Positions 1 through 64,000 of a stretch of DNA of 64,000 bases are shown here, one piece after another. Position 1 is the stretch's first letter; each line of letters opens with the position of its first letter. Position numbers and translations under genes: made by a program. The stretch comes from Chthonomonas calidirosea. Its GTDB lineage: Bacteria > Armatimonadota > Fimbriimonadia > Fimbriimonadales > Fimbriimonadaceae. The notes under the pieces are model-generated. The model worked only from the letters and a program-made list of their open reading frames with translations, did no database searches and was not told the DNA's origin. The DNA lies in contig CAMAPH010000006.1 in the NCBI GenBank assembly GCA_945859975.1, forward strand, positions 1 through 64,000. The letters are read 5' to 3'.

Positions 1-513
1 GTCACTCGTGGCGGCAATACATTTGGCCCATTCCAGTACCCAGAAAAGCTGATCCCCTTCTTCGCCACTCGCTTGATTCAGGGCAAGCACGTTCCCCTTT
101 ATGGCGACGGTAGCCAAATCCGCGAATGGATCCACGCCGAAGATCACGCCGCCGGAGTCCTTCATGTTTTGGAGCACGGACTCGTTGGCGAGGCCTATAA
201 CATCGGCGATGTCAATGAGCGCACTAACCTAGAGATTCTTGAGGTGTTGCTAGAGGAAACCGGCCGAGGTCAGGAGTTGGTGATCAACATCGAGGACCCT
301 CGCAAAGGCGCGCACGACGCGCGCTACAGCATGGCGACCGACAAGCTGCAGGCACTTGGTTGGAAGCCCGAGAAGGACTTCATTCCGTCGCTTTGCAGCA
401 CGATCCAGTGGTATCGGGAGAACCGCGATTGGTGGGAACCGATCGTTCAAGACCCCCAGTACCAAGCGTTCGTCAAGCAGTACTACGGAAAGTACTTAGG
501 CGATCTTCTATAA
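1..513 (+). CDS. rfbB: dTDP-glucose 4,6-dehydratase, 5'-truncated by window edge
   Basis: Frame open from base 1: VTRGGNTFGPFQYPEKLIP...PLYGDGSQIREWIHAEDH...GEAYNIG...HDARY...W..WYRENRDWW, the typical RfbB C-terminal half. Confidence 0.9.
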   Translation, partial: VTRGGNTFGPFQYPEKLIPFFATRLIQGKHVPLYGDGSQIREWIHAEDHAAGVLHVLEHGLVGEAYNIGDVNERTNLEILEVLLEETGRGQELVINIEDPRKGAHDARYSMATDKLQALGWKPEKDFIPSLCSTIQWYRENRDWWEPIVQDPQYQAFVKQYYGKYLGDLL

Positions 514-958
514 ACTGATCTAACTGGCCCCCTTGGAACTGCCACGTGGTGACAAGGGCACGGGATCCGGCTTCTAAATCGGTGGGCTGATCACCTACGA
601 AGAATGATTGAGCTAGGTCAATCGAGAATATTTTGGCCGCGTGGAGAAGCATTCCTGGCTCGGGCTTCCGACACTCACATCTCCCCGTGATCTCTGGATA
701 GTGCGGGCAGAAAAGCACGGCGTCTACCGGTGAGGAAGCGAACATCGCGGCTGTAAACCGGCGAAATTGTTCTTCTGAATAGTAGCCACGAGCGATCCCG
801 GATTGATTCGTAACAACGAAAACGAGGTAGTCCAGTGCCTTCAATCTCTCGATGGCATCGAGAGCACCGGCGGTCCATTCAACGTCCTCGATCCGAGAGA
901 CATAGCCCGTGTCGATGTTGATCACCCCATCACGATCCAGAAAGGCAGCTTTTCTCAC
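473..958 (-). CDS. gmhB: HAD-IIIA phosphatase, D,D-heptose 1,7-bisphosphate phosphatase-like
   Basis: FLDRDGVIN, VVTNQSGIARG, CPH...CECRKPEPGM and VGD motifs. Confidence 0.85.
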   Translation of the reverse strand: MRKAAFLDRDGVINIDTGYVSRIEDVEWTAGALDAIERLKALDYLVFVVTNQSGIARGYYSEEQFRRFTAAMFASSPVDAVLFCPHYPEITGRCECRKPEPGMLLHAAKIFSIDLAQSFFVGDQPTDLEAGSRALVTTWQFQGGQLDQFIEDRLSTFRSTA

Positions 959-2019
959 TTCTTAAATGGGCGGCATATCGGGTCGCCAATGATGATGTCC
1001 TTCCACTTAATAACCGGCGAGGCCATGTAGAAACTCTCGGCGAGATTGTAGCCATCGGTATACCGATCAAACAGGATCGATGGGTTGGCCATGGCAAACA
1101 AATACGGCTCGCTGCAGTACCCCTTCACCCCGGTCACTCCCTGATGAATAAGGTCGGCAATCAAGCTCTGTCCACCCGTCGCGGGCTTAAACGTTCGCGC
1201 CGAGGTAGACACAAAAGTCTCAGCAATTGCTCCCGGGGCAAACTTCAGCTTCCGATACATCTCGGGCCGAAACTGCCGGTCATTAGAACCCCAACTTGCG
1301 TAGCCAATCAGAGCGTCGGACGGTGACGCAAACTCACGCTTCTGGTCGTGAATGACTTGAAACTTCTTATCCCGAAGCTTCATGACGCCTTCGCTAAAGC
1401 TCTCTTGAAAAGTACCGTAGTCGCCCGTTTTGCGATCATCGGCTTCGTCGATCAAAAAGGTGCCATCGACTTTGTAAGCCTTAATGGACTGCTCGATAAG
1501 CTTCTTGACGTCGTCGATTGTGTAGCCATCCAAACGAGTGACAAGGTACATTCCGAACTTCTCGTGGGTAAACGGTTCGGTCTTGCCGTAGTACGGATTG
1601 GGTAGGAAGCCAGCGTTCGGGTCTTTCGCGGCACTTTCCAGGTCCTTGATGTCCATTCCGGCAACGGCCGCATCAATCGAGAGCCCTTTGTTGTTCATTC
1701 GGAACGGGATGCCCTTCGTGAACACAATGTAGTCAATCGGACGATTTAGGCCGGTGAGCTTCTGCCGAATCGGGTTCTCAATGTCTTGCTTGTAACTGGC
1801 AACAACGACCTCTTCAGTCGGCGCGACCGAGATCGTACAAAGATTGCTCGCCGGAATCCCTCGCTTTGCGAGATAGTAATTCCCGATTTCCAAACTGACT
1901 TCGCTACGGCTGTTAACAACGACAAGCACTCTCGATGCTTCTACACTGGGCATCGCGTAAGTCACCGGCGTCCGAGGACCTGCGCAACCCGCCGCTAGGA
2001 TCAAAGCGGGAAAGATCAC
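955..2019 (-). CDS. TIGR03790-like putative lipoprotein (PEP-CTERM/exosortase-associated family)
   Basis: Probable GTG start at 2019; lipobox-like LAAGC; VLVVVN..S..IGNYY..KRGIP, YLVTRLDG, WGSND, GAIAETFVSTS, GYCSEPYL and IGDP motifs. Confidence 0.7.
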   Translation of the reverse strand: MIFPALILAAGCAGPRTPVTYAMPSVEASRVLVVVNSRSEVSLEIGNYYLAKRGIPASNLCTISVAPTEEVVVASYKQDIENPIRQKLTGLNRPIDYIVFTKGIPFRMNNKGLSIDAAVAGMDIKDLESAAKDPNAGFLPNPYYGKTEPFTHEKFGMYLVTRLDGYTIDDVKKLIEQSIKAYKVDGTFLIDEADDRKTGDYGTFQESFSEGVMKLRDKKFQVIHDQKREFASPSDALIGYASWGSNDRQFRPEMYRKLKFAPGAIAETFVSTSARTFKPATGGQSLIADLIHQGVTGVKGYCSEPYLFAMANPSILFDRYTDGYNLAESFYMASPVIKWKDIIIGDPICRPFKK

Positions 2020-2020
2020 A

Positions 2021-3028
2021 TTAACGATAGTAGCCTTTGTACCATTCCGCAAACTTCGCCACCCCATCCTCAATAGATGTAGACGGGCGGAATCCGATTG
2101 CCGTTTCCAGCTTCGACATATCGGCAAAGGTCGCCACCACATCCCCCGGTTGCATCGGCAGCATGATCTTTTCTACTTCCTTGCCAAAAGCCTTCTCCAT
2201 GCACTCGATGAAGTAGAGCAGTTCTACCGGTTCGCTATTCCCGATGTTGAAGATTCGGTACGGAGCAGAGGAAGTATCTGCTGCTGGTTCGAGATTGGAC
2301 CAGCTTTCGTCTGGCGTTGGAACCGCGAAACACGAATCTACAACTCCCTTAACGATGTCATCCACAAAGGTGAAGTCGCGCTTCATCTTCCCGAAGTTAA
2401 ACACCTTAATGGGGTCACCCTTGGAGATTGCTTTTGCGAAGAGCATCGGCGCCATGTCCGGTCGGCCCCAAGGTCCATAGACCGTAAAGAAGCGCAGTCC
2501 GGTCGTGGGCAATCGGAAAAGATGGCTGTAGCTATGCGCGAGCAGTTCGTTGCTCTTCTTCGTCGCGGCGTACATGCTGACCGGGTGGTTGACGCCATCG
2601 GTTTCTGCAAAAGGCATCTTGCCGTTCAGACCATAAACCGAGCTGGACGACGCATACACCAAATGCTCAACCTTGTTGTGCCGACAAGCCTCCAACATGT
2701 TTCCGAATCCGACCAAGTTGCTCTGAATGTAAGCGCCAGGATTCTCCAGAGAGTATCGAACACCGGCCTGAGCACCGAGGTGAATCACATATCGGAACTC
2801 GTTGGCCTTAAAGGCATCGAGCACCGTTTCGTTGTTCGCGAAGTCTCCTTCAATAAACGAGAAGTTGGCTTCGCCTTCAAGCTGAGCTAAGCGGTCGCGC
2901 TTCAGTTGAACTTCGTAATAGTCATTGACGTTGTCGAGTCCAACCACGCGATAGCCGCGCCGAATAAGCTCCAAACTCGTGTGGAATCCAATGAAGCCCG
3001 CGGCTCCGGTAACAAGAATAGTGTCCAT
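2021..3028 (-). CDS. NAD-dependent epimerase, UDP-glucuronate 4-epimerase type
   Basis: VTGAAGFIG, HLGAQAGVRYSLENP, YAATKK, FFTVYGPWGRPDMA. Confidence 0.9.
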   Translation of the reverse strand: MDTILVTGAAGFIGFHTSLELIRRGYRVVGLDNVNDYYEVQLKRDRLAQLEGEANFSFIEGDFANNETVLDAFKANEFRYVIHLGAQAGVRYSLENPGAYIQSNLVGFGNMLEACRHNKVEHLVYASSSSVYGLNGKMPFAETDGVNHPVSMYAATKKSNELLAHSYSHLFRLPTTGLRFFTVYGPWGRPDMAPMLFAKAISKGDPIKVFNFGKMKRDFTFVDDIVKGVVDSCFAVPTPDESWSNLEPAADTSSAPYRIFNIGNSEPVELLYFIECMEKAFGKEVEKIMLPMQPGDVVATFADMSKLETAIGFRPSTSIEDGVAKFAEWYKGYYR

Positions 3029-3040
3029 GATTGCTTTTTC

Positions 3041-3979
3041 CTAGCTCACATTGAGCTCAGCTCGGTAGTACTCAACCGTCTTGCGCAAACCTTCCATCAA
3101 GCTTGTGGTGGGCTGCCAGCCGAGCACGTCGTAGGCTCGTTGAATGTCGGGATGGCGTTGCTTCGGGTCATCCTCCGCCGCCGGATAATGTACCGTTCGG
3201 CAAGGAATCCCAACGGCCTCCGAGACCGCTTCTGCAAACTGCAGCATGGTCATCTCTTGGTGCGTGCCGAAGTTGACCGGGTCCTGGAAGTCGCTCAAAG
3301 CAAGGCGAACCACGCCGTCGAGGATGTCCTCGTAATAACCGAAAGACCGGGTCTGATGTCCCTCGCCGTAGATCGTCAGCGGTTCGCCCAACAGCGCCTG
3401 CCGAATGAAATTTGGCACGACTCGCCCGTCGTCCATCCGCATTCGCGGACCGTAAGTGTTGAAGAATCGTGCGATCCGGACTTGCACTCCACGGTAATCC
3501 CGATAGGTGACCGTCGCCGCTTCGGCATACCGCTTCCCTTCGTCGTAACACGCCCTCGGACCAACCGAATTCACATTGCCCCAGTAGGTTTCAGGCTGCG
3601 GGTGAACAATCGGGTCGCCGTACACCTCGCTCGTTGAAGCGAGGAAGAAGGTCGCCCCTTTACGCTCGGCTAGATCCAGCCCGTGGTGGGTGGCAAACGA
3701 TCCACAACGCAAAACCTCAACCGGAATGCGTTTGAACTCGGCCGGGCTCGCCGGACTCGCAAAGTGGAAGATGAAATCAACCGGCCCATCGACATCAAAT
3801 GGATCCGCAACATCGTGCTGAACGAAAACGAGATTGGGGTTCCCTTCCAAGTGCGCGAGGTTCCGCAACTGTCCGGTGATCAAATTATCGATGACCGTAA
3901 CTCTGAAATTCCGCGCGATCAAGGAGTCCGCCAAATGCGACCCCAAGAATCCCGCTCCACCTGTAATTACGGCGTGCAT
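3041..3979 (-). CDS. UDP-glucuronate decarboxylase (UDP-xylose synthase) family
   Basis: TGGAGFLGSHL, ASPASP, ASTSEVYGDP, YWGNVN..GPRACYDEGKR, FNTYGPRM..DDGRVV. Confidence 0.9.
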   Translation of the reverse strand: MHAVITGGAGFLGSHLADSLIARNFRVTVIDNLITGQLRNLAHLEGNPNLVFVQHDVADPFDVDGPVDFIFHFASPASPAEFKRIPVEVLRCGSFATHHGLDLAERKGATFFLASTSEVYGDPIVHPQPETYWGNVNSVGPRACYDEGKRYAEAATVTYRDYRGVQVRIARFFNTYGPRMRMDDGRVVPNFIRQALLGEPLTIYGEGHQTRSFGYYEDILDGVVRLALSDFQDPVNFGTHQEMTMLQFAEAVSEAVGIPCRTVHYPAAEDDPKQRHPDIQRAYDVLGWQPTTSLMEGLRKTVEYYRAELNVS

Positions 3980-4093
3980 CGGTGCCTATAGATTAGCCCA
4001 GAGCCGCCCTTAAAGTCATCTTTACAGGGCATGTGTCAGAATCCGTCCGTCGGTTTGGCGGATGTCGCCTTCCGAGAAACAAGCGAGAGCAAG

Positions 4094-5386
4094 ATGAAAG
4101 TTGCAGTTATAGGAACGGGATACGTTGGCCTGGTAACGGGTGTTGTGCTAGCAGAGCTAGGCAACGATGTGATCTGCGTGGATAACGACCAGTCGAAGCT
4201 GGACAGCATCCAACGGGGCGAATCGCCGATCTACGAACCAGGGCTGGAAGAGCTGATGCGAAAAGGAATCCACGAAGGATTTCTCACCGTTTCGAATTCC
4301 ATCGCCGACGCTGCGAGCAAGAGCGACGTCATCTTCATCGCCGTTGGCACCCCGCCGGGCGATGACGGCACTCCCGATCTGACTGCCGTTCGCGCCGTTG
4401 CGAAGAGCATCGGCCAAGCCATTACCCACCAGACCGTTGTCGTCAACAAGTCCACCGTTCCCGTGGGCTCCGGCGAACTCGTCGAGCAAATCATTCTGGA
4501 GCAAGGCGTTCCTGCCCACCTCTTCGACGTGGTTTCGAACCCAGAATTTCTGCGGGAAGGTTCGGCCATCCATGACACGCTGCACCCCGATCGAATCGTC
4601 ATCGGCGCCAAGAAGAAAGAAGCCGCCATGCGACTCGTCGAGCTTTACGCGACGCTTGAAGCGCCAATGGTCATCACCGACCTCAACTCGGCCGAACTCA
4701 TCAAGTACGCCAGCAACTCGTTTTTGGCGATGAAAATCAGCTTTATCAACGCGATCAGCCGCATCTGCGAACTCGCGGACGCCAACGTCGCGGACGTTTC
4801 GAAGGGCATGGGCATGGACAAGCGAATCGGTTCGCAGTTCCTCTCGGCCGGTCTCGGCTGGGGCGGTTCTTGCTTCCCGAAAGACGTCCTCGGCATGCTC
4901 AGCACGGCGAAGCGCTACGGCTACGACTTCGACCTCATGCAGAACGTCATCGACATCAACGATGACCAAACCTTGAACTTCGTTCGCCGCATCGAAAAGC
5001 GACTTGGCGGACTCGCCGGCAAGCGAATCGGAATCATGGGCCTCGCCTTCAAGCCGAACACCGATGACATCCGCGACGCCAAGTCGCTCATCATCGTCGA
5101 GGAAATCGTGAAAGCCGGTGGAATCGTCTCCGCTTACGACCCGATCGCAGCAGAAAACTTCAAGCGCGTCTTCCCAGACATTGAATACAAGGACGGCGTT
5201 TACGACGTCTCCGAGGATGCCGACGCTCTCGTACTCGTTACCGAGTGGAACGAGTTCCGCCAGCTAGACCTGAACCGCTTGGGCAGCAAGATGAAGAGCC
5301 GAGTCCTCTTTGATGGCCGACGCGTTTACAAGCGAGAAACCGCCGAAAGAGCTGGCTTCGATTACTACACCATCGGTAGTCGCTGA
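4094..5386 (+). CDS. ugd: UDP-glucose 6-dehydrogenase
   Basis: MKVAVIGTGYVGL, KSTVPVG, SNPEFLREG, GGSCFPKD, GLAFKPNTDDIR. Confidence 0.95.
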   Translation: MKVAVIGTGYVGLVTGVVLAELGNDVICVDNDQSKLDSIQRGESPIYEPGLEELMRKGIHEGFLTVSNSIADAASKSDVIFIAVGTPPGDDGTPDLTAVRAVAKSIGQAITHQTVVVNKSTVPVGSGELVEQIILEQGVPAHLFDVVSNPEFLREGSAIHDTLHPDRIVIGAKKKEAAMRLVELYATLEAPMVITDLNSAELIKYASNSFLAMKISFINAISRICELADANVADVSKGMGMDKRIGSQFLSAGLGWGGSCFPKDVLGMLSTAKRYGYDFDLMQNVIDINDDQTLNFVRRIEKRLGGLAGKRIGIMGLAFKPNTDDIRDAKSLIIVEEIVKAGGIVSAYDPIAAENFKRVFPDIEYKDGVYDVSEDADALVLVTEWNEFRQLDLNRLGSKMKSRVLFDGRRVYKRETAERAGFDYYTIGSR

Positions 5387-5387
5387 A

Positions 5388-6038
5388 CTACAGAACTCCG
5401 TTACTCTGCTTACCCACCGCTTCCAACAAGGAAGCGGTGAATTTTTTCATCTGCTCCTCATCCGTGCTCGGACTGAGGGCGATGATTCGATAGAATGTCC
5501 CTTCCTGCACCTTGCCGGTCGAAAGCTCAGCCTTGAAGATGTCGAAAAGCAACCGAAGTGGCGCAGGGTTGTAGCCCGCTGGCCCCTTGTAGGTGTACGC
5601 CGCGAGTCGCGACTCGCCGTTCATCTTGGTCTCCACAAACGAGACCGGTATTTTCTCGCCGGTACTTGTGGTCACAGACACGCCACGCTCGTTGATCAGT
5701 TCCGAACCTTGAGACTGGAAACAAACGCGAGGGTCGTGGAAGCTGTCGCTGTTATCGCTGTTGACGAGAACGACGTCGTATTGCTCGCCACCCTTGGAAT
5801 AGACACGAGACACGATGCCCGATGGGTTCAGGGTGTCGTACACCATCTTGTCCATCTTGTAGCTCTGCTTCGGATTGTCCTGGCTGGGCACGTACTCGAA
5901 ACCATCGATCTTCTCCGGGATTTGATCCTCCAGCCAGGCTTCTGTTCGCTTGGCTGCAACCGGGCGCGGCGCTAGCGTTGAGGCGACCGCCGTCAGACCC
6001 ACCAAAGCGATCACAACGATAAATCCAGTTTTGTTCAT
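5388..6038 (-). CDS. EpsI-family exosortase-associated protein
   Basis: N-terminal hydrophobic anchor, FHDPRVCFQSQG motif, translationally coupled downstream of the exosortase. Confidence 0.8.
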   Translation of the reverse strand: MNKTGFIVVIALVGLTAVASTLAPRPVAAKRTEAWLEDQIPEKIDGFEYVPSQDNPKQSYKMDKMVYDTLNPSGIVSRVYSKGGEQYDVVLVNSDNSDSFHDPRVCFQSQGSELINERGVSVTTSTGEKIPVSFVETKMNGESRLAAYTYKGPAGYNPAPLRLLFDIFKAELSTGKVQEGTFYRIIALSPSTDEEQMKKFTASLLEAVGKQSNGVL

Positions 6039-6946
6039 TACTTCCACCCCAGCGCGCGGCAAACCTTTTGTAGAACGATGAAGCAGATCACCAAGCTGAT
6101 GTAACCGCTGTAATCGTGGAACTGGTGGCCCGCATCGTAGCCGTACGTATTACCAACTACGCCAATCATCGCGATTCGGACTCCATTAATCAGAATTGCA
6201 AACGGAATGATGAAGACGGCAAGAAACGCGTTTGCCCACCATTGCAGCTTCGCGATGTACATAAAGAACACCATCAGCGCGATGAGCGACAACATGAGCC
6301 GCAAGCCGCTGCACGGCGCTCCCACGTTCATTTCAAACTGATCCAGCATGATCGTGACGCTGTCCGCCCGGTACATCTGGTAGCCCATGCCGCGAAGGAG
6401 CTCGAACGAAACCTTGGCCGAAATCTCCTGCATTGGCTGAGTAAATCGGTCAATCACCCAGTTCCAAACCGGAAGCCCAAACAGCAAGTAGAGGGTGGCT
6501 GGGAGAGCCGCAACCAGCATTTTCCAACCTGCGATCGCCCAAACCGCCAGTGCGATGGTCGCAATAAACAACAAGGACAAGGTGAAAGCCATGCCCGTTC
6601 TTGCGGCCACCCATGTGATGTACAAGACGGGTATGAGCAGAATCGCGGCCAAATATGCTGGCTTCTTATTGATCTTCTCCAGCTCAGGCCAGCGCGTCCA
6701 CAACATGTAGCCCGAGATAATCGGCACCAAGATGCCGTGAGAATAGTACGACTCGGACCGGAACCAGAGGCTCGGCAAACCCGCTAGGAGCCCGGAGAAC
6801 AGGGCACAGATGGCTACCGTCAGCGCCACCGCCCAGGGAAACCCCTCAGATTTAACGATGGTCTGCCAATCGACCGACGCCGTTTTTTCTTTTACCGGTT
6901 CGGTCACCGTTGCACTTGGACCCACATTGGTTGCTTGACTCGCCAT
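6038..6946 (-). CDS. Exosortase (EpsH family)
   Basis: Multi-TM protein with YYSHG, catalytic-like APCSGLR, INGVRI and QFHDYSG (Cys/Arg/His triad). Confidence 0.9.
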   Translation of the reverse strand: MASQATNVGPSATVTEPVKEKTASVDWQTIVKSEGFPWAVALTVAICALFSGLLAGLPSLWFRSESYYSHGILVPIISGYMLWTRWPELEKINKKPAYLAAILLIPVLYITWVAARTGMAFTLSLLFIATIALAVWAIAGWKMLVAALPATLYLLFGLPVWNWVIDRFTQPMQEISAKVSFELLRGMGYQMYRADSVTIMLDQFEMNVGAPCSGLRLMLSLIALMVFFMYIAKLQWWANAFLAVFIIPFAILINGVRIAMIGVVGNTYGYDAGHQFHDYSGYISLVICFIVLQKVCRALGWK

Positions 6947-7089
6947 CTTTCTCCCTATAATAGGACATCGATAGATAACCCTTTATCGCTCATCTGAGGG
7001 GGTAACCCTTTCGTGCCTCTAAAGATGATGTCCATTTTCGCCATCCTTACAATGGGACAGCTTGGATTGATTGTCCTAGTGAGCCAGAT

Positions 7090-9147
7090 ATGGATGTTGT
7101 GAAAGCTCAACCGACGGATGCATCGTTCCGAGATTTCTTGGAGGCGGTGAAGCGCCAGCGTTGGGTCGTCATGATTTCCCTTGTCATCGCCGCCGGAGCC
7201 GGGCTCGCCGCGATCCTACTTGTTGAACCGACTTATCAGTCCTCCACGCGAATCGTTGTCGAAGGTCGCTCGGGCCAGCAAGCCGCCCCGGTCAACACCC
7301 AGGACCCGCTCTTTAAGGTCACGGCGCCGATCGTTACGGACATCCCCACTCAGCTTGAACAGATTCAATCCGGCGTTGTCGTGAGCAACGCAGTCCAAAC
7401 CGTCATCGGCCGCGACGCCTCGCTCACACCAAAAGAGCCGGGCGACCCGGAGGTCTCCGCCCGCCAAGTCGGACTCACAAACGTTATCGAAGTCACCGTC
7501 ACGTCGTCAAACGGCGAACTCGCTCGTCGAGTGGCCGACCAGCTGCCCGAGACTTACAAAACCCTGGTCGTCGACCGCAACAGCGCGGAGCTTCGCCAAG
7601 CCATCGTCTTCTTAGATGGTCTTCAGGAAAAGGCAAAGACTAGCCTTGCCGAAGCTGAAACCCAGCTTGGAAAGTTCTTGTTGGATAACAAACTTTCTCC
7701 GAGCGAAACCGAGGCCGTTGACCGAAGTGCGGTTGAAATTCGAGCAGAACAGGAATACAACGCCACCCTCACCGAATTTGATTCGGAAACGGAATATCTC
7801 AAACAAGTCAAATCCGAGCGGGACAAGCTGCCAAAAACGATTCCAAACCAAACGGTCGAGAAGAATATTGACCAAATCCAGGCCGCCAACCAAAAGCTGA
7901 GCGACCTGAAATCCGAACGAGATCGCGTCTCACAAATTTTTGACGACCGCGCCGTCGAATTCAAACAAATCGATGCTCAGGTCAAGTCGCAGGAATCGTA
8001 TATCGCGAGTCTGCCTAAAGTTCTGGATAACCAGCGAGTAGTCCGCAACCCAGCCCTGCAGCTTTACGACGACAAAATTGCCGAGTCGCAAGCGCGAATG
8101 AAAGCTGCCGAAGCACGAGTGACCCAGCGAAAACGAGTTTGGGACGAAGCTCGGGAACGACTGAACAAGTACAGCGAGCTTCGAGACAAGATTTCTGGCT
8201 TGCGCCGCCAGGTCGAACTTCTAAAGGCCGATCTTGATAACACGTCGCGGTCCTCTCAACAGTTGAAGGTCTACGAGAACTCGATCCGAAACCCGGTCGA
8301 AATCATTCAGTTGCCGTCCGAGCCAAAGCGAAACAAGCCAAACCCACCTCTCTACATCGGCTTTGCGCTTGTTGCGGGACTGGTCGTCGCTTTCATCATC
8401 ACGATTGTTCGAGATCGCCTCGAGGACAAGGTCACGACGCTAGATCAGGCGTACCGAATTGCGAATGCACCAACCCTCGGCTACGTGCCGCCGCGAGCCT
8501 TCGGAAAGGCGGCCCGAAAGTCGAAGGCCCTGCCTTCCCGGGTCATGGAGAACTACCGAATCGTTCGGTCGAACGTTCTCTTCTCGCTCACTGAGCATCC
8601 GTTCAAATCCATGATGATTACGAGCACTGGCGCAGGCGAAGGAAAGTCGGAAGTTGCCTCAAACCTGGCCATCGCAATGGACGGCACCGGCAAATCGGTC
8701 CTCTTGGTGGACGCAAACATGCACCGACCCGCTATCCATGACCGGTTTAGCCTAGAGCGAGGACCTGGACTTTCCGACCTGCTCTCAAACCAACAGGACC
8801 TCGGAACCGTGACTCGGAGTGCTGAGATTGAAGGCCTGCACCTCATCACGGCAGGGTCCGGAGAAGTTAGCCTGGCCGATGGCTTGGGCAGCGGAGCGAT
8901 GCAAAAAATGTATCGCGAAATGATCGAGCGATACGACCTCGTTATCTTCGACACTCCTGCCATGCTTCCCCGCTCTGATGCGTTGAGCCTTTCCGCGACG
9001 GTCGATACCGTTGTCTTCGTCGTGAAGCCCGGGGCGACGACCAAGACCCTCATGCGGTACTGCATCGAGCTTCTCCGCCACGCCCACGCACGCTTGCTCG
9101 GAGTTGTCTTCACCAACACCGAGTTCTATTCCGAGGACTTGAACTAG
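7090..9147 (+). CDS. Polysaccharide co-polymerase / tyrosine autokinase (Wzc-like)
   Basis: N-terminal TM, coiled-coil region, second TM, ENYRIVRSN, Walker A STGAGEGKS, LLVDAN, VIFDTP. Confidence 0.88.
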   Translation: MDVVKAQPTDASFRDFLEAVKRQRWVVMISLVIAAGAGLAAILLVEPTYQSSTRIVVEGRSGQQAAPVNTQDPLFKVTAPIVTDIPTQLEQIQSGVVVSNAVQTVIGRDASLTPKEPGDPEVSARQVGLTNVIEVTVTSSNGELARRVADQLPETYKTLVVDRNSAELRQAIVFLDGLQEKAKTSLAEAETQLGKFLLDNKLSPSETEAVDRSAVEIRAEQEYNATLTEFDSETEYLKQVKSERDKLPKTIPNQTVEKNIDQIQAANQKLSDLKSERDRVSQIFDDRAVEFKQIDAQVKSQESYIASLPKVLDNQRVVRNPALQLYDDKIAESQARMKAAEARVTQRKRVWDEARERLNKYSELRDKISGLRRQVELLKADLDNTSRSSQQLKVYENSIRNPVEIIQLPSEPKRNKPNPPLYIGFALVAGLVVAFIITIVRDRLEDKVTTLDQAYRIANAPTLGYVPPRAFGKAARKSKALPSRVMENYRIVRSNVLFSLTEHPFKSMMITSTGAGEGKSEVASNLAIAMDGTGKSVLLVDANMHRPAIHDRFSLERGPGLSDLLSNQQDLGTVTRSAEIEGLHLITAGSGEVSLADGLGSGAMQKMYREMIERYDLVIFDTPAMLPRSDALSLSATVDTVVFVVKPGATTKTLMRYCIELLRHAHARLLGVVFTNTEFYSEDLN

Positions 9148-9149
9148 AC

Positions 9150-9659
9150 ATGGATGCGATCATGCGCCGCATTTTCCGCTGGCGATTGGATCGCTACAAG
9201 AAACGCGGACTGCAGATTGCCGACGATTGCCGCATGGAAGGCATGCCGATGTTCGGTAGCGAGCCGTACTTGGTGAGCATTGGCAAGCACTGTTTGCTTT
9301 CGGGAAAGGTGACGTTCATCACTCACGATGGCAGCACTTTCGTTTTCCGAAACCGCCCGGAGTATTCCGATGTGATCAAGTTTGGCCGCATCACCGTTCA
9401 CGATAACTGCTTCATTGGCTATGGTGTGACGATCCTTCCGGGCGTAAGCATTGGACCGAACGCCATCGTTGCGGCCGGAGCGCTCGTGACGAAGGACGTG
9501 CCCGAAGGCACCGTCGTGGCCGGACTGCCAGCAAAAGTGATGATGACCGTGGACGAATACGCAGAGAAAGTAAAAGCCGCCACCCCTGACTACGATCGAG
9601 ACCTGTACAAATCGGACAAACGAGCCGAACTCCTTCGGCTGTATCCTTACCCGTGGTGA
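9150..9659 (+). CDS. Hexapeptide-repeat O-acyltransferase
   Basis: LbH repeats; FIGYGVTILPGVSIG..AIVAAGALVTKDVP..TVVAGLPAK. Confidence 0.85.
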   Translation: MDAIMRRIFRWRLDRYKKRGLQIADDCRMEGMPMFGSEPYLVSIGKHCLLSGKVTFITHDGSTFVFRNRPEYSDVIKFGRITVHDNCFIGYGVTILPGVSIGPNAIVAAGALVTKDVPEGTVVAGLPAKVMMTVDEYAEKVKAATPDYDRDLYKSDKRAELLRLYPYPW

Positions 9660-9668
9660 ATCCTCCTC

Positions 9669-10898
9669 ATGGCCGGGCTTAAAAAGGCAGCTGCCTATTC
9701 ACTCCTTGGCTATGCAGTTTGGGCAGCCTGCAACTTCCTCAATTTCAACCTGGTAACTCGGCTGGACCAGTCAAACTCAGCGGGACTGCTCGCACTCATG
9801 ACCGCAATCAGTACTCCTGCGACCGACTTGGGATTGCTCAGCCTGCGGGGAGTGCTGAACACGGACGCTAGGTCTGAATTTGAGTACGGCGTGTTTATGT
9901 CCTTGCGATTGCTTGGCATGCTCTGCGCAAGCCTAGCCTGCCTGGTCATCGCGATGGTCCAGTACAACCAGCCAGGATTGTTGGCTGCCTTCGGTTTACT
10001 CACGGCCCGACTCACCGTTGAGTCCGTTTCCGACATCCTGTTTGGCATCCTTCAGAAGAACCATAGAATGCCCCAGGTAGGTCTATCGATGACCTTCCGC
10101 GGCATTCTAGGCACGAGCGTTTTTGCCGCCGTGTTCTATCAAACCCGCGACCTCGTTCCGGCGCTTATCGCGCACCTCGTCTGCTCGACGATCATCCTTG
10201 CCGCGTACGACCTTCCAAATGCACTCAAAGTCGTTTCGCTTTCTGACATAAAGCCCGAGTGGGACTTCACGCGAATGCGGCAGTTGCTCGTTCTTGTGCT
10301 ACCACTGGCCGCTAACGTTGCCCTTGGAAGCTTTATCACCCAAATGAGCCGCTATGGACTCAACATCACGGATATCGCCATCTACACCGCGATGTACTTC
10401 TTTGTGCTCATCGGTAGCACCGTAGTTGTTGCCGTAAGTCAATCGACCTCAACTGCCCTTGGCGAGGCCGTGGCCGACAGGAACGGCCAGCGATTTGTCT
10501 TCCTAACCTCTCGCTTGCTTTTGCTTGCCACTGCCTTTGGAGCAGCCGGACTATTTGCCGGACAATTTTTCGGGCAACCCCTGATTTCGACCATCTTTCG
10601 CCCCGAATACGCGACTCAACAGCAAGCGTTCATGATCATCCTGCTTGGTGGGGCGTTCTCGTACTACAACAATGTTTTCGGATACGCGCTCACCGCGATG
10701 CGGGAATTGAAAGTCCAGTTTCCAATTAAGCTGGTTGCCTTCGTGGTCGGATTGGCCTGTCTCTTAACCCTGGTACCGCGGCTTGGAATCAACGGTGCGG
10801 CGATTGCTTACGCCGCGAGTTCTGGAATCCAAACCGTGCTCTCGGCGATTGTTTTCCTGCGGGCCAGTCGGCAGCTCTCTCCGGAGGTGGCAGCGTGA
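9669..10898 (+). CDS. Wzx-like oligosaccharide flippase
   Basis: About 12 hydrophobic segments, GINGAAIA motif near C-terminus, EPS context. Confidence 0.75.
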   Translation: MAGLKKAAAYSLLGYAVWAACNFLNFNLVTRLDQSNSAGLLALMTAISTPATDLGLLSLRGVLNTDARSEFEYGVFMSLRLLGMLCASLACLVIAMVQYNQPGLLAAFGLLTARLTVESVSDILFGILQKNHRMPQVGLSMTFRGILGTSVFAAVFYQTRDLVPALIAHLVCSTIILAAYDLPNALKVVSLSDIKPEWDFTRMRQLLVLVLPLAANVALGSFITQMSRYGLNITDIAIYTAMYFFVLIGSTVVVAVSQSTSTALGEAVADRNGQRFVFLTSRLLLLATAFGAAGLFAGQFFGQPLISTIFRPEYATQQQAFMIILLGGAFSYYNNVFGYALTAMRELKVQFPIKLVAFVVGLACLLTLVPRLGINGAAIAYAASSGIQTVLSAIVFLRASRQLSPEVAA

Positions 10899-11989
10899 GT
10901 CGACCGATTGCGTTCTTTTTGCCCAACCTAGAAGGGGGCGGAGCAGAACGGTCTGTTTTGCAAGTCGCTTCGGCGCTACTAGATCGCGGCCATCCGGTTG
11001 AGCTTGTCCTTGCAAACAAAGTGGGTCCTTACGTTGAACATATCCCGGCGAATATGCCGGTCTATGACTTCGGAAAAGAGAACACGATCAAGTCACTTCC
11101 GAGCCTGAGAAAGTATCTAGCCACAAACAAACCGCGTTGCGTTTTAGGAGCGCTTGAGAAGGCGAATGTAACGTTACAGCTGGCGACAATGACGCTCGCC
11201 CGCAAGCCCAAAGTGATTGTGTCCATCCGAAACTCCCTTGGCGAGGAGAACTCGGTGCTCACCGGCCGAAAAGATCGGCTGCTGCTCAAGCTTGCCAAGT
11301 TCCTGTATCCGAAGGCAAGTGGAATCCACGCCGTTTCGAAAGGCGTTGCGACACAGACCGCTCAGTTCTTGAACATCCCGCTTGACCGAATCACGGTCAT
11401 TTACAACCCGGTGATAAACGAGGGCCTTCTGGCTGCTGCACAGGAACCAGAAACCGATCCTTGGCTCCAGCCCGCGAACGAAACGATCGTCGCGGCTGGA
11501 CGATTGAATCACCAAAAGGACTTCAGCACGCTATTGAGGGCTTTCCAACGGGTCAAGCAAGGCGGGCACCCAGCAAAGCTGATCATCTTTGGGGAGGGCG
11601 AACTTCGGACGCAATTGGAGACCGAAGTGTATGAACTTGGGCTGGATGAAGATGTACGCCTTCCGGGCTTCGCCCAAAATCCTTTCCCTCATTTTCGAGC
11701 GGCTCGAATGTTCGTCCTTTCGTCTCGATATGAAGGGCTGCCGGGAGTTCTCATCCAGGCTATGGCTTGCGGTGCGCCGGTCGTCGCCACAAACTGCCCG
11801 AGCGGGCCGGAGGAAATTTTGGAGCAAGGCGAACTAGGTGAGTTGGTGCCCGTGGGCGATCACGCCAAACTTGCCGCCGCAATCCAGCGAGAATTGGATC
11901 GCACCCGCCAATCCATCCCTCTCTCTCGCTTAACTTCATTCACGCAGGACACGGTGATATCCAAGTACGAGGAGCTTCTGTGCCAATAA
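10895..11989 (+). CDS. GT4 glycosyltransferase
   Basis: GGGAER, IYNPV, AGRL..QKDF, SRYEGLPGVLIQAM (Q where EX7E has its second E). Confidence 0.9.
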   Translation: MSRPIAFFLPNLEGGGAERSVLQVASALLDRGHPVELVLANKVGPYVEHIPANMPVYDFGKENTIKSLPSLRKYLATNKPRCVLGALEKANVTLQLATMTLARKPKVIVSIRNSLGEENSVLTGRKDRLLLKLAKFLYPKASGIHAVSKGVATQTAQFLNIPLDRITVIYNPVINEGLLAAAQEPETDPWLQPANETIVAAGRLNHQKDFSTLLRAFQRVKQGGHPAKLIIFGEGELRTQLETEVYELGLDEDVRLPGFAQNPFPHFRAARMFVLSSRYEGLPGVLIQAMACGAPVVATNCPSGPEEILEQGELGELVPVGDHAKLAAAIQRELDRTRQSIPLSRLTSFTQDTVISKYEELLCQ

Positions 11990-13092
11990 GCACTCAACCG
12001 ATCGCGCTGTTCACCCAGAACTTGGAAGTCGGCGGCGCCGAGCGCGTGATGCTCAACCTTGCGACTGCCCTGGCCGATCTCGGGCACCGGGTGGATCTCG
12101 TCCTTGCCTCGGCTCAGGGCGAGTTCTTGAACTCCGTTCCTGCCAACGTGCGCGTGATCGACCTCGGCGTGGCGACGCCGATCCGAGCTGGGAAGGCCCT
12201 GCAAGCGTACTACCGCAAGGAGAATCCGCTCATCACGATTAGCGCTCTCAATCAGCCGAACGTCGTAGCCATCCTCGCGCAGAAACGGTCCAAGGTCAAG
12301 GCCATCGCGACGATTCACACCAGCCTAAGTCAGGAAGCGAAGAACGCAAACTCCTTGCGGCTCCGAATCATGCCGTACATCGTGAAGGCCCTTTACGCAA
12401 AAGCGGATGCCCTCGTGGCCGTATCAGAAGGTGTCGCTCAAGATGCTTGCGAGTTCCTTGGAATGGATCGATCCAAGATCCGGCTTATCTTCAACCCAAT
12501 TGTCTCCCCCGAGTCGCTCAAGCGTGCTGCCGAACCAGCGACTCATCCTTGGTTAACGCAGAAAAGTGGGCCTGTCGTTGTTGCCGCTGGTCGGCTTATG
12601 CCCCCAAAGGATTTCGCCCTCCTGCTGAGCGCTTTCAGCAAATTGCCCAAGAGCCTGAACTCGAGACTGATCATTTTTGGCGAGGGCGATCTTCGTACCG
12701 AACTGACTCAACAGATTGCCAGCCTCGGATTGCAGGAATCGATTTCCCTTCCCGGTTTCAGCAAAAACGTGCTCGCTGAAATCTCAAAAGCGGACCTCTT
12801 TGTGCTCTCAAGTAAATGGGAAGGGCTGCCATCCGTCCTTATTGAGGCGTTAGGTTGCGGCGTTCCCGTTGTTTCCACCGACTGCAAGAGTGGCCCACGA
12901 GAGATCCTGCAAGGCGGTAAATTCGGTCCCCTCGTTCCCGTGGGTGACGCCGACCAGCTTGCGAAAGCAATCGAGCGCCAGCTGGGCCCAGACCCCATCC
13001 GGGCCACCAGCGAAGCATGGGAACCGTTCACCTTTGCCGCCGCCGCTCAGCAGTACCTTGATCTTGTGGAGGAATGCCTTGCCCGAAAGTAA
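11980..13092 (+). CDS. GT4 glycosyltransferase
   Basis: GGAER, FNPIV, AGRL, SKWEGLPSVLIEAL. Confidence 0.9.
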   Translation: MPISTQPIALFTQNLEVGGAERVMLNLATALADLGHRVDLVLASAQGEFLNSVPANVRVIDLGVATPIRAGKALQAYYRKENPLITISALNQPNVVAILAQKRSKVKAIATIHTSLSQEAKNANSLRLRIMPYIVKALYAKADALVAVSEGVAQDACEFLGMDRSKIRLIFNPIVSPESLKRAAEPATHPWLTQKSGPVVVAAGRLMPPKDFALLLSAFSKLPKSLNSRLIIFGEGDLRTELTQQIASLGLQESISLPGFSKNVLAEISKADLFVLSSKWEGLPSVLIEALGCGVPVVSTDCKSGPREILQGGKFGPLVPVGDADQLAKAIERQLGPDPIRATSEAWEPFTFAAAAQQYLDLVEECLARK

Positions 13093-14149
13093 ACCGAGAG
13101 TTGCATTCCTGCTACCACGCCTTGGCGGAGGTGGAGCAGAGCGAATTATCCTTAACCTGTCCGAAGCCTTCGCGTCTCGTGACTATCAGGTTGACCTCAT
13201 CACCCAAGTGTCCGGAGGCGAAATGGAGCATCAGGTACCAAACCGCATCCGGACCGTCACCCTAGGACACCAAAGTACGCTTCAAGCCCTGATCCCGCTC
13301 TTGCGATACGCCCTCAGCCAGAAACCGGTCGCGATCTTGAGTGCTTTAGATAGCGTGAACCTGGCGAATGTGATGGCGGGAAGACTCCTCCGTCGAACAA
13401 GAACGGTCATCAGCATTCACACCTTTGTAAGTGCGGCGTACGCAGAACTAGATGAAACAAAGAGAAAAAGGCTAGCGCTGATGCGGAAGTGGTATCCAAA
13501 GGCCGACCGGGTAGTTTGTGTCTCGAAGGACGGCATGAGTGATGCGGGCCAGTTTCTTGGCATCCCATCTGACAAGATGCGGACCATCTACAACCCCGTA
13601 GTCTCCAAGCGCTTCTTTGATCTTGCCGATCAACCGATCACCCAAGATCAGCGGCCGTATGCAATTTTTGTTGGCCGTCTGACCGAGACCAAGCAGGTCG
13701 TCGAATTTATTGAGACGATGCCCACGGAGCCCCAAAACGTTGTCATTCTCGGTGAGGGTCCTACGAAGGCGAAGATTCAAGAAGCAATCGCGAATCGCGG
13801 ATTTCGATCGAAGATCACGCTCGTAGGATTCAAGGACAATCCGTACCCTTGGATCAAAGCGGCCCAAGTGCTCATCCTTCCTTCGCGATTGGAAGGACTG
13901 CCAACCGTACTCGTTGAGGCGCTGGCCCTAGGCACTCCGGTAATCAGCTTTGACTGCAAGAGCGGCCCACGCGAAATCTTGGCGGACGGTGAGTACGGCG
14001 ATCTAATTGCGCAAAACGACTGGGCGGCATTCCACCAAGCCCTAAATCGCCGAATGTCCGAGCCTAAACCAGAAGTCAGTCCGGCCGCTTGGGAGCCGTT
14101 TTTGGAAGATCGAGCTTTTGAAGCCTATCGAGAGGTACTTCTCCAATGA
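13079..14149 (+). CDS. GT4 glycosyltransferase
   Basis: Probable TTG start at 13079; GGGGAER, IYNPVV, SRLEGLPTVLVEAL. Confidence 0.88.
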   Translation: MPESKPRVAFLLPRLGGGGAERIILNLSEAFASRDYQVDLITQVSGGEMEHQVPNRIRTVTLGHQSTLQALIPLLRYALSQKPVAILSALDSVNLANVMAGRLLRRTRTVISIHTFVSAAYAELDETKRKRLALMRKWYPKADRVVCVSKDGMSDAGQFLGIPSDKMRTIYNPVVSKRFFDLADQPITQDQRPYAIFVGRLTETKQVVEFIETMPTEPQNVVILGEGPTKAKIQEAIANRGFRSKITLVGFKDNPYPWIKAAQVLILPSRLEGLPTVLVEALALGTPVISFDCKSGPREILADGEYGDLIAQNDWAAFHQALNRRMSEPKPEVSPAAWEPFLEDRAFEAYREVLLQ

Positions 14150-15417
14150 CCCGACCGGTATTGCTCTATTCGGGTGCGCTGTTCATCATTGTCGCGCTGA
14201 GCTTGAACATGAATGGCACCCTGCTCAGCTTCATGGTGCGCCTGTCGCTGAGCCTTTTTGCTTTCAGCTGGATCCTAGATCGGTTTCCGAGGTTCCGAGT
14301 CCGCCCCGTACCAGCGACCGTCGGATTACTCAGTTTGTTCGTGACCATTCTGTACGCGTCCAGTTTATGGGCTGTCGAACCGACCGACGCAATTTTGTAC
14401 GCGTTCCGGTTCCTTTTGTGCCTCGTCGCGGTTTTCCTTATCTACGACAGCTTTAGGTCGTGGAAGGAGATTCAGATTGCGCTACAGGCATACGTCGTTG
14501 GGCTGTACGCGGTCTTCATCCAGATTTTCATTACTTACCTTCAGGGGCGCCCTCAGCTGTCCGATGGTCGCTATGGTGCAGAAGGAATCCACCCCAACCA
14601 CGCGGCCGTTATGCTTGGTTCCGGGCTGGCGGTTGCCTGGTTGCTTGCGGTTGGTGAGAAGCCCCTCAACATGTTCTGGCGAGTTCTCAACTTCTCGTAT
14701 GTCCTTGCCGCCCTTTACGGCGTCATGCTCACTGGATCACGCGGTGGCTTTATTGCCTGTGTTCCAAGCCTCATCGTTATTGCCATCCATCTGTTTCGGA
14801 AGCCCGGGTCTGCGATTATCACGGCCGGGATCATCTTGGCGGCGCTTCCGGGGCTACTCGCAAACCCTTCGGTTCAAAAGAACATCGAGCGAATCGGCTC
14901 AATCTCAGAAAGCGCAAGTGCCGATGGATTCACGGGTCGAGGCGACCGGTGGAAGGCTGCAATCGAAATCTTCAAAGACAATCCGATCATAGGAGTCGGC
15001 GCTGGAGGATATCGACCTGCCACGCGAGACTACGGAACCTATGCGATTCACTCGGAAACGGGCGAGCCCTTAGGAGCGCACAGTAGCTACCTCCAATTCG
15101 CTTCGGAGCTCGGAATCGTTGGCCTCTCAATCTTCATTGGGCTGCTCTTCTCGATATTCTTGAACTATCGAACGCTCTTGCCTGGATATCGGCTGGCCTT
15201 TATGACCGGCTTACTTTCGCTGGCGAACGCAATGATTAGCGAGATGATTGAAGCCCGATACTTCACGTGGATTTTCATCGGCATTGGGCTATCGGTTGCA
15301 AAGATCTCCCAACTCGAACGCGCTGCCGCTTACGAGAGGGCTTCGGAGTACGCGGAAAGCGTTCCTTCGACCATTCGGTCCAGCGAGAATCTCGAGCCTG
15401 CCACAACCGCTTCTTGA
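14146..15417 (+). CDS. O-antigen ligase / Wzy polymerase family membrane protein
   Basis: Multi-TM; HPN, LTGSRGG, R..RW, PIIGVGAG, AHSSYLQ..SELGIVG (Wzy_C-like). Confidence 0.85.
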   Translation: MTRPVLLYSGALFIIVALSLNMNGTLLSFMVRLSLSLFAFSWILDRFPRFRVRPVPATVGLLSLFVTILYASSLWAVEPTDAILYAFRFLLCLVAVFLIYDSFRSWKEIQIALQAYVVGLYAVFIQIFITYLQGRPQLSDGRYGAEGIHPNHAAVMLGSGLAVAWLLAVGEKPLNMFWRVLNFSYVLAALYGVMLTGSRGGFIACVPSLIVIAIHLFRKPGSAIITAGIILAALPGLLANPSVQKNIERIGSISESASADGFTGRGDRWKAAIEIFKDNPIIGVGAGGYRPATRDYGTYAIHSETGEPLGAHSSYLQFASELGIVGLSIFIGLLFSIFLNYRTLLPGYRLAFMTGLLSLANAMISEMIEARYFTWIFIGIGLSVAKISQLERAAAYERASEYAESVPSTIRSSENLEPATTAS

Positions 15418-16433
15418 CCCAACCGGTTTCGAAGGTCTGGGTTCTCTGCGATCTGCCGAAGGGCGCTTCCTAAACCTTCAGCATCGCCAGCGGGCCGCAC
15501 GAACCCGTCGCGACCGTCCGTCACGATTTCTCGAGCTGCCCCAACGTCGGTTGTCACAATCGGCTGCCCGAGGCTTTGGGCTTCAATAAGCACGTACGGC
15601 AGGCTCTCTGCGTCGCTGGACATCAAATGAACGTCCATTCCGCCCAGTAGGGGCTCCGCGTTCACGCCTCCAAGCAAGGTAACCGGCAGATCACCCATCA
15701 CCGAATCAACTTCCCCCTGCAAGGAACCGGATCCAACCATGACAAGCCTCGCGTCCAGCCCGCGGAGCTTCTCAAACGCCCGCACCGCCAACGCAGGATT
15801 CTTTGGAGGATCAAACCGACCCACAAAGCCGATAACTAACGTCTCCGGCCCAACTCCCCATTCCGCCCGGACCGTTGCCCGGTCGAGACATTTCAAGGGC
15901 GCGATGCCGTTGTAAACCACCCGAATCTTGTCCGACCCGATTCCCAAGGTCTTGCCGTGCTCGGCCTCAAACTTACTTACACAGATAATTCGAGCCGTGC
16001 GACGCGCCAGAAATCGCTCCATCTGGCCGTAAACCACCCGGGCTCGGTCGCCAACGTAAGGCATCATCGTCACGAAAGAGTGCGGAGTAAACACCGCCGG
16101 GCGAGACCGGGACGCGGCGAGTCGCGCATAAAATCCGCCGGTGGTCGCTTGTCCATGAATGATCGATCCCGGCGGTGCGGCTGCTCGAATTTCTCGAATC
16201 CACTTGAGGTCAGTCACCGTGGGCTTCTGCGCGATATCCATCGCCCGGCACGTCACCCCTTGGGCTTCAAGCTGACTCACAATGCCTCTAAATCGAGCAT
16301 CGATTCGACGCGTTCCGTAGAACAAAGTCAGACCAAAACCGCGACGCGCGAGTTCTAGCGCCAAGTCGCCCGTATGACGACCACATCCCCCCGAAGTTGC
16401 TTCTACGACAAGAACAACATGTTCCGGGGTCAC
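15330..16433 (-). CDS. GT4 glycosyltransferase
   Basis: VYNGI, FVGRF..PKNP, SDAESLPYVLIEA. Confidence 0.88.
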   Translation of the reverse strand: MTPEHVVLVVEATSGGCGRHTGDLALELARRGFGLTLFYGTRRIDARFRGIVSQLEAQGVTCRAMDIAQKPTVTDLKWIREIRAAAPPGSIIHGQATTGGFYARLAASRSRPAVFTPHSFVTMMPYVGDRARVVYGQMERFLARRTARIICVSKFEAEHGKTLGIGSDKIRVVYNGIAPLKCLDRATVRAEWGVGPETLVIGFVGRFDPPKNPALAVRAFEKLRGLDARLVMVGSGSLQGEVDSVMGDLPVTLLGGVNAEPLLGGMDVHLMSSDAESLPYVLIEAQSLGQPIVTTDVGAAREIVTDGRDGFVRPAGDAEGLGSALRQIAENPDLRNRLGQEAVVAGSRFSLDRMVEGTLSAYSEALS

Positions 16434-17113
16434 TGCGCCCCTTCTTTCTTAAGGATGGCAAGGAACGTCATTACCAAAATCTTGATGTCGTTTCGAATGC
16501 TCGCCGTGACGTAATACTGTTCGTCCAAGGCAACTCGCTCTTCGTAAGAAGTTTCGCTTCGGCCACTACACTGCCAAAGCCCTGCGCAACCTGGCTTCAT
16601 CGAAAGATAAATTTCCTTCTTATCGCCATACATTTCGAGCTCTTTCTCAATAATAGGGCGTGGACCAACGATACTCATCTCGCCGCGCAAAACATTAATG
16701 AGCTGCGGAAGCTCATCCAAACTTGTCTTGCGGATGAATTTTCCAATCGGCAAAATGCGGGGGTCGTTCTTAAGCTTAAAGTTCGTTTTAAACTCTTCGT
16801 AAAGCACGGGATCGCGCTTCAGAACTTCTTCGGCATTCTTCACCATGCTTCGGAATTTCAGCATGGAGAACATGACGCCATTCTCGCCAAGCCGCCGCTG
16901 ACGAAACAGAACCGGGAACCCGTCAGCGGCAGCAATGCAAAGAGTCAGAACCAAGAAAACCGGAGAGAACAGGATCAGAGCGCCGAGAGAAACAACAATG
17001 TCAACGACCCGCTTCAGGGCACGGTACGACTGATAACCGTATTTTCCACGTCGAACAAGATTCGACGCAAAGGGCGGTAATGTCTGGCCGGCTTTTTCGG
17101 GTTCGCTGCTCAT
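16430..17113 (-). CDS. Priming sugar transferase (polyprenyl-phosphate sugar phosphotransferase)
   Basis: KRVVDI, KFRSM, DPRI..IGKFIRKTSLDELPQLINVLRGEMSIVGPRP. Confidence 0.92.
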   Translation of the reverse strand: MSSEPEKAGQTLPPFASNLVRRGKYGYQSYRALKRVVDIVVSLGALILFSPVFLVLTLCIAAADGFPVLFRQRRLGENGVMFSMLKFRSMVKNAEEVLKRDPVLYEEFKTNFKLKNDPRILPIGKFIRKTSLDELPQLINVLRGEMSIVGPRPIIEKELEMYGDKKEIYLSMKPGCAGLWQCSGRSETSYEERVALDEQYYVTASIRNDIKILVMTFLAILKKEGAQ

Positions 17114-17114
17114 G

Positions 17115-18941
17115 TCACTCGACGGTCACCGATTTAGCAAGGTTGCGCGGCTGATCGATCGAGCATCCTTTGGCATTCGCAATGTGATAAGCCAGAAGCT
17201 GCATCGGGATCACCGAAAGCAATGCATTCAAGAAATCAAACCGCGTTGGCTGGAACTCGAGCGTGTGATCGCTCGCCTTCCGAATCGCTCCGGATGTGTC
17301 CGAAGTTATCGAAAGTACGGTTCCTGCTCGCGCCTGGATTTCCTTAATGTTGGAGACAACCTTGTCAACCGTGCTAGGATCGGTCGCACCAAAGATCGCG
17401 CCGACTCCTGCTTCCACAAGGGCAAGTGGGCCGTGCTTCATCTCGCCTGCTGGCGATTCTTGGGTTGGAATGTAGGCGATCTCTTTGAGCTTCAAAGCGC
17501 CTTCATAACCCACGTAAGCATCTGCCCCTCGACCGAGGAAGAAACATAGCGGCATGTTCTTTAGTTGCTCTGCAAGCTTAACCGTTTCTGGCTCCAATGT
17601 CAGTACCGTTTGTGCGTGATCCGAAAGGAGTCGAAGCTCTTCAACCCAGTCCGCAACGCGCAGACCTGGCGTTTCTTGCACCTGGGCAATGTGGAGCGCA
17701 AGCAGAGAAAGCACCAGCACCTGAGCGGTATACGCCTTGGTTGAGGCAACAGAAATTTCTGGACCAGCCTGGGTGAAGATCGTCCGGTCGCACTCGCGGG
17801 CAATGCTCGATCCAACGACGTTTACGATTCCCAGCGTTCGAATGCGTCGCGACTTGCACAACCGCAGGGCCGCAAGCGTGTCCGCCGTCTCGCCGCTCTG
17901 GCTCACAAAAACGGCCAATGACTTCGGCGACAAAACCGGATCTCCGTAGCGGAATTCGCTGGAGAAATAAACATCGGTCGGCAGGCGAAGCAACTTCTCG
18001 AACAAGTGCTTGCCCATCAGGCCAGCGTGGAATGCCGTACCGCAGGCGATGATGTTTACGCGGTCAATCTCGTTCCAAACCGTGTCGGAAAAAATGTTCT
18101 CGAGGAAGACACGATCTTCCGTAAGTCGTCCGGCCAAGCATTGCCGAATCACCTGGGGCTGCTCGTGGATCTCTTTGAGCATAAAGTGCTCATAGCCGCC
18201 GCGCTCTGCCGCAGCTACGTCCCACTCAATGATCTGCGGACGAACCGGAACGTCCCGACCATCGCCGTCAACAATCCGCAGGGAGTCCTTCTTCAGCTCC
18301 GCAAGGTGCCCCTCTTCCATCGCGACCACCTGGCGGGTGTATGGCAACAAAGCCGGAATGTCGCTCGCGAGCAAATTCTCGCCCTGACCGAGCCCCAGCA
18401 CCAGCGGGCTCGCATTTCGGACCGCAACAATCGTGCCGATCTCGGACTTGCTCATGACCACGAAAGCGTAGGCCCCGCGGAATCGCCGTACCGCATGACG
18501 AACAGCCTCAAGCAACGTTCCGCCCTTTCGGTACTCCTCACCAATTACGTGCGCGGCAACTTCGGTGTCGGTCTGGCTGAGGAAGGTGTGGCCCTTCTGC
18601 ATGAGCTCTTCTTTAAGCTCAAGGTAGTTCTCGATAATGCCGTTGTGAACCAGCACGACGTCCTGCTCACCATCAAAATGTGGGTGCGCGTTTAGGTCCG
18701 TCGGTCCGCCGTGGGTGGCCCATCGGCTGTGGCCAATCGCGCAGGTTCCGGTGATCGGATGAAGCTCGAGCTCCTTGGCCAGCATGTTCAAAGTGCCTGC
18801 CTTCTTGACCAAGTCGATTCGGCCATCCACCTGGACCGCAATGCCCGCGCTGTCGTATCCTCGATACTCCAGTCGCTTCAGCTGATCGTAAGCAACCTCA
18901 ACCCCGTTTCGCTCTCCCACGTAACCGGCAATCCCGCACAT
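17115..18941 (-). CDS. glmS: Glutamine--fructose-6-phosphate aminotransferase
   Basis: MCGIAG start, LEYRGYDSAG, HSRWATHG, SQSGETADT, PRNLAKSVTVE C-terminus. Confidence 0.97.
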   Translation of the reverse strand: MCGIAGYVGERNGVEVAYDQLKRLEYRGYDSAGIAVQVDGRIDLVKKAGTLNMLAKELELHPITGTCAIGHSRWATHGGPTDLNAHPHFDGEQDVVLVHNGIIENYLELKEELMQKGHTFLSQTDTEVAAHVIGEEYRKGGTLLEAVRHAVRRFRGAYAFVVMSKSEIGTIVAVRNASPLVLGLGQGENLLASDIPALLPYTRQVVAMEEGHLAELKKDSLRIVDGDGRDVPVRPQIIEWDVAAAERGGYEHFMLKEIHEQPQVIRQCLAGRLTEDRVFLENIFSDTVWNEIDRVNIIACGTAFHAGLMGKHLFEKLLRLPTDVYFSSEFRYGDPVLSPKSLAVFVSQSGETADTLAALRLCKSRRIRTLGIVNVVGSSIARECDRTIFTQAGPEISVASTKAYTAQVLVLSLLALHIAQVQETPGLRVADWVEELRLLSDHAQTVLTLEPETVKLAEQLKNMPLCFFLGRGADAYVGYEGALKLKEIAYIPTQESPAGEMKHGPLALVEAGVGAIFGATDPSTVDKVVSNIKEIQARAGTVLSITSDTSGAIRKASDHTLEFQPTRFDFLNALLSVIPMQLLAYHIANAKGCSIDQPRNLAKSVTVE

Positions 18942-18969
18942 AACGCCGTAACTATAGCTCACGAGCGCC

Positions 18970-19779
18970 CTAGGCCAAATCTAAGATGGTCAGCTCGGGC
19001 GGGGCGAACACCCGCAGATTGACCCCGGTCATGCCAATTCCTCGGCTAACGTACATCGCCGCGTCCCCTTGTCGAAACTCGCCATGGACATACTTCCGGC
19101 CCCCTTTAGGCAAGTGAATGGGCACTCCGGGTGCCCAACAAACCTGGCCTCCGTGGGTGTGTCCGCTCAGGGCCAGGCCGTAACTTCCACCCACACTCGG
19201 AACAAAGTCCGGCTCGTGAACCAGCAGCAGCGTGTTGCTGTCACCTCGTTGTTCCAGTAAGTTCATCTGGGGCTCGCCAAAGAGCATGTCATCGATCCCG
19301 GCAATCTGAATCCCTTGGAACGTCACCACTCGGTTGACCAGCAGAGTCATTCCCAACTGCGCGAACGTGGCCGTCAGGTGCTCGGTCGCTTGGAGCGAAT
19401 AGTCGTGATTTCCGAGCATGCCAAAAACTGGAATGCCCGCATCAAAAAGGAGCCTCAGCCGGTCGGTCGTAACCCGCTCCTTCCACTCTTCCCTTCCTCG
19501 CGAGCAATAGTCGCCGCCTAGCATGATGAGGTCGGGCTTCTCGGCCAGCGCCATCGCGATGCTGCGGTCGGCACGAGTGACAGCCGCCGCGTTGTCCAGA
19601 TGCCAGTCGGTGAGAAACACTAATCGCAGGCCCTTCAGGTCCGCTCCCGGCACTTCGATTCGACGACGCGTCACTGAGATTGCATCGCTCTCCAAACTGC
19701 CCCAGACCCCGACCGCGGAGGCAGCCGCGAGCGTTCCGCCCGCAATAAACTCTCTCCGGGTTAACCGACGTCGCACCAC
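18970..19779 (-). CDS. Metallophosphoesterase with twin-arginine-like leader
   Basis: TRREFI leader; TDWH, GGDY, GNHD, HEPD, SGHTHGGQ; GTG start at 19779 or 19776 after AGGAG. Confidence 0.85.
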   Translation of the reverse strand: MVRRRLTRREFIAGGTLAAASAVGVWGSLESDAISVTRRRIEVPGADLKGLRLVFLTDWHLDNAAAVTRADRSIAMALAEKPDLIMLGGDYCSRGREEWKERVTTDRLRLLFDAGIPVFGMLGNHDYSLQATEHLTATFAQLGMTLLVNRVVTFQGIQIAGIDDMLFGEPQMNLLEQRGDSNTLLLVHEPDFVPSVGGSYGLALSGHTHGGQVCWAPGVPIHLPKGGRKYVHGEFRQGDAAMYVSRGIGMTGVNLRVFAPPELTILDLA

Positions 19780-19814
19780 TCCTGTAGTGTACGGCCCGCA
19801 GGTAGCATCACCGC

Positions 19815-20807
19815 ATGGTTTTGGTAGTGGGCGGCGCGGGATACATCGGATCTCACATGACGCAGTGGCTCCGCAATCAAGGCTGGCCACACCTCGTTTT
19901 CGACAATCTGGAATACGGTCATGAAGCCGCAGTTGCCGGTTCACCGTTCGTGAAAGGTGACTTACGCGACGAGGCCGACCTCAATGCCGTCTTCGATGCC
20001 CACCCAGAAATTGATGTCGTGATGCACTTCGCGGCCTACACCTACGTCGGCGAGAGCGTGACGGAGCCCGGCAAGTATTGGAAGAACAACACCTCGGCCG
20101 TGCTTGCCCTCCTCGAAATCATGCGAGAGCGAGAGATTAAGAAATTCATCTTCAGCTCTACATGCGCAACCTTTGGCGAGCCCCAGCGAATTCCGCTCAC
20201 CGAAGACCATCCCCAAAATCCGATTTCTCCTTACGGCCAAACTAAGCTCGCCGTCGAGATGATCTTGAAGGACTTCGACCATGCTTACGGCCTTCGAAGC
20301 GTTGCCCTCCGCTACTTCAATGCCGCCGGGGCGGACCCCAATGGAGCCATCGGCGAAGACCACCGACCCGAAGCCCACCTCATCCCGAACGCTATCTTCG
20401 CCGCCACCGGCAAGAAGCCGCCGCTCACGATTTTTGGAAACGACTACGACACGCCAGACGGCACTTGTGTTCGCGATTACATCCACGTGGTCGATCTCGC
20501 CCAAGCCCATGCCCTTGCCATCACTCACCTTCGAGATGGCGGAGATTCGCGGTTTTACAACCTCGGAAACGGAAACGGTTATTCGGTTGCGGAAGTCATC
20601 CAAACGATCGAAGAAGTCACTGGGCTCCCCGTTCCGCATTCGATTGGACCACGCCGACCGGGCGACCCTGCACGCCTGATCGGCTCCAGCGCAAAGGTCA
20701 AAGCCGATTGGAATTGGAATCCGCAGTATCCCGACCTTCGCTCCATTATTGAGCACGCCTGGGCGTGGCATTCACGTCATCCAAACGGCTACGAAGATCA
20801 CGCCTAA
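19815..20807 (+). CDS. galE: UDP-glucose 4-epimerase
   Basis: GGAGYIGSH, HFAA..VGES, PYGQTK, LRYFNAAGA, DGTCVRDYIHV. Confidence 0.95.
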   Translation: MVLVVGGAGYIGSHMTQWLRNQGWPHLVFDNLEYGHEAAVAGSPFVKGDLRDEADLNAVFDAHPEIDVVMHFAAYTYVGESVTEPGKYWKNNTSAVLALLEIMREREIKKFIFSSTCATFGEPQRIPLTEDHPQNPISPYGQTKLAVEMILKDFDHAYGLRSVALRYFNAAGADPNGAIGEDHRPEAHLIPNAIFAATGKKPPLTIFGNDYDTPDGTCVRDYIHVVDLAQAHALAITHLRDGGDSRFYNLGNGNGYSVAEVIQTIEEVTGLPVPHSIGPRRPGDPARLIGSSAKVKADWNWNPQYPDLRSIIEHAWAWHSRHPNGYEDHA

Positions 20808-20822
20808 CTCGACGGGTACAGT

Positions 20823-21185
20823 TTGGCGATGCCAGGCGAAGTCGCATGGAACTCAACCCAAATATTGATGATGCCGGCACTCCTTTCGGTGCTCGGATTC
20901 TTCTCGCTGATTCTTGGCTGGATTTCCTTCAAGAACTCGGGTGATTTGCCAAAGTGGCGTTGGATCAGCCTCGTACTTTTCGTCGCCGGCTTCTTTTTCG
21001 GTTTCACCTGGTTCTGGCGTTACATAAATCCGAGCGTTGACTCTTACGCCTACCGAACAACGATCACGACCCGATTTATGGTCGCCGCGCACTACGTTGC
21101 GCCGTTGATTCCGCTAATCTTCATCATCTTGTACTTCGTGCTCGATCAAAAGATGAAGAAAGCCGCGCAAGAGCAAGCCGGATGA
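20823..21185 (+). CDS. Hypothetical membrane protein (3 TM); start uncertain
   Basis: Three hydrophobic segments; ATGA overlap with the next gene. Confidence 0.6.
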   Translation: MAMPGEVAWNSTQILMMPALLSVLGFFSLILGWISFKNSGDLPKWRWISLVLFVAGFFFGFTWFWRYINPSVDSYAYRTTITTRFMVAAHYVAPLIPLIFIILYFVLDQKMKKAAQEQAG

Positions 21186-22030
21186 TCCTCGTCCTCGGCG
21201 CGGGCGGAATGCTCGGGAAAGACGTGATGCGTGCCTTCGGGACTTTGGCAACAGGTCTATCGCGTGCAGAATGCGATATTGCCGATCCGACGCACATTGC
21301 CAAGCTCGGCATGGGCGAATTCGGGCGCCCAAACTGGATCATCAACTGCGCGGCTTATACAAAGGTCGACCTCGCGGAGCAGGAGAAACAAGCTGCGTAT
21401 GACGCCAACGCTCTCGGGCCGTCCTACGTCAGCTCTGCCGCCGCCGACCTAAATGCCCGTGTGATCCACATCAGCACGGACTTCGTGTTTGATGGATCCA
21501 AGACGAGCCCATACACCGAAAACGATGAGACCACCCCGCTAAACGAGTACGGTCGGACCAAGCTCGCAGGGGAGCGCAACATCCTGCCCGCGATCATCTT
21601 GCGAACGAGTTGGCTCTTTGGCGCCGATGGCCCGTGCTTCCCGAAGACCATGATCCGCGTTGCTTCGTCTGGCAAGCCACTCCGCGTGGTCGCAGACCAG
21701 ATCGGCTGCCCAACCTACACCGAAGACCTCGCCCAAACCGTCGCCGATGTCGTTCAGGCAAACCTGCCCGATGGCATCTACCACGCCACCGGTCACGAAC
21801 CGATGTCTTGGTTCGATTTCGCCAAGCGATCGGTTGCGATGGCTGGCGTTAAATGTGCAGATATCAGCCCGATTCAAACCGAAGACTGGCCAACCCCGGC
21901 CGCGCGACCGAAGTATTCCGTACTGAGCAATGAGAAGCTCCACGACGCAGGAATCCCGAAAATGCCGGAACTTGATTCCGCCCTCCGCCGGTTTACGGAT
22001 AGACTCAACCAGCCCGAGCCAACCGCTTAG
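21182..22030 (+). CDS. rfbD: dTDP-4-dehydrorhamnose reductase
   Basis: GAGGMLG, NCAAYTKVD, ISTDFVFDG, YGRTKLAGE, DQIGCPT, RPKYSVL. Confidence 0.93.
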   Translation: MILVLGAGGMLGKDVMRAFGTLATGLSRAECDIADPTHIAKLGMGEFGRPNWIINCAAYTKVDLAEQEKQAAYDANALGPSYVSSAAADLNARVIHISTDFVFDGSKTSPYTENDETTPLNEYGRTKLAGERNILPAIILRTSWLFGADGPCFPKTMIRVASSGKPLRVVADQIGCPTYTEDLAQTVADVVQANLPDGIYHATGHEPMSWFDFAKRSVAMAGVKCADISPIQTEDWPTPAARPKYSVLSNEKLHDAGIPKMPELDSALRRFTDRLNQPEPTA

Positions 22031-22066
22031 GCACGAAAACGCTACCGAAAGCGTTCCTGAAAGCAA

Positions 22067-22981
22067 ATGGCCCCGTACTTCCGCCTGTTACGCCCGAAAC
22101 AGTGGATCAAGGGCTTTGTCGTCTTTGCCGCGATCTTATTCACCGATCCGCTGAACAACCCCGAAGGCTGGCGACTCAGCCTCCTCGCGTTCCTGATTTT
22201 CGGCTTAGTCGGATCGGCGACCTACATCGTCAACGACACCCTCGACGCCCCGCAAGATCGGCTCCATCCGAAGAAGAAGTTCCGCCCCATTGCTTCGGGC
22301 GAAGTGAAAGTACCGATTGCCTTGGGTCTGGCCGTGCTTCTGACCGCAGCTGCCTTCGGGCTTCTGACCCTATTGCCGATGCTCGCAACGATCATCATCG
22401 TTCTCTACATCGCCATCCAAGCCGCCTATAACCTCGTTCTGAAGAGCCAACCGATTGCAGATGTCTTCTGCCTGTCTTCCGGATTCGTCCTTCGAGCCGC
22501 GGTTGGCGCGGCGGCAATGAACGTTGAAGTGTCCTCGTGGCTTCTCTACTGCACCTTCTCCCTGGCCCTCATGCTCGGGTTCGGTAAACGACGAGGCGAA
22601 CGGATCCTGATGGGCGATAACGCGAGTTCCACGCGGACGAGCTTGGGAGCCTATAACTTGCGATTCCTGGACACCGCGGTTGTGGTCTGCGCGGCCGCTT
22701 CCCTGCTCGGCTATGGCGTTTACTGCATTGAAAGCCAAACCGCGATGGACCACCCGCTCCTGAAATTCACCTACCTCTGGGTGGCTTTCGCGGTGTTCCG
22801 GTTCCTGTTCCTCACCTTTACCGAGAACGACGGCGCCGAGCCGGAGAACCTCTTCTTGAAAGACATCCCGATGATCACGGCCGTCGTGCTTTTCGGCCTC
22901 ACTGCGCTCTTCGCGATGGTCTCGCCCCGGTTGGATGATTTGGACCTAAAAGTCGGATCCATTTCGCAGGGGGCAAAGTAA
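22067..22981 (+). CDS. Polyprenyl-phosphate phosphoribosyltransferase (UbiA family, Rv3806c-like)
   Basis: LRPKQWIK, YIVND..D..QDRLHPKKKFRPIASG, GKRRGE; multi-TM. Confidence 0.85.
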   Translation: MAPYFRLLRPKQWIKGFVVFAAILFTDPLNNPEGWRLSLLAFLIFGLVGSATYIVNDTLDAPQDRLHPKKKFRPIASGEVKVPIALGLAVLLTAAAFGLLTLLPMLATIIIVLYIAIQAAYNLVLKSQPIADVFCLSSGFVLRAAVGAAAMNVEVSSWLLYCTFSLALMLGFGKRRGERILMGDNASSTRTSLGAYNLRFLDTAVVVCAAASLLGYGVYCIESQTAMDHPLLKFTYLWVAFAVFRFLFLTFTENDGAEPENLFLKDIPMITAVVLFGLTALFAMVSPRLDDLDLKVGSISQGAK

Positions 22982-22983
22982 CC

Positions 22984-23715
22984 GTGTCACGGCCATTTCG
23001 CACCGCGATCGTCGTTGGCGCATCCTCGGGCATCGGACTTGCCTTGGCCGAGCAGCTCGCGGCCTCGGGCTGCCGCGTCGCCGCAATCGCCCGGCGGAAA
23101 GACCGGCTCGATGAACTCGCCACGCGATTTCCTAACCTCGTCCTTCCCTTCGCGCACGACGTGACCGAGTTTGCCGAAGTGCCAGAGCTGTTCCAGCAAA
23201 TCACAACTCAACTCGGCGGATTGGACCTCATCATCTACGCTTCCGGCATCATGCCTGAGGTCGGCAAGACCGAGTTCAACACCGACAAGGACATCGCGAC
23301 GATCAACGTGAACGTCCTCGGCGCCATTGCTTGGCTGAACCAAGCCGCGATCCGCTTCCAAGGCTCCAAGACCGGCACGATCATCGGCATCGGCAGCGTC
23401 GCCGGAGACCGTGGCCGGCCCGGACAGCCGGCTTACAACACCTCCAAAGCCGCTCTGTCGACTTATCTAGAAGCCCTTCGAAATCGACTTTCGAAGCTTG
23501 GCGTGATTGTCATCAACGTGAAGCCAGGTCCGGTAGATACGGAAATGACCCGGCATCTGGGTTTCAAGAATGCCATTTCAGCAGGCGATGCAGCGAGAAT
23601 CATCCTCTCGAAAACGACTCGCTCACGGGAGTACTACCTAGAGCCGAAGCACCACTTGATCTTTGCGATCATTCGGAGGTTGCCGTCTTGGATCATGCAG
23701 CGGCTAGGCATCTAG
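22984..23715 (+). CDS. SDR oxidoreductase, DprE2-like
   Basis: VGASSGIG, SVAGDRGR..YNTSK, VKPGPVDTEMT; lies between UbiA-like and DprE1-like genes. Confidence 0.75.
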   Translation: MSRPFRTAIVVGASSGIGLALAEQLAASGCRVAAIARRKDRLDELATRFPNLVLPFAHDVTEFAEVPELFQQITTQLGGLDLIIYASGIMPEVGKTEFNTDKDIATINVNVLGAIAWLNQAAIRFQGSKTGTIIGIGSVAGDRGRPGQPAYNTSKAALSTYLEALRNRLSKLGVIVINVKPGPVDTEMTRHLGFKNAISAGDAARIILSKTTRSREYYLEPKHHLIFAIIRRLPSWIMQRLGI

Positions 23716-25109
23716 AGCTCGCCCGAATCCGGCGCTTTGACGGCTTCGGCGGCCTTTCGCCGGGTGACGGTTACCTTTTCGAACCGACCAGCCTGGATGA
23801 ACTTCGGAGCGTCGTCCTTCTGGCGGAACAGCTCAACGTCCCAATTACGCTCCGCGGCAGCGGACGGTCTTACGGAGACACTTCTAGCCCACTCGAATCG
23901 GTAACCATCTCCCTCGCCCGGATGAACCGCGTGCTCACCTGGGACAAGGAAGCTGGCGTCATCGAGGCCGAAGGCGGGGCCACGCTGGAAGCCATTTGGC
24001 AATATGTCTTGCAAGACGGTTGGTGGTTCAACGTCGTTAGCGGCACGATGAAGCCGACCCTAGCCGGAGCCGTCTCGACCAACATTCACGGGAAAAACAA
24101 CCTGACCCACGGCACCTTTGCCGAACACGTCGAGATGGTCGAAATCATGCTCGCAAGCGGCGAAGTCCGACAGCTCGTACCATCCCAGCCCGAATTTTGG
24201 GCCGTCCACGGCGGACTCGGTCTGCTTGGGATCGTGACCAAAGTCCGGTTTCGACTGAAGAAAATCACCAGCGGCAACGTCCGAGTGGTCCAACGGCGCG
24301 TGCACAGTTGGGCAGATCACTTTGAACTCTTCGATACTTTCGCCGACGCGGACTATTCCGTGAGCTGGGTAAACGGCTTCACGAGCGGTTCCGGTGTCTT
24401 CCAAGCCGCATGGCACGGCGAATCTTCCGAACCCGAAACTCTGGACCTCCGTCATCAGATAATCGAAGGAAAGCTCGCGGGACTGATACATCGCGACACC
24501 GCTTGGAAGCATCTTCGCCGGATCACAAACCGCCCAGGAATGAAACTCGCGTCGGCGCTAAAGAGCAATGCCGCGCGGATCTCCGAAGGCGCGCCAAAGG
24601 TCACGAGCCTGGTTCAGTACAACTTTCCCCTGGATTACTTACCGAATTGGCAACGGGCTTACGTGCCGAACGGATTGCTCCAGTTCCAAGCCATCGTGCC
24701 CACCGCCCATGCTGAGAACGTTTTCAACGAGCTGACTCGCCGCTGGCGAAGCAAAAAAATAGAGCCGTACTTGGTCGTCCTTAAAAAGCACCGCCCCGAC
24801 GAAACCTGGCTGCGCTACCTCGACCATGGCTTCTCCCTCGCGCTCGACTTCCGGCAAACCCCGCGCAATGCCGGAGCGCTGAACAATTTGTACGACGAGA
24901 TGGCCGAAGTCGTCCTCAATGCCGGTGGCCGCTTCTATTTCGCCAAGGACGGTTTACTATCCCCAGCCCAAGCCCAACGAAGCCTAGGCGAGGCCGCGAT
25001 TGCGCGATTTACCGCTCTAAGAGACGACTGGGACCCCAAGCGCAGGTTCAAGACCCAGTTGAGTTGCCGGATTGGGCTGGATGAGTGTGTACAATACGCC
25101 AGACCGTAA
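23688..25109 (+). CDS. FAD-binding oxidoreductase, DprE1-like
   Basis: TTG at 23688 with GGAGG 8 nt upstream; LRGSGRSYGD, NIHGKN, GGLGLLG, LALDF, GGRFYFAKD. Confidence 0.82.
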   Translation: MDHAAARHLELARIRRFDGFGGLSPGDGYLFEPTSLDELRSVVLLAEQLNVPITLRGSGRSYGDTSSPLESVTISLARMNRVLTWDKEAGVIEAEGGATLEAIWQYVLQDGWWFNVVSGTMKPTLAGAVSTNIHGKNNLTHGTFAEHVEMVEIMLASGEVRQLVPSQPEFWAVHGGLGLLGIVTKVRFRLKKITSGNVRVVQRRVHSWADHFELFDTFADADYSVSWVNGFTSGSGVFQAAWHGESSEPETLDLRHQIIEGKLAGLIHRDTAWKHLRRITNRPGMKLASALKSNAARISEGAPKVTSLVQYNFPLDYLPNWQRAYVPNGLLQFQAIVPTAHAENVFNELTRRWRSKKIEPYLVVLKKHRPDETWLRYLDHGFSLALDFRQTPRNAGALNNLYDEMAEVVLNAGGRFYFAKDGLLSPAQAQRSLGEAAIARFTALRDDWDPKRRFKTQLSCRIGLDECVQYARP

Positions 25110-25136
25110 TGGTCCCCAAGGGAGTGAATTTTTCCG

Positions 25137-26108
25137 GTGATCAAATCAGATGCCGCTGCCTTTAAGTCCGCTCTCGACGGAGTCAAATCTGTCCGGATCG
25201 GCACCCACCAAAATCCCGACGGGGACGCCCTCGGTAGCGCCTTGGCGCTTTCACACTATTTGGACCAGCTTGGTATTGCGAACGAGGTTCTCTGCCATAA
25301 CTCGGCCCCGCGCAATCTCCAATTCTTGCCCAGCGTAAACCGCGTCCGCCAAACGCCGATTGCCGCAGAAGTCGATCTAGCGATCATGATCGACTTGGAA
25401 TCCATCGATCGACTAGGCACGGTTGCCCCGTACTTCCAAACCGGCGCGCCGCTGATGGTGATTGATCACCACATGCCGCACGAAATGCCCGGTCAGATCA
25501 GGATCATCGATACCAGCGCTCCCGCGGCAGCGCTCATCCTGGCCCGATTGCTGAAGCAAGTCGACGCCCACTTCACGCCCGAGATTTCCACCCTCTTGCT
25601 CGCCGGAATCGTAACCGACACCGGGTCCTTCCGGTACCGCAACACCACCCCCGAAGCCCTCAGCATGGCCGCGTTCCTGCTGGAGCACGGCGGCAATCTG
25701 AACCGCATTAGCGAAGAGGTCTTCCAACGCAAGCCGCTTAGCGCAACTCGGCTGCTGGGCTACGCCCTGAACGGCATGAAGATGTCGATGAACGGCTCCT
25801 TGGCCTGGACCGTTATCCCGAACTCGGCCTTCAAGCTTGCCAACGCTTCGGACGAAGACACCGAAGGCTTTGTGAACGAAATGCTCTTCACCGACTGCGT
25901 CCGGATCGCGGCCATTTTTCGGGAACCCAACCCAGGAAAGGTAAGGTGTTCCATTCGCTCTCGCTCCGATCTTGACGTGGCCCTGGTCGCGCGCAAGTTT
26001 GGGGGTGGGGGACACAAAAACGCCGCCGGCTGCACCTTCGAAGGGACCATCGAGTCCGCCGAATCGCAACTAGTCGCCGAACTTGAAAAGTGTTTGGAAT
26101 CCTCCTAA
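25137..26108 (+). CDS. nrnA: DHH/DHHA1 phosphoesterase (nanoRNase/pAp phosphatase)
   Basis: HQNPDGDALGS, IDHH, TDTGSF, FGGGGHKNAAG; adjacent to truB. Confidence 0.88.
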   Translation: MIKSDAAAFKSALDGVKSVRIGTHQNPDGDALGSALALSHYLDQLGIANEVLCHNSAPRNLQFLPSVNRVRQTPIAAEVDLAIMIDLESIDRLGTVAPYFQTGAPLMVIDHHMPHEMPGQIRIIDTSAPAAALILARLLKQVDAHFTPEISTLLLAGIVTDTGSFRYRNTTPEALSMAAFLLEHGGNLNRISEEVFQRKPLSATRLLGYALNGMKMSMNGSLAWTVIPNSAFKLANASDEDTEGFVNEMLFTDCVRIAAIFREPNPGKVRCSIRSRSDLDVALVARKFGGGGHKNAAGCTFEGTIESAESQLVAELEKCLESS

Positions 26109-26962
26109 TTAACAAACCGCTTGGCATGACATCGCACGATGTCGTGAACCAAATGCGGCGACGATTCTCAACCAAACGAGTGGGGCACGCTGGCACGCTA
26201 GACCCCATGGCCTCCGGCCTTCTTGTAGTCGCCATCGGTTCCGCCACCCGATTCCTTCAGTACCTCCCCCTTGAGCCTAAGGAGTACATCGCCAAGATTC
26301 GCTTTGGCGTGGAGACTTCGACGTACGATCTTGAGGGACAACCGTCGGACCCGAAGCCGCTCCCGGAAAACCTTGGCGCAGAAATCGAGACTCACCTGGC
26401 CGCTTTTCGCGGACTGATTCAACAATTCCCACCGATGTACAGCGCGGTCAAAGTGAACGGTCAGCCACTCTACCGACTCGCCCGACAAGGCCAAACGATC
26501 GAGCGCGAAGCCCGCACCGTGCATATCACGGAGTTCTCGATCCTCGATCTGGAAGGCGACGTTGCCACCGCCCGCATCATTTGCTCCGGTGGCACCTACG
26601 TTCGGTCCCTGGCTCATGATCTCGGGCAAGCGATGGGCTGTGGCGCGCACCTTGTCGGCCTCAAGCGGACCCGAGTCGGTCGCTTTTCCGAAGAAATGGC
26701 GATCCCGATGACCGAAATCGGCCCCGAGCACGTGATCGTGCTTGCCGAGGCGCTTCCGCCAATGCAGCTGATGGAACTCACCGACATCGAGGTTGCCGCC
26801 ATTCGGCAAGGCAAGCAACTCAGTCTTCCCGTTCCCACCGAACGCAGCATCGTGGGGCTATTGGACCCCCGAGGCAATGTTTTCTCCGTCGCCCGCGTCA
26901 TGGGTGACATGTTGCAGCCGGAATGCGTGATTCCCGCCGAGGTGCCGGATGCCGTTGCTTGA
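26090..26962 (+). CDS. truB: tRNA pseudouridine(55) synthase
   Basis: KPLGMTSHDVV, GHAGTLDPMASG, PPMYSAVK, CSGGTYVRSL. Confidence 0.96.
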   Translation: MFGILLINKPLGMTSHDVVNQMRRRFSTKRVGHAGTLDPMASGLLVVAIGSATRFLQYLPLEPKEYIAKIRFGVETSTYDLEGQPSDPKPLPENLGAEIETHLAAFRGLIQQFPPMYSAVKVNGQPLYRLARQGQTIEREARTVHITEFSILDLEGDVATARIICSGGTYVRSLAHDLGQAMGCGAHLVGLKRTRVGRFSEEMAIPMTEIGPEHVIVLAEALPPMQLMELTDIEVAAIRQGKQLSLPVPTERSIVGLLDPRGNVFSVARVMGDMLQPECVIPAEVPDAVA

Positions 26963-27440
26963 ACCAACGGACTCGCGCAATCCGATAACTTTCCAGACTT
27001 TCTGGTTCGGCTGTTGGCTCGCGGTCACGGGCATTGCGCTCTATCTAAATCCAAGCGCCGATGGGCACGGCACGCACCAGCAACTTGGCCTCTCGCCTTG
27101 CCCCAGTGCTCTTATTCTTAATCGCCCATGCCCAGGCTGCGGACTTACGACAAGCTGGACCGCCCTCGTTCACGGTCAATTCGAGCGCTCGTTCGAATCG
27201 CACTGGCTGGGTCCGTTCCTCTATCTGGTCTTCACGTGGTCTGCGTTCATGGCGCTCGCCGGGATTGTGACGAAGCAGAAGTTCAACACCGATGGTCCGA
27301 TCATGAACCGTTGCATGATCGCGCTCGGCGTGGTGTTCTTTGTATACGGCTTCGGACGAATGGCGTTGGTCAACGACTTTCGATCGCCGAAAGAGCGCAT
27401 GATTATTGAGAACGTTCGGCATCAGTTTGGGCAAAAATAG
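26949..27440 (+). CDS. DUF2752-like membrane protein
   Basis: GTHQQLGLSPC...PCPGCGLTTS motif with flanking TMs. Confidence 0.75.
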   Translation: MPLLEPTDSRNPITFQTFWFGCWLAVTGIALYLNPSADGHGTHQQLGLSPCPSALILNRPCPGCGLTTSWTALVHGQFERSFESHWLGPFLYLVFTWSAFMALAGIVTKQKFNTDGPIMNRCMIALGVVFFVYGFGRMALVNDFRSPKERMIIENVRHQFGQK

Positions 27441-28383
27441 CCGGCGTTCCGCCCGTGTGCCAGAAGCAAACCTTGCCGCTGATCTCTCCGTTTTTTGCCA
27501 TGGCTAATAATCCGGCAAAGGCCTTTGCGCTGTAGATCGGATCAAGAAAGATCCCTTCCCTCTGCGCCAGATACTCGAGGGCAGCTTGTCCGGCATCGCT
27601 CGGAATTCCGTAACCCGCCCGGACGAAGCGAAAGTCCACCGAGTAATCCGTCGCATCCAGCTCGACCTCCAAAGACGCGAGAGCCGCCAAAGATTTCCCG
27701 AGCGCAGCGAACTCTTCCGCGATCTCCGGCTCCGGGTCGCATGCAACGCCAAGGACTCGAGTTCCCGTGCCCTGTAGCCCGTACAACAAGCCGGAATGAG
27801 TGCTGCCGCTGCTGGAAGCGAAGATGACCGCATCAAACTGTTCCGCGCGGATTTCCTCGGCGGCCTTCAAAAATCCATACGCCCCGAGGGCCGTGCTGCC
27901 GCCTACGGGAATTTCGTAAACGTTCTTTCCTTCTCCTCTGATTTCTGCGGCTCGGTCGGCAAGCGCCTCAAACAGGGTGTCCCAAGTGCCGTTCGGCAAT
28001 ACGACCCAGTCGATACCAAGGATGTCGCCTAACAAACGATTGCCAGATTCCGCCCTAAGCCCGTGCCCTTCCGGCAACTCGTACTCGTACGGTTTATCCA
28101 TCACCACCGCTACGCATCGAACTCCAACCATCGCGCAAGCCGCTCCTAGTTGGCGGATGAAGTTGCTCTGAATGCTGCCGCAAGTGATGACCGTATCTGC
28201 CCCTGTGGCCAGAACGTCGGGAATGAGATATTCCAGTTTCCGACCTTTGTTGCCGCCAAAGCCAAAACCCGTGAGATCGTCCCGCTTGATCCAAACGTCC
28301 ATTCCGAGATCGTCCGAAACGCCGTCAAGGCGATGGAGAGGCGTCGGCAGCAGGCAGAGGGGTTTTCTAACGGGAATACTCAT
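27403..28383 (-). CDS. D-cysteine desulfhydrase / ACC deaminase family PLP enzyme
   Basis: PTPL, KRDDLTG.GFGGNKGRKLEY, QSNF, LDPIYSAK, WHTGG. Confidence 0.88.
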   Translation of the reverse strand: MSIPVRKPLCLLPTPLHRLDGVSDDLGMDVWIKRDDLTGFGFGGNKGRKLEYLIPDVLATGADTVITCGSIQSNFIRQLGAACAMVGVRCVAVVMDKPYEYELPEGHGLRAESGNRLLGDILGIDWVVLPNGTWDTLFEALADRAAEIRGEGKNVYEIPVGGSTALGAYGFLKAAEEIRAEQFDAVIFASSSGSTHSGLLYGLQGTGTRVLGVACDPEPEIAEEFAALGKSLAALASLEVELDATDYSVDFRFVRAGYGIPSDAGQAALEYLAQREGIFLDPIYSAKAFAGLLAMAKNGEISGKVCFWHTGGTPAIFAQTDAERSQ

Positions 28384-28425
28384 GGCGTCGAGAGGTGTCC
28401 AGTATATGGGAGCAGGCAAGAGCAG

Positions 28426-28929
28426 ATGAAAAATAAGTGGGTTCGAATAGGGTGCGGCTTAGTCCTGTTTGTCTTCTTCGGACTCGTCATTTGGGTCGGA
28501 CCGGTCGTTCGAGACCTCGTTAAGAACGGCTTCCTTGACCGCGTGGACCGCGAGGAATACACCGCCGACCGCGTTGGGAATCTCAAAGCCCTGCGAACCG
28601 CGCTGATGCTTTACCACGAGTCGGAAGGAACCTTTCCCGAAGCGAACGGCTGGGTAGAAGCCATCAAACCAAGAATCGCCTCAAACGGAATGTCCGAAGC
28701 CGAAGCCCTCCGCAAGTTCGACAACCCAGTTACCGCTGCCAAGGGCCAAATCGAATACGCCCTGAACCCAGCCGTGGCCGGAAAGTTCGAAGGCGACCTC
28801 CCATCCAAAGCCGTTCCCTTGATCACCGAATCCACCGGAACCGCGACCGACCGCTGGGCCATTTACGTCAACGGCGATGTCGTGGATGGCACCAAGAAGA
28901 GTCGAAGCTCATCTTTTGAATTGAAATGA
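28426..28929 (+). CDS. Hypothetical single-TM protein with pseudopilin-like segment
   Basis: N-terminal TM, then NLKALRTALMLYHESEGTFP. Confidence 0.6.
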   Translation: MKNKWVRIGCGLVLFVFFGLVIWVGPVVRDLVKNGFLDRVDREEYTADRVGNLKALRTALMLYHESEGTFPEANGWVEAIKPRIASNGMSEAEALRKFDNPVTAAKGQIEYALNPAVAGKFEGDLPSKAVPLITESTGTATDRWAIYVNGDVVDGTKKSRSSSFELK

Positions 28930-28959
28930 GAACGGAAAACGCAAGAATGGGGATGGAAA

Positions 28960-29430
28960 TTGGAGCCTGACAAATCGAAAGCGGTAATTATTAATCTCGA
29001 AGAATTGGCACTGCCTGTCTTCCGAATAGGTACTGGGGTTCGGTTCGATGAAACCTTGGACCAACTGAAGTTCATTTGTGAGGATGCATTACCGACGAAA
29101 GATGGGAAAATCGAGCCTATGAAGTACTTCTTTTGGGATGCCTCGAACCGCTGGTTCATGGCGGTCAACATTAAAAAAATCAAGCGAGCTCCATTGTTGA
29201 GAAGATTTTTTGGCCCCAGTGATCTCATGCTTGCAGACTATCAATTGCAATTACTAGACGAGCGTCCCAGAGAATGGAAGAGAGCATATTCCCATATGCT
29301 GGCTGTTATCGAGTATCCCACAGACAAAAAATTTAAAGCGCGAGCTAGTCTACACAAGTGTGATACTTCTGAAAAGTTGGTTCGTTGGATGCGAACATAT
29401 TGGACAAACAGTCCAAACAGAGGCTATTAG
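28960..29430 (+). CDS. Hypothetical protein, paralog A of a local three-member family
   Basis: Shares LPV.RIG, Y..WD...W..AVNI.K and YQL blocks with 29939..30427 and 30517..31005. Confidence 0.75.
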   Translation: MEPDKSKAVIINLEELALPVFRIGTGVRFDETLDQLKFICEDALPTKDGKIEPMKYFFWDASNRWFMAVNIKKIKRAPLLRRFFGPSDLMLADYQLQLLDERPREWKRAYSHMLAVIEYPTDKKFKARASLHKCDTSEKLVRWMRTYWTNSPNRGY

Positions 29431-29599
29431 ATTGATCGTTAAGCCAGTGGTACACTAAGTTGTTGTGGCCCAGCAAATGAAACGGATCTCATGATTTCGG
29501 TAGCTCGACATTTAGGGACTATCCAAACGCGATTGTTGAGGTCTCACGCGCTTCCCAGAATTGACGCTTCTACCTGGGTCTCCATAAAATGACGGTCGT

Positions 29600-29815
29600 G
29601 GAGTGCTAGTTTTTCAGTCCCCACTTTAGGAGACTCGCATGAAGAAAGGAAAACGCTTCACAGAAGAACAGACCATCAAGGTGCTGCAGGAAATCGACGC
29701 TGGGGCAACTGTCGCTCCGATCGAGAGAGCCTTCATTGCCAACGGCCAATTCATTTGCCGATGGAAAAGTAAACTGGCATGGCCAAAGTGAGCTTGCCGA
29801 AATCAAGGCTTCAGC
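29600..29815 (+). pseudogene. Degenerate IS3-family transposase OrfA remnant
   Basis: AGGAG then ATG at 29639: MKKGKRFTEEQTIKVLQEIDAGATV...RWKSK, stop at 29791; SELAEIKA continues in another frame; no OrfB follows. Confidence 0.7.
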
Positions 29816-29938
29816 ATCAGAACTAGGCTGTGTTATGTGCCCTAAAGCTACCAGGTAGCATCGCAGGCGGGAGGCTCTTTAGGGTTGGTTGCAATGACGG
29901 GCTTCCATAGTTAAGAAGCCATCGTCTGAGGAGCAGAT

Positions 29939-30427
29939 TTGGAGTACAGAAAATTGGAACCAGAAACTAGCGATTCGATACTGTTCGAGATGTCAGAAAT
30001 CCATCTGCCTGTCTTTCGTATAGGTGGTTCGATTCGGTTCGATGAAACGATGGACGATCTTCGACTTATGAATGTGGCAGCGTTGCCTGCGACAGATGAA
30101 GGACCCGCTCGTTTGAAATACTACTACTGGGATGCCTCGGATCGCTGGTTCGAGGCGGTAAATATTGTTAAGATCAAACCAGCACCCCTTTGGATGAGGT
30201 TCCTAATCGGAAATAAAATAATGATTGCAAACTATCAATTGCAGTTGCTGGATGAACGTCCTCGAGAATGGAGGCGAGCATATAGTGACATGAGAGATTT
30301 GCTAGAGTTTTCGCAAGGCAACGCTAACGAAGCAAGAGCGAGTCTTCACAAATGCGATACGTCTTTAAAGTTAGTCATGTGGCTGAAGACCTACATCCCT
30401 TCAAAGTGGTCCTTCGAGGGATTATAA
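29939..30427 (+). CDS. Hypothetical protein, paralog B
   Basis: YQLQLLDERPREW.RAYS and ARASLHKCDTS shared with paralog A. Confidence 0.75.
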   Translation: MEYRKLEPETSDSILFEMSEIHLPVFRIGGSIRFDETMDDLRLMNVAALPATDEGPARLKYYYWDASDRWFEAVNIVKIKPAPLWMRFLIGNKIMIANYQLQLLDERPREWRRAYSDMRDLLEFSQGNANEARASLHKCDTSLKLVMWLKTYIPSKWSFEGL

Positions 30428-30516
30428 ACGACGAAATTCTGGCAGGACTGACCACATTGGATCGGCCGCTTTTTCCCTGATTTGCAATCGGTATCATTGA
30501 GTTTCATCGTTACCAA

Positions 30517-31005
30517 ATGGCAGCTGAGAAACATGTTCAACACGAGAAAATCCCTGAAATGATTCGACCAGAAGATCTCTCGCTCCCCGTAATCCGGATC
30601 GGGAACGGTGTTCGCTTGGACCAGGAGCAAGAAATGCTCAAGGTCATGAGCGACAGCGCTCTCGATGACAACGGTGCCGTTCCGCAGTATTTTTGGGACA
30701 GCACGGGCCAGTGGTACCGGGCGGTCAACATTCGTAAAGTCGGGCGACTCCCGATCTGGAACCGCCTCTTCACCCCGAAGCACTTGATGCTTGCCGAGTA
30801 TCAGCTCGTCAAACTCGATGGCCCACCAGCTCGATGGATCGGTGCCTTCAAGCAACTCGCCCGAGACTACATGGGCTGGGCGAGCGAAGACGTTTGGCAG
30901 GATTCCTCCGAACGCGCATCGCTGCGGAAGAGTACACATTCGGCGAAAGAGATGATTGAATGGATGGAGTTACACGCACAGCATTCGAAGTACTCAGACT
31001 TCTAG
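30517..31005 (+). CDS. Hypothetical protein, paralog C (more divergent)
   Basis: LPVIRIG, YFWDSTGQWYRAVNIRK, MLAEYQL, RASLRK. Confidence 0.72.
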   Translation: MAAEKHVQHEKIPEMIRPEDLSLPVIRIGNGVRLDQEQEMLKVMSDSALDDNGAVPQYFWDSTGQWYRAVNIRKVGRLPIWNRLFTPKHLMLAEYQLVKLDGPPARWIGAFKQLARDYMGWASEDVWQDSSERASLRKSTHSAKEMIEWMELHAQHSKYSDF

Positions 31006-31499
31006 CTGACGACTCGAAGCAATTTAGGCACATCCAAATCACAATCAACATCTCAAGATTCTGCAGATCTAACGTTCAGGTCTCGGCCAGATTGGTATCT
31101 CGTGAATTATATTTCAACATTCGCAATTAAATACTATTTGATGCGTAAATTCAGGTTTCCCTTTGGCTAGCGCAGTTGAGATTGTCACGGGATTGTTTAC
31201 TTTTCGCAGGTTTCCGAAGCGGGCCGGATCCCTCGAACTTGAAGTTGCTTTCCTATAGACTTTTCCTGACGTGTTCCGACTCGATTGAGCGACGATGAGC
31301 CGTGCTTGGCCACGAACTGCAAGCACATCCAATCGTGAGGCGCCTCACACGAAGCCGGTACCGGCGAAAATGGGACAGAGCCGAAAGAAAAAGTCAAAAA
31401 ACCTGGCAGAAAGTTTTGGGAACGTTCTTGTCCCGAGAGAAGTCCGCTATCCTGTTGGAGGTTGTGGGGTTCCTACGTCTGGGCCCTTTAGAGTTAATT

Positions 31500-34442
31500 A
31501 TGAAATCGAGCATTCGTTTCAAACTCACATTAATGAGCCGAACTGGGGCGCTTGCGCTTGCGGTAGTCGGCACGTTGATCGGAGCAAGCGGTTCGGCGTT
31601 CGCCGGCCAAGGTCAAATCATCACCGCAGGCAAATATGCCGGAGACGGCCGGGCGGACATCGCTCGCAAGGTCGCCCTGAAGAAGTATCCGAACGCGATC
31701 TCGCAAGAAGAGGCCGTTCTTTTCCTTCCGCAGATTTCTGTAAAGCTGAAAGCTAATGTCAACGTCGATCTGTTTGCGGCGTACTACGGCCTAACCGTCA
31801 GCCGCGTTTTTCCCGGAAACCAGGTTGTCCTCAACGCGCCTCAAAGCGCGATCCCGAGCATCCTGAAAGCGATGGCGAAGGACACCGCCGTCGAATTCGC
31901 GGTGCAGGAAACCAAGATTCCACGCGCGAAGCACGCGTTCACGCCGAACGATCCTTTCTATGCCTTTAACAACCCAGCTGGGTTCAAGGGCCAGTGGCAC
32001 CTGATTAACACGAACAACCACGGCGGCGCGAACATCGACGTCAAGGCTGGATCGGCCTGGAACATCGACATCACCGGACTCGGAGTCGTGATCGGCATCG
32101 TTGACGACGGCCTTGAGCGAACTCACGAGGATCTCGTGACCAACTACTCCGCTGCCGACTCATTCGACTTCGGCCAGAGCGATGGCGACCCAACCCCGGT
32201 CTACTCGGATGACGACCACGGAACCGCGGTCTCCGGCGTCATTGGCGCCCGAGGCGGAAACGGCATCGGCGTCACCGGAATCGCACCGTTCGCCACCCTG
32301 GCTGGTTTGCGCTGCGACTTTGTTTCCGGAACGACAACGATGTTCTCGTCGGCAACCAGTCACCGCTCAAGCGGGGCGAACAAGCAGATCAAGATTAAGA
32401 ACCACTCTTACGGCTACACCGCAAGTTTCATAAATGCCACGGCTGAAGCGGCTGCACTTGCAACTTCCTCCGCCGACGGCACGATCCACTGCTTCTCCGC
32501 AGGCAACTCCCGCGGTTCCACCATGCAGGACACCGCCCGGGCACAATTGCAGTCCGATCCGAATGCGATCGTTGTTGCAGCGTTGAACGATGGCGGAACT
32601 TTCACAAGCTACAGCAGCTTCGGTTCCTCGGTCTTCATCACCGCGCCTAGTTCAGACTCTACCGGCATCATGACGGTAGACCGAACCGGTGCTCCGGGCT
32701 ACAACCCATCATTCGATACGCTGCCGAACACGAACTACACCAGTGTCTTTGGTGGAACGTCTTCCTCCAGCCCCCTCGTCGCCGGTGTCCTCGGACTCGT
32801 CAAGCAAGTTCAGCCAGCGCTGAACCCTCGATTCGCAAAGCACCTATTGGCTCGCTTTAGCGATCAGGTCAACCCAACTGATAGCAGCTTCAGCAGCGAT
32901 GGCGGCTGGAAAACCAACGGCGCCGGCCTTAAGTTCAACCCGAACTACGGCTTTGGCAACATCAACGTCCAGAAACTCATCACCAACGCACCACTCTTTA
33001 CCGGAGTGACCGCGCTAGCTACCACAACCACTGGCGTCACGACGGTTAACGCCGCGATTCCAGATGCTACGGTGGACACCACCTCGCCCGGGATCGTCTC
33101 TCGCACTTTCAGCATCAACTCAACTGCGAAGCTTGAAGAAGTTCAGGTTTCGCTCAACCTCACGCACACCTTCCGAGGTGACGTTGAGGCGTACATTACG
33201 TCTCCAAGCGGTCTCAAGTCCCGACTCATTTCGCGAGTTGGAAGTGACGGCGCGGACAACCTCAGCTGGACATTTACTACAAACGCGTTCTGGGGAGAGA
33301 ACCCAGCCGGAACTTGGACCATCGAGCTTCGCGACTACTTCGTCGGAGACACCGGTACGTGGACCAACTATAACGTCACGATGCGACAAGGTGAGTTGAT
33401 TGCTGGCAACCCGGTAAACGATGCCCAGTTCATCAGCCAGAGCGTTCCTACCACGATGTACCTTGGACGACCGTACTCGGTCTCCGTGACCGTTCGAAAC
33501 AGCGGAACGACCACTTGGTCACAAGCCGACTTGTTCTCGCTCGTTTCCGAGAATCCTTTCAGCAACTCGAACTTCGGTACCAACCGACGCGACCTGAGCA
33601 CAGGTGAGACCGTTCCTCCAGGAGCGTCTCGAACCTTCACCTTCACGGCAACGGCTCCTGCCACCGCCGGAACCTACAACTTCCAATGGCGAATGCGCCG
33701 ACGATCGGCTCCCGTCGCTAGCTTCGGCGAATTCACGACTAACGTTCCGGTCAACGTCATCGACGGCAACAATGCCGGATTCTTCGAGCAGTCGATCCCA
33801 ACCATGATGGGCGCGGGAACGAAGTACGAAGTTCTGATTCGGTACTTCAACACCGGTTCGCGACCTTGGACATTCGACCTCTATCGATTGATCTCGCAGA
33901 ACCCGTACAACAACACAACCTGGGGCATCTCGAACGTTCAGATGGGTCCAACGGAAACGATCAATCCAGGCGGACTCAAGCAGTGGTACTTCAAGGTCCA
34001 AGCGCCAAGCACGCCCGGAACCTACAACATGCAGTGGAGAATGCGACGACTCGGAGTTGAGGACTTTGGTGACCTCACGCCAAACGTAGCCGTCGTTGTC
34101 CGAACCCCTAGAAACAGTTCGTTTGTCTCGCAAACGGCTCCAACCACGATGGTCAAGGGAACAACCCAGTCCGTCACGGTACGGATGCGAAACACCGGTG
34201 CGTTCACATGGGGAAGCGGTTACTCGCTCATCTCGCAGAACACCCTTGGCAACACGCGATGGGGAATCAAGAGCGTCCCTCTTGGCGCTGGAGAGACCAT
34301 TGCTCCTGACGCCGAGAAGACCTTCACCTTCAACATCACCGCACCGAACACGGCTGGAACCTACAACTTCCAGTGGCAGATGTACTCGGGCGGCACGTTC
34401 GGCGCAGCAAGCACGAACATTCCGATCGTCGTAACCAACTAA
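31500..34442 (+). CDS. Secreted S8 kexin-like serine protease with P-domain and three C-terminal Ig-like (NBR1/FW-type) repeats
   Basis: Signal peptide; IVDDG, DHGTAV, SAGNS, GGTSSSSP; P-domain LTHTFRGDV...FWGENPAGTW; three repeats of A/S.F..Q..PT.M...NxG..W...APxTxGTYNxQW. Confidence 0.88.
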   Translation: MKSSIRFKLTLMSRTGALALAVVGTLIGASGSAFAGQGQIITAGKYAGDGRADIARKVALKKYPNAISQEEAVLFLPQISVKLKANVNVDLFAAYYGLTVSRVFPGNQVVLNAPQSAIPSILKAMAKDTAVEFAVQETKIPRAKHAFTPNDPFYAFNNPAGFKGQWHLINTNNHGGANIDVKAGSAWNIDITGLGVVIGIVDDGLERTHEDLVTNYSAADSFDFGQSDGDPTPVYSDDDHGTAVSGVIGARGGNGIGVTGIAPFATLAGLRCDFVSGTTTMFSSATSHRSSGANKQIKIKNHSYGYTASFINATAEAAALATSSADGTIHCFSAGNSRGSTMQDTARAQLQSDPNAIVVAALNDGGTFTSYSSFGSSVFITAPSSDSTGIMTVDRTGAPGYNPSFDTLPNTNYTSVFGGTSSSSPLVAGVLGLVKQVQPALNPRFAKHLLARFSDQVNPTDSSFSSDGGWKTNGAGLKFNPNYGFGNINVQKLITNAPLFTGVTALATTTTGVTTVNAAIPDATVDTTSPGIVSRTFSINSTAKLEEVQVSLNLTHTFRGDVEAYITSPSGLKSRLISRVGSDGADNLSWTFTTNAFWGENPAGTWTIELRDYFVGDTGTWTNYNVTMRQGELIAGNPVNDAQFISQSVPTTMYLGRPYSVSVTVRNSGTTTWSQADLFSLVSENPFSNSNFGTNRRDLSTGETVPPGASRTFTFTATAPATAGTYNFQWRMRRRSAPVASFGEFTTNVPVNVIDGNNAGFFEQSIPTMMGAGTKYEVLIRYFNTGSRPWTFDLYRLISQNPYNNTTWGISNVQMGPTETINPGGLKQWYFKVQAPSTPGTYNMQWRMRRLGVEDFGDLTPNVAVVVRTPRNSSFVSQTAPTTMVKGTTQSVTVRMRNTGAFTWGSGYSLISQNTLGNTRWGIKSVPLGAGETIAPDAEKTFTFNITAPNTAGTYNFQWQMYSGGTFGAASTNIPIVVTN

Positions 34443-34455
34443 GGTAACTCTGCTC

Positions 34456-34495
34456 AGACGCCCAAGCCAGTCCTGGCTTGGGCGTCTCTTTTTTT
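34456..34495 (+). terminator. Intrinsic terminator after the S8 protease
   Basis: AGACGCCCAAGCCAG-tc-CTGGCTTGGGCGTCT followed by a T-run. Confidence 0.9.
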
Positions 34496-34574
34496 GTGCC
34501 GTCGGTATACTTCAGCTTCCGGGCGGAAGCCTTGAGTTTGGGTTGTCAACGAAGATTGACCCAGGAAAAAACGC

Positions 34575-36536
34575 ATGTCTGAACCATCAGCGAATCGCGC
34601 CTACTCGAAGCTAGATTTCCTCCGTTTAATGCTCCTAAGTCGAGAAGGCGATCGCCGTGAAGGCATTCTTCTCCGCCAAAGTAAGGGCTGGTTCCAGGTC
34701 AGCGGCATGGGTCATGAAGCCCTTGGCTCCGTTGCCTATTTGCTCCGAGAGGATGACTACATCTTCCCGTACTACCGCGACCGCGCCCTCATGCTGGCTC
34801 GAGGGCTCTCCAACTATGAGTTGGCGCTCGCGTACCTAGCAAAGGCCGAAAGTAGCTCTGGCGGACGGCAAATGCCCGGCCACTACTCCAGCCGCGCCCA
34901 TAACGTTTTTAGCGTCTGTACTCCCACCGGAGGCAGTTTGCTCCCCGCCTGCGGAACCGCCTGGGCCATGAAAATGGATGGTAAGGACAGCGTCTGCGTG
35001 GCCTCCGTTGGAGACGCGGCCGCCCGCCAGGGAGAGTTCTTCGAAGCCGTCGCCTTCGCGCTCCAAGAAAAGCTCCCCGTGGTTTTCGTCGTCGAGGACA
35101 ACAAGTACGGCATCTCCACGCCGACCGCCAAGTTCCTTCCCTTCCACCTAGAAATGCTCAGCGACGAGCATGTGGTCAAGGTCGATGCTCGACATCCTGA
35201 CCGTGTCTTGGACGCCTTTGGGCCAGCCATTGATCGTGCACGCCGAGGAGACGGTCCGACCGTTATCTGGGCCGATCTCGACCGACTTTCATCTCACACC
35301 TCCTCCGATGATCACCGCATCTATCGCGATCTCGCCGAGATCGAAGAGATGGCACTGCGTGACCCGATTCGTCTTCTTGCCGAGGAGCTCATCCAAGCCG
35401 GCGACCTCGACCAAGAAACGTGGCAAGCCATTCAGGATGAAGTGGTCGCAAGCGTCGACCAAGACTATCTTCGGGCCGAGAAGCAACCCGACCCGAGCGC
35501 GTCGACTGTGCTCGATCACAGCTACGGCACCGTGAATCCGAGCCCCGCTCCGCCGATTGAGCCGACCGATCGAACCACGATGGTCCAGGCAATGAACACC
35601 ACCTTCCGCGCTGCCCTAGAGGCCAATCGCAAAGTGGTTTTCTTTGGTCAGGACATTGAAGATCCGAAAGGTGGCGTATTCGGCCTGACCAAGGGCCTCA
35701 GCGAGTCGTTCCCGCATCAAGTTTTCAACTCCCCGCTCGCCGAAGCCACGATCATGGGCGTCGCGGTCGGAATGTCCGCCTACGGCTGGCTACCGGTCTT
35801 TGAACTCCAGTTTGTCGACTTCATGGCCCCTGGCTGGAACCAGATCACCACGAACATGAGCACCCTGCGCTGGCGCTCCAACGGGGACTGGAAGTGCCCG
35901 ATGGTGATCTACACGCCGTACGGCGCATACCTGCCTGGCGGCTCGCTCTGGCACAGCCAGGCGAATGAGAGCTACCTCTTGCACACACCGGGCCTAAAGG
36001 TCGCCGTTCCAAGCACCCCGCAGGATGCAGCTGGCCTCATCTGGTCTGCTATCCACGGCGACGATCCACACTTCGTCCTCATTCCGAAACACGTCTTCCG
36101 AAAGCCGGTGGCGATTAGCAGCGTGGAGGCAGTTCCGTTCGGCTCCGCTCGCATCGTGCGTGAAGGCACCGACGTAACGCTGGTCACTTTCGGCAACTGC
36201 GTTGAGCTCGCCGAAGAAGCCGCCGCAAAGTCGTCCGCGAGCATCGAAGTAATCGACCTTCGTAGCCTGCAGCCGATCGACTACGACACCATCACGAAGT
36301 CCGTTGAGAAAACCGGTCGCCTAGTGGTTCTCCACGAGGACAACATCACGTGCGGCGTGGGACAAGCCGTCATCGCGGAAATGACCCGGATTCCAGAGCG
36401 ATGGACTCTGTTCCTCTCACCACCACAGCTCGTGGCCCGACCGGATGTTCACATCGGCTACAACCCGATCTTTGAATACGCTGCCCTGCCGGATCTTGGC
36501 AACGTTCTGGAAGCGATCGCGACCGTAATGGAATAA
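34575..36536 (+). CDS. 2-oxoacid dehydrogenase E1, fused alpha/beta subunits
   Basis: GHEA, YYRDR, TPP motif GDAAARQGEF...DNKYGIS, SHTSSDD; beta part FGQDI, PLAEATI, EVIDLRSL. Confidence 0.9.
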   Translation: MSEPSANRAYSKLDFLRLMLLSREGDRREGILLRQSKGWFQVSGMGHEALGSVAYLLREDDYIFPYYRDRALMLARGLSNYELALAYLAKAESSSGGRQMPGHYSSRAHNVFSVCTPTGGSLLPACGTAWAMKMDGKDSVCVASVGDAAARQGEFFEAVAFALQEKLPVVFVVEDNKYGISTPTAKFLPFHLEMLSDEHVVKVDARHPDRVLDAFGPAIDRARRGDGPTVIWADLDRLSSHTSSDDHRIYRDLAEIEEMALRDPIRLLAEELIQAGDLDQETWQAIQDEVVASVDQDYLRAEKQPDPSASTVLDHSYGTVNPSPAPPIEPTDRTTMVQAMNTTFRAALEANRKVVFFGQDIEDPKGGVFGLTKGLSESFPHQVFNSPLAEATIMGVAVGMSAYGWLPVFELQFVDFMAPGWNQITTNMSTLRWRSNGDWKCPMVIYTPYGAYLPGGSLWHSQANESYLLHTPGLKVAVPSTPQDAAGLIWSAIHGDDPHFVLIPKHVFRKPVAISSVEAVPFGSARIVREGTDVTLVTFGNCVELAEEAAAKSSASIEVIDLRSLQPIDYDTITKSVEKTGRLVVLHEDNITCGVGQAVIAEMTRIPERWTLFLSPPQLVARPDVHIGYNPIFEYAALPDLGNVLEAIATVME

Positions 36537-36564
36537 GGGTGAGGTCCATTAGGACCTCACCCTT
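36535..36564. terminator. Hairpin between convergent E1 and sdhC genes
   Basis: AAGGGTGAGGTCC-atta-GGACCTCACCCTT perfect inverted repeat. Confidence 0.75.
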
Positions 36565-36576
36565 AAGAACGCGAGC

Positions 36577-37287
36577 TTAGAAGGACTGCGGGCGAACGAT
36601 CATCGCCTGAACGGATTCAGCCTTCTTGGCTTCTGGTTTGTGGATCAAGAAGCCAGCAAGCGCCGACCAGCCCATAAGGGTCAAGAGCACAAACGCGCCG
36701 AGCGAAAACTTCTGGACTCGGACCTGAGCCTTGTCCGAAATCGTGATGCCCCATCGGACGCAGAAGTTCCAGATTCCGTAAGCCAGGTGGTAGCTGGCCG
36801 TCAAGACCAGAACCAGATAGAAGATCATCCAAACGCCGCCGTAAGAAGTCAGTTTTTCCTGCCAAGCCGCGTACTTGATGATCTCAGGATCACCCGTCGC
36901 GTACTTCCGAACCGTCGTCATCGAGACGTGGATAATCAGCGCGAAGAACAGGTAGATGCCGCTCACCCGCTGTAACCAGTACATACGGTTCTCGGAGAAT
37001 CCGTACTTGGTGCCGATGAAGTTGCTCTGCGCGCGACCGGCGATAAACAGACCGTAAACGGCGTGAAAGATCAGCGGCAACCAAATCGCCACAACTTCCA
37101 AGGCAAGCAGAATGTGCTTTGGCATGCCTTCGAAGAAGCCAATCAGACCATCAAAAGCTGCGGGACCGGCCACGGAGAACGTGTTCAGCGTAAGGTGCTG
37201 AGCCATGTAGTAGCCAACCGGAACAATGCCGGTCAACGAATGTAACCGGTGTAACACGTAATTTTCTTTGTTGAGCGCCAGTGCCAT
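36577..37287 (-). CDS. sdhC: Succinate dehydrogenase cytochrome b558 subunit (5-TM type)
   Basis: RLHSLTGIVP, FHAVYG, LQRVSG, IIHV, YHLAYGIWNFCVRWGI. Confidence 0.85.
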   Translation of the reverse strand: MALALNKENYVLHRLHSLTGIVPVGYYMAQHLTLNTFSVAGPAAFDGLIGFFEGMPKHILLALEVVAIWLPLIFHAVYGLFIAGRAQSNFIGTKYGFSENRMYWLQRVSGIYLFFALIIHVSMTTVRKYATGDPEIIKYAAWQEKLTSYGGVWMIFYLVLVLTASYHLAYGIWNFCVRWGITISDKAQVRVQKFSLGAFVLLTLMGWSALAGFLIHKPEAKKAESVQAMIVRPQSF

Positions 37288-37296
37288 TTCGTATAG

Positions 37297-38667
<1,371 letters not shown>

Positions 38668-38770
38668 CGGCAGGGCGACTACCGTGGCTTTGAGTTTCCT
38701 GGCTTTCCAGCTACTCAAAGCCACGCAAGGCTACACAAAGCCATGCAAAGCGCCGCCCACAGCGCCCGCC

Positions 38771-39241
38771 TCAGGGCACTAACGCATGGAGAACGGTGAA
38801 GTACTCGGTCACCTGTTCGATGTGATACAGATCGTGCCCCAACAGGAACGTTGCCTGATCGCTGACTGTGATCACGCCTCGCTCCGAGTGGACCGCCGAC
38901 AGGCTCCACTTCTCCGCCGGGAGTTCTTCGAGGAAGTTGACCGTGTCTCGGCGGCGGTTGGCGAACACTTCCAACTCGTGATGCGGCTCTTTTGTTTCGT
39001 ACTTCTTCTCGATCGCTCGCGCGCCTTCGTCGTATGCCGGAAGGGTTGAACCCGGATGCTCGACCGTTTGCCGCAAACGATCCAGGAAGATGTCCTCCCA
39101 ATCCGCAATGTGCGCGATCACTTCAACCAGATTGAATCGGTCGGCTTGGAGTGCCTCCGAATACCTTTCTGGCGAGATTTGATCCAGCATTCGAACCAGA
39201 ATGGCGGGCGTGTGTCGAATCGAAAGCACGTACGGGTTCAT
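38771..39241 (-). CDS. DinB-family protein
   Basis: EVIAHIADWE...GHDLYH His triad pattern. Confidence 0.75.
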   Translation of the reverse strand: MNPYVLSIRHTPAILVRMLDQISPERYSEALQADRFNLVEVIAHIADWEDIFLDRLRQTVEHPGSTLPAYDEGARAIEKKYETKEPHHELEVFANRRRDTVNFLEELPAEKWSLSAVHSERGVITVSDQATFLLGHDLYHIEQVTEYFTVLHALVP

Positions 39242-39308
39242 TTCAAATTTAGCCTACCAATACTTTGTCCATTCGTAAAGGACAGGTAGGCTCGAAGCGT
39301 AGGACACG

Positions 39309-40034
39309 ATGGAGATGGAGTTCACGCGAAAAGGATTTTTAATCACCGCTGGTGCGGCCGGGGTCCAAATGGCCACTGCCGGACTCCCTGTCTCACTCAT
39401 CCAAAGTCAAGGAACAAAACGCATGGAACCCAAGCTCGTTAAAGTACCCACCGAAGCAGATATTGCCAAGGCTCTGAAAACCGACGGTCGCGGCATTAGC
39501 GCTGCCACCCACAAAGCGCACCTCACCCTCTGGCAGGGCTACGCAAACAAGACCAACGAGATCCGAAAGGCACTCGCCGAACTCGACACCGACCCAGCAA
39601 AGGGCAACCAGATCTACAGCGTCACCCGATCGCTCAAGGTCAACTATGCATTCGCCTACGGCGGATACATCAACCACAACGTCTACTTCGACACTCTAGG
39701 CGGCGAGGGCAAGATCGGCGGCGACATCGAAGCCCTGATCAAAGAAGCCTACGGCTCCGTCGAAAAGTGGAAAGCCGATTGGAAGATCACCGGAATCTCC
39801 TCCCGCGGTTGGGCCTACCTCGGCTACGACCAGGATGAGCAGCGCGTCTTCAACTACGCCGGCGACGCCCAAGACACCTTCCCAGCCTGGAACAACACCC
39901 TCGTCCTCGCTATGGACGTCTACGAGCACGCCTACTTCCTCGACTACCAAATCGCCCGAGCCAAGTACATCGACGCCTACTTCGAGCTGATCGATTGGGA
40001 CGCCGTCAACGCCCGACTCGCCAAGGGTCGCTGA
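39309..40034 (+). CDS. Fe/Mn superoxide dismutase with Tat-like leader
   Basis: HKAH, INHNVYF, GWAYL, MDVYEHAYF; N-terminal TRKGFL plus hydrophobic stretch. Confidence 0.85.
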   Translation: MEMEFTRKGFLITAGAAGVQMATAGLPVSLIQSQGTKRMEPKLVKVPTEADIAKALKTDGRGISAATHKAHLTLWQGYANKTNEIRKALAELDTDPAKGNQIYSVTRSLKVNYAFAYGGYINHNVYFDTLGGEGKIGGDIEALIKEAYGSVEKWKADWKITGISSRGWAYLGYDQDEQRVFNYAGDAQDTFPAWNNTLVLAMDVYEHAYFLDYQIARAKYIDAYFELIDWDAVNARLAKGR

Positions 40035-40068
40035 TATAGAAGCTCGCTCCTAGGACGAAGAAAGCGTT

Positions 40069-41559
40069 CTAGGAGCCTTCTCTAGCTAGCTCGGCGGAAT
40101 CTTCATCCGCCGTTTCTGAGACCCTTTCGATTCGCAACTGCAATATCCTGCGGCCGTCAGTCTTGATCACCGTAAACCGGTGGCCCGCTTCATCGATCGA
40201 CTCCCCGAACACCGGTTGCCTTCCGAACAGCCCGAATACGTAGCCGCCAATCGTGTCGAATTCCTCGCTGTCGAACTCGCTATCGATCTCGTGATTGACG
40301 TCATTCCAGTGTGTCTTTCCGTCCACTAGCCAGCCGTCATCCAGTTTCTGGAACGAGGGCTCCTCGTTGTCGTATTCGTCGACGATGTCACCAACGAGTT
40401 CCTCTACGATGTCCTCAATGGTGACGATCCCCGCGGTTCCGCCGAACTCGTCTTGCACAATCGCGAACTGGCTCCGTGAGTTCCGCATTTCGCCCAGGAG
40501 TTCGTGCAAATTTTTGTTCTCTGGCACGAACAGCGGCTGGCGCATGATGCCGCGAAGAGTTACTTTTTTTCCGGCGGCAATAGCCATCAGCAAGTCTTTC
40601 GCATGGACGATGCCGACGATCTGGTCGTCGGTCTCCTCAAAAAGCGGAATGCGCGAGTGGCCGGTGGTCTCGATCATCTTCACCGCGGTAATCGCATCGG
40701 CGGTCACGCTGAGTGCATCGAGGTCCACGCGCGGCGTCATGATCTCTCGAGCGATGGTGTCAGAGAACTCGAACACGCTGTGGATGAGTTCTTTCTCGTC
40801 CCGCTCAATTTCGCCGGTCTCTTCAGCACTCTCCACCAAGTTTCGGATCTCATCTTCCGCCTGAGTTGGACTGCTAAAGCTCGCCTTTGCCCCAAAGTGG
40901 GCCGTAATCAGGTTGGCCAACGTAGCCAGTAGCCAGGTGAAAAGTCCAAATACAGCTGCCGAAAGTTTAATAAATGGATACAGCGTTTGGGCAACGCGAT
41001 GCGGGCGAACCGAAGCAAAGCTCTTGGGCACCAGCTGGCCAACAATTAGATTTACCAGCTCAACCGGAATGACGACGACCAGACTCGCCAGGAGAATGGA
41101 CCGAAAGTCTGCCGGCCAGCCAAACCGTTCGACGAACGAACCAGCCAGCCCCTGACCGAGAATAAAACTTCCGAAAATCAATCCAAGGTGGGTCAACTGC
41201 CGACCGAAGATGCAAGCCGACATGTAGCGCGCCTTATTCTCGTGCAGATCGAGCAAGATTCGGGACAAGCCATCGCCAAACTCCTTGCCATGCCGAGCGT
41301 GGATCGGTCGAAGCACATCCATCGCGGTCTCCCCGGCAACAAACGCGCCCGCTAAGACGAGGACCAATAGCAACAGGAAGCTCACGGTGGTGCCGCTGAC
41401 TACCGGCTCACCAATGGAGATCACCGCGGCTTGATTCATGCCAAGCTGCGCCTGCTGGCCGAGGGCAAGCAGAGCAATGAGCAACACGGTCATGACGCCA
41501 ATCACGACGTTGAGGCCGCCTTTCACTGGATCCACAGGCTTTTGCGACACGCGCTTCAA
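40069..41559 (-). CDS. Hemolysin/CNNM (CorB-like) membrane protein with CBS pair and CorC domain
   Basis: GQLVPKS, REIMTPR, HSRIP, DEFGGTAGIVTIEDIVEELVGDI, DTIGG; start uncertain. Confidence 0.88.
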   Translation of the reverse strand: MKRVSQKPVDPVKGGLNVVIGVMTVLLIALLALGQQAQLGMNQAAVISIGEPVVSGTTVSFLLLLVLVLAGAFVAGETAMDVLRPIHARHGKEFGDGLSRILLDLHENKARYMSACIFGRQLTHLGLIFGSFILGQGLAGSFVERFGWPADFRSILLASLVVVIPVELVNLIVGQLVPKSFASVRPHRVAQTLYPFIKLSAAVFGLFTWLLATLANLITAHFGAKASFSSPTQAEDEIRNLVESAEETGEIERDEKELIHSVFEFSDTIAREIMTPRVDLDALSVTADAITAVKMIETTGHSRIPLFEETDDQIVGIVHAKDLLMAIAAGKKVTLRGIMRQPLFVPENKNLHELLGEMRNSRSQFAIVQDEFGGTAGIVTIEDIVEELVGDIVDEYDNEEPSFQKLDDGWLVDGKTHWNDVNHEIDSEFDSEEFDTIGGYVFGLFGRQPVFGESIDEAGHRFTVIKTDGRRILQLRIERVSETADEDSAELAREGS

Positions 41560-42278
41560 CGCGGCACCAATCCAAAGACAACGAGCGCAAGCACGGTGCC
41601 AACTCCTGCGCCAAGCACCAACTCAAACATCGAGTGGATCTTCGCTTCATACCGGCTCTGAGCGACAATGCACGCCAAAAGAATCGCTAGGGCCGACGCT
41701 AGGGCGTTGTCCGTGACAAACGGAACGGCGAAGGCAAAGAAGAACGCGTAAGCCGCGTGACCGCTAACCAGACCACCTTTGAAAACGGTCCCTCGTTTGC
41801 CAAGTCCTTTCCCGACGATCACCGTGATCAGAACAAGAAAGGCCCCGAGAATCAAGCGAGGCACGAGCGCCAAGCCCAAACCTTCGGAAGTCAGGTTGAC
41901 CTTAATCGCTTCCCAGCGGTCTTCACCAAAGATGAGCAACGAGCCAACGACAAGCGCGATAAGGGTCGTTATGAGCACTGCGCCGGCGGCGATATCTTTC
42001 GCAAACTTCGCTAGCGGGTGATAGTTCGGACTCACAAGGTCCACCGTCGCCTCAATGGCCGAGTTGAACATTTCGGCAACCACAACCAGCGAGATCGTGA
42101 ACAGGAGCACCAACATCTCTCGAAGTTGAAGGTCCACCAAGATGCCCAGGAGCACCACGATCAAAACCACAAACAGGTGGAAGCGCATGTGGCGCTGGGT
42201 TTTGAAGGTGAAAACGATTCCGTTCAGGGCAACTTTGAACGGCTGAATAAGATTGCTGACCCCGCTCCACTTGCTCAT
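41556..42278 (-). CDS. dgkA: Diacylglycerol/undecaprenol kinase fused to a PAP2-like C-terminal domain
   Basis: EMFNSAIEATVD, AKDIAAGAV; C-terminal SGHAA and SRYEAKIH. Confidence 0.82.
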   Translation of the reverse strand: MSKWSGVSNLIQPFKVALNGIVFTFKTQRHMRFHLFVVLIVVLLGILVDLQLREMLVLLFTISLVVVAEMFNSAIEATVDLVSPNYHPLAKFAKDIAAGAVLITTLIALVVGSLLIFGEDRWEAIKVNLTSEGLGLALVPRLILGAFLVLITVIVGKGLGKRGTVFKGGLVSGHAAYAFFFAFAVPFVTDNALASALAILLACIVAQSRYEAKIHSMFELVLGAGVGTVLALVVFGLVPR

Positions 42279-42754
42279 GCCGTCACCTCGTGCAGGAGAG
42301 AGCTCCATTCGGGGTCTTGCGGCAAGCCGAGCGACGCGGCGATCAAGTTCTGTTCACGAAGCATCTCGGCGCGAAGCACTTCCTCGACGTCATCAAATCC
42401 GGCTAAGTGCAGACTGCCGTGGATCACGAGGTGGGCAATTTCTTCTTCAGGTGCCCAACCGCGCAGGGCGGCTTGCCGAGCTGCGTAATCTGTGGCAACC
42501 GCGATCTCACCGAGCGAGCCAAGAAGCTCAGACCCCGTCGGAAACGTGAGGACGTCGGTGGCTTCATCAATCCCGCGAAAGCGAGAATTCAAATCGCGAA
42601 TGACTTCATCCGAAGTCAGGAGAACGGAGACATCGCCCGCCGGAGCCTCGTGCCGTTGAAGGGTTTCACGCACGGCACGTTCTAAAAGGCGAGAATCAAT
42701 GTTCTCGCCAGAAGAATTTAGGATGACTACGTTACGGTAACTGGGGGGTTCCAT
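42275..42754 (-). CDS. ybeY: rRNA maturation endoribonuclease
   Basis: LNSRFRGIDEATDVLTFP, HLVIHGSLHLAGFD. Confidence 0.9.
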   Translation of the reverse strand: MEPPSYRNVVILNSSGENIDSRLLERAVRETLQRHEAPAGDVSVLLTSDEVIRDLNSRFRGIDEATDVLTFPTGSELLGSLGEIAVATDYAARQAALRGWAPEEEIAHLVIHGSLHLAGFDDVEEVLRAEMLREQNLIAASLGLPQDPEWSSLLHEVTA

Positions 42755-42814
42755 ATTTGTGGCAAGCGCGTCCTCCCGCTCGGAGCGGGGCTACTTTCTT
42801 GCCGCAGGACTCAA

Positions 42815-42985
42815 TTACTGACGTGATCGCTGACGTCGAGCTTGTCGTCGTCGCTTTTCACTTGGCTTCTCGTAGTGTGCGTGCTCTTTGAGCGTTCGCA
42901 GAACGCCGCTCTGCTGGAGCTTCATGTTGAAGCGCTTAAGAGCGGAGTCAATGGACTCATTCGGTTGTACGTTTACAAATACCAA
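42815..42985 (-). CDS. rpsU: 30S ribosomal protein S21 (56 aa, absent from the ORF track)
   Basis: Manual translation from TTG: MVFVNVQPNESIDSALKRFNMKLQQSGVLRTLKEHAHYEKPSEKRRRQARRQRSRQ; GGAGG upstream. Confidence 0.93.
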   Translation of the reverse strand: MVFVNVQPNESIDSALKRFNMKLQQSGVLRTLKEHAHYEKPSEKRRRQARRQRSRQ

Positions 42986-43046
42986 CGGTTTTTAACTGCC
43001 TCCGGGACCCAAAGAGTATGACACAACTCGCACCGAAAGGCAAGTT

Positions 43047-43916
43047 CTATTGCCCAGGCTGCTCGCTGACGTACACGTAGTCGGCAATTCCCCTCGCACA
43101 GGTGACCGGTTTATCCGAGCTGAGCATGACCACATTAACTCCGCGCTTGCCGGTTCGGCGAGTGATGCGGTAGTTGATTCCTTGCCCATACATAATGTGC
43201 CCCGCCCCCGCGACGATGACCGTAGTCGTCTTTGGATCTCGATCCGCGAGCGCCTTCAGAGCCGAGTCGGCCATGCCTTCGTCCCAAAGAACCTGGGCGG
43301 CATAGACGTTCTCGTTCCCGTTCGGCATGGTGTGTCCGCCCATCAGAGAATCGAAAACCTGGCGGTGCTGCTTGTTGCCCAAAAAGAGTTCGGAAGGCAG
43401 TTCCTTTCGCTCCCCGGCGGCAAGGCCGGCATAGCCAAGCCGCCCAACGGCTCGGACCCAGTTGCGTGGAACGTTCAACGCAACCATCGGGACCTGATTG
43501 TCGCGACAGGTTTGGAACAACGGCCGATAGAACTTATAGTCAAATCCCCAGGTTGTCTTCCAATCCACCGCGGTGAGAAAACTCGCCTCGTCGCCTTTGC
43601 CGGCAATAAAGTCGGTGAGCCCCGGCTGCGTCGGTCTCGTCAGCATTTCGACTCCGACCATTACGGGCTGCTTCGCATCCACCAACGCTTTTACAAGGTC
43701 CGCTTGAAGCTGCTGGTGGGGTGCGGTTGCATGCTGCTCGCCCAGATACAGGAATCCGCGCTTTGCGGCTGCCTGAGCAATCTCTGCGACCGTAGCTTCC
43801 TGCCCGGTCTCCGTGCTGTAAATCGCACCTGGAGCAAACTTCATCTGGCCCGATCGTCCGATGTTCAAAACGTACGGAGAATCAGCTTGGGCAAGAACAA
43901 AAAGGGCAGCGAGCAT
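43047..43916 (-). CDS. ChaN-family protein
   Basis: YLGEQH..PHQ, GVEML, W..TWGF..YRPL, AQVLWDEGMA, AGAGH. Confidence 0.8.
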   Translation of the reverse strand: MLAALFVLAQADSPYVLNIGRSGQMKFAPGAIYSTETGQEATVAEIAQAAAKRGFLYLGEQHATAPHQQLQADLVKALVDAKQPVMVGVEMLTRPTQPGLTDFIAGKGDEASFLTAVDWKTTWGFDYKFYRPLFQTCRDNQVPMVALNVPRNWVRAVGRLGYAGLAAGERKELPSELFLGNKQHRQVFDSLMGGHTMPNGNENVYAAQVLWDEGMADSALKALADRDPKTTTVIVAGAGHIMYGQGINYRITRRTGKRGVNVVMLSSDKPVTCARGIADYVYVSEQPGQ

Positions 43917-43949
43917 ATTTACAGTTATACGCTTTGGTAGCCTAACGGA

Positions 43950-44525
43950 ATGCGACTGCGACTTGCCCCTTTTGCCATCTTGCTCGTCGCAGCCTCGATT
44001 GGGTTAAGCATCGCCGGATGCCAGCCAAAGCCAACCGAATCCAAAGCGACCTCGGAACCAACCGTAGACCCCTCGCAGAAACTTTACGAACAACTCCGCG
44101 TTGGCTCGGTTCAAGCCGACATCACGATCACCGAACTGGAGCAGGCACGAGACATCCTGAAAGCTCTCAAGGCGAATCCGAAGCCGAACATTCAGGAAGC
44201 GGTGATTGATCTGCTCGACATTATCGACAGTGTCGCCCGGACCTTGGGTGACTACACCGTTGTTCCCGAGCAATCAGAAATCGCAAAAGACTTCGCGGCG
44301 CAAGACGAACATCGGCTCGCAGGAATCCGGGCGTTCGAAGAAGCCCAACTCGATCTCGGCGATGCGGATGGAGTGATCAACGAGTTGCGCAGCCTCCTGC
44401 CCGACGAAACAAGCCCGCAACCGGGCGAGGTCCAGAACCACTTTACGAATGCGGGTGAGGCGCTCGTGGATGGCATCCGGGGCCTTGGCGGAAACCCGGA
44501 TGCGCCCTCAGAAGAAGATCACTGA
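43950..44525 (+). CDS. Hypothetical lipoprotein
   Basis: Lipobox IAGC followed by a predominantly helical domain. Confidence 0.6.
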   Translation: MRLRLAPFAILLVAASIGLSIAGCQPKPTESKATSEPTVDPSQKLYEQLRVGSVQADITITELEQARDILKALKANPKPNIQEAVIDLLDIIDSVARTLGDYTVVPEQSEIAKDFAAQDEHRLAGIRAFEEAQLDLGDADGVINELRSLLPDETSPQPGEVQNHFTNAGEALVDGIRGLGGNPDAPSEEDH

Positions 44526-45772
44526 ACCAGGAACGGCAAGTTGGCCGTCGCCGCATTCCCCTTCCCGTCTCGAACAAACGCGTAGACCCGGTACTGGCCG
44601 GCATAAGGCGGAACGGTAAAGATGTACTTACTCGCTTTTTGCTTGACCGTTGAGATCGTCGGCGGTGCGGTCTGCGGGTAGCCGCCGGGCTTCTTGTCCT
44701 TCGATTCAAGCATCACCACGAACTCGTATTCCAGAGTGTCCCCGTCCAAGTCCATGGTCGGAACACTGAAGGTTAGTTTCTCGCCGATTTTTGCCTTCAT
44801 CGATGGCAAGAGAGCGGGTGTCTCGATTCGTGGCGCGAGATTCTTGGGAGCCTTTCCGCTCCACTGCTTCTGCATTTCTTCGGCAGACTGAAGCGCCTCG
44901 CCCGTTGGCAGTTGCATACCAAACCAAGTCGCCGTTTCCTCCTGCTTGAATCCCCAAATGAAGGCGTACGAACCGAGGCACCAGCTCGGATTTGCCTTGA
45001 TCTGCTCTTCGTAATTCTTTTTGTATATTTCCGCTTTCTGGGTGCTCGTAGGTTCCAGCGCGACTTGCCAGTCCGTCTTCGCGACTTCCCATTGGCCGAG
45101 CGGACCGAATTCGGTGACCATAAACGGCTTCTTCCAGCCAAATTCCTTCAGCCGCTTTGTGAGGGTCGATAGTCCGCCGTACGAGTTCACTCCGAGCAAC
45201 TGAACATCGGGCGCATACTGCGCGATCATCTTCGCTTTCTCGGCGCTGACTTCTGCGACGACGGTCGTGACCGGATGATTCGGGTCTTCTTCCTTGACCA
45301 TCTTTGCCAGCCGTCCAATTTCCTTCCACAACGTTGGATTATCGTTGCCGCCCGATTCCATCTCGTTGCCAAGCGCCCACATCAGGACCGCCGGGTGATT
45401 CTTGTACTTCCGAACGGTCTCGCGGACTTTCTCAAACTGATCATCAAGTTGCTTCTGATCGTTCCACTTGAAACCATGCGCGACGTGCCCGAGCCAATAC
45501 CCAACGGTGACGGTGAGGCCGTTTTTGTGGGCGCGGTCCAGCAGTCCCGGAGTATCGTCGCCAGTGCCCCACGTTCGAATCGAGTTTCCACCGGCATCAG
45601 CAAGTCGCTTCAAGTTCACGTCGTCAGACGAGCTACAGCCCGCGCCTTTGATCCAGTAAGGCTGGCCGTTCCGATACAGGGTCATCCCGTTCGCAGATGG
45701 TCGGAGCTCAACTTTGCTTCCCTGAACTACCGGCACGCCAACAACGGAGAGGGCTAACAGCGACGTTAACAT
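44519..45772 (-). CDS. Secreted glycoside hydrolase, GH2-like TIM barrel
   Basis: GGNSIRTW, HPAVLMWALGNE (acid/base), MVTEFGP (nucleophile). Confidence 0.8.
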   Translation of the reverse strand: MLTSLLALSVVGVPVVQGSKVELRPSANGMTLYRNGQPYWIKGAGCSSSDDVNLKRLADAGGNSIRTWGTGDDTPGLLDRAHKNGLTVTVGYWLGHVAHGFKWNDQKQLDDQFEKVRETVRKYKNHPAVLMWALGNEMESGGNDNPTLWKEIGRLAKMVKEEDPNHPVTTVVAEVSAEKAKMIAQYAPDVQLLGVNSYGGLSTLTKRLKEFGWKKPFMVTEFGPLGQWEVAKTDWQVALEPTSTQKAEIYKKNYEEQIKANPSWCLGSYAFIWGFKQEETATWFGMQLPTGEALQSAEEMQKQWSGKAPKNLAPRIETPALLPSMKAKIGEKLTFSVPTMDLDGDTLEYEFVVMLESKDKKPGGYPQTAPPTISTVKQKASKYIFTVPPYAGQYRVYAFVRDGKGNAATANLPFLVQ

Positions 45773-45859
45773 GCCTTCATTCTACGTTGAGAAACGTTTC
45801 TCACGACGAAATGGCCTTATCGAATTGCGCAAATCCGATAAACGTCGCACACTAGTGAT

Positions 45860-46492
45860 ATGTTTCTTCCGGTCCTCGTGGCGGCGCTTTCCATGACTCA
45901 AGAAAAATCTACGTTTCTGGTCCTTCTCGTCCGGCCGGAGAACGCACCGACCTATTCTGCGGAACGTTCGAAAGAGATTCAAGCTGGGCACATGGCCCAC
46001 CTAACGAAGCTGTTCAACGCTGGAACGGCAAAGGTCGCAGGGCCGTTCATGGAAGAGCACCGTATCCGAGGGATCGTGCTGATTGAAGCAAAGAATATGG
46101 AAATGGCGAAAATGGCCCCAATGGCCGACCCAGCCATCAAGGCTGGTCGGCTCGCCGCAGAGGTCTACCCATGGGCGGTCGCTCCCGTAAAGTTCGGCAC
46201 CGCGGTCGAGCCAATGCAACTTGTCACGAATACGATGGTGCTCATCGAAAGGGTGAACTTCACGCCGAAAAGCTTCTCTTCTCAGCACGCACTCTACCAG
46301 TCCGAGCTTGGTAGCACCTTGATCTCTGGTGTGATCCCAGGTGAGTTTAAGTACATCGATGCCTTCATCGTTCCCGGCGAGGACAAAGCCAAAGTAGCTG
46401 CCCTCGCCGCAAAGCATCCCGCCGTTGTTGGCGGATATGGAAAAGCCGTCGTGTTAGCGTGGGGATCCGCAAAAGGCGTCGTCAGTATATAA
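45860..46492 (+). CDS. YciI-family protein with signal peptide
   Basis: GHMAHL...AGPF, DPAIKAG; second degenerate repeat HPAVVGG. Confidence 0.65.
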   Translation: MFLPVLVAALSMTQEKSTFLVLLVRPENAPTYSAERSKEIQAGHMAHLTKLFNAGTAKVAGPFMEEHRIRGIVLIEAKNMEMAKMAPMADPAIKAGRLAAEVYPWAVAPVKFGTAVEPMQLVTNTMVLIERVNFTPKSFSSQHALYQSELGSTLISGVIPGEFKYIDAFIVPGEDKAKVAALAAKHPAVVGGYGKAVVLAWGSAKGVVSI

Positions 46493-46497
46493 CGCCT

Positions 46498-46582
46498 TGG
46501 TGCCGGGGGCGGGACTCGAACCCGCACGATTTGTGGTCAACGGTTTTTGAGACCGCCGCGTCTACCATTCCGCCACCCCGGC
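46498..46582 (-). tRNA. tRNA-Leu(CAA)
   Basis: GCCGGGGTGGCGGAATGGTAGACGCG...GCGGT-CTCAAAA-ACCGT...long variable arm...GGTTCGAGTCC...CCCCGGC-ACCA. Confidence 0.95.
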
Positions 46583-46653
46583 TAGGGACCAAGAGTGTAC
46601 CGCGATCATTTCGTTAGGCCGAACTCACCCCTTGTAACTGCTAACCTTATGCC

Positions 46654-47865
46654 GTGAAAGTTCTTGTTGCAGATCGGTTCGAAGAGATTGGCCTCGATGG
46701 TTTGCGTCGTCTTGGCGTCGAGGTGATCTATGAACCGTCACTCTCTGGGCAGAGCCTTGCCGAACGATTACGCGAGAGCGAAGCTGCCGTTTTGGTCGTT
46801 CGCAGCACCGAAGTTCCGGGCGAAGCCATGCGAGAGACCAAGTTGGGCCTGGTCATTCGCGCCGGTGCGGGATACAACACCATCGACATTGACGCAGCCA
46901 GCGAGCTCGGCATTCTCGTCACGAACTGTCCCGGGAAGAACTCGCAGGCCGTAGCCGAGCTGGCTTGGGGACTGATTCTGGCTTGCGATCGACGTATCCC
47001 CGAGAATGTCGCCGACCTGAATCATGGCGTTTGGAACAAGGCCGAATACTCTAAAGCGCGAGGACTTCACGGACGTACATTCGGTGTGATTGGAATCGGA
47101 AAGATCGCCCAGGAAATGGTTGTTCGGGCGAAGGCATTCGGAATGAACGTTGTCGCCTATAGCCGCTGGATGACGCCGGACCTCGCCGCTGGCCTACAAA
47201 TTGGTCGCGCCAGCAATGCCACCGAAGTCGCCCTCATGGCGGATGTGATCTCCGTCCACGTGGCGCTCACCCCAGAGACCAAGGGTTCCCTCGATCACGC
47301 CTTCTTCGACAAGCTTCGCCCCGGCGCCATTTTTATCAACACAAGTCGAGCCGAAGTCGTGGTTCAGGACGCGCTGCTCAAGGCCGTCAACGAGCGCGGA
47401 GTTCGCGCTGGTCTAGACGTGTTCGAAGGTGAACCCACCGGAGGAACCGGAAGCTATTCTGGTGCGCTTCAAAACTTGCCCGGCGTGTATTGCACGCATC
47501 ACATCGGCGCCAGCACGGAACAAGCGCAAGAAGCAATTGCCCACGAAGTCGTACAGATTGTCCGCGAGTATCGAAGTAAGGGCGGAGTTCCAAACGTCGT
47601 AAACGTAAAGCGGGCCGAGGTGGCAACCCACGTGGTCGTGGTTCGGCACTTAGACCGCGTCGGCGTTCTCGCGCACGTTCTTTCCGTCCTCAAAGATGAA
47701 GGGCTAAACGTGCAAGAGATGGAGAATATCGTTCTTGGCGGTGCCCGATCAGCGATTGCTCAAATCTCGGTCGATCGCGAGCCCCGACCAGAGGGACTGC
47801 TCGCGATCAAGATGAACGAGAACGTGTTTGACGTAAGCGTGTTTCAGATCGAAAGAGCCATCTAG
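46654..47865 (+). CDS. serA: D-3-phosphoglycerate dehydrogenase-like protein with C-terminal ACT domain
   Basis: RAGAGYNTID, GIGKIA, INTSRA, LDVFEGEP, HIGASTEQAQ, HLDRVGVLA. Confidence 0.82.
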   Translation: MKVLVADRFEEIGLDGLRRLGVEVIYEPSLSGQSLAERLRESEAAVLVVRSTEVPGEAMRETKLGLVIRAGAGYNTIDIDAASELGILVTNCPGKNSQAVAELAWGLILACDRRIPENVADLNHGVWNKAEYSKARGLHGRTFGVIGIGKIAQEMVVRAKAFGMNVVAYSRWMTPDLAAGLQIGRASNATEVALMADVISVHVALTPETKGSLDHAFFDKLRPGAIFINTSRAEVVVQDALLKAVNERGVRAGLDVFEGEPTGGTGSYSGALQNLPGVYCTHHIGASTEQAQEAIAHEVVQIVREYRSKGGVPNVVNVKRAEVATHVVVVRHLDRVGVLAHVLSVLKDEGLNVQEMENIVLGGARSAIAQISVDREPRPEGLLAIKMNENVFDVSVFQIERAI

Positions 47866-48491
47866 GACTCTTTCAAGGTTAGCGTTGTGGTGCCGCGGCG
47901 GAGAATAACGCTTCGCTCGTTGACGGCTTCCATTTCCCAGCCAAGCGGCCCTTTGCTTCCCTTTCGCCCGATCCACTCGGTGCCGTTCAAAAGCACGATT
48001 GCGATCGGGTGATAGCCATCGATCAAGCCGATCAACTTTGGAGGATCAATCTTCGGTGCTTCTGGCTGGCTAGTGCCATTTTCATCGGGTCGAGTGACCG
48101 GCAGTGGGGAGAGCTGTCCAGTAGGGGCAGGTAAAGGCTCGGGATCCGGCAGTTTTGTGATCCCTGCTGGCGGTGTTGCCTTCACTACCCGCTTTGAAAT
48201 TTCTCGGAAAGGAGTTGCCGGCGCAACGGCCGGAGGGTCCATGAGCGCAACCTTTCCGCTCGGAGATAACCCGGTAGCAACTGCACTAACGGTCCCGCCT
48301 GGAGTGGTCGCGACATCTGGAGTTCCTCCAGAAGAAATCACGATGGGCGCCGCTTCGGCTGTCGGTGCAGGAGCGCCGCCCAGAATCCCCATCGAAGTCA
48401 GAAGTTGGAATCCTACGAATCCAAAGACGATGACCACTCCGCCCACAAGGGCATACATTTTCTTCTGATCTTCTTTCGGAGTCGGCTTCAT
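47862..48491 (-). CDS. Pro-rich pilus/T2SS accessory protein (PilP/GspC-like position)
   Basis: N-terminal TM, Pro-rich linker, small C-terminal beta domain; coupled to the secretin gene. Confidence 0.55.
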   Translation of the reverse strand: MKPTPKEDQKKMYALVGGVVIVFGFVGFQLLTSMGILGGAPAPTAEAAPIVISSGGTPDVATTPGGTVSAVATGLSPSGKVALMDPPAVAPATPFREISKRVVKATPPAGITKLPDPEPLPAPTGQLSPLPVTRPDENGTSQPEAPKIDPPKLIGLIDGYHPIAIVLLNGTEWIGRKGSKGPLGWEMEAVNERSVILRRGTTTLTLKES

Positions 48492-50347
48492 TTGGGAGTC
48501 CCGGGCTTCGCATCATTCATGATGCGAGGCGTTATCGTCACTACAATATCGGTCCTTCTCTTAGATTTCGTACGATTTTTGAACAATTCTCCGATGACCG
48601 GCAAGTCGCCCAAAATTGGGAACTTCGTTAAAGTTTCAGTCTGCTCGTCTCGGATTAAGCCGCCAAGCACCACCGTCTCTCCATCGTTGACCACCACCGT
48701 GGTCTCCGCTTCTCGCGTACTGGTCTGCGGCAACCCGTTAGCGTCGACGCTTCGAATCGTGCTGACTGCTGGATTGACGTGCATCGTGATCGTGCCGTCT
48801 GGGTTAATTCGTGGACGAAGCAGCAAGATGATGCCGACCGGAAACTCTAGAACTTCGATCGTTTGGGCACCCAACGCGCCCGCCGTAGCGATTCGAACCC
48901 GCAACGTGTCGCCGATGAAGACGCTAGCGCTGTCGTTGTCCATGACCTGAACCCGTGGGTTCGCCAAAATCTTCGCGTTTCCTTGGGTGATTTGTGCCGA
49001 GAGCGTTGCGGTCAACGAACCGGGCATGCGTGAAATCTGACCGAGTCCCGCTGGTCGGGTGGTGTTCAAGTTGTTGAAAGTCGTAAGATCGGCCGCTGTC
49101 CCACCAGGCACTTCCAAGAATTGGAGTGGCTGCCAGTTGAAGGTGTTGCCAATGTTGGAGGAGAAGTTTGGCGTCGTTTCAACAACGTTCACGTCCACCA
49201 TGACCTGCGGCGGTCGAACGTCGATTGCTTCCAGCAACCGAATGGCTTCCATCACCCGGGCTTTCGGACCGCGAACTATGAGCCGACGGCCCTGCTCAGT
49301 TGACGTGCGTTGCAGTTGAACGTCGTCTTGAACGCCGCCCTGCTGCCCGCCGCCAAGAGCGCCTTGAGCGCCTTGCTGTTGCTGCTGTCCGCCACCGGCA
49401 CCGCCCTGATCTGCCTGTCTAATTTGCGAACTGATCGATGCGAACAAGCCTCGTTCGGGCGAATATGCCCTCGGCGCGACGAAAACGTCCACGTCCTTCA
49501 TAGACTCTTTGAGGAATCGCTGCAGCGGTCCACTGGTAATGTACTTTGCCTCGTAAACCTCGGTCACGATGCCGGCATCCATCGGGTCGACAGCTTTATC
49601 AAGCTTCTCAACGGCAGCCTTTGCCGCAGTGACGCGCTCGGTCGTACCGGTTAGGGTGACGACGGCACCATTTGCCGTGACGATCACATCAGGGAATAGC
49701 GTGCTCATTTGGGCGACGATTTTGTTGACATCACCCTTGACCGAATAGACCTCGACTGCCCGAAGTGTTGGCGTTTGCGCTTCTCCCGAGAAGTCGTCGA
49801 TGTACTGCTTAGCTTCCTTTAGGTCTTCCTGAATGCCGTAGAAAACGATCTTGTCGCCGATCGCCGTGACGCTTGCCTGCGGAAAAGCGGTCTCAAGGGC
49901 TTTAGCAATCTCGGTCGCCTTAGCCGGATCAACCTGGAATCGAGCCCGGAAGGAAAATGGCTCGAGGGCGCGCTTCATCTCGTCGAGTCCAGCGACCACG
50001 AACGTGTTCTGAGTGCGGCGGAAGGTGAGACCAGCAGCAGACACGGCAGCGCGGACAGCTTCGTCAGCGGAATTGGCAATGATGGTAAGCGTAATCGGTG
50101 TGCGATCTTTGCCCGCGTAAACGATGTTCACGCCAAGTCTGGCGGCCAAAGCGCGGAATACGGACGGCACGGTTGTGTCCGTAAACGACAACCGAACGGG
50201 CAACTGACCTACGCCCGTTACGGCCCCGGTTCGGTTCGATGCCGCCGCAGACGTTACGTCCGCAACCTGTGGCTCGACAGCTGCGGGGGTGGGAACTGGT
50301 GTTCCTCCCAGCAGAGAGATTCCTAACGCAATTGCACTGTGACTCAT
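48488..50347 (-). CDS. Secretin (PilQ/GspD family)
   Basis: PPQVMVDVNVVE, ILANPRV, VGIILLLRPRI, TVVLGGLI, PILGDLPVIGELFK, ITPRI. Confidence 0.92.
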   Translation of the reverse strand: MSHSAIALGISLLGGTPVPTPAAVEPQVADVTSAAASNRTGAVTGVGQLPVRLSFTDTTVPSVFRALAARLGVNIVYAGKDRTPITLTIIANSADEAVRAAVSAAGLTFRRTQNTFVVAGLDEMKRALEPFSFRARFQVDPAKATEIAKALETAFPQASVTAIGDKIVFYGIQEDLKEAKQYIDDFSGEAQTPTLRAVEVYSVKGDVNKIVAQMSTLFPDVIVTANGAVVTLTGTTERVTAAKAAVEKLDKAVDPMDAGIVTEVYEAKYITSGPLQRFLKESMKDVDVFVAPRAYSPERGLFASISSQIRQADQGGAGGGQQQQQGAQGALGGGQQGGVQDDVQLQRTSTEQGRRLIVRGPKARVMEAIRLLEAIDVRPPQVMVDVNVVETTPNFSSNIGNTFNWQPLQFLEVPGGTAADLTTFNNLNTTRPAGLGQISRMPGSLTATLSAQITQGNAKILANPRVQVMDNDSASVFIGDTLRVRIATAGALGAQTIEVLEFPVGIILLLRPRINPDGTITMHVNPAVSTIRSVDANGLPQTSTREAETTVVVNDGETVVLGGLIRDEQTETLTKFPILGDLPVIGELFKNRTKSKRRTDIVVTITPRIMNDAKPGTPK

Positions 50348-50349
50348 GA

Positions 50350-50934
50350 TTACCCTTCCTTGGTTTGTTCCGCTGACTCTTCTGCGAACGGCACGTTCAT
50401 CAGAACGTATCGCGCCAGAACCACGCCAAGTTCGGTAGCCGAATCCGTTCGGCTCCACTTGACATTACTTATTGTGTACATTCTTTGCGAATTTTCAAAG
50501 TCTCGCAAAAAGGCACGGATATTAGCATAGCTTCCGCCAACGCTAAGTTCCGCATAAATCTTCTTGACGCCGGTTAAAGTCTTATCATCTTCCAGCGTGT
50601 AACGGTATCCGCGGCTGTCCAGAACCCCGGCTCCGAATGCCTGGGCGCGCGAACTCAACTTCAGCAAAGTCACGTTGTGAATCTTCGCAATCGAGTTCAG
50701 ATCCGAAACAAATCGTGTTTCTTCGGTCGGACCATCCATCGGCCCAATGCGTCGTTGATACTGCGTAATGTCCTTCGACTTGCTGTTTAGGGCAATCGCC
50801 TTCTTGACGTCTTCGTCTGCCTTAGCAAAGTTGAGCTGAGCACCAATCACCCGGCCAAACTGAATAATCAGGGCGACGGTAGCACCGATGATGCACAGGA
50901 CCGGAAGCAACCAACCTAAAATTCGTGAGCTCAT
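50350..50934 (-). CDS. PilO-like protein
   Basis: N-terminal TM; LSVGGSYANIRAFLRDFENSQRM motif. Confidence 0.75.
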   Translation of the reverse strand: MSSRILGWLLPVLCIIGATVALIIQFGRVIGAQLNFAKADEDVKKAIALNSKSKDITQYQRRIGPMDGPTEETRFVSDLNSIAKIHNVTLLKLSSRAQAFGAGVLDSRGYRYTLEDDKTLTGVKKIYAELSVGGSYANIRAFLRDFENSQRMYTISNVKWSRTDSATELGVVLARYVLMNVPFAEESAEQTKEG

Positions 50935-50935
50935 C

Positions 50936-52609
50936 TTATTGTCCTCCCGTCGGGGTCGGCTGAGGTGCCTTTGGATCTACTGTCGGATCAACCTCTGGAA
51001 CCACTGGAAGCGGCTTGCCTGCGTATTCAACCTCGGCAAGGTTGTATGTCCTGGCGCTGAGTTTGAACTCGATGAAGCTGGTGTTCTCTTCCTTCTTTCG
51101 CTCAATTCCGGCGATCGTCGGAGTCGTGAGTGCCTTACCTAGCTGCAGACGGCGCACCATGTCCACGATCAGGCTTTCCTCATTCGTATTGCCCTCGATC
51201 GTCACGTTTTGTTCCTGGCTGATATCGATGGCCTTAATCCCAACGCCGGTCGGGGTGCTGCGAGAAATCTCATCAATGACGGACACCGCGGGCAATCCGT
51301 CCTTGCGGAGCAAATCGGCCTGCTGCACGAGGCGACGAACGGTACGGTCTGCCAACTCGGCCTGTTTACGAATGTTCTCTGCTCGCGTCTTCGTATCCTC
51401 AGTTTGGCGCTGGAGTTCATTGACCTGGTAGCTCCCGAAGAGCCAGCCGCCAAGCCCCACCGCGAGGGCACCGATCGAAACAAGCACGCTTCCCAAAAGG
51501 TTGCGCTGGGTGTCCTTCTTTTGCTCAAGAGCAAAGTCTCGCTTATAGATCTCGACCCGCGGCGCGCCGTTCACGAGGTCGGCGCGGTCCATTAGGGCAA
51601 TGCCGTAAGCCGTGTTATACGCGAGCGCACCTTGAGGCACGCTTTCCACGGGAGAATTCGGTACGAAAGCCCGGACAACGGTTTCGTCCGGGTCGTAGTT
51701 ATTCGACTTGTCACCGAGCCAAGTCGAGAACGCGTCAGTCCAACGTAATTCAATATCAAGCCGAGTTGCAATCGGCTCTAAGAAAGTAGCCATCCGTTCC
51801 GTAACGCTTGTTACGAGCATGCGGCGTGGCAGGGCAGAAACATCAAATTCTCGCTCGAAGTAGTCTACAGAGCGACGGATATCCACCGCGAGTTCGTCAA
51901 TTCTCGCGTCGTTTAGGTCAAGGCGGCCATCCTCGGTTTCAGAAACCAGCAAGTTGGCGCCAACGTTGAGAGACCTATAGAACCATAGTTCGCCTTTGAC
52001 CAAAAGGGTCAAGTCCGCCGAGGTCTCGTGGAAGTTTAGAATGACAACCGATTCTTCGTGCGCCAGAAATGGGACGAGGGCTCGAAGTCGGGCAAACTGC
52101 GCAGGCTCAAGCGAAACCAGGTACAGGTTCTGAGATTCACATGCTTCCTGGAGGTGCAAAACCGTACTGCTGTGCGTCGCCGCAATCAGAACCGGGACCT
52201 CATCTACTGCCTGGCTGTTTGGAGAACGCAGCTTGAAGAATCCGTAGGTTCCCTGGTCTTCTACCAAGTGATAGTGCGCGACTTCCCCATCAACAATCGT
52301 CTTGAGGTCGGCACCGGCCACGGCCGGAACGGAGATTCGGTAGGTCGAAACGCGAGCATCCGGCACCGCAATACTTACGCGGGTGTTGTTGTCAACCTTG
52401 AGCCGCTCAGCAAGTTTCTTGAGTGCCTGACCGACGAGCCCGGGATTTTGGATGAAGCCGCCGCTAACAAGACCGGCCTCGATTTGAAGAATAGCGTGAG
52501 CCGTGACCTGGGATCGATTGCCGCTATGCCGGACGTTTACACCACGAATTTCTGTATCCGTGATTTCGATTCCTACGTAATTGCGATTACGTCCGCGGTT
52601 GAAGGCCAT
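50936..52609 (-). CDS. Fused PilM-PilN pilus assembly protein
   Basis: N-terminal actin-like PilM region (VGIEI, IRRSVDYF), then TM, coiled coil and PilN-like EISRSTPTGVGI..VTIEG. Confidence 0.78.
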   Translation of the reverse strand: MAFNRGRNRNYVGIEITDTEIRGVNVRHSGNRSQVTAHAILQIEAGLVSGGFIQNPGLVGQALKKLAERLKVDNNTRVSIAVPDARVSTYRISVPAVAGADLKTIVDGEVAHYHLVEDQGTYGFFKLRSPNSQAVDEVPVLIAATHSSTVLHLQEACESQNLYLVSLEPAQFARLRALVPFLAHEESVVILNFHETSADLTLLVKGELWFYRSLNVGANLLVSETEDGRLDLNDARIDELAVDIRRSVDYFEREFDVSALPRRMLVTSVTERMATFLEPIATRLDIELRWTDAFSTWLGDKSNNYDPDETVVRAFVPNSPVESVPQGALAYNTAYGIALMDRADLVNGAPRVEIYKRDFALEQKKDTQRNLLGSVLVSIGALAVGLGGWLFGSYQVNELQRQTEDTKTRAENIRKQAELADRTVRRLVQQADLLRKDGLPAVSVIDEISRSTPTGVGIKAIDISQEQNVTIEGNTNEESLIVDMVRRLQLGKALTTPTIAGIERKKEENTSFIEFKLSARTYNLAEVEYAGKPLPVVPEVDPTVDPKAPQPTPTGGQ

Positions 52610-52850
52610 ATTCTAGTTACGTCCGTGTTTCTGACCTGTCGGCCCGCCTCTCCGAAAACCATCCTTGGCTTCCGGTCGGTCAACTTGCCAAAGCAACGCT
52701 CACCAACCGAGGCAGACACGCATTGTCTACACAAAGGATATTGGCTGTCATCCGAACTTTCGGTAGGGCCGGACCGCGGATCGAAGTCAAATTATCAGAA
52801 CTTTCAGCTTGAACAATAAAACTTCGATGCATCTTGCTGGCATCAAACAC

Positions 52851-52882
52851 AAAAAGAGGCGGCGAGGCATCGCCTCGCCGCC
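52851..52882 (-). terminator. Intrinsic terminator after pilin P1
   Basis: GGCGGCGAGGC-atc-GCCTCGCCGCC with an A-run on the + side (U-tract on -). Confidence 0.85.
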
Positions 52883-52910
52883 GGATCGCGGAACATCTTC
52901 AGCCTAACAA

Positions 52911-53303
52911 TTACTGCTGAAGGGTGATGGTTGGAAGATCAGCTGCGGTGCAGTTGCTTCCGGCAGCTGGCTTGATCGTAGCCGAAGCTGCAGTCTGCGT
53001 GAAGGTGTAGTCCGTAGCAAGCGAAGCAGCGCCGGTGCAAGGGTTGACCGGGATGGTGCCACCGAGCTCGGTCGTGATCGCGGAGCCAGGAATGTCGGTC
53101 GCGCTGTACGACTTACCGTTGCTCTTCACGTAAAGAGCCTGAACTGCGGTTGCGATTGCCTTAGCATTTGCGTTGGCCGTCTTGTGTCGCGCATCCTTCA
53201 CCGAAGAAAGGTAGCTAGGAAGAGCGACGGCAACCAAGATGCCGAGGATGAGAACGACGACGAGAAGCTCGATGAGCGTAAAGGCTTTGTTAGACTTGTT
53301 CAT
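52911..53303 (-). CDS. Type IV pilin P1 (130 aa)
   Basis: KA|FTLIELLVVVLILGILVAVALPSY; two Cys in the C-terminal region. Confidence 0.93.
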   Translation of the reverse strand: MNKSNKAFTLIELLVVVLILGILVAVALPSYLSSVKDARHKTANANAKAIATAVQALYVKSNGKSYSATDIPGSAITTELGGTIPVNPCTGAASLATDYTFTQTAASATIKPAAGSNCTAADLPTITLQQ

Positions 53304-53442
53304 TTTATGTTCCTAAACCAGCGGACTTAGTTGGAAAGATTTCCCTTTCGAGCCCCTGCTTTCGTTTACTAGTGTTTATCAGAATCTTTTTATTCGCAAG
53401 GACACCTTCCGGGTACTCAGTTTGTGTGACGGCCGGTCTGAC

Positions 53443-53480
53443 AAAGAAAAGCGCCCGTCCAGACGTATCTGGACGGGCGC
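53443..53480 (-). terminator. Intrinsic terminator after pilin P2
   Basis: GCGCCCGTCCAGA-cgta-TCTGGACGGGCGC plus A-run. Confidence 0.88.
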
Positions 53481-53499
53481 GATTGACGGGACAATGCTC

Positions 53500-53892
53500 T
53501 TACTGAGCGAGGGTGATGACCGGCAAATCCGCTGCAGTGCAGTTGCTGCCCGCGGCTGGCTGGATCGTGGCCTGCGAAGCCGTCTGGGTCAGCGAGTAGT
53601 CAGTGGCGAGCGATGCGCCGCCGGTGCAAGGGTTGACCGGAATGTTTCCGCCGAGTTCAGCCGTGATGCTTGCGGATGGAATATCCGTCGCGCTGTAAGA
53701 CTTTCCGTTTGACTTCGTGTAGAGCGCCTGGACGGCGGTTGCGATGGCCTTTGCGTTTGCGTTGGCGGTCTTGTGTCGGGCGTCCTTCACCGAGGAAAGG
53801 TAGCTCGGAAGAGCGACGGCAACCAAGATGCCGAGGATGAGAACGACGACGAGAAGTTCGATGAGCGTGAAAGCTCTGTTTGTCTTGTTCAT
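53500..53892 (-). CDS. Type IV pilin P2 (130 aa)
   Basis: RA|FTLIELL; paralog of P1. Confidence 0.93.
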   Translation of the reverse strand: MNKTNRAFTLIELLVVVLILGILVAVALPSYLSSVKDARHKTANANAKAIATAVQALYTKSNGKSYSATDIPSASITAELGGNIPVNPCTGGASLATDYSLTQTASQATIQPAAGSNCTAADLPVITLAQ

Positions 53893-54041
53893 TTTATGAC
53901 CCGAATTTTCGGCCCAGGAGTGGAAGAAATCCCTTACTGAAGACCGGACTACGAGATCTATTTTTTATCAGAATCTCGATACGCGCAATGACACCTTTTG
54001 GGTAATCGAATCGTGTCACAACACTTCCGGGGGACAAACGC

Positions 54042-54075
54042 AAAACGGCCCGGATGGCGATTGCCATCCGGGCCG
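54042..54075 (-). terminator. Intrinsic terminator after pilin P3
   Basis: CGGCCCGGATGGC-gatt-GCCATCCGGGCCG plus A-run. Confidence 0.85.
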
Positions 54076-54089
54076 AAGCTCAACAAATC

Positions 54090-54482
54090 TTACTGCTGAA
54101 GGGTGATCGTTGGGAGGTCAGCTGCGGTGCAGTTGCTTCCGGCAGCAGGCTTGATCGTCGCCGAAGATGCGCTCTGCGTCAGAGTGTAGTCCGTCGCAAG
54201 CGCAGCAGCGCCGGTGCAAGGGTTGACTGGGATCGTTCCGCCGAGTTCGGTCGTGATCGCCGAAGTCGGAATGTCGGTCGCGCTGTACGACTTACCGTTG
54301 CTCTTCACGTAAAGAGCCTGAACTGCGGTTGCGATTGCCTTAGCGTTTGCGTTGGCGGTCTTGTGTCGAGCATCCTTCACCGAGGAAAGGTAGCTAGGAA
54401 GAGCGACGGCAACCAAGATGCCGAGGATGAGAACGACGACGAGAAGTTCGATGAGCGTAAAAGCTTTATTAGACTTGTTCAT
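54090..54482 (-). CDS. Type IV pilin P3 (130 aa)
   Basis: MNKSNKA|FTLIE; start set by alignment to paralogs. Confidence 0.93.
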   Translation of the reverse strand: MNKSNKAFTLIELLVVVLILGILVAVALPSYLSSVKDARHKTANANAKAIATAVQALYVKSNGKSYSATDIPTSAITTELGGTIPVNPCTGAAALATDYTLTQSASSATIKPAAGSNCTAADLPTITLQQ

Positions 54483-54621
54483 GGCTGATTCCAGTTGCTC
54501 CCTCAGCCGCTTATATCGCACTGAAGAACACTAACGTTATTGGTCATTTTCATAGTAATTCCATACCTAAAACTAAATGCCAGTAATACTGCGGGTGAAT
54601 TGCAATGATCTGAACAAACAG

Positions 54622-54653
54622 AAAAAGGCCACCCCAGATTGCCTGGGGTGGCC
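54622..54653 (-). terminator. Intrinsic terminator after pilin P4
   Basis: GGCCACCCCAG-attgc-CTGGGGTGGCC plus A-run. Confidence 0.85.
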
Positions 54654-54680
54654 GAAGTACGAGCCTTGAGAATAGAGCTC

Positions 54681-55073
54681 TTACTGAGTTAAAGTGATGG
54701 TTGGAAGGTCACCCGCGGTGCAGTTGGTGCCAGCGGCCGGCTTGACCGAAGCGGAGCTTGCGGACTGCGTCAAAGTGTAGTCGGTGGTAAGCGAAGCCGC
54801 TCCCGTACAAGGGTTGTTCGGAATCGTTCCACCAAGTTCGGTGGTGATGTCGGTTGCCGAAATGTCGGTCGAGCTGTACGACTTTCCGTTGCTCTTCACG
54901 TAGAGAGCCTGAACTGCGGTTGCGATCGCCTTGGCGTTTGCATTGGCGGTCTTGTGTCGAGCATCCTTCACCGAAGAAAGGTAGCTAGGAAGAGCGACAG
55001 CAACCAAGATGCCGAGGATGAGAACGACGACGAGCAGCTCGATGAGCGTAAAGGCTTTATTTGACTTATTCAT
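54681..55073 (-). CDS. Type IV pilin P4 (130 aa)
   Basis: MNKSNKA|FTLIE. Confidence 0.93.
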   Translation of the reverse strand: MNKSNKAFTLIELLVVVLILGILVAVALPSYLSSVKDARHKTANANAKAIATAVQALYVKSNGKSYSSTDISATDITTELGGTIPNNPCTGAASLTTDYTLTQSASSASVKPAAGTNCTAGDLPTITLTQ

Positions 55074-55209
55074 GACCGAATTCCTGTTACTACACCAACC
55101 GCTTGCGTTGTACTGAAGAACACTCTAGTTGTTGGCGGAATTCCTATGTTCTCTAGTGCTGTCTCAGGATAGCGGACAAATGATCTGACGGTCCAGATGC
55201 ACAAAACGC

Positions 55210-55242
55210 AAAAAAGGCCATCCCAGTCTTCCTGGGATGGCC
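55210..55242 (-). terminator. Intrinsic terminator after pilin P5
   Basis: GGCCATCCCAG-tcttc-CTGGGATGGCC plus A-run. Confidence 0.85.
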
Positions 55243-55268
55243 CGAAGCCAACGAGCGAAGCCGTTATC

Positions 55269-55661
55269 CTACTGGGAAAGAGTGATGGCTGGTAGGTCAG
55301 CTAAGGTGCAGTTGCTACCAGCAGCAGGCTGAATAACTGCCGAAGAAGCGGTCTGCACTAGGCCGTAGTCCGTTCCAAGCGCAGCAGCGCCGGTGCAAGG
55401 GTTGACTGGGATCGTGCCACCGAGTTCGGTCGTGATTGCCGAAGTCGGAATGTCGGTCGAGCTGTAAGACTTACCGTTGCTCTTAACATAGAGAGCCTGA
55501 ACTGCGGTTGCGATTGCCTTAGCATTTGCGTTGGCCGTCTTGTGTCGCGCATCCTTCACCGAAGAAAGGTAGCTAGGAAGAGCTACGGCAACGAGGATTC
55601 CGAGGATGAGAACGACGACGAGAAGCTCGATGAGCGTAAAAGCTTTGTTGGACTTATTCAT
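55269..55661 (-). CDS. Type IV pilin P5 (130 aa)
   Basis: MNKSNKA|FTLIE; start set by alignment to paralogs. Confidence 0.93.
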   Translation of the reverse strand: MNKSNKAFTLIELLVVVLILGILVAVALPSYLSSVKDARHKTANANAKAIATAVQALYVKSNGKSYSSTDIPTSAITTELGGTIPVNPCTGAAALGTDYGLVQTASSAVIQPAAGSNCTLADLPAITLSQ

Positions 55662-55828
55662 GACTGATTTCTCGTTGGCCACTGGATTTTAGAGTTCCAA
55701 TGAAGAACGATGATGTTATTGGCACCAGCGATGATTTACTTCAGCCCTTTCGTCCGCGGAACTCAAACTTTTGGTCCGAAGTAACGAAGTGGTGTTGAAA
55801 GCCAAAAGGTGTACAAGCCTTGAGACGC

Positions 55829-55864
55829 AAAAACTCCCCTTCCCGAAGTCGGGAAGGGGAGTTT
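55829..55864 (-). terminator. Intrinsic terminator after pilin P6
   Basis: AAACTCCCCTTCCCGA-ag-TCGGGAAGGGGAGTTT. Confidence 0.88.
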
Positions 55865-55891
55865 GAACTTGCCAATCCGAGCGAAACCGTC

Positions 55892-56284
55892 TTACTGCGA
55901 AAGAGTGATCAGCTTGAGCTCAGAGGTGTCGCAGTTCGATCCAGCCGCTGGCTGAACCGTTGCGCTCGCTGCGGACTGCGTGAGGCCGTAGTCCGTTCCG
56001 AGAACGGCTGCACCGGTGCAAGGGTTGACCGGAATGGTGCCACCGAGTTCGGTGGTGATCGCCGAAGTCGGAATGTCGGTCGCGCTGTAAGACTTACCGT
56101 TGCTCTTCACGTAAAGAGCCTGAACTGCGGTAGCAATCGCCTTGGCGTTTGCGTTTGCGGTCTTGTGTCGCGAGTCCTTAACCGAAGAGAGGTAGCTTGG
56201 AAGTGCAACCGCAACCAAGATGCCGAGGATGAGAACGACGACGAGAAGCTCGATGAGCGTAAATGCCTTGTTGGACTTGTTCAT
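55892..56284 (-). CDS. Type IV pilin P6 (130 aa)
   Basis: MNKSNKA|FTLIE. Confidence 0.93.
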   Translation of the reverse strand: MNKSNKAFTLIELLVVVLILGILVAVALPSYLSSVKDSRHKTANANAKAIATAVQALYVKSNGKSYSATDIPTSAITTELGGTIPVNPCTGAAVLGTDYGLTQSAASATVQPAAGSNCDTSELKLITLSQ

Positions 56285-56448
56285 GATCTATTTCCTGTTG
56301 CTCCCTCAACCCTTCGTGTTGCAAAGAAGAACACTTTATTAGTTGGAAACCGGCACAAAAAATCCAAGGATTTCTTCGAAAATGCCAGTATTTTTACTGT
56401 CCCGTTCAACACTTAGAAATTCCAGCGCCAAAGGCGAAACAGGTGTAC

Positions 56449-56844
56449 TTATTTCGAAAGGGTGATCGCCGGCAGTGACGAAGCGTCGCAGGTGGAACCT
56501 GCCGCGGGTCGAAGGGTCGCGGTCGTTGCCGTAAGCGTCAAAGCATAATCGGTGCTCAACGAAGATCCACCGGTGCATGGATTGCGTGGAATGGACCCAC
56601 CGAGTTCGAACGTGATGTTGACATCACTGATGGCAGCCGCATTGTAGGCCGTTCCTCCGGTCTTCACGAACAATGCCTGAATCGCGGTCGCGACGGCGCG
56701 AGCATTCGCATTTGCGGTCTTGTGGCGAGAGTCCTTCACCGAGGAAAGATACGAAGGCAACGCGACGGCAACCAAGATGCCAAGAATGAGCACCACAACC
56801 AGCAGCTCAATCAGGGTAAACGCGCGCTCAAACTTCCTCACCAT
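56449..56844 (-). CDS. Type IV pilin P7 (more divergent paralog)
   Basis: MVRKFERA|FTLIELL; same Cys spacing, ELGG.IP.NPCTG. Confidence 0.9.
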   Translation of the reverse strand: MVRKFERAFTLIELLVVVLILGILVAVALPSYLSSVKDSRHKTANANARAVATAIQALFVKTGGTAYNAAAISDVNITFELGGSIPRNPCTGGSSLSTDYALTLTATTATLRPAAGSTCDASSLPAITLSK

Positions 56845-56901
56845 GACCCTAGTTTCCCTCAGATCAGGAAAACAAGGGTGTCCCATTTTCTTGGCGAACT
56901 T

Positions 56902-57303
56902 TTATTGCGTGAGGGTGATCGTGCGCATTCCCGCGGAGTCGCAAAGCGTTCCGGCCAGCGGAGACATCGTGGCGGTGCTTGGAGTGAGCATCAGCTGATA
57001 ATCCACCGACAACGAACGTCCCGTGGTGCAAGGATTGATTGGAACCTGCCCGCCAAGCTCAACCAAGATCGCGGCTTCCGTAATGGAGGAGTGGTTGTAC
57101 GCCAATCCGCCCGTACGAACATAGAGCGCTTGCACGGTGATTGCGATCGTCTGCGCGTTTGAATTTGCCGTTTTCTGTCGAGTGTCGCGGACCGAGGAAA
57201 GGTAGGAAGGCAGCGCGAACGCGAAAAGGATGCCGATGATGAGGACCACCATCAGCACCTCAATCAGAGTAAAAGCCTTCGAACGTTTTTTAAAGCAATT
57301 CAT
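56902..57303 (-). CDS. Type IV pilin P8 (most divergent paralog)
   Basis: MNCFKKRSKA|FTLIEVLM; ELGGQVPINPCT. Confidence 0.9.
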   Translation of the reverse strand: MNCFKKRSKAFTLIEVLMVVLIIGILFAFALPSYLSSVRDTRQKTANSNAQTIAITVQALYVRTGGLAYNHSSITEAAILVELGGQVPINPCTTGRSLSVDYQLMLTPSTATMSPLAGTLCDSAGMRTITLTQ

Positions 57304-57360
57304 ACCAATCTCGGTCCAAATGTAAGGCAAAGACGCTTACCGCGCAATTGGAATATTGGT

Positions 57361-57390
57361 CAAAAGGCGAAGTTTCCTCCGCCTTTTTTG
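57361..57390. terminator. Probable terminator between pilC and the pilin array
   Basis: AAAAGGCG-N10-CGCCTTTT hairpin with A/T tails on both sides. Confidence 0.6.
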
Positions 57391-57409
57391 GATTCTTGCC
57401 AGATGGCCG

Positions 57410-58639
57410 TTACTTGCCTGATTTCTCGAACGCCTTACCAAGGCTAAAGATCGGCATGTACAGCGCGAGCAGAACGAACAAGACGATCGCTCCAACCACG
57501 CCGGTCATGATCGGTTCGATCATCTTCGTCATCTTCTCGACCGCGTACTCAACGTCGCGCTCGTAGAACTTGTTCACTTCGTCGAGCATGGCGTCAAGAT
57601 CGCCGCTGGCTTCGCCAGCAGCAACCATCTTGGTGACCATCGGAGGAAACTCGTTGGTCTTCTCCAGCTCAGGCCCGAGGGCCGCGCCGTCTCGAACCGC
57701 GCTGGCCGCCGTCATAACCGCGTCCTTAATCACTGAGTTGGCGGAAGCGCCTGCAGAAACCGCCAGTGCGCGAAGAACCGGAACACCGGCTCGGGTCGAA
57801 CCGGCAAGGGTCTGCACGAACCGCGCAATCGCTACCTTTCGCATGATCGGACCCACCAAAGGCAATTTAAGCGAAATCTCATCCAGGCGTCGCTTTCCGT
57901 TTGGCGTTTCCGCGTAGCGCTTGTAACCGTAAAACGCCAGCCCCATCAGAATCAAGCCGATATACCAATACTTGATCACCGCATTCGAGATGTTGATCAG
58001 CGTTTGAGTAACCGTCGGCAACTCGGCTCGAAGGTCCTTATAAACCTGAGCAAAGGTCGGAACAACCACGAGGAGCATGATCGCAACCGTAATACAAGCG
58101 GCGGCGACAACGATCTTTGGATAGACCATTGCTCCGTTCACTTTTCGCTTCAGCTCTTCCATCCGGTCAAGCTGGTCCGCGGCGATGTCGAGACAGAAGT
58201 CGAGGTTTCCGGCCGCTTCACCGGCTTCAAGCATCGAAACGAGCAGTTCCGGGAACACCTTTGGATACCGTCGGAATTGGTTGGAAAGGCTGTCACCCGA
58301 AACAATGCCGGCCTGGATCTCCGAAAGGATCTCCTTCATCACCGCGTTCTGGGTCTGCTCGTAAAGAATTTCGATGCCCTGCGTAAGCGGCATACCGCAA
58401 CGCACAAGCGTGGCGAGCTGCCGGGCAATAACCACAACCTCAGACGACTTCGGCATCTTCGGCCCCATAAGTCCGCCGCCTTGTCCGGTTTCCGGCTTAC
58501 TATCGCGTTGCTCAAACTGGGTCAGATACAGGCCGTTCTGACGCAACAACGACCGCAACTCATCTGGGTTGTTCGCTTGGAGCAACCCTTTAACAACCGC
58601 GCCTGCACGGTCCCGACATTCATATTCATAAACGGTCAT
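57410..58639 (-). CDS. pilC: Type IV pilus platform protein (PilC/GspF family)
   Basis: RQLATL, AGEAAGNLD, AMVYP, FPPMVTKMVAAGEASGDLD, IEP, LYMPIF. Confidence 0.93.
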   Translation of the reverse strand: MTVYEYECRDRAGAVVKGLLQANNPDELRSLLRQNGLYLTQFEQRDSKPETGQGGGLMGPKMPKSSEVVVIARQLATLVRCGMPLTQGIEILYEQTQNAVMKEILSEIQAGIVSGDSLSNQFRRYPKVFPELLVSMLEAGEAAGNLDFCLDIAADQLDRMEELKRKVNGAMVYPKIVVAAACITVAIMLLVVVPTFAQVYKDLRAELPTVTQTLINISNAVIKYWYIGLILMGLAFYGYKRYAETPNGKRRLDEISLKLPLVGPIMRKVAIARFVQTLAGSTRAGVPVLRALAVSAGASANSVIKDAVMTAASAVRDGAALGPELEKTNEFPPMVTKMVAAGEASGDLDAMLDEVNKFYERDVEYAVEKMTKMIEPIMTGVVGAIVLFVLLALYMPIFSLGKAFEKSGK

Positions 58640-58644
58640 TTGTC

Positions 58645-60339
58645 TTAATCCTCTTCCATCGCAAATACGCGCATGATCTCACTAGCAGGTACCTGACCTG
58701 CCAACACTTTTTCAATCGCACTTTGACGCATCGTCTTCATTCCGGTGGCAAGCGCACATTCGAAGAGCTCCGCACCAGACGCTCCGGAGAGCACCAATTC
58801 TCGAAGTTTTTCGTTCATCGTCACGATTTCCACCGCTGCCGTTCGCCCGCGGGTGCCTCGTCCGTTGCATCGTTTGCACCCGGTTCCCTTGCCTACCAAT
58901 GGGGGCTTTCCGTCCACCAGAGGAATTCCGACCGCCATGCAGTACTCCTTCTCAATCTCAACCATCTGCCGGCAAGACATGCACACGGTCCGCAGAAGGC
59001 GCTGCCCGAGAATTCCGGTAACCGCCGAAGCGATCAAGAACGGCTCCACGCCCATGTTCTGAAGACGCACCAGAGCACCCGGCGCATCGTTGGTGTGCAA
59101 GGTACTGAGAACAAGGTGGCCAGTAAGGGCTGCCTGAACGGCAATCTCCGCCGTGTCCTTGTCTCGAATTTCACCAACCAGAATCACGTCCGGGTCTTGT
59201 CGAACCAAGGTTCGCAGACCACTCGTAAACGTCACGCCAATCTTCGGATTGACCTGCATTTGGTTGACGCCGTTCAGCTGATACTCAACGGGGTCCTCAA
59301 CCGTGTTGATGTTGATCGAAGGCTCGTTGATGTATTGAAGGCCCGCATAAAGCGTGGTCGACTTCCCGGAACCCGTCGGACCGGTGACCAGCAACAAGCC
59401 GTGCGGTCGCTTGATCATTCGCTCAAAAACAACCTGCTGTTCGGAAAGCAACCCGATTCGGTCGATGCGGGCGAATGTGTTGTTCTTTTCCAACATTCGC
59501 ATACAAGCCTTTTCGCCGTGAACGGTCGGCATGATGCTCAGTCGAACGTCGAACTCCCGGCTGTTATCGTCTCGGATCGTAAAGCGGCCATCCTGCGGAC
59601 GCCGACGCTCGGCGATGTCGAGGCCAGACATGACCTTGAGTCGCGACATCATTGCCAGCATGTGCTGACGCGGCACCTGGATGTGGTCATACAAAATGCC
59701 GTCGATTCGATACCGAACCCGTACCGTGGTTTCTTGCGGTTCGATGTGAATATCTGAAGCACCCGCCGAAACCGCGCCGGTGACCATCTCATTCACCAGC
59801 TTTACGATCGGCGCCGTATCGGCGGCCTGCGGAATCTCTTCTTCCTGGTGCTCGTTGTCGTCCGTGATGATCGCGTCGATGATCGCGCGGGCTTTGCTCC
59901 GAACGTCGAACACGCGTCGGATACCTGCTTCAATGTCGCGCTTCAGCGCGTAGCAGGGAACAATTCGCCGCCCGGTAATGGCGCGCAACTCGTCAACGAC
60001 CTCAAAGTTGAGTGGGTCGTTCATCGCTATGAGCAACCGCTCGTCTTCTTCGCGGATCGGCAGCGCCAGGTTTGTAAGCGCAAAATGCTCGCTCACCATC
60101 ATGGCCACCTCAACGTCGATTTCCTGGTCACCGACGTCGATGAAAGGGAAACCCGATGCCTGCTCAATGAACGGAGCGAGTTCAGAAACCGAAAGCGTTC
60201 CTGCCGTGATTAGGACCTCGGCCAAAGACTCGCCGCTTTGCAAATGGCGCTGCACGGCCTGCTCCAGCTGATCCGAAGGAAGGACCTCGTTCTTCGCCAG
60301 AACCTTTGCGAGTCGATCGATCGTTCGGCCGTCCATCAT
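58645..60339 (-). CDS. pilB: Type IV pilus assembly ATPase (PilB/GspE family)
   Basis: ASDIHIEP, GPTGSGKSTTLY, TVEDPVEY, RQDPDVILVGEIRD, LSTLHTNDA, CxxC...CxxC. Confidence 0.95.
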   Translation of the reverse strand: MMDGRTIDRLAKVLAKNEVLPSDQLEQAVQRHLQSGESLAEVLITAGTLSVSELAPFIEQASGFPFIDVGDQEIDVEVAMMVSEHFALTNLALPIREEDERLLIAMNDPLNFEVVDELRAITGRRIVPCYALKRDIEAGIRRVFDVRSKARAIIDAIITDDNEHQEEEIPQAADTAPIVKLVNEMVTGAVSAGASDIHIEPQETTVRVRYRIDGILYDHIQVPRQHMLAMMSRLKVMSGLDIAERRRPQDGRFTIRDDNSREFDVRLSIMPTVHGEKACMRMLEKNNTFARIDRIGLLSEQQVVFERMIKRPHGLLLVTGPTGSGKSTTLYAGLQYINEPSININTVEDPVEYQLNGVNQMQVNPKIGVTFTSGLRTLVRQDPDVILVGEIRDKDTAEIAVQAALTGHLVLSTLHTNDAPGALVRLQNMGVEPFLIASAVTGILGQRLLRTVCMSCRQMVEIEKEYCMAVGIPLVDGKPPLVGKGTGCKRCNGRGTRGRTAAVEIVTMNEKLRELVLSGASGAELFECALATGMKTMRQSAIEKVLAGQVPASEIMRVFAMEED

Positions 60340-60402
60340 TTACTCTCTTTATGGTAGGCGTTTCTATCGGAAATTACCCCTCAGAAATGGGTTACAGCCC
60401 GA

Positions 60403-61503
60403 TCAAAGTTTTGAGTTCCCGGCCTCTTTTAGCGCTTGCACCACGGAACGTACTTCTTGCGCTTTTTGCTTGTTGCAAATGAGGACGGCATCGTCCGTGA
60501 CCACCACCAATAAATCATATACGCCAGTCATCGCCACGGTGATGTGAGAAGACTCGTTGTAAACCAAACAGTCCGCCGTTTGGGTCATCACATTGTCGCC
60601 GTAGGTTGCATTGTCGCGGGAATCGGAAGGCAAGAACCGGCTCACCGCATCCCACGAACCGACATCGTCCCACGTAAATTGCGACCCAATAACCGCAATA
60701 TTGCCACTGCGTTCCATCAGAGCGTAGTCAATAGAAATATCGGGCACTTCTAAAAAAAGTGCTTTCGCTTCGTCAATTTCATTTGATGCAAGATGAGCAG
60801 TGATGCCCTCGAGCAGCTCGAATAGTTTTGGCGCACCGTGCTTCAGCTCGGACCGGAAGGTTTCCACCGTCCAGAAAAACATGCCACTGTTCCAGTAGAA
60901 CCCCGGCGTTTGGGCATAACGGGCCGCAAGATCGAAGCTCGGCTTCTCGTAGAATCGAACCACGCGGAACCCGCGGTTCACTTGATCCACCACGAGTTCC
61001 GCGCCAAGATCTGCCTCTAAGTAGCCGTATCCGGTCTCGGGACGCGTCGGCAAGATTCCAAGCGTCGTGATCATTCGCTGACGCTCCGCAATGGTGAGAG
61101 CCGCGTCAACGTCGCGCTGAAACTGCTCCGGGGTATCAATCAGGTGATCGGCGGTAACCACCGCCATGCTCACTTCGCTTGCGTCATCATGTCTGCTCGC
61201 CAAGATCGCCGCAACCCAAAGAAGACAACCCGCGGTGTTTCGTTTGGCTGGCTCGACCAAAATCTGGTCGGGCGGAAAGTCCGGACAACTTTCAAGGATT
61301 GCTGGCTTGAGGTGCTCGCTCGTGATGATCAGCACCCGATTCGGCTCAAAGAGCCCTTTGAGTCGGTTGAGACTCTGGGTCAATAGAGACTCGGTTTGCC
61401 CCGGCAATATCACCAGCTGTTTTGGGCGGTTTCGGCGAGAAAGAGGCCAGAACCTCTCGCCTGATCCACCTGCCATGATAATCGCATACCGATGGTTTGA
61501 CAT
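60403..61503 (-). CDS. manC: Mannose-1-phosphate guanylyltransferase
   Basis: IMAGGSGERFWPLSR..PKQ, EP..RNTA, ADH, PETGYGY, WNSGMF, SIDYALME, WDDVGSW. Confidence 0.93.
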   Translation of the reverse strand: MSNHRYAIIMAGGSGERFWPLSRRNRPKQLVILPGQTESLLTQSLNRLKGLFEPNRVLIITSEHLKPAILESCPDFPPDQILVEPAKRNTAGCLLWVAAILASRHDDASEVSMAVVTADHLIDTPEQFQRDVDAALTIAERQRMITTLGILPTRPETGYGYLEADLGAELVVDQVNRGFRVVRFYEKPSFDLAARYAQTPGFYWNSGMFFWTVETFRSELKHGAPKLFELLEGITAHLASNEIDEAKALFLEVPDISIDYALMERSGNIAVIGSQFTWDDVGSWDAVSRFLPSDSRDNATYGDNVMTQTADCLVYNESSHITVAMTGVYDLLVVVTDDAVLICNKQKAQEVRSVVQALKEAGNSKL

Positions 61504-61595
61504 AATGTGCGGAAACCCGCAATATCAAGATACCAGTCGCGGGTCATAGTCCCATGGGCGGGAACTCTGCTCAACCCAAACGTATAGAGAACAGC

Positions 61596-62084
61596 ATGAG
61601 CGATTCACCAAGACTCGAAACCGCAACTTTCGCCGCCGGATGCTTCTGGGGCGTGGAAGAAAGCTTCCGAAACCTACCGGGCGTTCTGCGCACCGAGGTC
61701 GGATACGCCGGCGGCACCCTCGCTAACCCTTCCTACAAAGATGTGTGCAACGGTCGAACCGGGCACGCCGAAGTGGTGCAGCTGGACTTTGATCCGACCG
61801 TGATCAGCTACGAAGCACTACTGGCCCACTTCTTCGAAATGCACGATCCGACGCAAGTCGACCGCCAGGGACCGGACTACGGTGATCAGTACCGAACGGC
61901 CGTGTTCTATCACAGCGATAGCCAGCGACAAGCCGCCGCGGAGAGAATCGCCTTGTTGAACGCGTCCGGCCGATTCCCTCGCCCGATCGCGACAAAGTTG
62001 GAGTCACCGGATCAGTATTGGTCAGCCGAGGAATATCATCAGAAGTACCTTCTGAAGCGCGGCCTCGGCTCGTGTCACATCTAA
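61596..62084 (+). CDS. msrA: Peptide methionine sulfoxide reductase A
   Basis: AAGCFWGVE, TGHAEVV, QGPD.GDQYR, AEEYHQKY. Confidence 0.95.
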   Translation: MSDSPRLETATFAAGCFWGVEESFRNLPGVLRTEVGYAGGTLANPSYKDVCNGRTGHAEVVQLDFDPTVISYEALLAHFFEMHDPTQVDRQGPDYGDQYRTAVFYHSDSQRQAAAERIALLNASGRFPRPIATKLESPDQYWSAEEYHQKYLLKRGLGSCHI

Positions 62085-62090
62085 GTTTCG

Positions 62091-62585
62091 TTAGCGGAAG
62101 TTAACGAAATCGATCGGGAAGTCTAGGTCGAGTCCTTTGAGGAAGGTGATCGTCTTTTGAAGGTCATCCTTGCTCTTGGATGAAACCCGGACTTCCTCTC
62201 CCTGAATCTGTGCATTGACCTTCAGGCCCGCGTCCTTGATCTGCTTAATGAGGGGCTTAGCCTTGTCCTGAGCAATCCCGCTCTTGAACGTAAGCTTGCA
62301 GCGAAGGGACAAGCCCGTTGCAGGCTCAGGTGTTCCCCACTCGATCTGTCGGTGGTCAATCCCTCGCTTTAGGAGTTTGCTGAAGATGATGTCCTTGACT
62401 TGATCCAATCGGAATTCATCGTCGGCAAGAACCGTGATGTCCTCTTTCTCCATCAAAATCTCGCACTTGGACCCCTTGAGGTCATAGCGATTGGAAAGCT
62501 CTTTATCCGCCTGACCCATGGCGTTCTTCACTTCCATCTGGTCAACTCGGCTTACGATGTCAAAACTATAATCTGCTGCTGCCAT
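62091..62585 (-). CDS. yajQ: YajQ-family nucleotide/c-di-GMP-binding protein
   Basis: SFDIVSRVD..EVKNA, RYDLKGS, QIQGEEVRVS..KDDLQ, NFR C-terminus. Confidence 0.92.
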   Translation of the reverse strand: MAAADYSFDIVSRVDQMEVKNAMGQADKELSNRYDLKGSKCEILMEKEDITVLADDEFRLDQVKDIIFSKLLKRGIDHRQIEWGTPEPATGLSLRCKLTFKSGIAQDKAKPLIKQIKDAGLKVNAQIQGEEVRVSSKSKDDLQKTITFLKGLDLDFPIDFVNFR

Positions 62586-62917
62586 TACGCTGCCTCCAAA
62601 TCCTGATTCTGGACTAGCAAAACAAAGTTAACCGGAAACTTCATCTGTTCCGAGTTCAGGAGTTTGCGCTGCTCTTCCGTGCTGCTTTCGGCAAACTTGG
62701 CTTGGATTCGCGAAGTAGCGGTGGTGTGAACTTCGGAACTCACCTTGGGCAACGAGTCAAGCTCAACCTTCACGGAAACTTCCGCGGTGTCATAAACGTT
62801 GGCTACAACGCCCACCAGGCCAGCCATATGGCCAAAATAGCGGTGCTTTTCTCGGTCTTCTTTCGTGACCGGACGGGAGACGATGCGAACGCGATCTCCC
62901 TCTTTCCATACGGGCAT
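62585..62917 (-). CDS. Hypothetical protein with SH3/KOW-like N-terminus
   Basis: WKEGDRVRIV...GLVGVV; stop codon overlaps the yajQ start. Confidence 0.6.
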   Translation of the reverse strand: MPVWKEGDRVRIVSRPVTKEDREKHRYFGHMAGLVGVVANVYDTAEVSVKVELDSLPKVSSEVHTTATSRIQAKFAESSTEEQRKLLNSEQMKFPVNFVLLVQNQDLEAA

Positions 62918-62968
62918 AGCTGGAAGTGTACCTATGGGCCATTTCTGGCCCATAGAGATCGTAGCGGG

Positions 62969-63175
62969 TTACTTCATGCCGGAGCCGACGCGGGCTTCCG
63001 CGCCTTTTCCGGCTTCCGATAGCCCGCGAGACTGCATTTCAACGCCACCCTTTGCGGTTTCACCCGGAACGGGTGCCGCATTGGGGTCGCTTGCCACGGC
63101 CGGCGGCTCAGAGTTGCAACCAACCAAGAGAATGCCAACCGCAACCAAGATTGCGAGCTTTATTCGTTGTCCCAT
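62969..63175 (-). CDS. Small lipoprotein
   Basis: Lipobox LVGC; overlaps the 3' end of the upstream prepilin-like gene. Confidence 0.6.
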   Translation of the reverse strand: MGQRIKLAILVAVGILLVGCNSEPPAVASDPNAAPVPGETAKGGVEMQSRGLSEAGKGAEARVGSGMK

Positions 63176-64000
63176 AGATACTGCGACTTGTCGATCAACT
63201 GCACGGCACTGGCGTTGATGGTTCTATTCCAGTTCGTTCCAATGGCGAGAGCGCCTGGGCTCAGCTTTCGAACGCTGCCATCCGCAAAGCCAACGGTCGC
63301 CTTCTCCGCCGCTCGGAGGCTTGTGCCACCGGTGAGCGAGCCAGCCTCGTACGACTTGATTCCCATCAGCGCTGGGTCACCCCAGAAGCTACCAACGCCC
63401 CAACCGTCAAAGCACCAATCTGCTCGGGTTCGGCAGTCTGGCGGGTCCACGATCACGCTCGTGTCGGGCCCGATCGCTCCGTAGCTGTAGTACTGACCGC
63501 CGGTCAATCGGCTCTCGGAAGTCTGCTCAAATCGTCCGGTGAGCATGACCGTATTCGATGGGGCGCCAAGCGAGCTCTGCGAACGCGTCGATGGAACGAC
63601 CAAAGGCGACGGACCTTCGTATGGAGCGAGGGTCGAATAGTTGTAGCCAAACGTTCCCGTTAGGGTGACCTGGTTTACGAAACCAAAGGCCGAACCTCGG
63701 GGGACGCGTGGAGCCAGTGGATCTTCGAACAAGTCAGCCGACTTAATGTACGGAAGGATGTTCCAGACCCAGCTCGAATAGCCGATGAAGTTGCCGGAGT
63801 TGTCCCATCGGTTGGCGGGGACGAAAGTGTCCTCGGTGTCGCCCATGTAAAGCAGGTGTCCAAGCACGATCTGCTTGTTGTTGCTAATGCTGGCAGCGGA
63901 CTTGGCTGCTTGCTTCGCCTGAGCGAAGACTGGGAATAGGATGGCAGCGAGGATTGCAATGATCGCAATCACGACGAGAAGTTCGATAAGTGTAAATGCT
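63160..64000 (-). CDS. Prepilin-type N-terminal cleavage/methylation protein (H-X9-DG-like family), 5'-truncated by window edge
   Basis: AFTLIELLVVIAIIAILAAILFPVFAQAK...SISNNKQI..YMGD; C-terminal GFADGSVR. Confidence 0.88.
   Translation of the reverse strand, partial: AFTLIELLVVIAIIAILAAILFPVFAQAKQAAKSAASISNNKQIVLGHLLYMGDTEDTFVPANRWDNSGNFIGYSSWVWNILPYIKSADLFEDPLAPRVPRGSAFGFVNQVTLTGTFGYNYSTLAPYEGPSPLVVPSTRSQSSLGAPSNTVMLTGRFEQTSESRLTGGQYYSYGAIGPDTSVIVDPPDCRTRADWCFDGWGVGSFWGDPALMGIKSYEAGSLTGGTSLRAAEKATVGFADGSVRKLSPGALAIGTNWNRTINASAVQLIDKSQYLWDNE

Follow-up and report, generated by a model that had tools for sequence, protein, structure and literature searches.

Eight tandem type IV pilin genes within the pilus-assembly locus of a freshwater member of the Armatimonadota

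The pilE/pilS system of Neisseria is built from one expression locus and promoterless, 5′-truncated silent cassettes. For Streptococcus sanguinis, similar major pilins encoded in tandem within the pil locus have been described, with subtle head differences affecting pilus activity (PMC11121087). Haloferax volcanii has six pilins, PilA1–PilA6, whose hydrophobic N-terminal domain is almost completely conserved; they differ in their effect on microcolony formation, subsets are expressed by condition according to preliminary data, and the pilin genes are stated not to be co-regulated with the pilus-biosynthesis genes (PMC4371748). Among myxobacteria, 1–7 pilA homologues per genome, with conserved N termini and variable C termini, have been attributed to duplication; the T4aP cluster of Stigmatella aurantiaca holds two tandem pilA genes, an arrangement that is called unusual, and four pilA homologues are transcribed in S. 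aurantiaca DSM17044 (PMC6060248, PMC3776727).

The locus described here lies in a window of 64,000 nucleotides (the whole stretch of DNA that was analysed) from the 101-contig draft genome of a Fimbriimonas-like freshwater bacterium in the Armatimonadota. Eight intact pilin genes, lettered A–H in transcription order, were found on the minus strand between pilB–pilC and pilMN–pilO–secretin (Table 1). As in S. sanguinis (PilE1/PilE2; PilA1–A3), highly similar major-pilin genes are adjacent inside the pil locus; unlike the two to three copies there, eight are present here together with a diderm-type machine with a secretin, six of them have their own strong terminator and constrained spacer, and the minor pilins lie outside the locus. 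Multiple pilins with a conserved N-terminal domain are shared with the adhesion pilins of H. volcanii, but in contrast to that archaeal system the copies here are arranged in a single tandem array within the machine locus. In myxobacteria the extra copies are mostly outside the cluster and less alike, and the in-cluster tandem comprises two genes, compared with eight here. Like pilE/pilS, the array has many pilin segments with conserved regions, a variable exposed head and gene conversion between copies; unlike in Neisseria, all eight genes are complete with a start codon and leader, and several are represented in the same RNA library. The explanation that we favour, with moderate confidence, is that these eight genes form an old tandem family, actively maintained, whose type IVa major-type pilin isoforms give mixed or tunable pilus surfaces.

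Gene order and pilin identity

The array is flanked by genes for a linked assembly machine (pilB, pilC, pilMN, a pilO-like gene and the secretin), and the genome also encodes one Peptidase_A24 prepilin peptidase and four PilT-family proteins above the cut-off. The best NCBIfam match of pilB was type IV-A PilB, at 569.6 bits, under the equivalog cut-off of 675.65, and pilC is 99% identical in both a sister species (G014) and a third species (G124). The region of the hairpin after pilC gave only weak sRNA- or terminator-like rows in Rfam, below the gathering score. The position of the pilO-like gene is conserved among relatives. Because the longest secretin ORF overlaps pilO by 109 nt, the true secretin start is probably further downstream than the start of that ORF.

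Table 1. Features of the pilus locus, in the direction of transcription. dN/dS values are for the source genome versus the sister species; runs are RNA libraries with matching contigs.
Feature	Position	Strand	Basis or remark
pilB, assembly ATPase	58645..60339	-	Pfam T2SSE E 3.9e-130, MshEN
pilC, platform protein	57410..58639	-	Pfam T2SSF E 3.1e-61
Hairpin + T run after pilC, possible terminator	57333..57389	-	read from sequence
Pilin A, 133 aa	56902..57303	-	N_methyl motif; 57% identical to H; dN/dS 0.05
Pilin B, 131 aa	56449..56844	-	70% identical to H; dN/dS 0.06
Class I block before C	56326-56346	-	
Pilin C, 130 aa	55892..56284	-	dN/dS 0.09; 2/4 runs
Terminator of C	55826..55864	-	16-nt perfect arms; MFE -33.2 kcal/mol, z -4.41
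Class I block (CCAA, 10 nt, GTTCTTC) before D	55702..55722	-	invariant alignment columns
Pilin D, 130 aa	55269..55661	-	dN/dS 0.03; 3/4 runs
Terminator of D	55205..55243	-	12-bp stem; MFE -30.8 kcal/mol, z -4.47
Class I block before E	55115-55135	-	
Pilin E, 130 aa	54681..55073	-	1/4 runs
Terminator of E	54618..54653	-	12-bp stem; MFE -31.3 kcal/mol, z -5.40
Class I block before F	54523-54543	-	
Pilin F, 130 aa	54090..54482	-	dN/dS 0.26; 4/4 runs
Terminator of F	54036..54075	-	13-bp stem, 11 GC pairs; MFE -32.4 kcal/mol, z -5.40
Class II block (GGTGTC.TTGCG ... TTCTGATAA) before G	53961..53997	-	motif read from sequence
Pilin G, 130 aa	53500..53892	-	dN/dS 0.26; 4/4 runs, one just 39 nt
Terminator of G	53441..53480	-	13-bp stem; MFE -29.0 kcal/mol, z -5.85
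Class II block, second copy, before H	53373-53408	-	
Pilin H, 130 aa	52911..53303	-	dN/dS 0.02; 4/4 runs
Terminator of H	52848..52882	-	11-bp stem, 10 GC pairs; MFE -28.7 kcal/mol, z -3.02
TTCTGATAA part of class II block before pilMN	52792-52800		
pilM-pilN fusion gene	50936..52609	-	Pfam PilM_2 + PilN in single 557-aa ORF
pilO-like gene	50350..50934	-	weak PilO match E 0.0058, below cut-off
Secretin (pilQ)	48488..50458	-	Pfam Secretin E 5.3e-45

All eight pilins begin with ATG and a short basic leader and have Ala at −1, a position at which G, A or S is accepted (PMC4371748), Phe at +1 and Glu at +5. The prepilin cleavage/methylation motif was recognized in A, B and H by both PF07963 (30.6–34.2 bits; cut-off 21.2) and TIGR02532 (27.0–29.4 bits; cut-off 16.3). 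The original prediction of full-length major-type pilins, with no silent cassettes among them, was thereby borne out as regards completeness. Two Cys residues (C89 and C118, H numbering) are present in the C-terminal region of every copy and are predicted to form a disulfide; C118 is at least 90% conserved in an alignment of 37 sequences. Starts are spaced 623, 588, 591, 590, and 589 nt apart along C–H, which share 82–96% protein identity. Among C–H sequences from three species (17 in total), variable sites number 4 of 65 in residues 1–65 and 31 of 65 in residues 66–130, in agreement with the earlier claim that the first ∼65 residues are near-invariant and that variation lies in the C-terminal half.

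An AF2 model of pilin H (mean pLDDT 88.6) has helix at residues 10–60, a short helix at 73–79, and strands at 107–110 and 126–129; together with Foldseek and VIA-align, it points to a long N-terminal α-helix on a small β-sheet head. Structural matches to solved pilins are moderate only: each of the top seven Foldseek rows is a type IV pilin with a weak E-value (best 1ay2, prob 0.95, E 0.038), and the top seven VIA-align rows (Z 4.5–6.2) consist of type IV pilins plus a single T2SS pseudopilus. Given these Z values, most weight for the fold is carried by the sequence-profile matches, in which a 37-relative profile covered most of the length of solved pilins, including S. sanguinis PilE1 (8pfb), which was among the best matches, Shewanella PilA (9laa), and Thermus PilA5 (8qqj).

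In a tree, all eight proteins fall into one clade with the single-copy pilins that are located after pilC in relatives. One relative (G008) has a minor-pilin module lying between its pilins and pilMN, whereas in the source genome (C23:38841-42327), the sister species, and the third species this module is elsewhere; because of this location, the eight genes are not the priming set. They are likely to encode major filament subunits. Indirect support for that status comes from their occupying the single-pilin position of relatives after pilC, with the minor-pilin module elsewhere.

Terminators, upstream blocks and RNA-library matches

An 11–15 bp GC-rich stem and a U run follow each of the six genes C–H (MFE −28.7 to −33.2 kcal/mol, z −3.0 to −5.9), so that the strong hairpin and U-tract claimed for each 130-aa copy could be confirmed in six of six. 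Among 200 shuffles, none folded as well as the native terminator for five of these genes, and two did so for H. For the D and F hairpins, alignments and predicted structures placed the changes between the source genome and the sister species in the loop. The folding check gave no terminator between A and B, where B starts 57 nt after A, and the candidate seen after B was weak; A and B are probably a bicistronic pair.

Between the same two species, the inter-pilin spacers differ at 42 of 1180 columns (3.6%), making them more conserved than synonymous sites (pS 12.4%), and the H–pilMN spacer differs at 31 of 301 (10.3%). The upstream regions fall into two sequence classes. The class I block, found before C–F, was obtained from an alignment of seven upstream regions of the source genome and the third species and is a putative promoter or operator. 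The G and H spacers have a common 50-nt block (78% identity), and the class II block preceding these two genes may be a sigma-70-like extended −10. A sigma-70 consensus scan upstream of all pilin genes passed no promoter, and for this reason the conserved blocks are treated as candidate promoters only. A sigma-54 gene was looked for and not found. With regard to separate transcription of the copies, an individual terminator and a conserved spacer stand for each of C–H, and from these we infer independent promoters and independent transcription.

RNA evidence was drawn from lake metatranscriptome libraries of four studies (X15–X18). Contigs matched H, G, F, E, D, and C in X15; H, G, F, D, and C in X16; H, G, F, D, and B in X17; and H, G (39 nt), and F in X18, these being assembled contigs from related populations (93–99% alike) from which levels, strand, and transcript ends are not readable and in which DNA carry-over is possible. 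One piece (53855-53989) reaches upstream of the proposed −10 of G, a point against the favoured explanation. The presence of five or six copies in single libraries fits mixed expression better than one-at-a-time use, at the level of populations rather than of single cells. Neisseria-type pilE/pilS cassettes were rejected on the basis of the eight full-length genes with start codon and leader and of contigs matching up to six copies per run.

A switchable repertoire, in which one or a few copies are on at a time through phase variation or condition-specific regulation, would be in keeping with the individual terminators and constrained spacers of C–H and with the two upstream classes, as well as with preliminary data on H. 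volcanii pilin subsets in planktonic versus sessile cells (PMC4371748). However, neither truncated silent cassettes nor long inverted repeats around the units were found, the inverted repeats detected being limited to the terminator hairpin plus three pairs, short and imperfect, of 14–19 nt, and no recombinase family was detected among the window genes scanned. The five to six copies in a single RNA library also speak against switching, although such bulk data are compatible with cell heterogeneity. We regard switching as unlikely. Moraxella tfpQ/tfpI-type inversion was likewise rejected, in the absence of flanking inverted repeats and of a recombinase in the scanned window genes. The original prediction had proposed interchangeable major pilins giving switchable or mixed surfaces; the mixed or tunable reading is favoured, and programmed switching is not supported.

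Relatives, selection and array turnover

As the window comes from a draft genome, a repeat collapsed or expanded in a metagenome-assembled genome might be suspected. However, the closed, one-contig 3.29-Mb genome of the sister species (3,287,291 bp) carries all eight genes in identical order, and seven copies are found in the 7-contig genome of the third species. The copies are also 8–24% apart in nucleotides, with 92 nt as the longest exact run common to any two. Because the independent closed genome has the same eight-gene array, the array is not an assembly artefact, an explanation to which we attach a negligible probability, and the earlier claim that it is real passed this check. Relatives usually have a single pilin gene here, and expansions to 3–5 copies have occurred independently; the copy numbers observed are 8, 7, 5, 4, 3, and 1.

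Orthologues pair one-to-one between the source genome and the sister species, and pilin A also has a one-to-one orthologue in the third species. Values of dN/dS per copy are 0–0.26, with 0 nonsynonymous and 18 synonymous differences in pilin E, and C–H pooled have 75.5 synonymous and 17.5 nonsynonymous differences (pS 0.124, pN 0.010; flanking genes, pS 0.115–0.182). Every copy is under between-species purifying selection. Phage or predator evasion had been offered in the original prediction as a possible use of the variants. No paralogue codon window had pN/pS >0.49, and thus there is no sign of the diversifying selection expected under an arms race.

These values bear on pure gene dosage, whereby the copies serve only to increase the amount of pilin made, and the differences between their sequences are functionally neutral. 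The very high demand for major pilins counts for dosage, as do the identical N-terminal halves, the common length of C–H, and the occurrence of several copies together in single RNA libraries. Nevertheless, copy-specific head residues are conserved across species (head half of one-to-one orthologues, pN 0.017 versus pS 0.103), the paralogues are old (head dS 0.37–2.0) and have not been homogenized despite evident gene conversion, and the spacers fall into two upstream classes. Purifying selection, which the original prediction had associated with pure dosage, is present, but it keeps each copy distinct between species and so argues against that explanation, which we consider quite improbable.

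In the third species, the spacers correspond to positions A, C, F, G, and H plus one D/E hybrid position, and the gene at position C is closest to that genome's own position-G copy (0.92–0.95 identity over nt 1–294). The array evolves by duplication/loss and gene conversion. An obligate heteropolymer with fixed, non-interchangeable roles, like multiple flagellins or archaellins and with A and B as low-abundance specialized pilins, would be consistent with the fixed gene order and one-to-one orthologues in the source genome and the sister species, and with A and B being more divergent from H (Table 1), lacking a terminator between them, and being kept in three species. Set against this, copy number varies among relatives, and in the third species one position is gone or merged and a second has been overwritten through conversion, making fixed non-redundant roles for C–H hard to reconcile with the data; fixed roles of this kind seem to us very doubtful.

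Proposed origin and use of the pilin family

According to the favoured explanation, a maintained family of isoforms, the array would have arisen by repeated duplication of a ∼590 bp unit (upstream region, pilin gene, and terminator) derived from the lone pilin gene that most relatives have after pilC. Since C–H have the same leader and N-terminal assembly helix, one prepilin peptidase and one PilBC/MNOQ machine could process and polymerize all of them, with differences confined to the exposed αβ loop and the disulfide-bounded head. Each of C–H would be terminated separately and have a conserved spacer belonging to one of two upstream sequence classes (C–F and G–H). With several copies expressed within the same population, pili or cells would carry a mixture of head variants, the proportions of which may be tunable gene by gene. 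Purifying selection acting on the individual copies would keep the set diverse, with gene conversion and unequal crossing-over shifting patches and altering copy number.

The pili of S. sanguinis are heteropolymers; in the present array, the near-identical residues 1–65 suggest that the variants may likewise co-assemble into one filament, and the resulting surface variety may serve a function. Multi-pilin systems are known from other microbes, and the present array is a large one of this kind.

Layout of the array and identity of its products

Eight tandem pilin genes, named A to H in the order of transcription, lie between pilB–pilC and a run of pilM–pilN, pilO-like and secretin genes (table below). 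All eight start with ATG and a short basic leader and carry Ala at −1, Phe at +1, Glu at +5 and two cysteines, and the N-terminal methylation motif was matched above cut-off by the array pilins. The six 130-residue copies, C to H, are 82–96% identical as proteins and 76–92% as genes. A comparison of 17 sequences of these copies, drawn from three species, found 4 variable positions out of 65 in residues 1–65 versus 31 of 65 in residues 66–130. From C to H, successive genes start 623, 588, 591, 590 and 589 nt apart, a spacing that indicates duplication of a unit of roughly 590 bp. The original prediction, of eight intact pilins at this position with six 130-residue copies that vary mainly in their C-terminal half and are each followed by a hairpin and U-tract, was right in every descriptive respect checked.

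The genome containing the window (GCA_945859975.1, referred to as G000) is an assembly of 101 contigs and 3.12 Mb, in which the window is contig 6. G014, a closed one-contig genome (3,287,291 bp) of another species of the genus, carries all eight genes with order and spacing unchanged, and G124, a third species (7 contigs), carries seven. The array is therefore not an assembly artefact. Residue −1 is Ala in all array prepilins of these three genomes; in the five array pilins of a further relative, G008, it is Gly in three and Ala in two. The fused pilM–pilN gene (Pfam PilM_2, residues 13–223; PilN, residues 444–520) is a single tblastn match in related loci too. Directly after the secretin gene lies a Pro-rich 209-residue ORF with counterparts in G014 (98% identity) and G124 (74%), for which Pfam and NCBIfam gave no match; it may be an undescribed accessory protein of the pilus machine.

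Coordinates of the features discussed, in the window unless a genome and contig (C) are named
Feature	Position	Strand	Remarks
Polysaccharide and exosortase locus	1–19000		also encodes four GT4 glycosyltransferases and GlmS
DUF3485 protein	5388–6062		polysaccharide/exosortase locus
Exosortase EpsH	6038–6946		polysaccharide/exosortase locus
Wzz/ParA-type chain-length kinase	7090–9147		polysaccharide/exosortase locus
Wzy_C O-antigen-ligase-like protein	14146–15417		polysaccharide/exosortase locus
Sugar transferase	16430–17113		polysaccharide/exosortase locus
Four ORFs	28611–30939		no Pfam match; just before subtilase gene
Subtilase	31302–34442		1046 aa; P-domain and Ig-like domains
209-aa ORF	47862–48491		no known family; directly after secretin gene
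pilO-like gene, then secretin gene		−	downstream of pilM–pilN fusion
pilM–pilN fusion	52609–50936	−	first gene after pilins; one 557-aa ORF
Pilin H	53303–52911	−	130 aa, complete ORF
Pilin G	53892–53500	−	130 aa, complete ORF
Pilin F	54482–54090	−	130 aa, complete ORF
Pilin E	55073–54681	−	130 aa, complete ORF
Pilin D	55661–55269	−	130 aa, complete ORF
Pilin C	56284–55892	−	130 aa, complete ORF
Pilin B	56844–56449	−	131 aa, complete ORF
Pilin A	57303–56902	−	133 aa, complete ORF
pilC	58639–57410	−	directly before pilin array
pilB	60339–58645	−	upstream of pilin array
DUF1559 prepilin-like protein	63160–63999		runs past window end
Displaced minor-pilin module	G000 C23:38841–42327
Displaced minor-pilin module	G014 C1:161202–165517
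Three tandem PilT-family ATPase genes	G000 C38:8315–11551		all above TIGR01420 cut-off
Fourth PilT-family gene	G000 C13:34546		adjoins second pilC and sole prepilin peptidase

A profile of 37 family members matched solved type IV pilins across most of their length, among them Streptococcus sanguinis PilE1 (8pfb), Shewanella PilA (9laa) and Thermus PilA5 (8qqj). The AlphaFold model of H was confident (pLDDT 88.6), with a helix at residues 10–60 followed by a small head. In Foldseek the top seven rows for this model were type IV pilins with weak E-values (best, gonococcal 1ay2; probability 0.95, E 0.038), and nothing was returned at E ≤ 0.001; the top seven rows of VIA-align were type IV pilins and one T2SS pseudopilus (Z 4.5–6.2). 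Of 23 related loci that have orthologous pilB–pilC, 13 carry a single short pilin gene after pilC, the typical order being pilin, 2–3 kb of larger pilin-like genes and pilMN. The block between the pilin array and pilMN in G008 encodes two PilX-like proteins (458–477 aa) together with minor pilins 164 and 199 aa long. Homologues of this block lie far from the pil locus in G000, G014 and G124, as a module in which a PilX-like protein (approximately 430–460 aa) and a pilin (160–207 aa) occur twice. In a quick tree, with SH-aLRT as sole support and 15 of 47 inner branches left open, all eight pilins fell in one clade together with the single-copy pilins of relatives. The profile and model matches, the position after pilC, the location of the minor-pilin block elsewhere and the shared clade indicate, as far as sequence comparison goes, that the eight genes descend from a major-pilin gene and are not priming minor pilins.

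The G000 genome encodes one prepilin peptidase and four PilT-family ATPases above cut-off. When G000 was searched with pilin H, 52 additional N-terminal matches were found outside the array, mostly in ORFs of 250–350 aa; these make up the large pilin-like family that is typical of this lineage. A profile search of genome contigs with the family alignment returned 73 loci from many phyla, all through the N-terminal helix only; as this pattern is that of the generic pilin helix, the search was uninformative.

Elsewhere in the window, the polysaccharide locus includes a protein of the Wzy_C family, a family that includes pilin O-glycosyltransferases; the heads of the array pilins are Ser/Thr-rich. 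Between 28000 and 32000 the GC content falls to 0.51 and the GC skew is reversed, and this region may be an acquired island.

Selection and turnover among the copies

Between G000 and G014, dN/dS was 0–0.26 for all eight copies. With C to H pooled, 75.5 synonymous and 17.5 nonsynonymous differences were counted (pS 0.124, pN 0.010), and the flanking pilB, pilC, pilMN and pilO gave pS 0.115–0.182 and pN 0.002–0.010. For the head half of C to H, orthologues had pN 0.017 against pS 0.103, such that the residues specific to each copy are conserved between species. For this reason pure gene dosage, whereby the copies would count by their number alone, is unlikely.

Paralogue dS was 0.37–2.0 in the head half and 0.16–0.78 in the helix half, values that show the paralogues to be old. 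Since orthologue pS is not lowered in the helix half (0.147, vs 0.103 in the head half), the low paralogue dS there points to partial homogenisation and not to synonymous constraint. No signal of diversifying selection emerged: pN/pS among paralogues was at most 0.49 in every 10-codon window. The array is a clean case of copies that are each under purifying selection, balanced against gene conversion among them.

The seven genes of G124 could be placed by spacer similarity at positions A, C, one D/E hybrid, F, G and H, with B placed by order. The coding sequence at position C was nearest to the G-position gene of G124 itself (0.92–0.95 identity, nt 1–294), and the middle segment of three more G124 copies was nearest to other G124 copies, not to the positional orthologues. 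These mismatches between spacer and coding sequence, together with the hybrid, show that close species have undergone gene conversion and, once, unequal crossing-over. In a search for donors of the differences between G000 and G014, the differences were clustered, as in the 3′-terminal part of F, a pattern suggestive of short conversion tracts.

Short pilins after pilC were surveyed in 23 loci of 20 genomes using a motif-based finder that can miss genes. Order was the same in G014, and number varied from 8 to 1 among relatives: 8 copies in G014, 7 in G124, 5 in G008, 4 in G129, 3 in each of G015 and G087, at least 2 in G133 (at a contig end) and 1 at thirteen loci, with none detected at three. 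In other species of the genus or family, this pilin family has expanded in tandem independently, to four copies each at L022 (G129) and L016 (G007 C165) and three each at L035 (G087) and L015 (G015). As these fall in separate tree clades, pilin amplification has recurred; in G129, two copies are identical beyond the leader. Fixed, non-redundant roles for the individual copies fit poorly with such changes in number.

Terminators, spacers and presence in RNA libraries

Each of C to H is followed by a GC-rich stem of 11–15 bp and a U run (six of six), with folding energies of −28.7 to −33.2 kcal/mol and z values of −3.0 to −5.9 against shuffles. The six stems are unrelated to one another in sequence, so that structure has been kept as sequence diverged. 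In the 57-nt gap between A and B a hairpin is present and a U-tract absent, and downstream of B there is at most a weak terminator candidate. A hairpin and T run also lie 3′ of pilC.

When the six spacers upstream of C to H were aligned between G000 and G014, 42 of 1180 columns (3.6%) showed a difference, compared with 12.4% at synonymous sites and 31 of 301 columns (10.3%) in the H–pilMN spacer. They form two sequence classes. The spacers of C to F have invariant blocks in common in G000 and G124: CCAA, ten bases and GTTCTTC, and, near the start codon, AAC..GAA. Those of G and H share a separate 50-nt block with TTCTGATAA at its end, a motif found before pilMN as well. The shared blocks look like putative regulatory elements. 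Within 52000–58000, a sigma-70 consensus scan returned 2 promoter-like sites against 2.4 expected, none of them upstream of a pilin gene, and Rfam at permissive thresholds returned four rows far under the gathering score, with no riboswitch or known leader. A PilR/sigma-54 type of pilin promoter is unlikely, given that a search for the sigma-54 gene (PF04552) found no match in G000, which is 95.8% complete.

Near-identical array words occur in lake-water metagenomes of several studies and, as minor fractions, in six metatranscriptome runs from lakes or fresh water. For four RNA runs (X15–X18, from four studies), contigs were compared with the array at ≥93% identity. Matches were found to H, G, F, E, D and C in X15, to H, G, F, D and C in X16, to H, G, F, D and B in X17, and to H, G (39 nt only) and F in X18; pilin A was matched in none of the four. 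These contigs come from related populations with DNA carry-over uncontrolled, and they speak for presence only, not for levels, strand or ends. Contig depth, up to 91 on the pilins and 3–4 at the pilMN and pilC edges, likewise does not rank the genes. No piece spanning two pilin genes was seen among the 28 listed of 33, and the spacers were mostly uncovered; because contigs break at repeats and gaps are uninformative, this was not counted in favour of monocistronic transcripts. In two studies contigs end at matching places, 47–50 nt upstream of H, 48–50 nt upstream of G and 28–30 nt upstream of F, a weak hint of 5′ ends from a comparison of RNA runs alone.

The occurrence of several copies in single libraries fits their simultaneous expression within a population, and not a pattern in which one copy alone is used. 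Programmed switching, in which copies would be used one at a time, is thus not supported, the single-cell level apart. Scans at the array found no truncated pilin cassettes and no long inverted repeats or candidate invertible segments, nor was a recombinase found among the neighbouring genes scanned. The interpretation put forward in the original prediction, a repertoire of separately transcribed pilins that could give switchable or mixed surfaces, is partly supported: full-length copies, individual terminators and constrained spacers favour a repertoire, and the lack of switch elements and the several copies per RNA library count against switching.

A probable family of major-pilin isoforms

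The array is best explained as a maintained family of major-pilin isoforms with a common assembly helix and different exposed heads. In this reading C to H are units that each have their own terminator and a constrained control region, A and B probably form a pair, and the likely product is a pilus population, or single filaments, with a mixed and tunable surface. A more speculative extension, which seems less likely than not, is that the isoform genes are individually addressable: at least two promoter classes and the per-gene terminators would govern the proportions of the head variants, or the choice made per cell, the combinatorial surfaces of a planktonic lake bacterium would serve attachment to different partners or escape from pilus phages, and conversion between expressed copies would give new combinations without silent cassettes.

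Multi-pilin loci are known from other systems. Passages of the respective reports describe two or three tandem major pilins in S. sanguinis (PMC11121087), six pilins of Haloferax volcanii that share a conserved hydrophobic domain and any of which can serve as major pilin (PMC4371748), and one to seven pilA homologues in myxobacteria, where two tandem in-cluster pilA genes are termed unusual (PMC6060248, PMC3776727). The present locus has eight pilins, in contrast to the two or three of S. sanguinis and the in-cluster pair of myxobacteria. For Fimbriimonas ginsengisoli, the abstract and a passage of the genome report give a 5.23-Mb chromosome with 79 PulG-like genes and make no mention of a tandem array (PMC4072686). 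Titles and abstract openings on tandem or multiple major pilins mentioned no array this large in a bacterial type IVa locus, and those on Fimbriimonas pilins or type IV pili of Armatimonadota mentioned nothing on such arrays. The locus follows a known pattern, of which it is a large and well-preserved example; it stands out by its copy number, by constrained spacers and terminators belonging to individual genes, and by minor pilins that have moved elsewhere.

Nothing categorically new is added to type IV pilus biology by this locus, and the major pilin has been expanded in tandem more than once within the lineage. The locus could show how surface variety is maintained without silent cassettes, and if the isoforms share a filament or are condition-specific, it would be a natural system for how one machine handles many interchangeable subunits.
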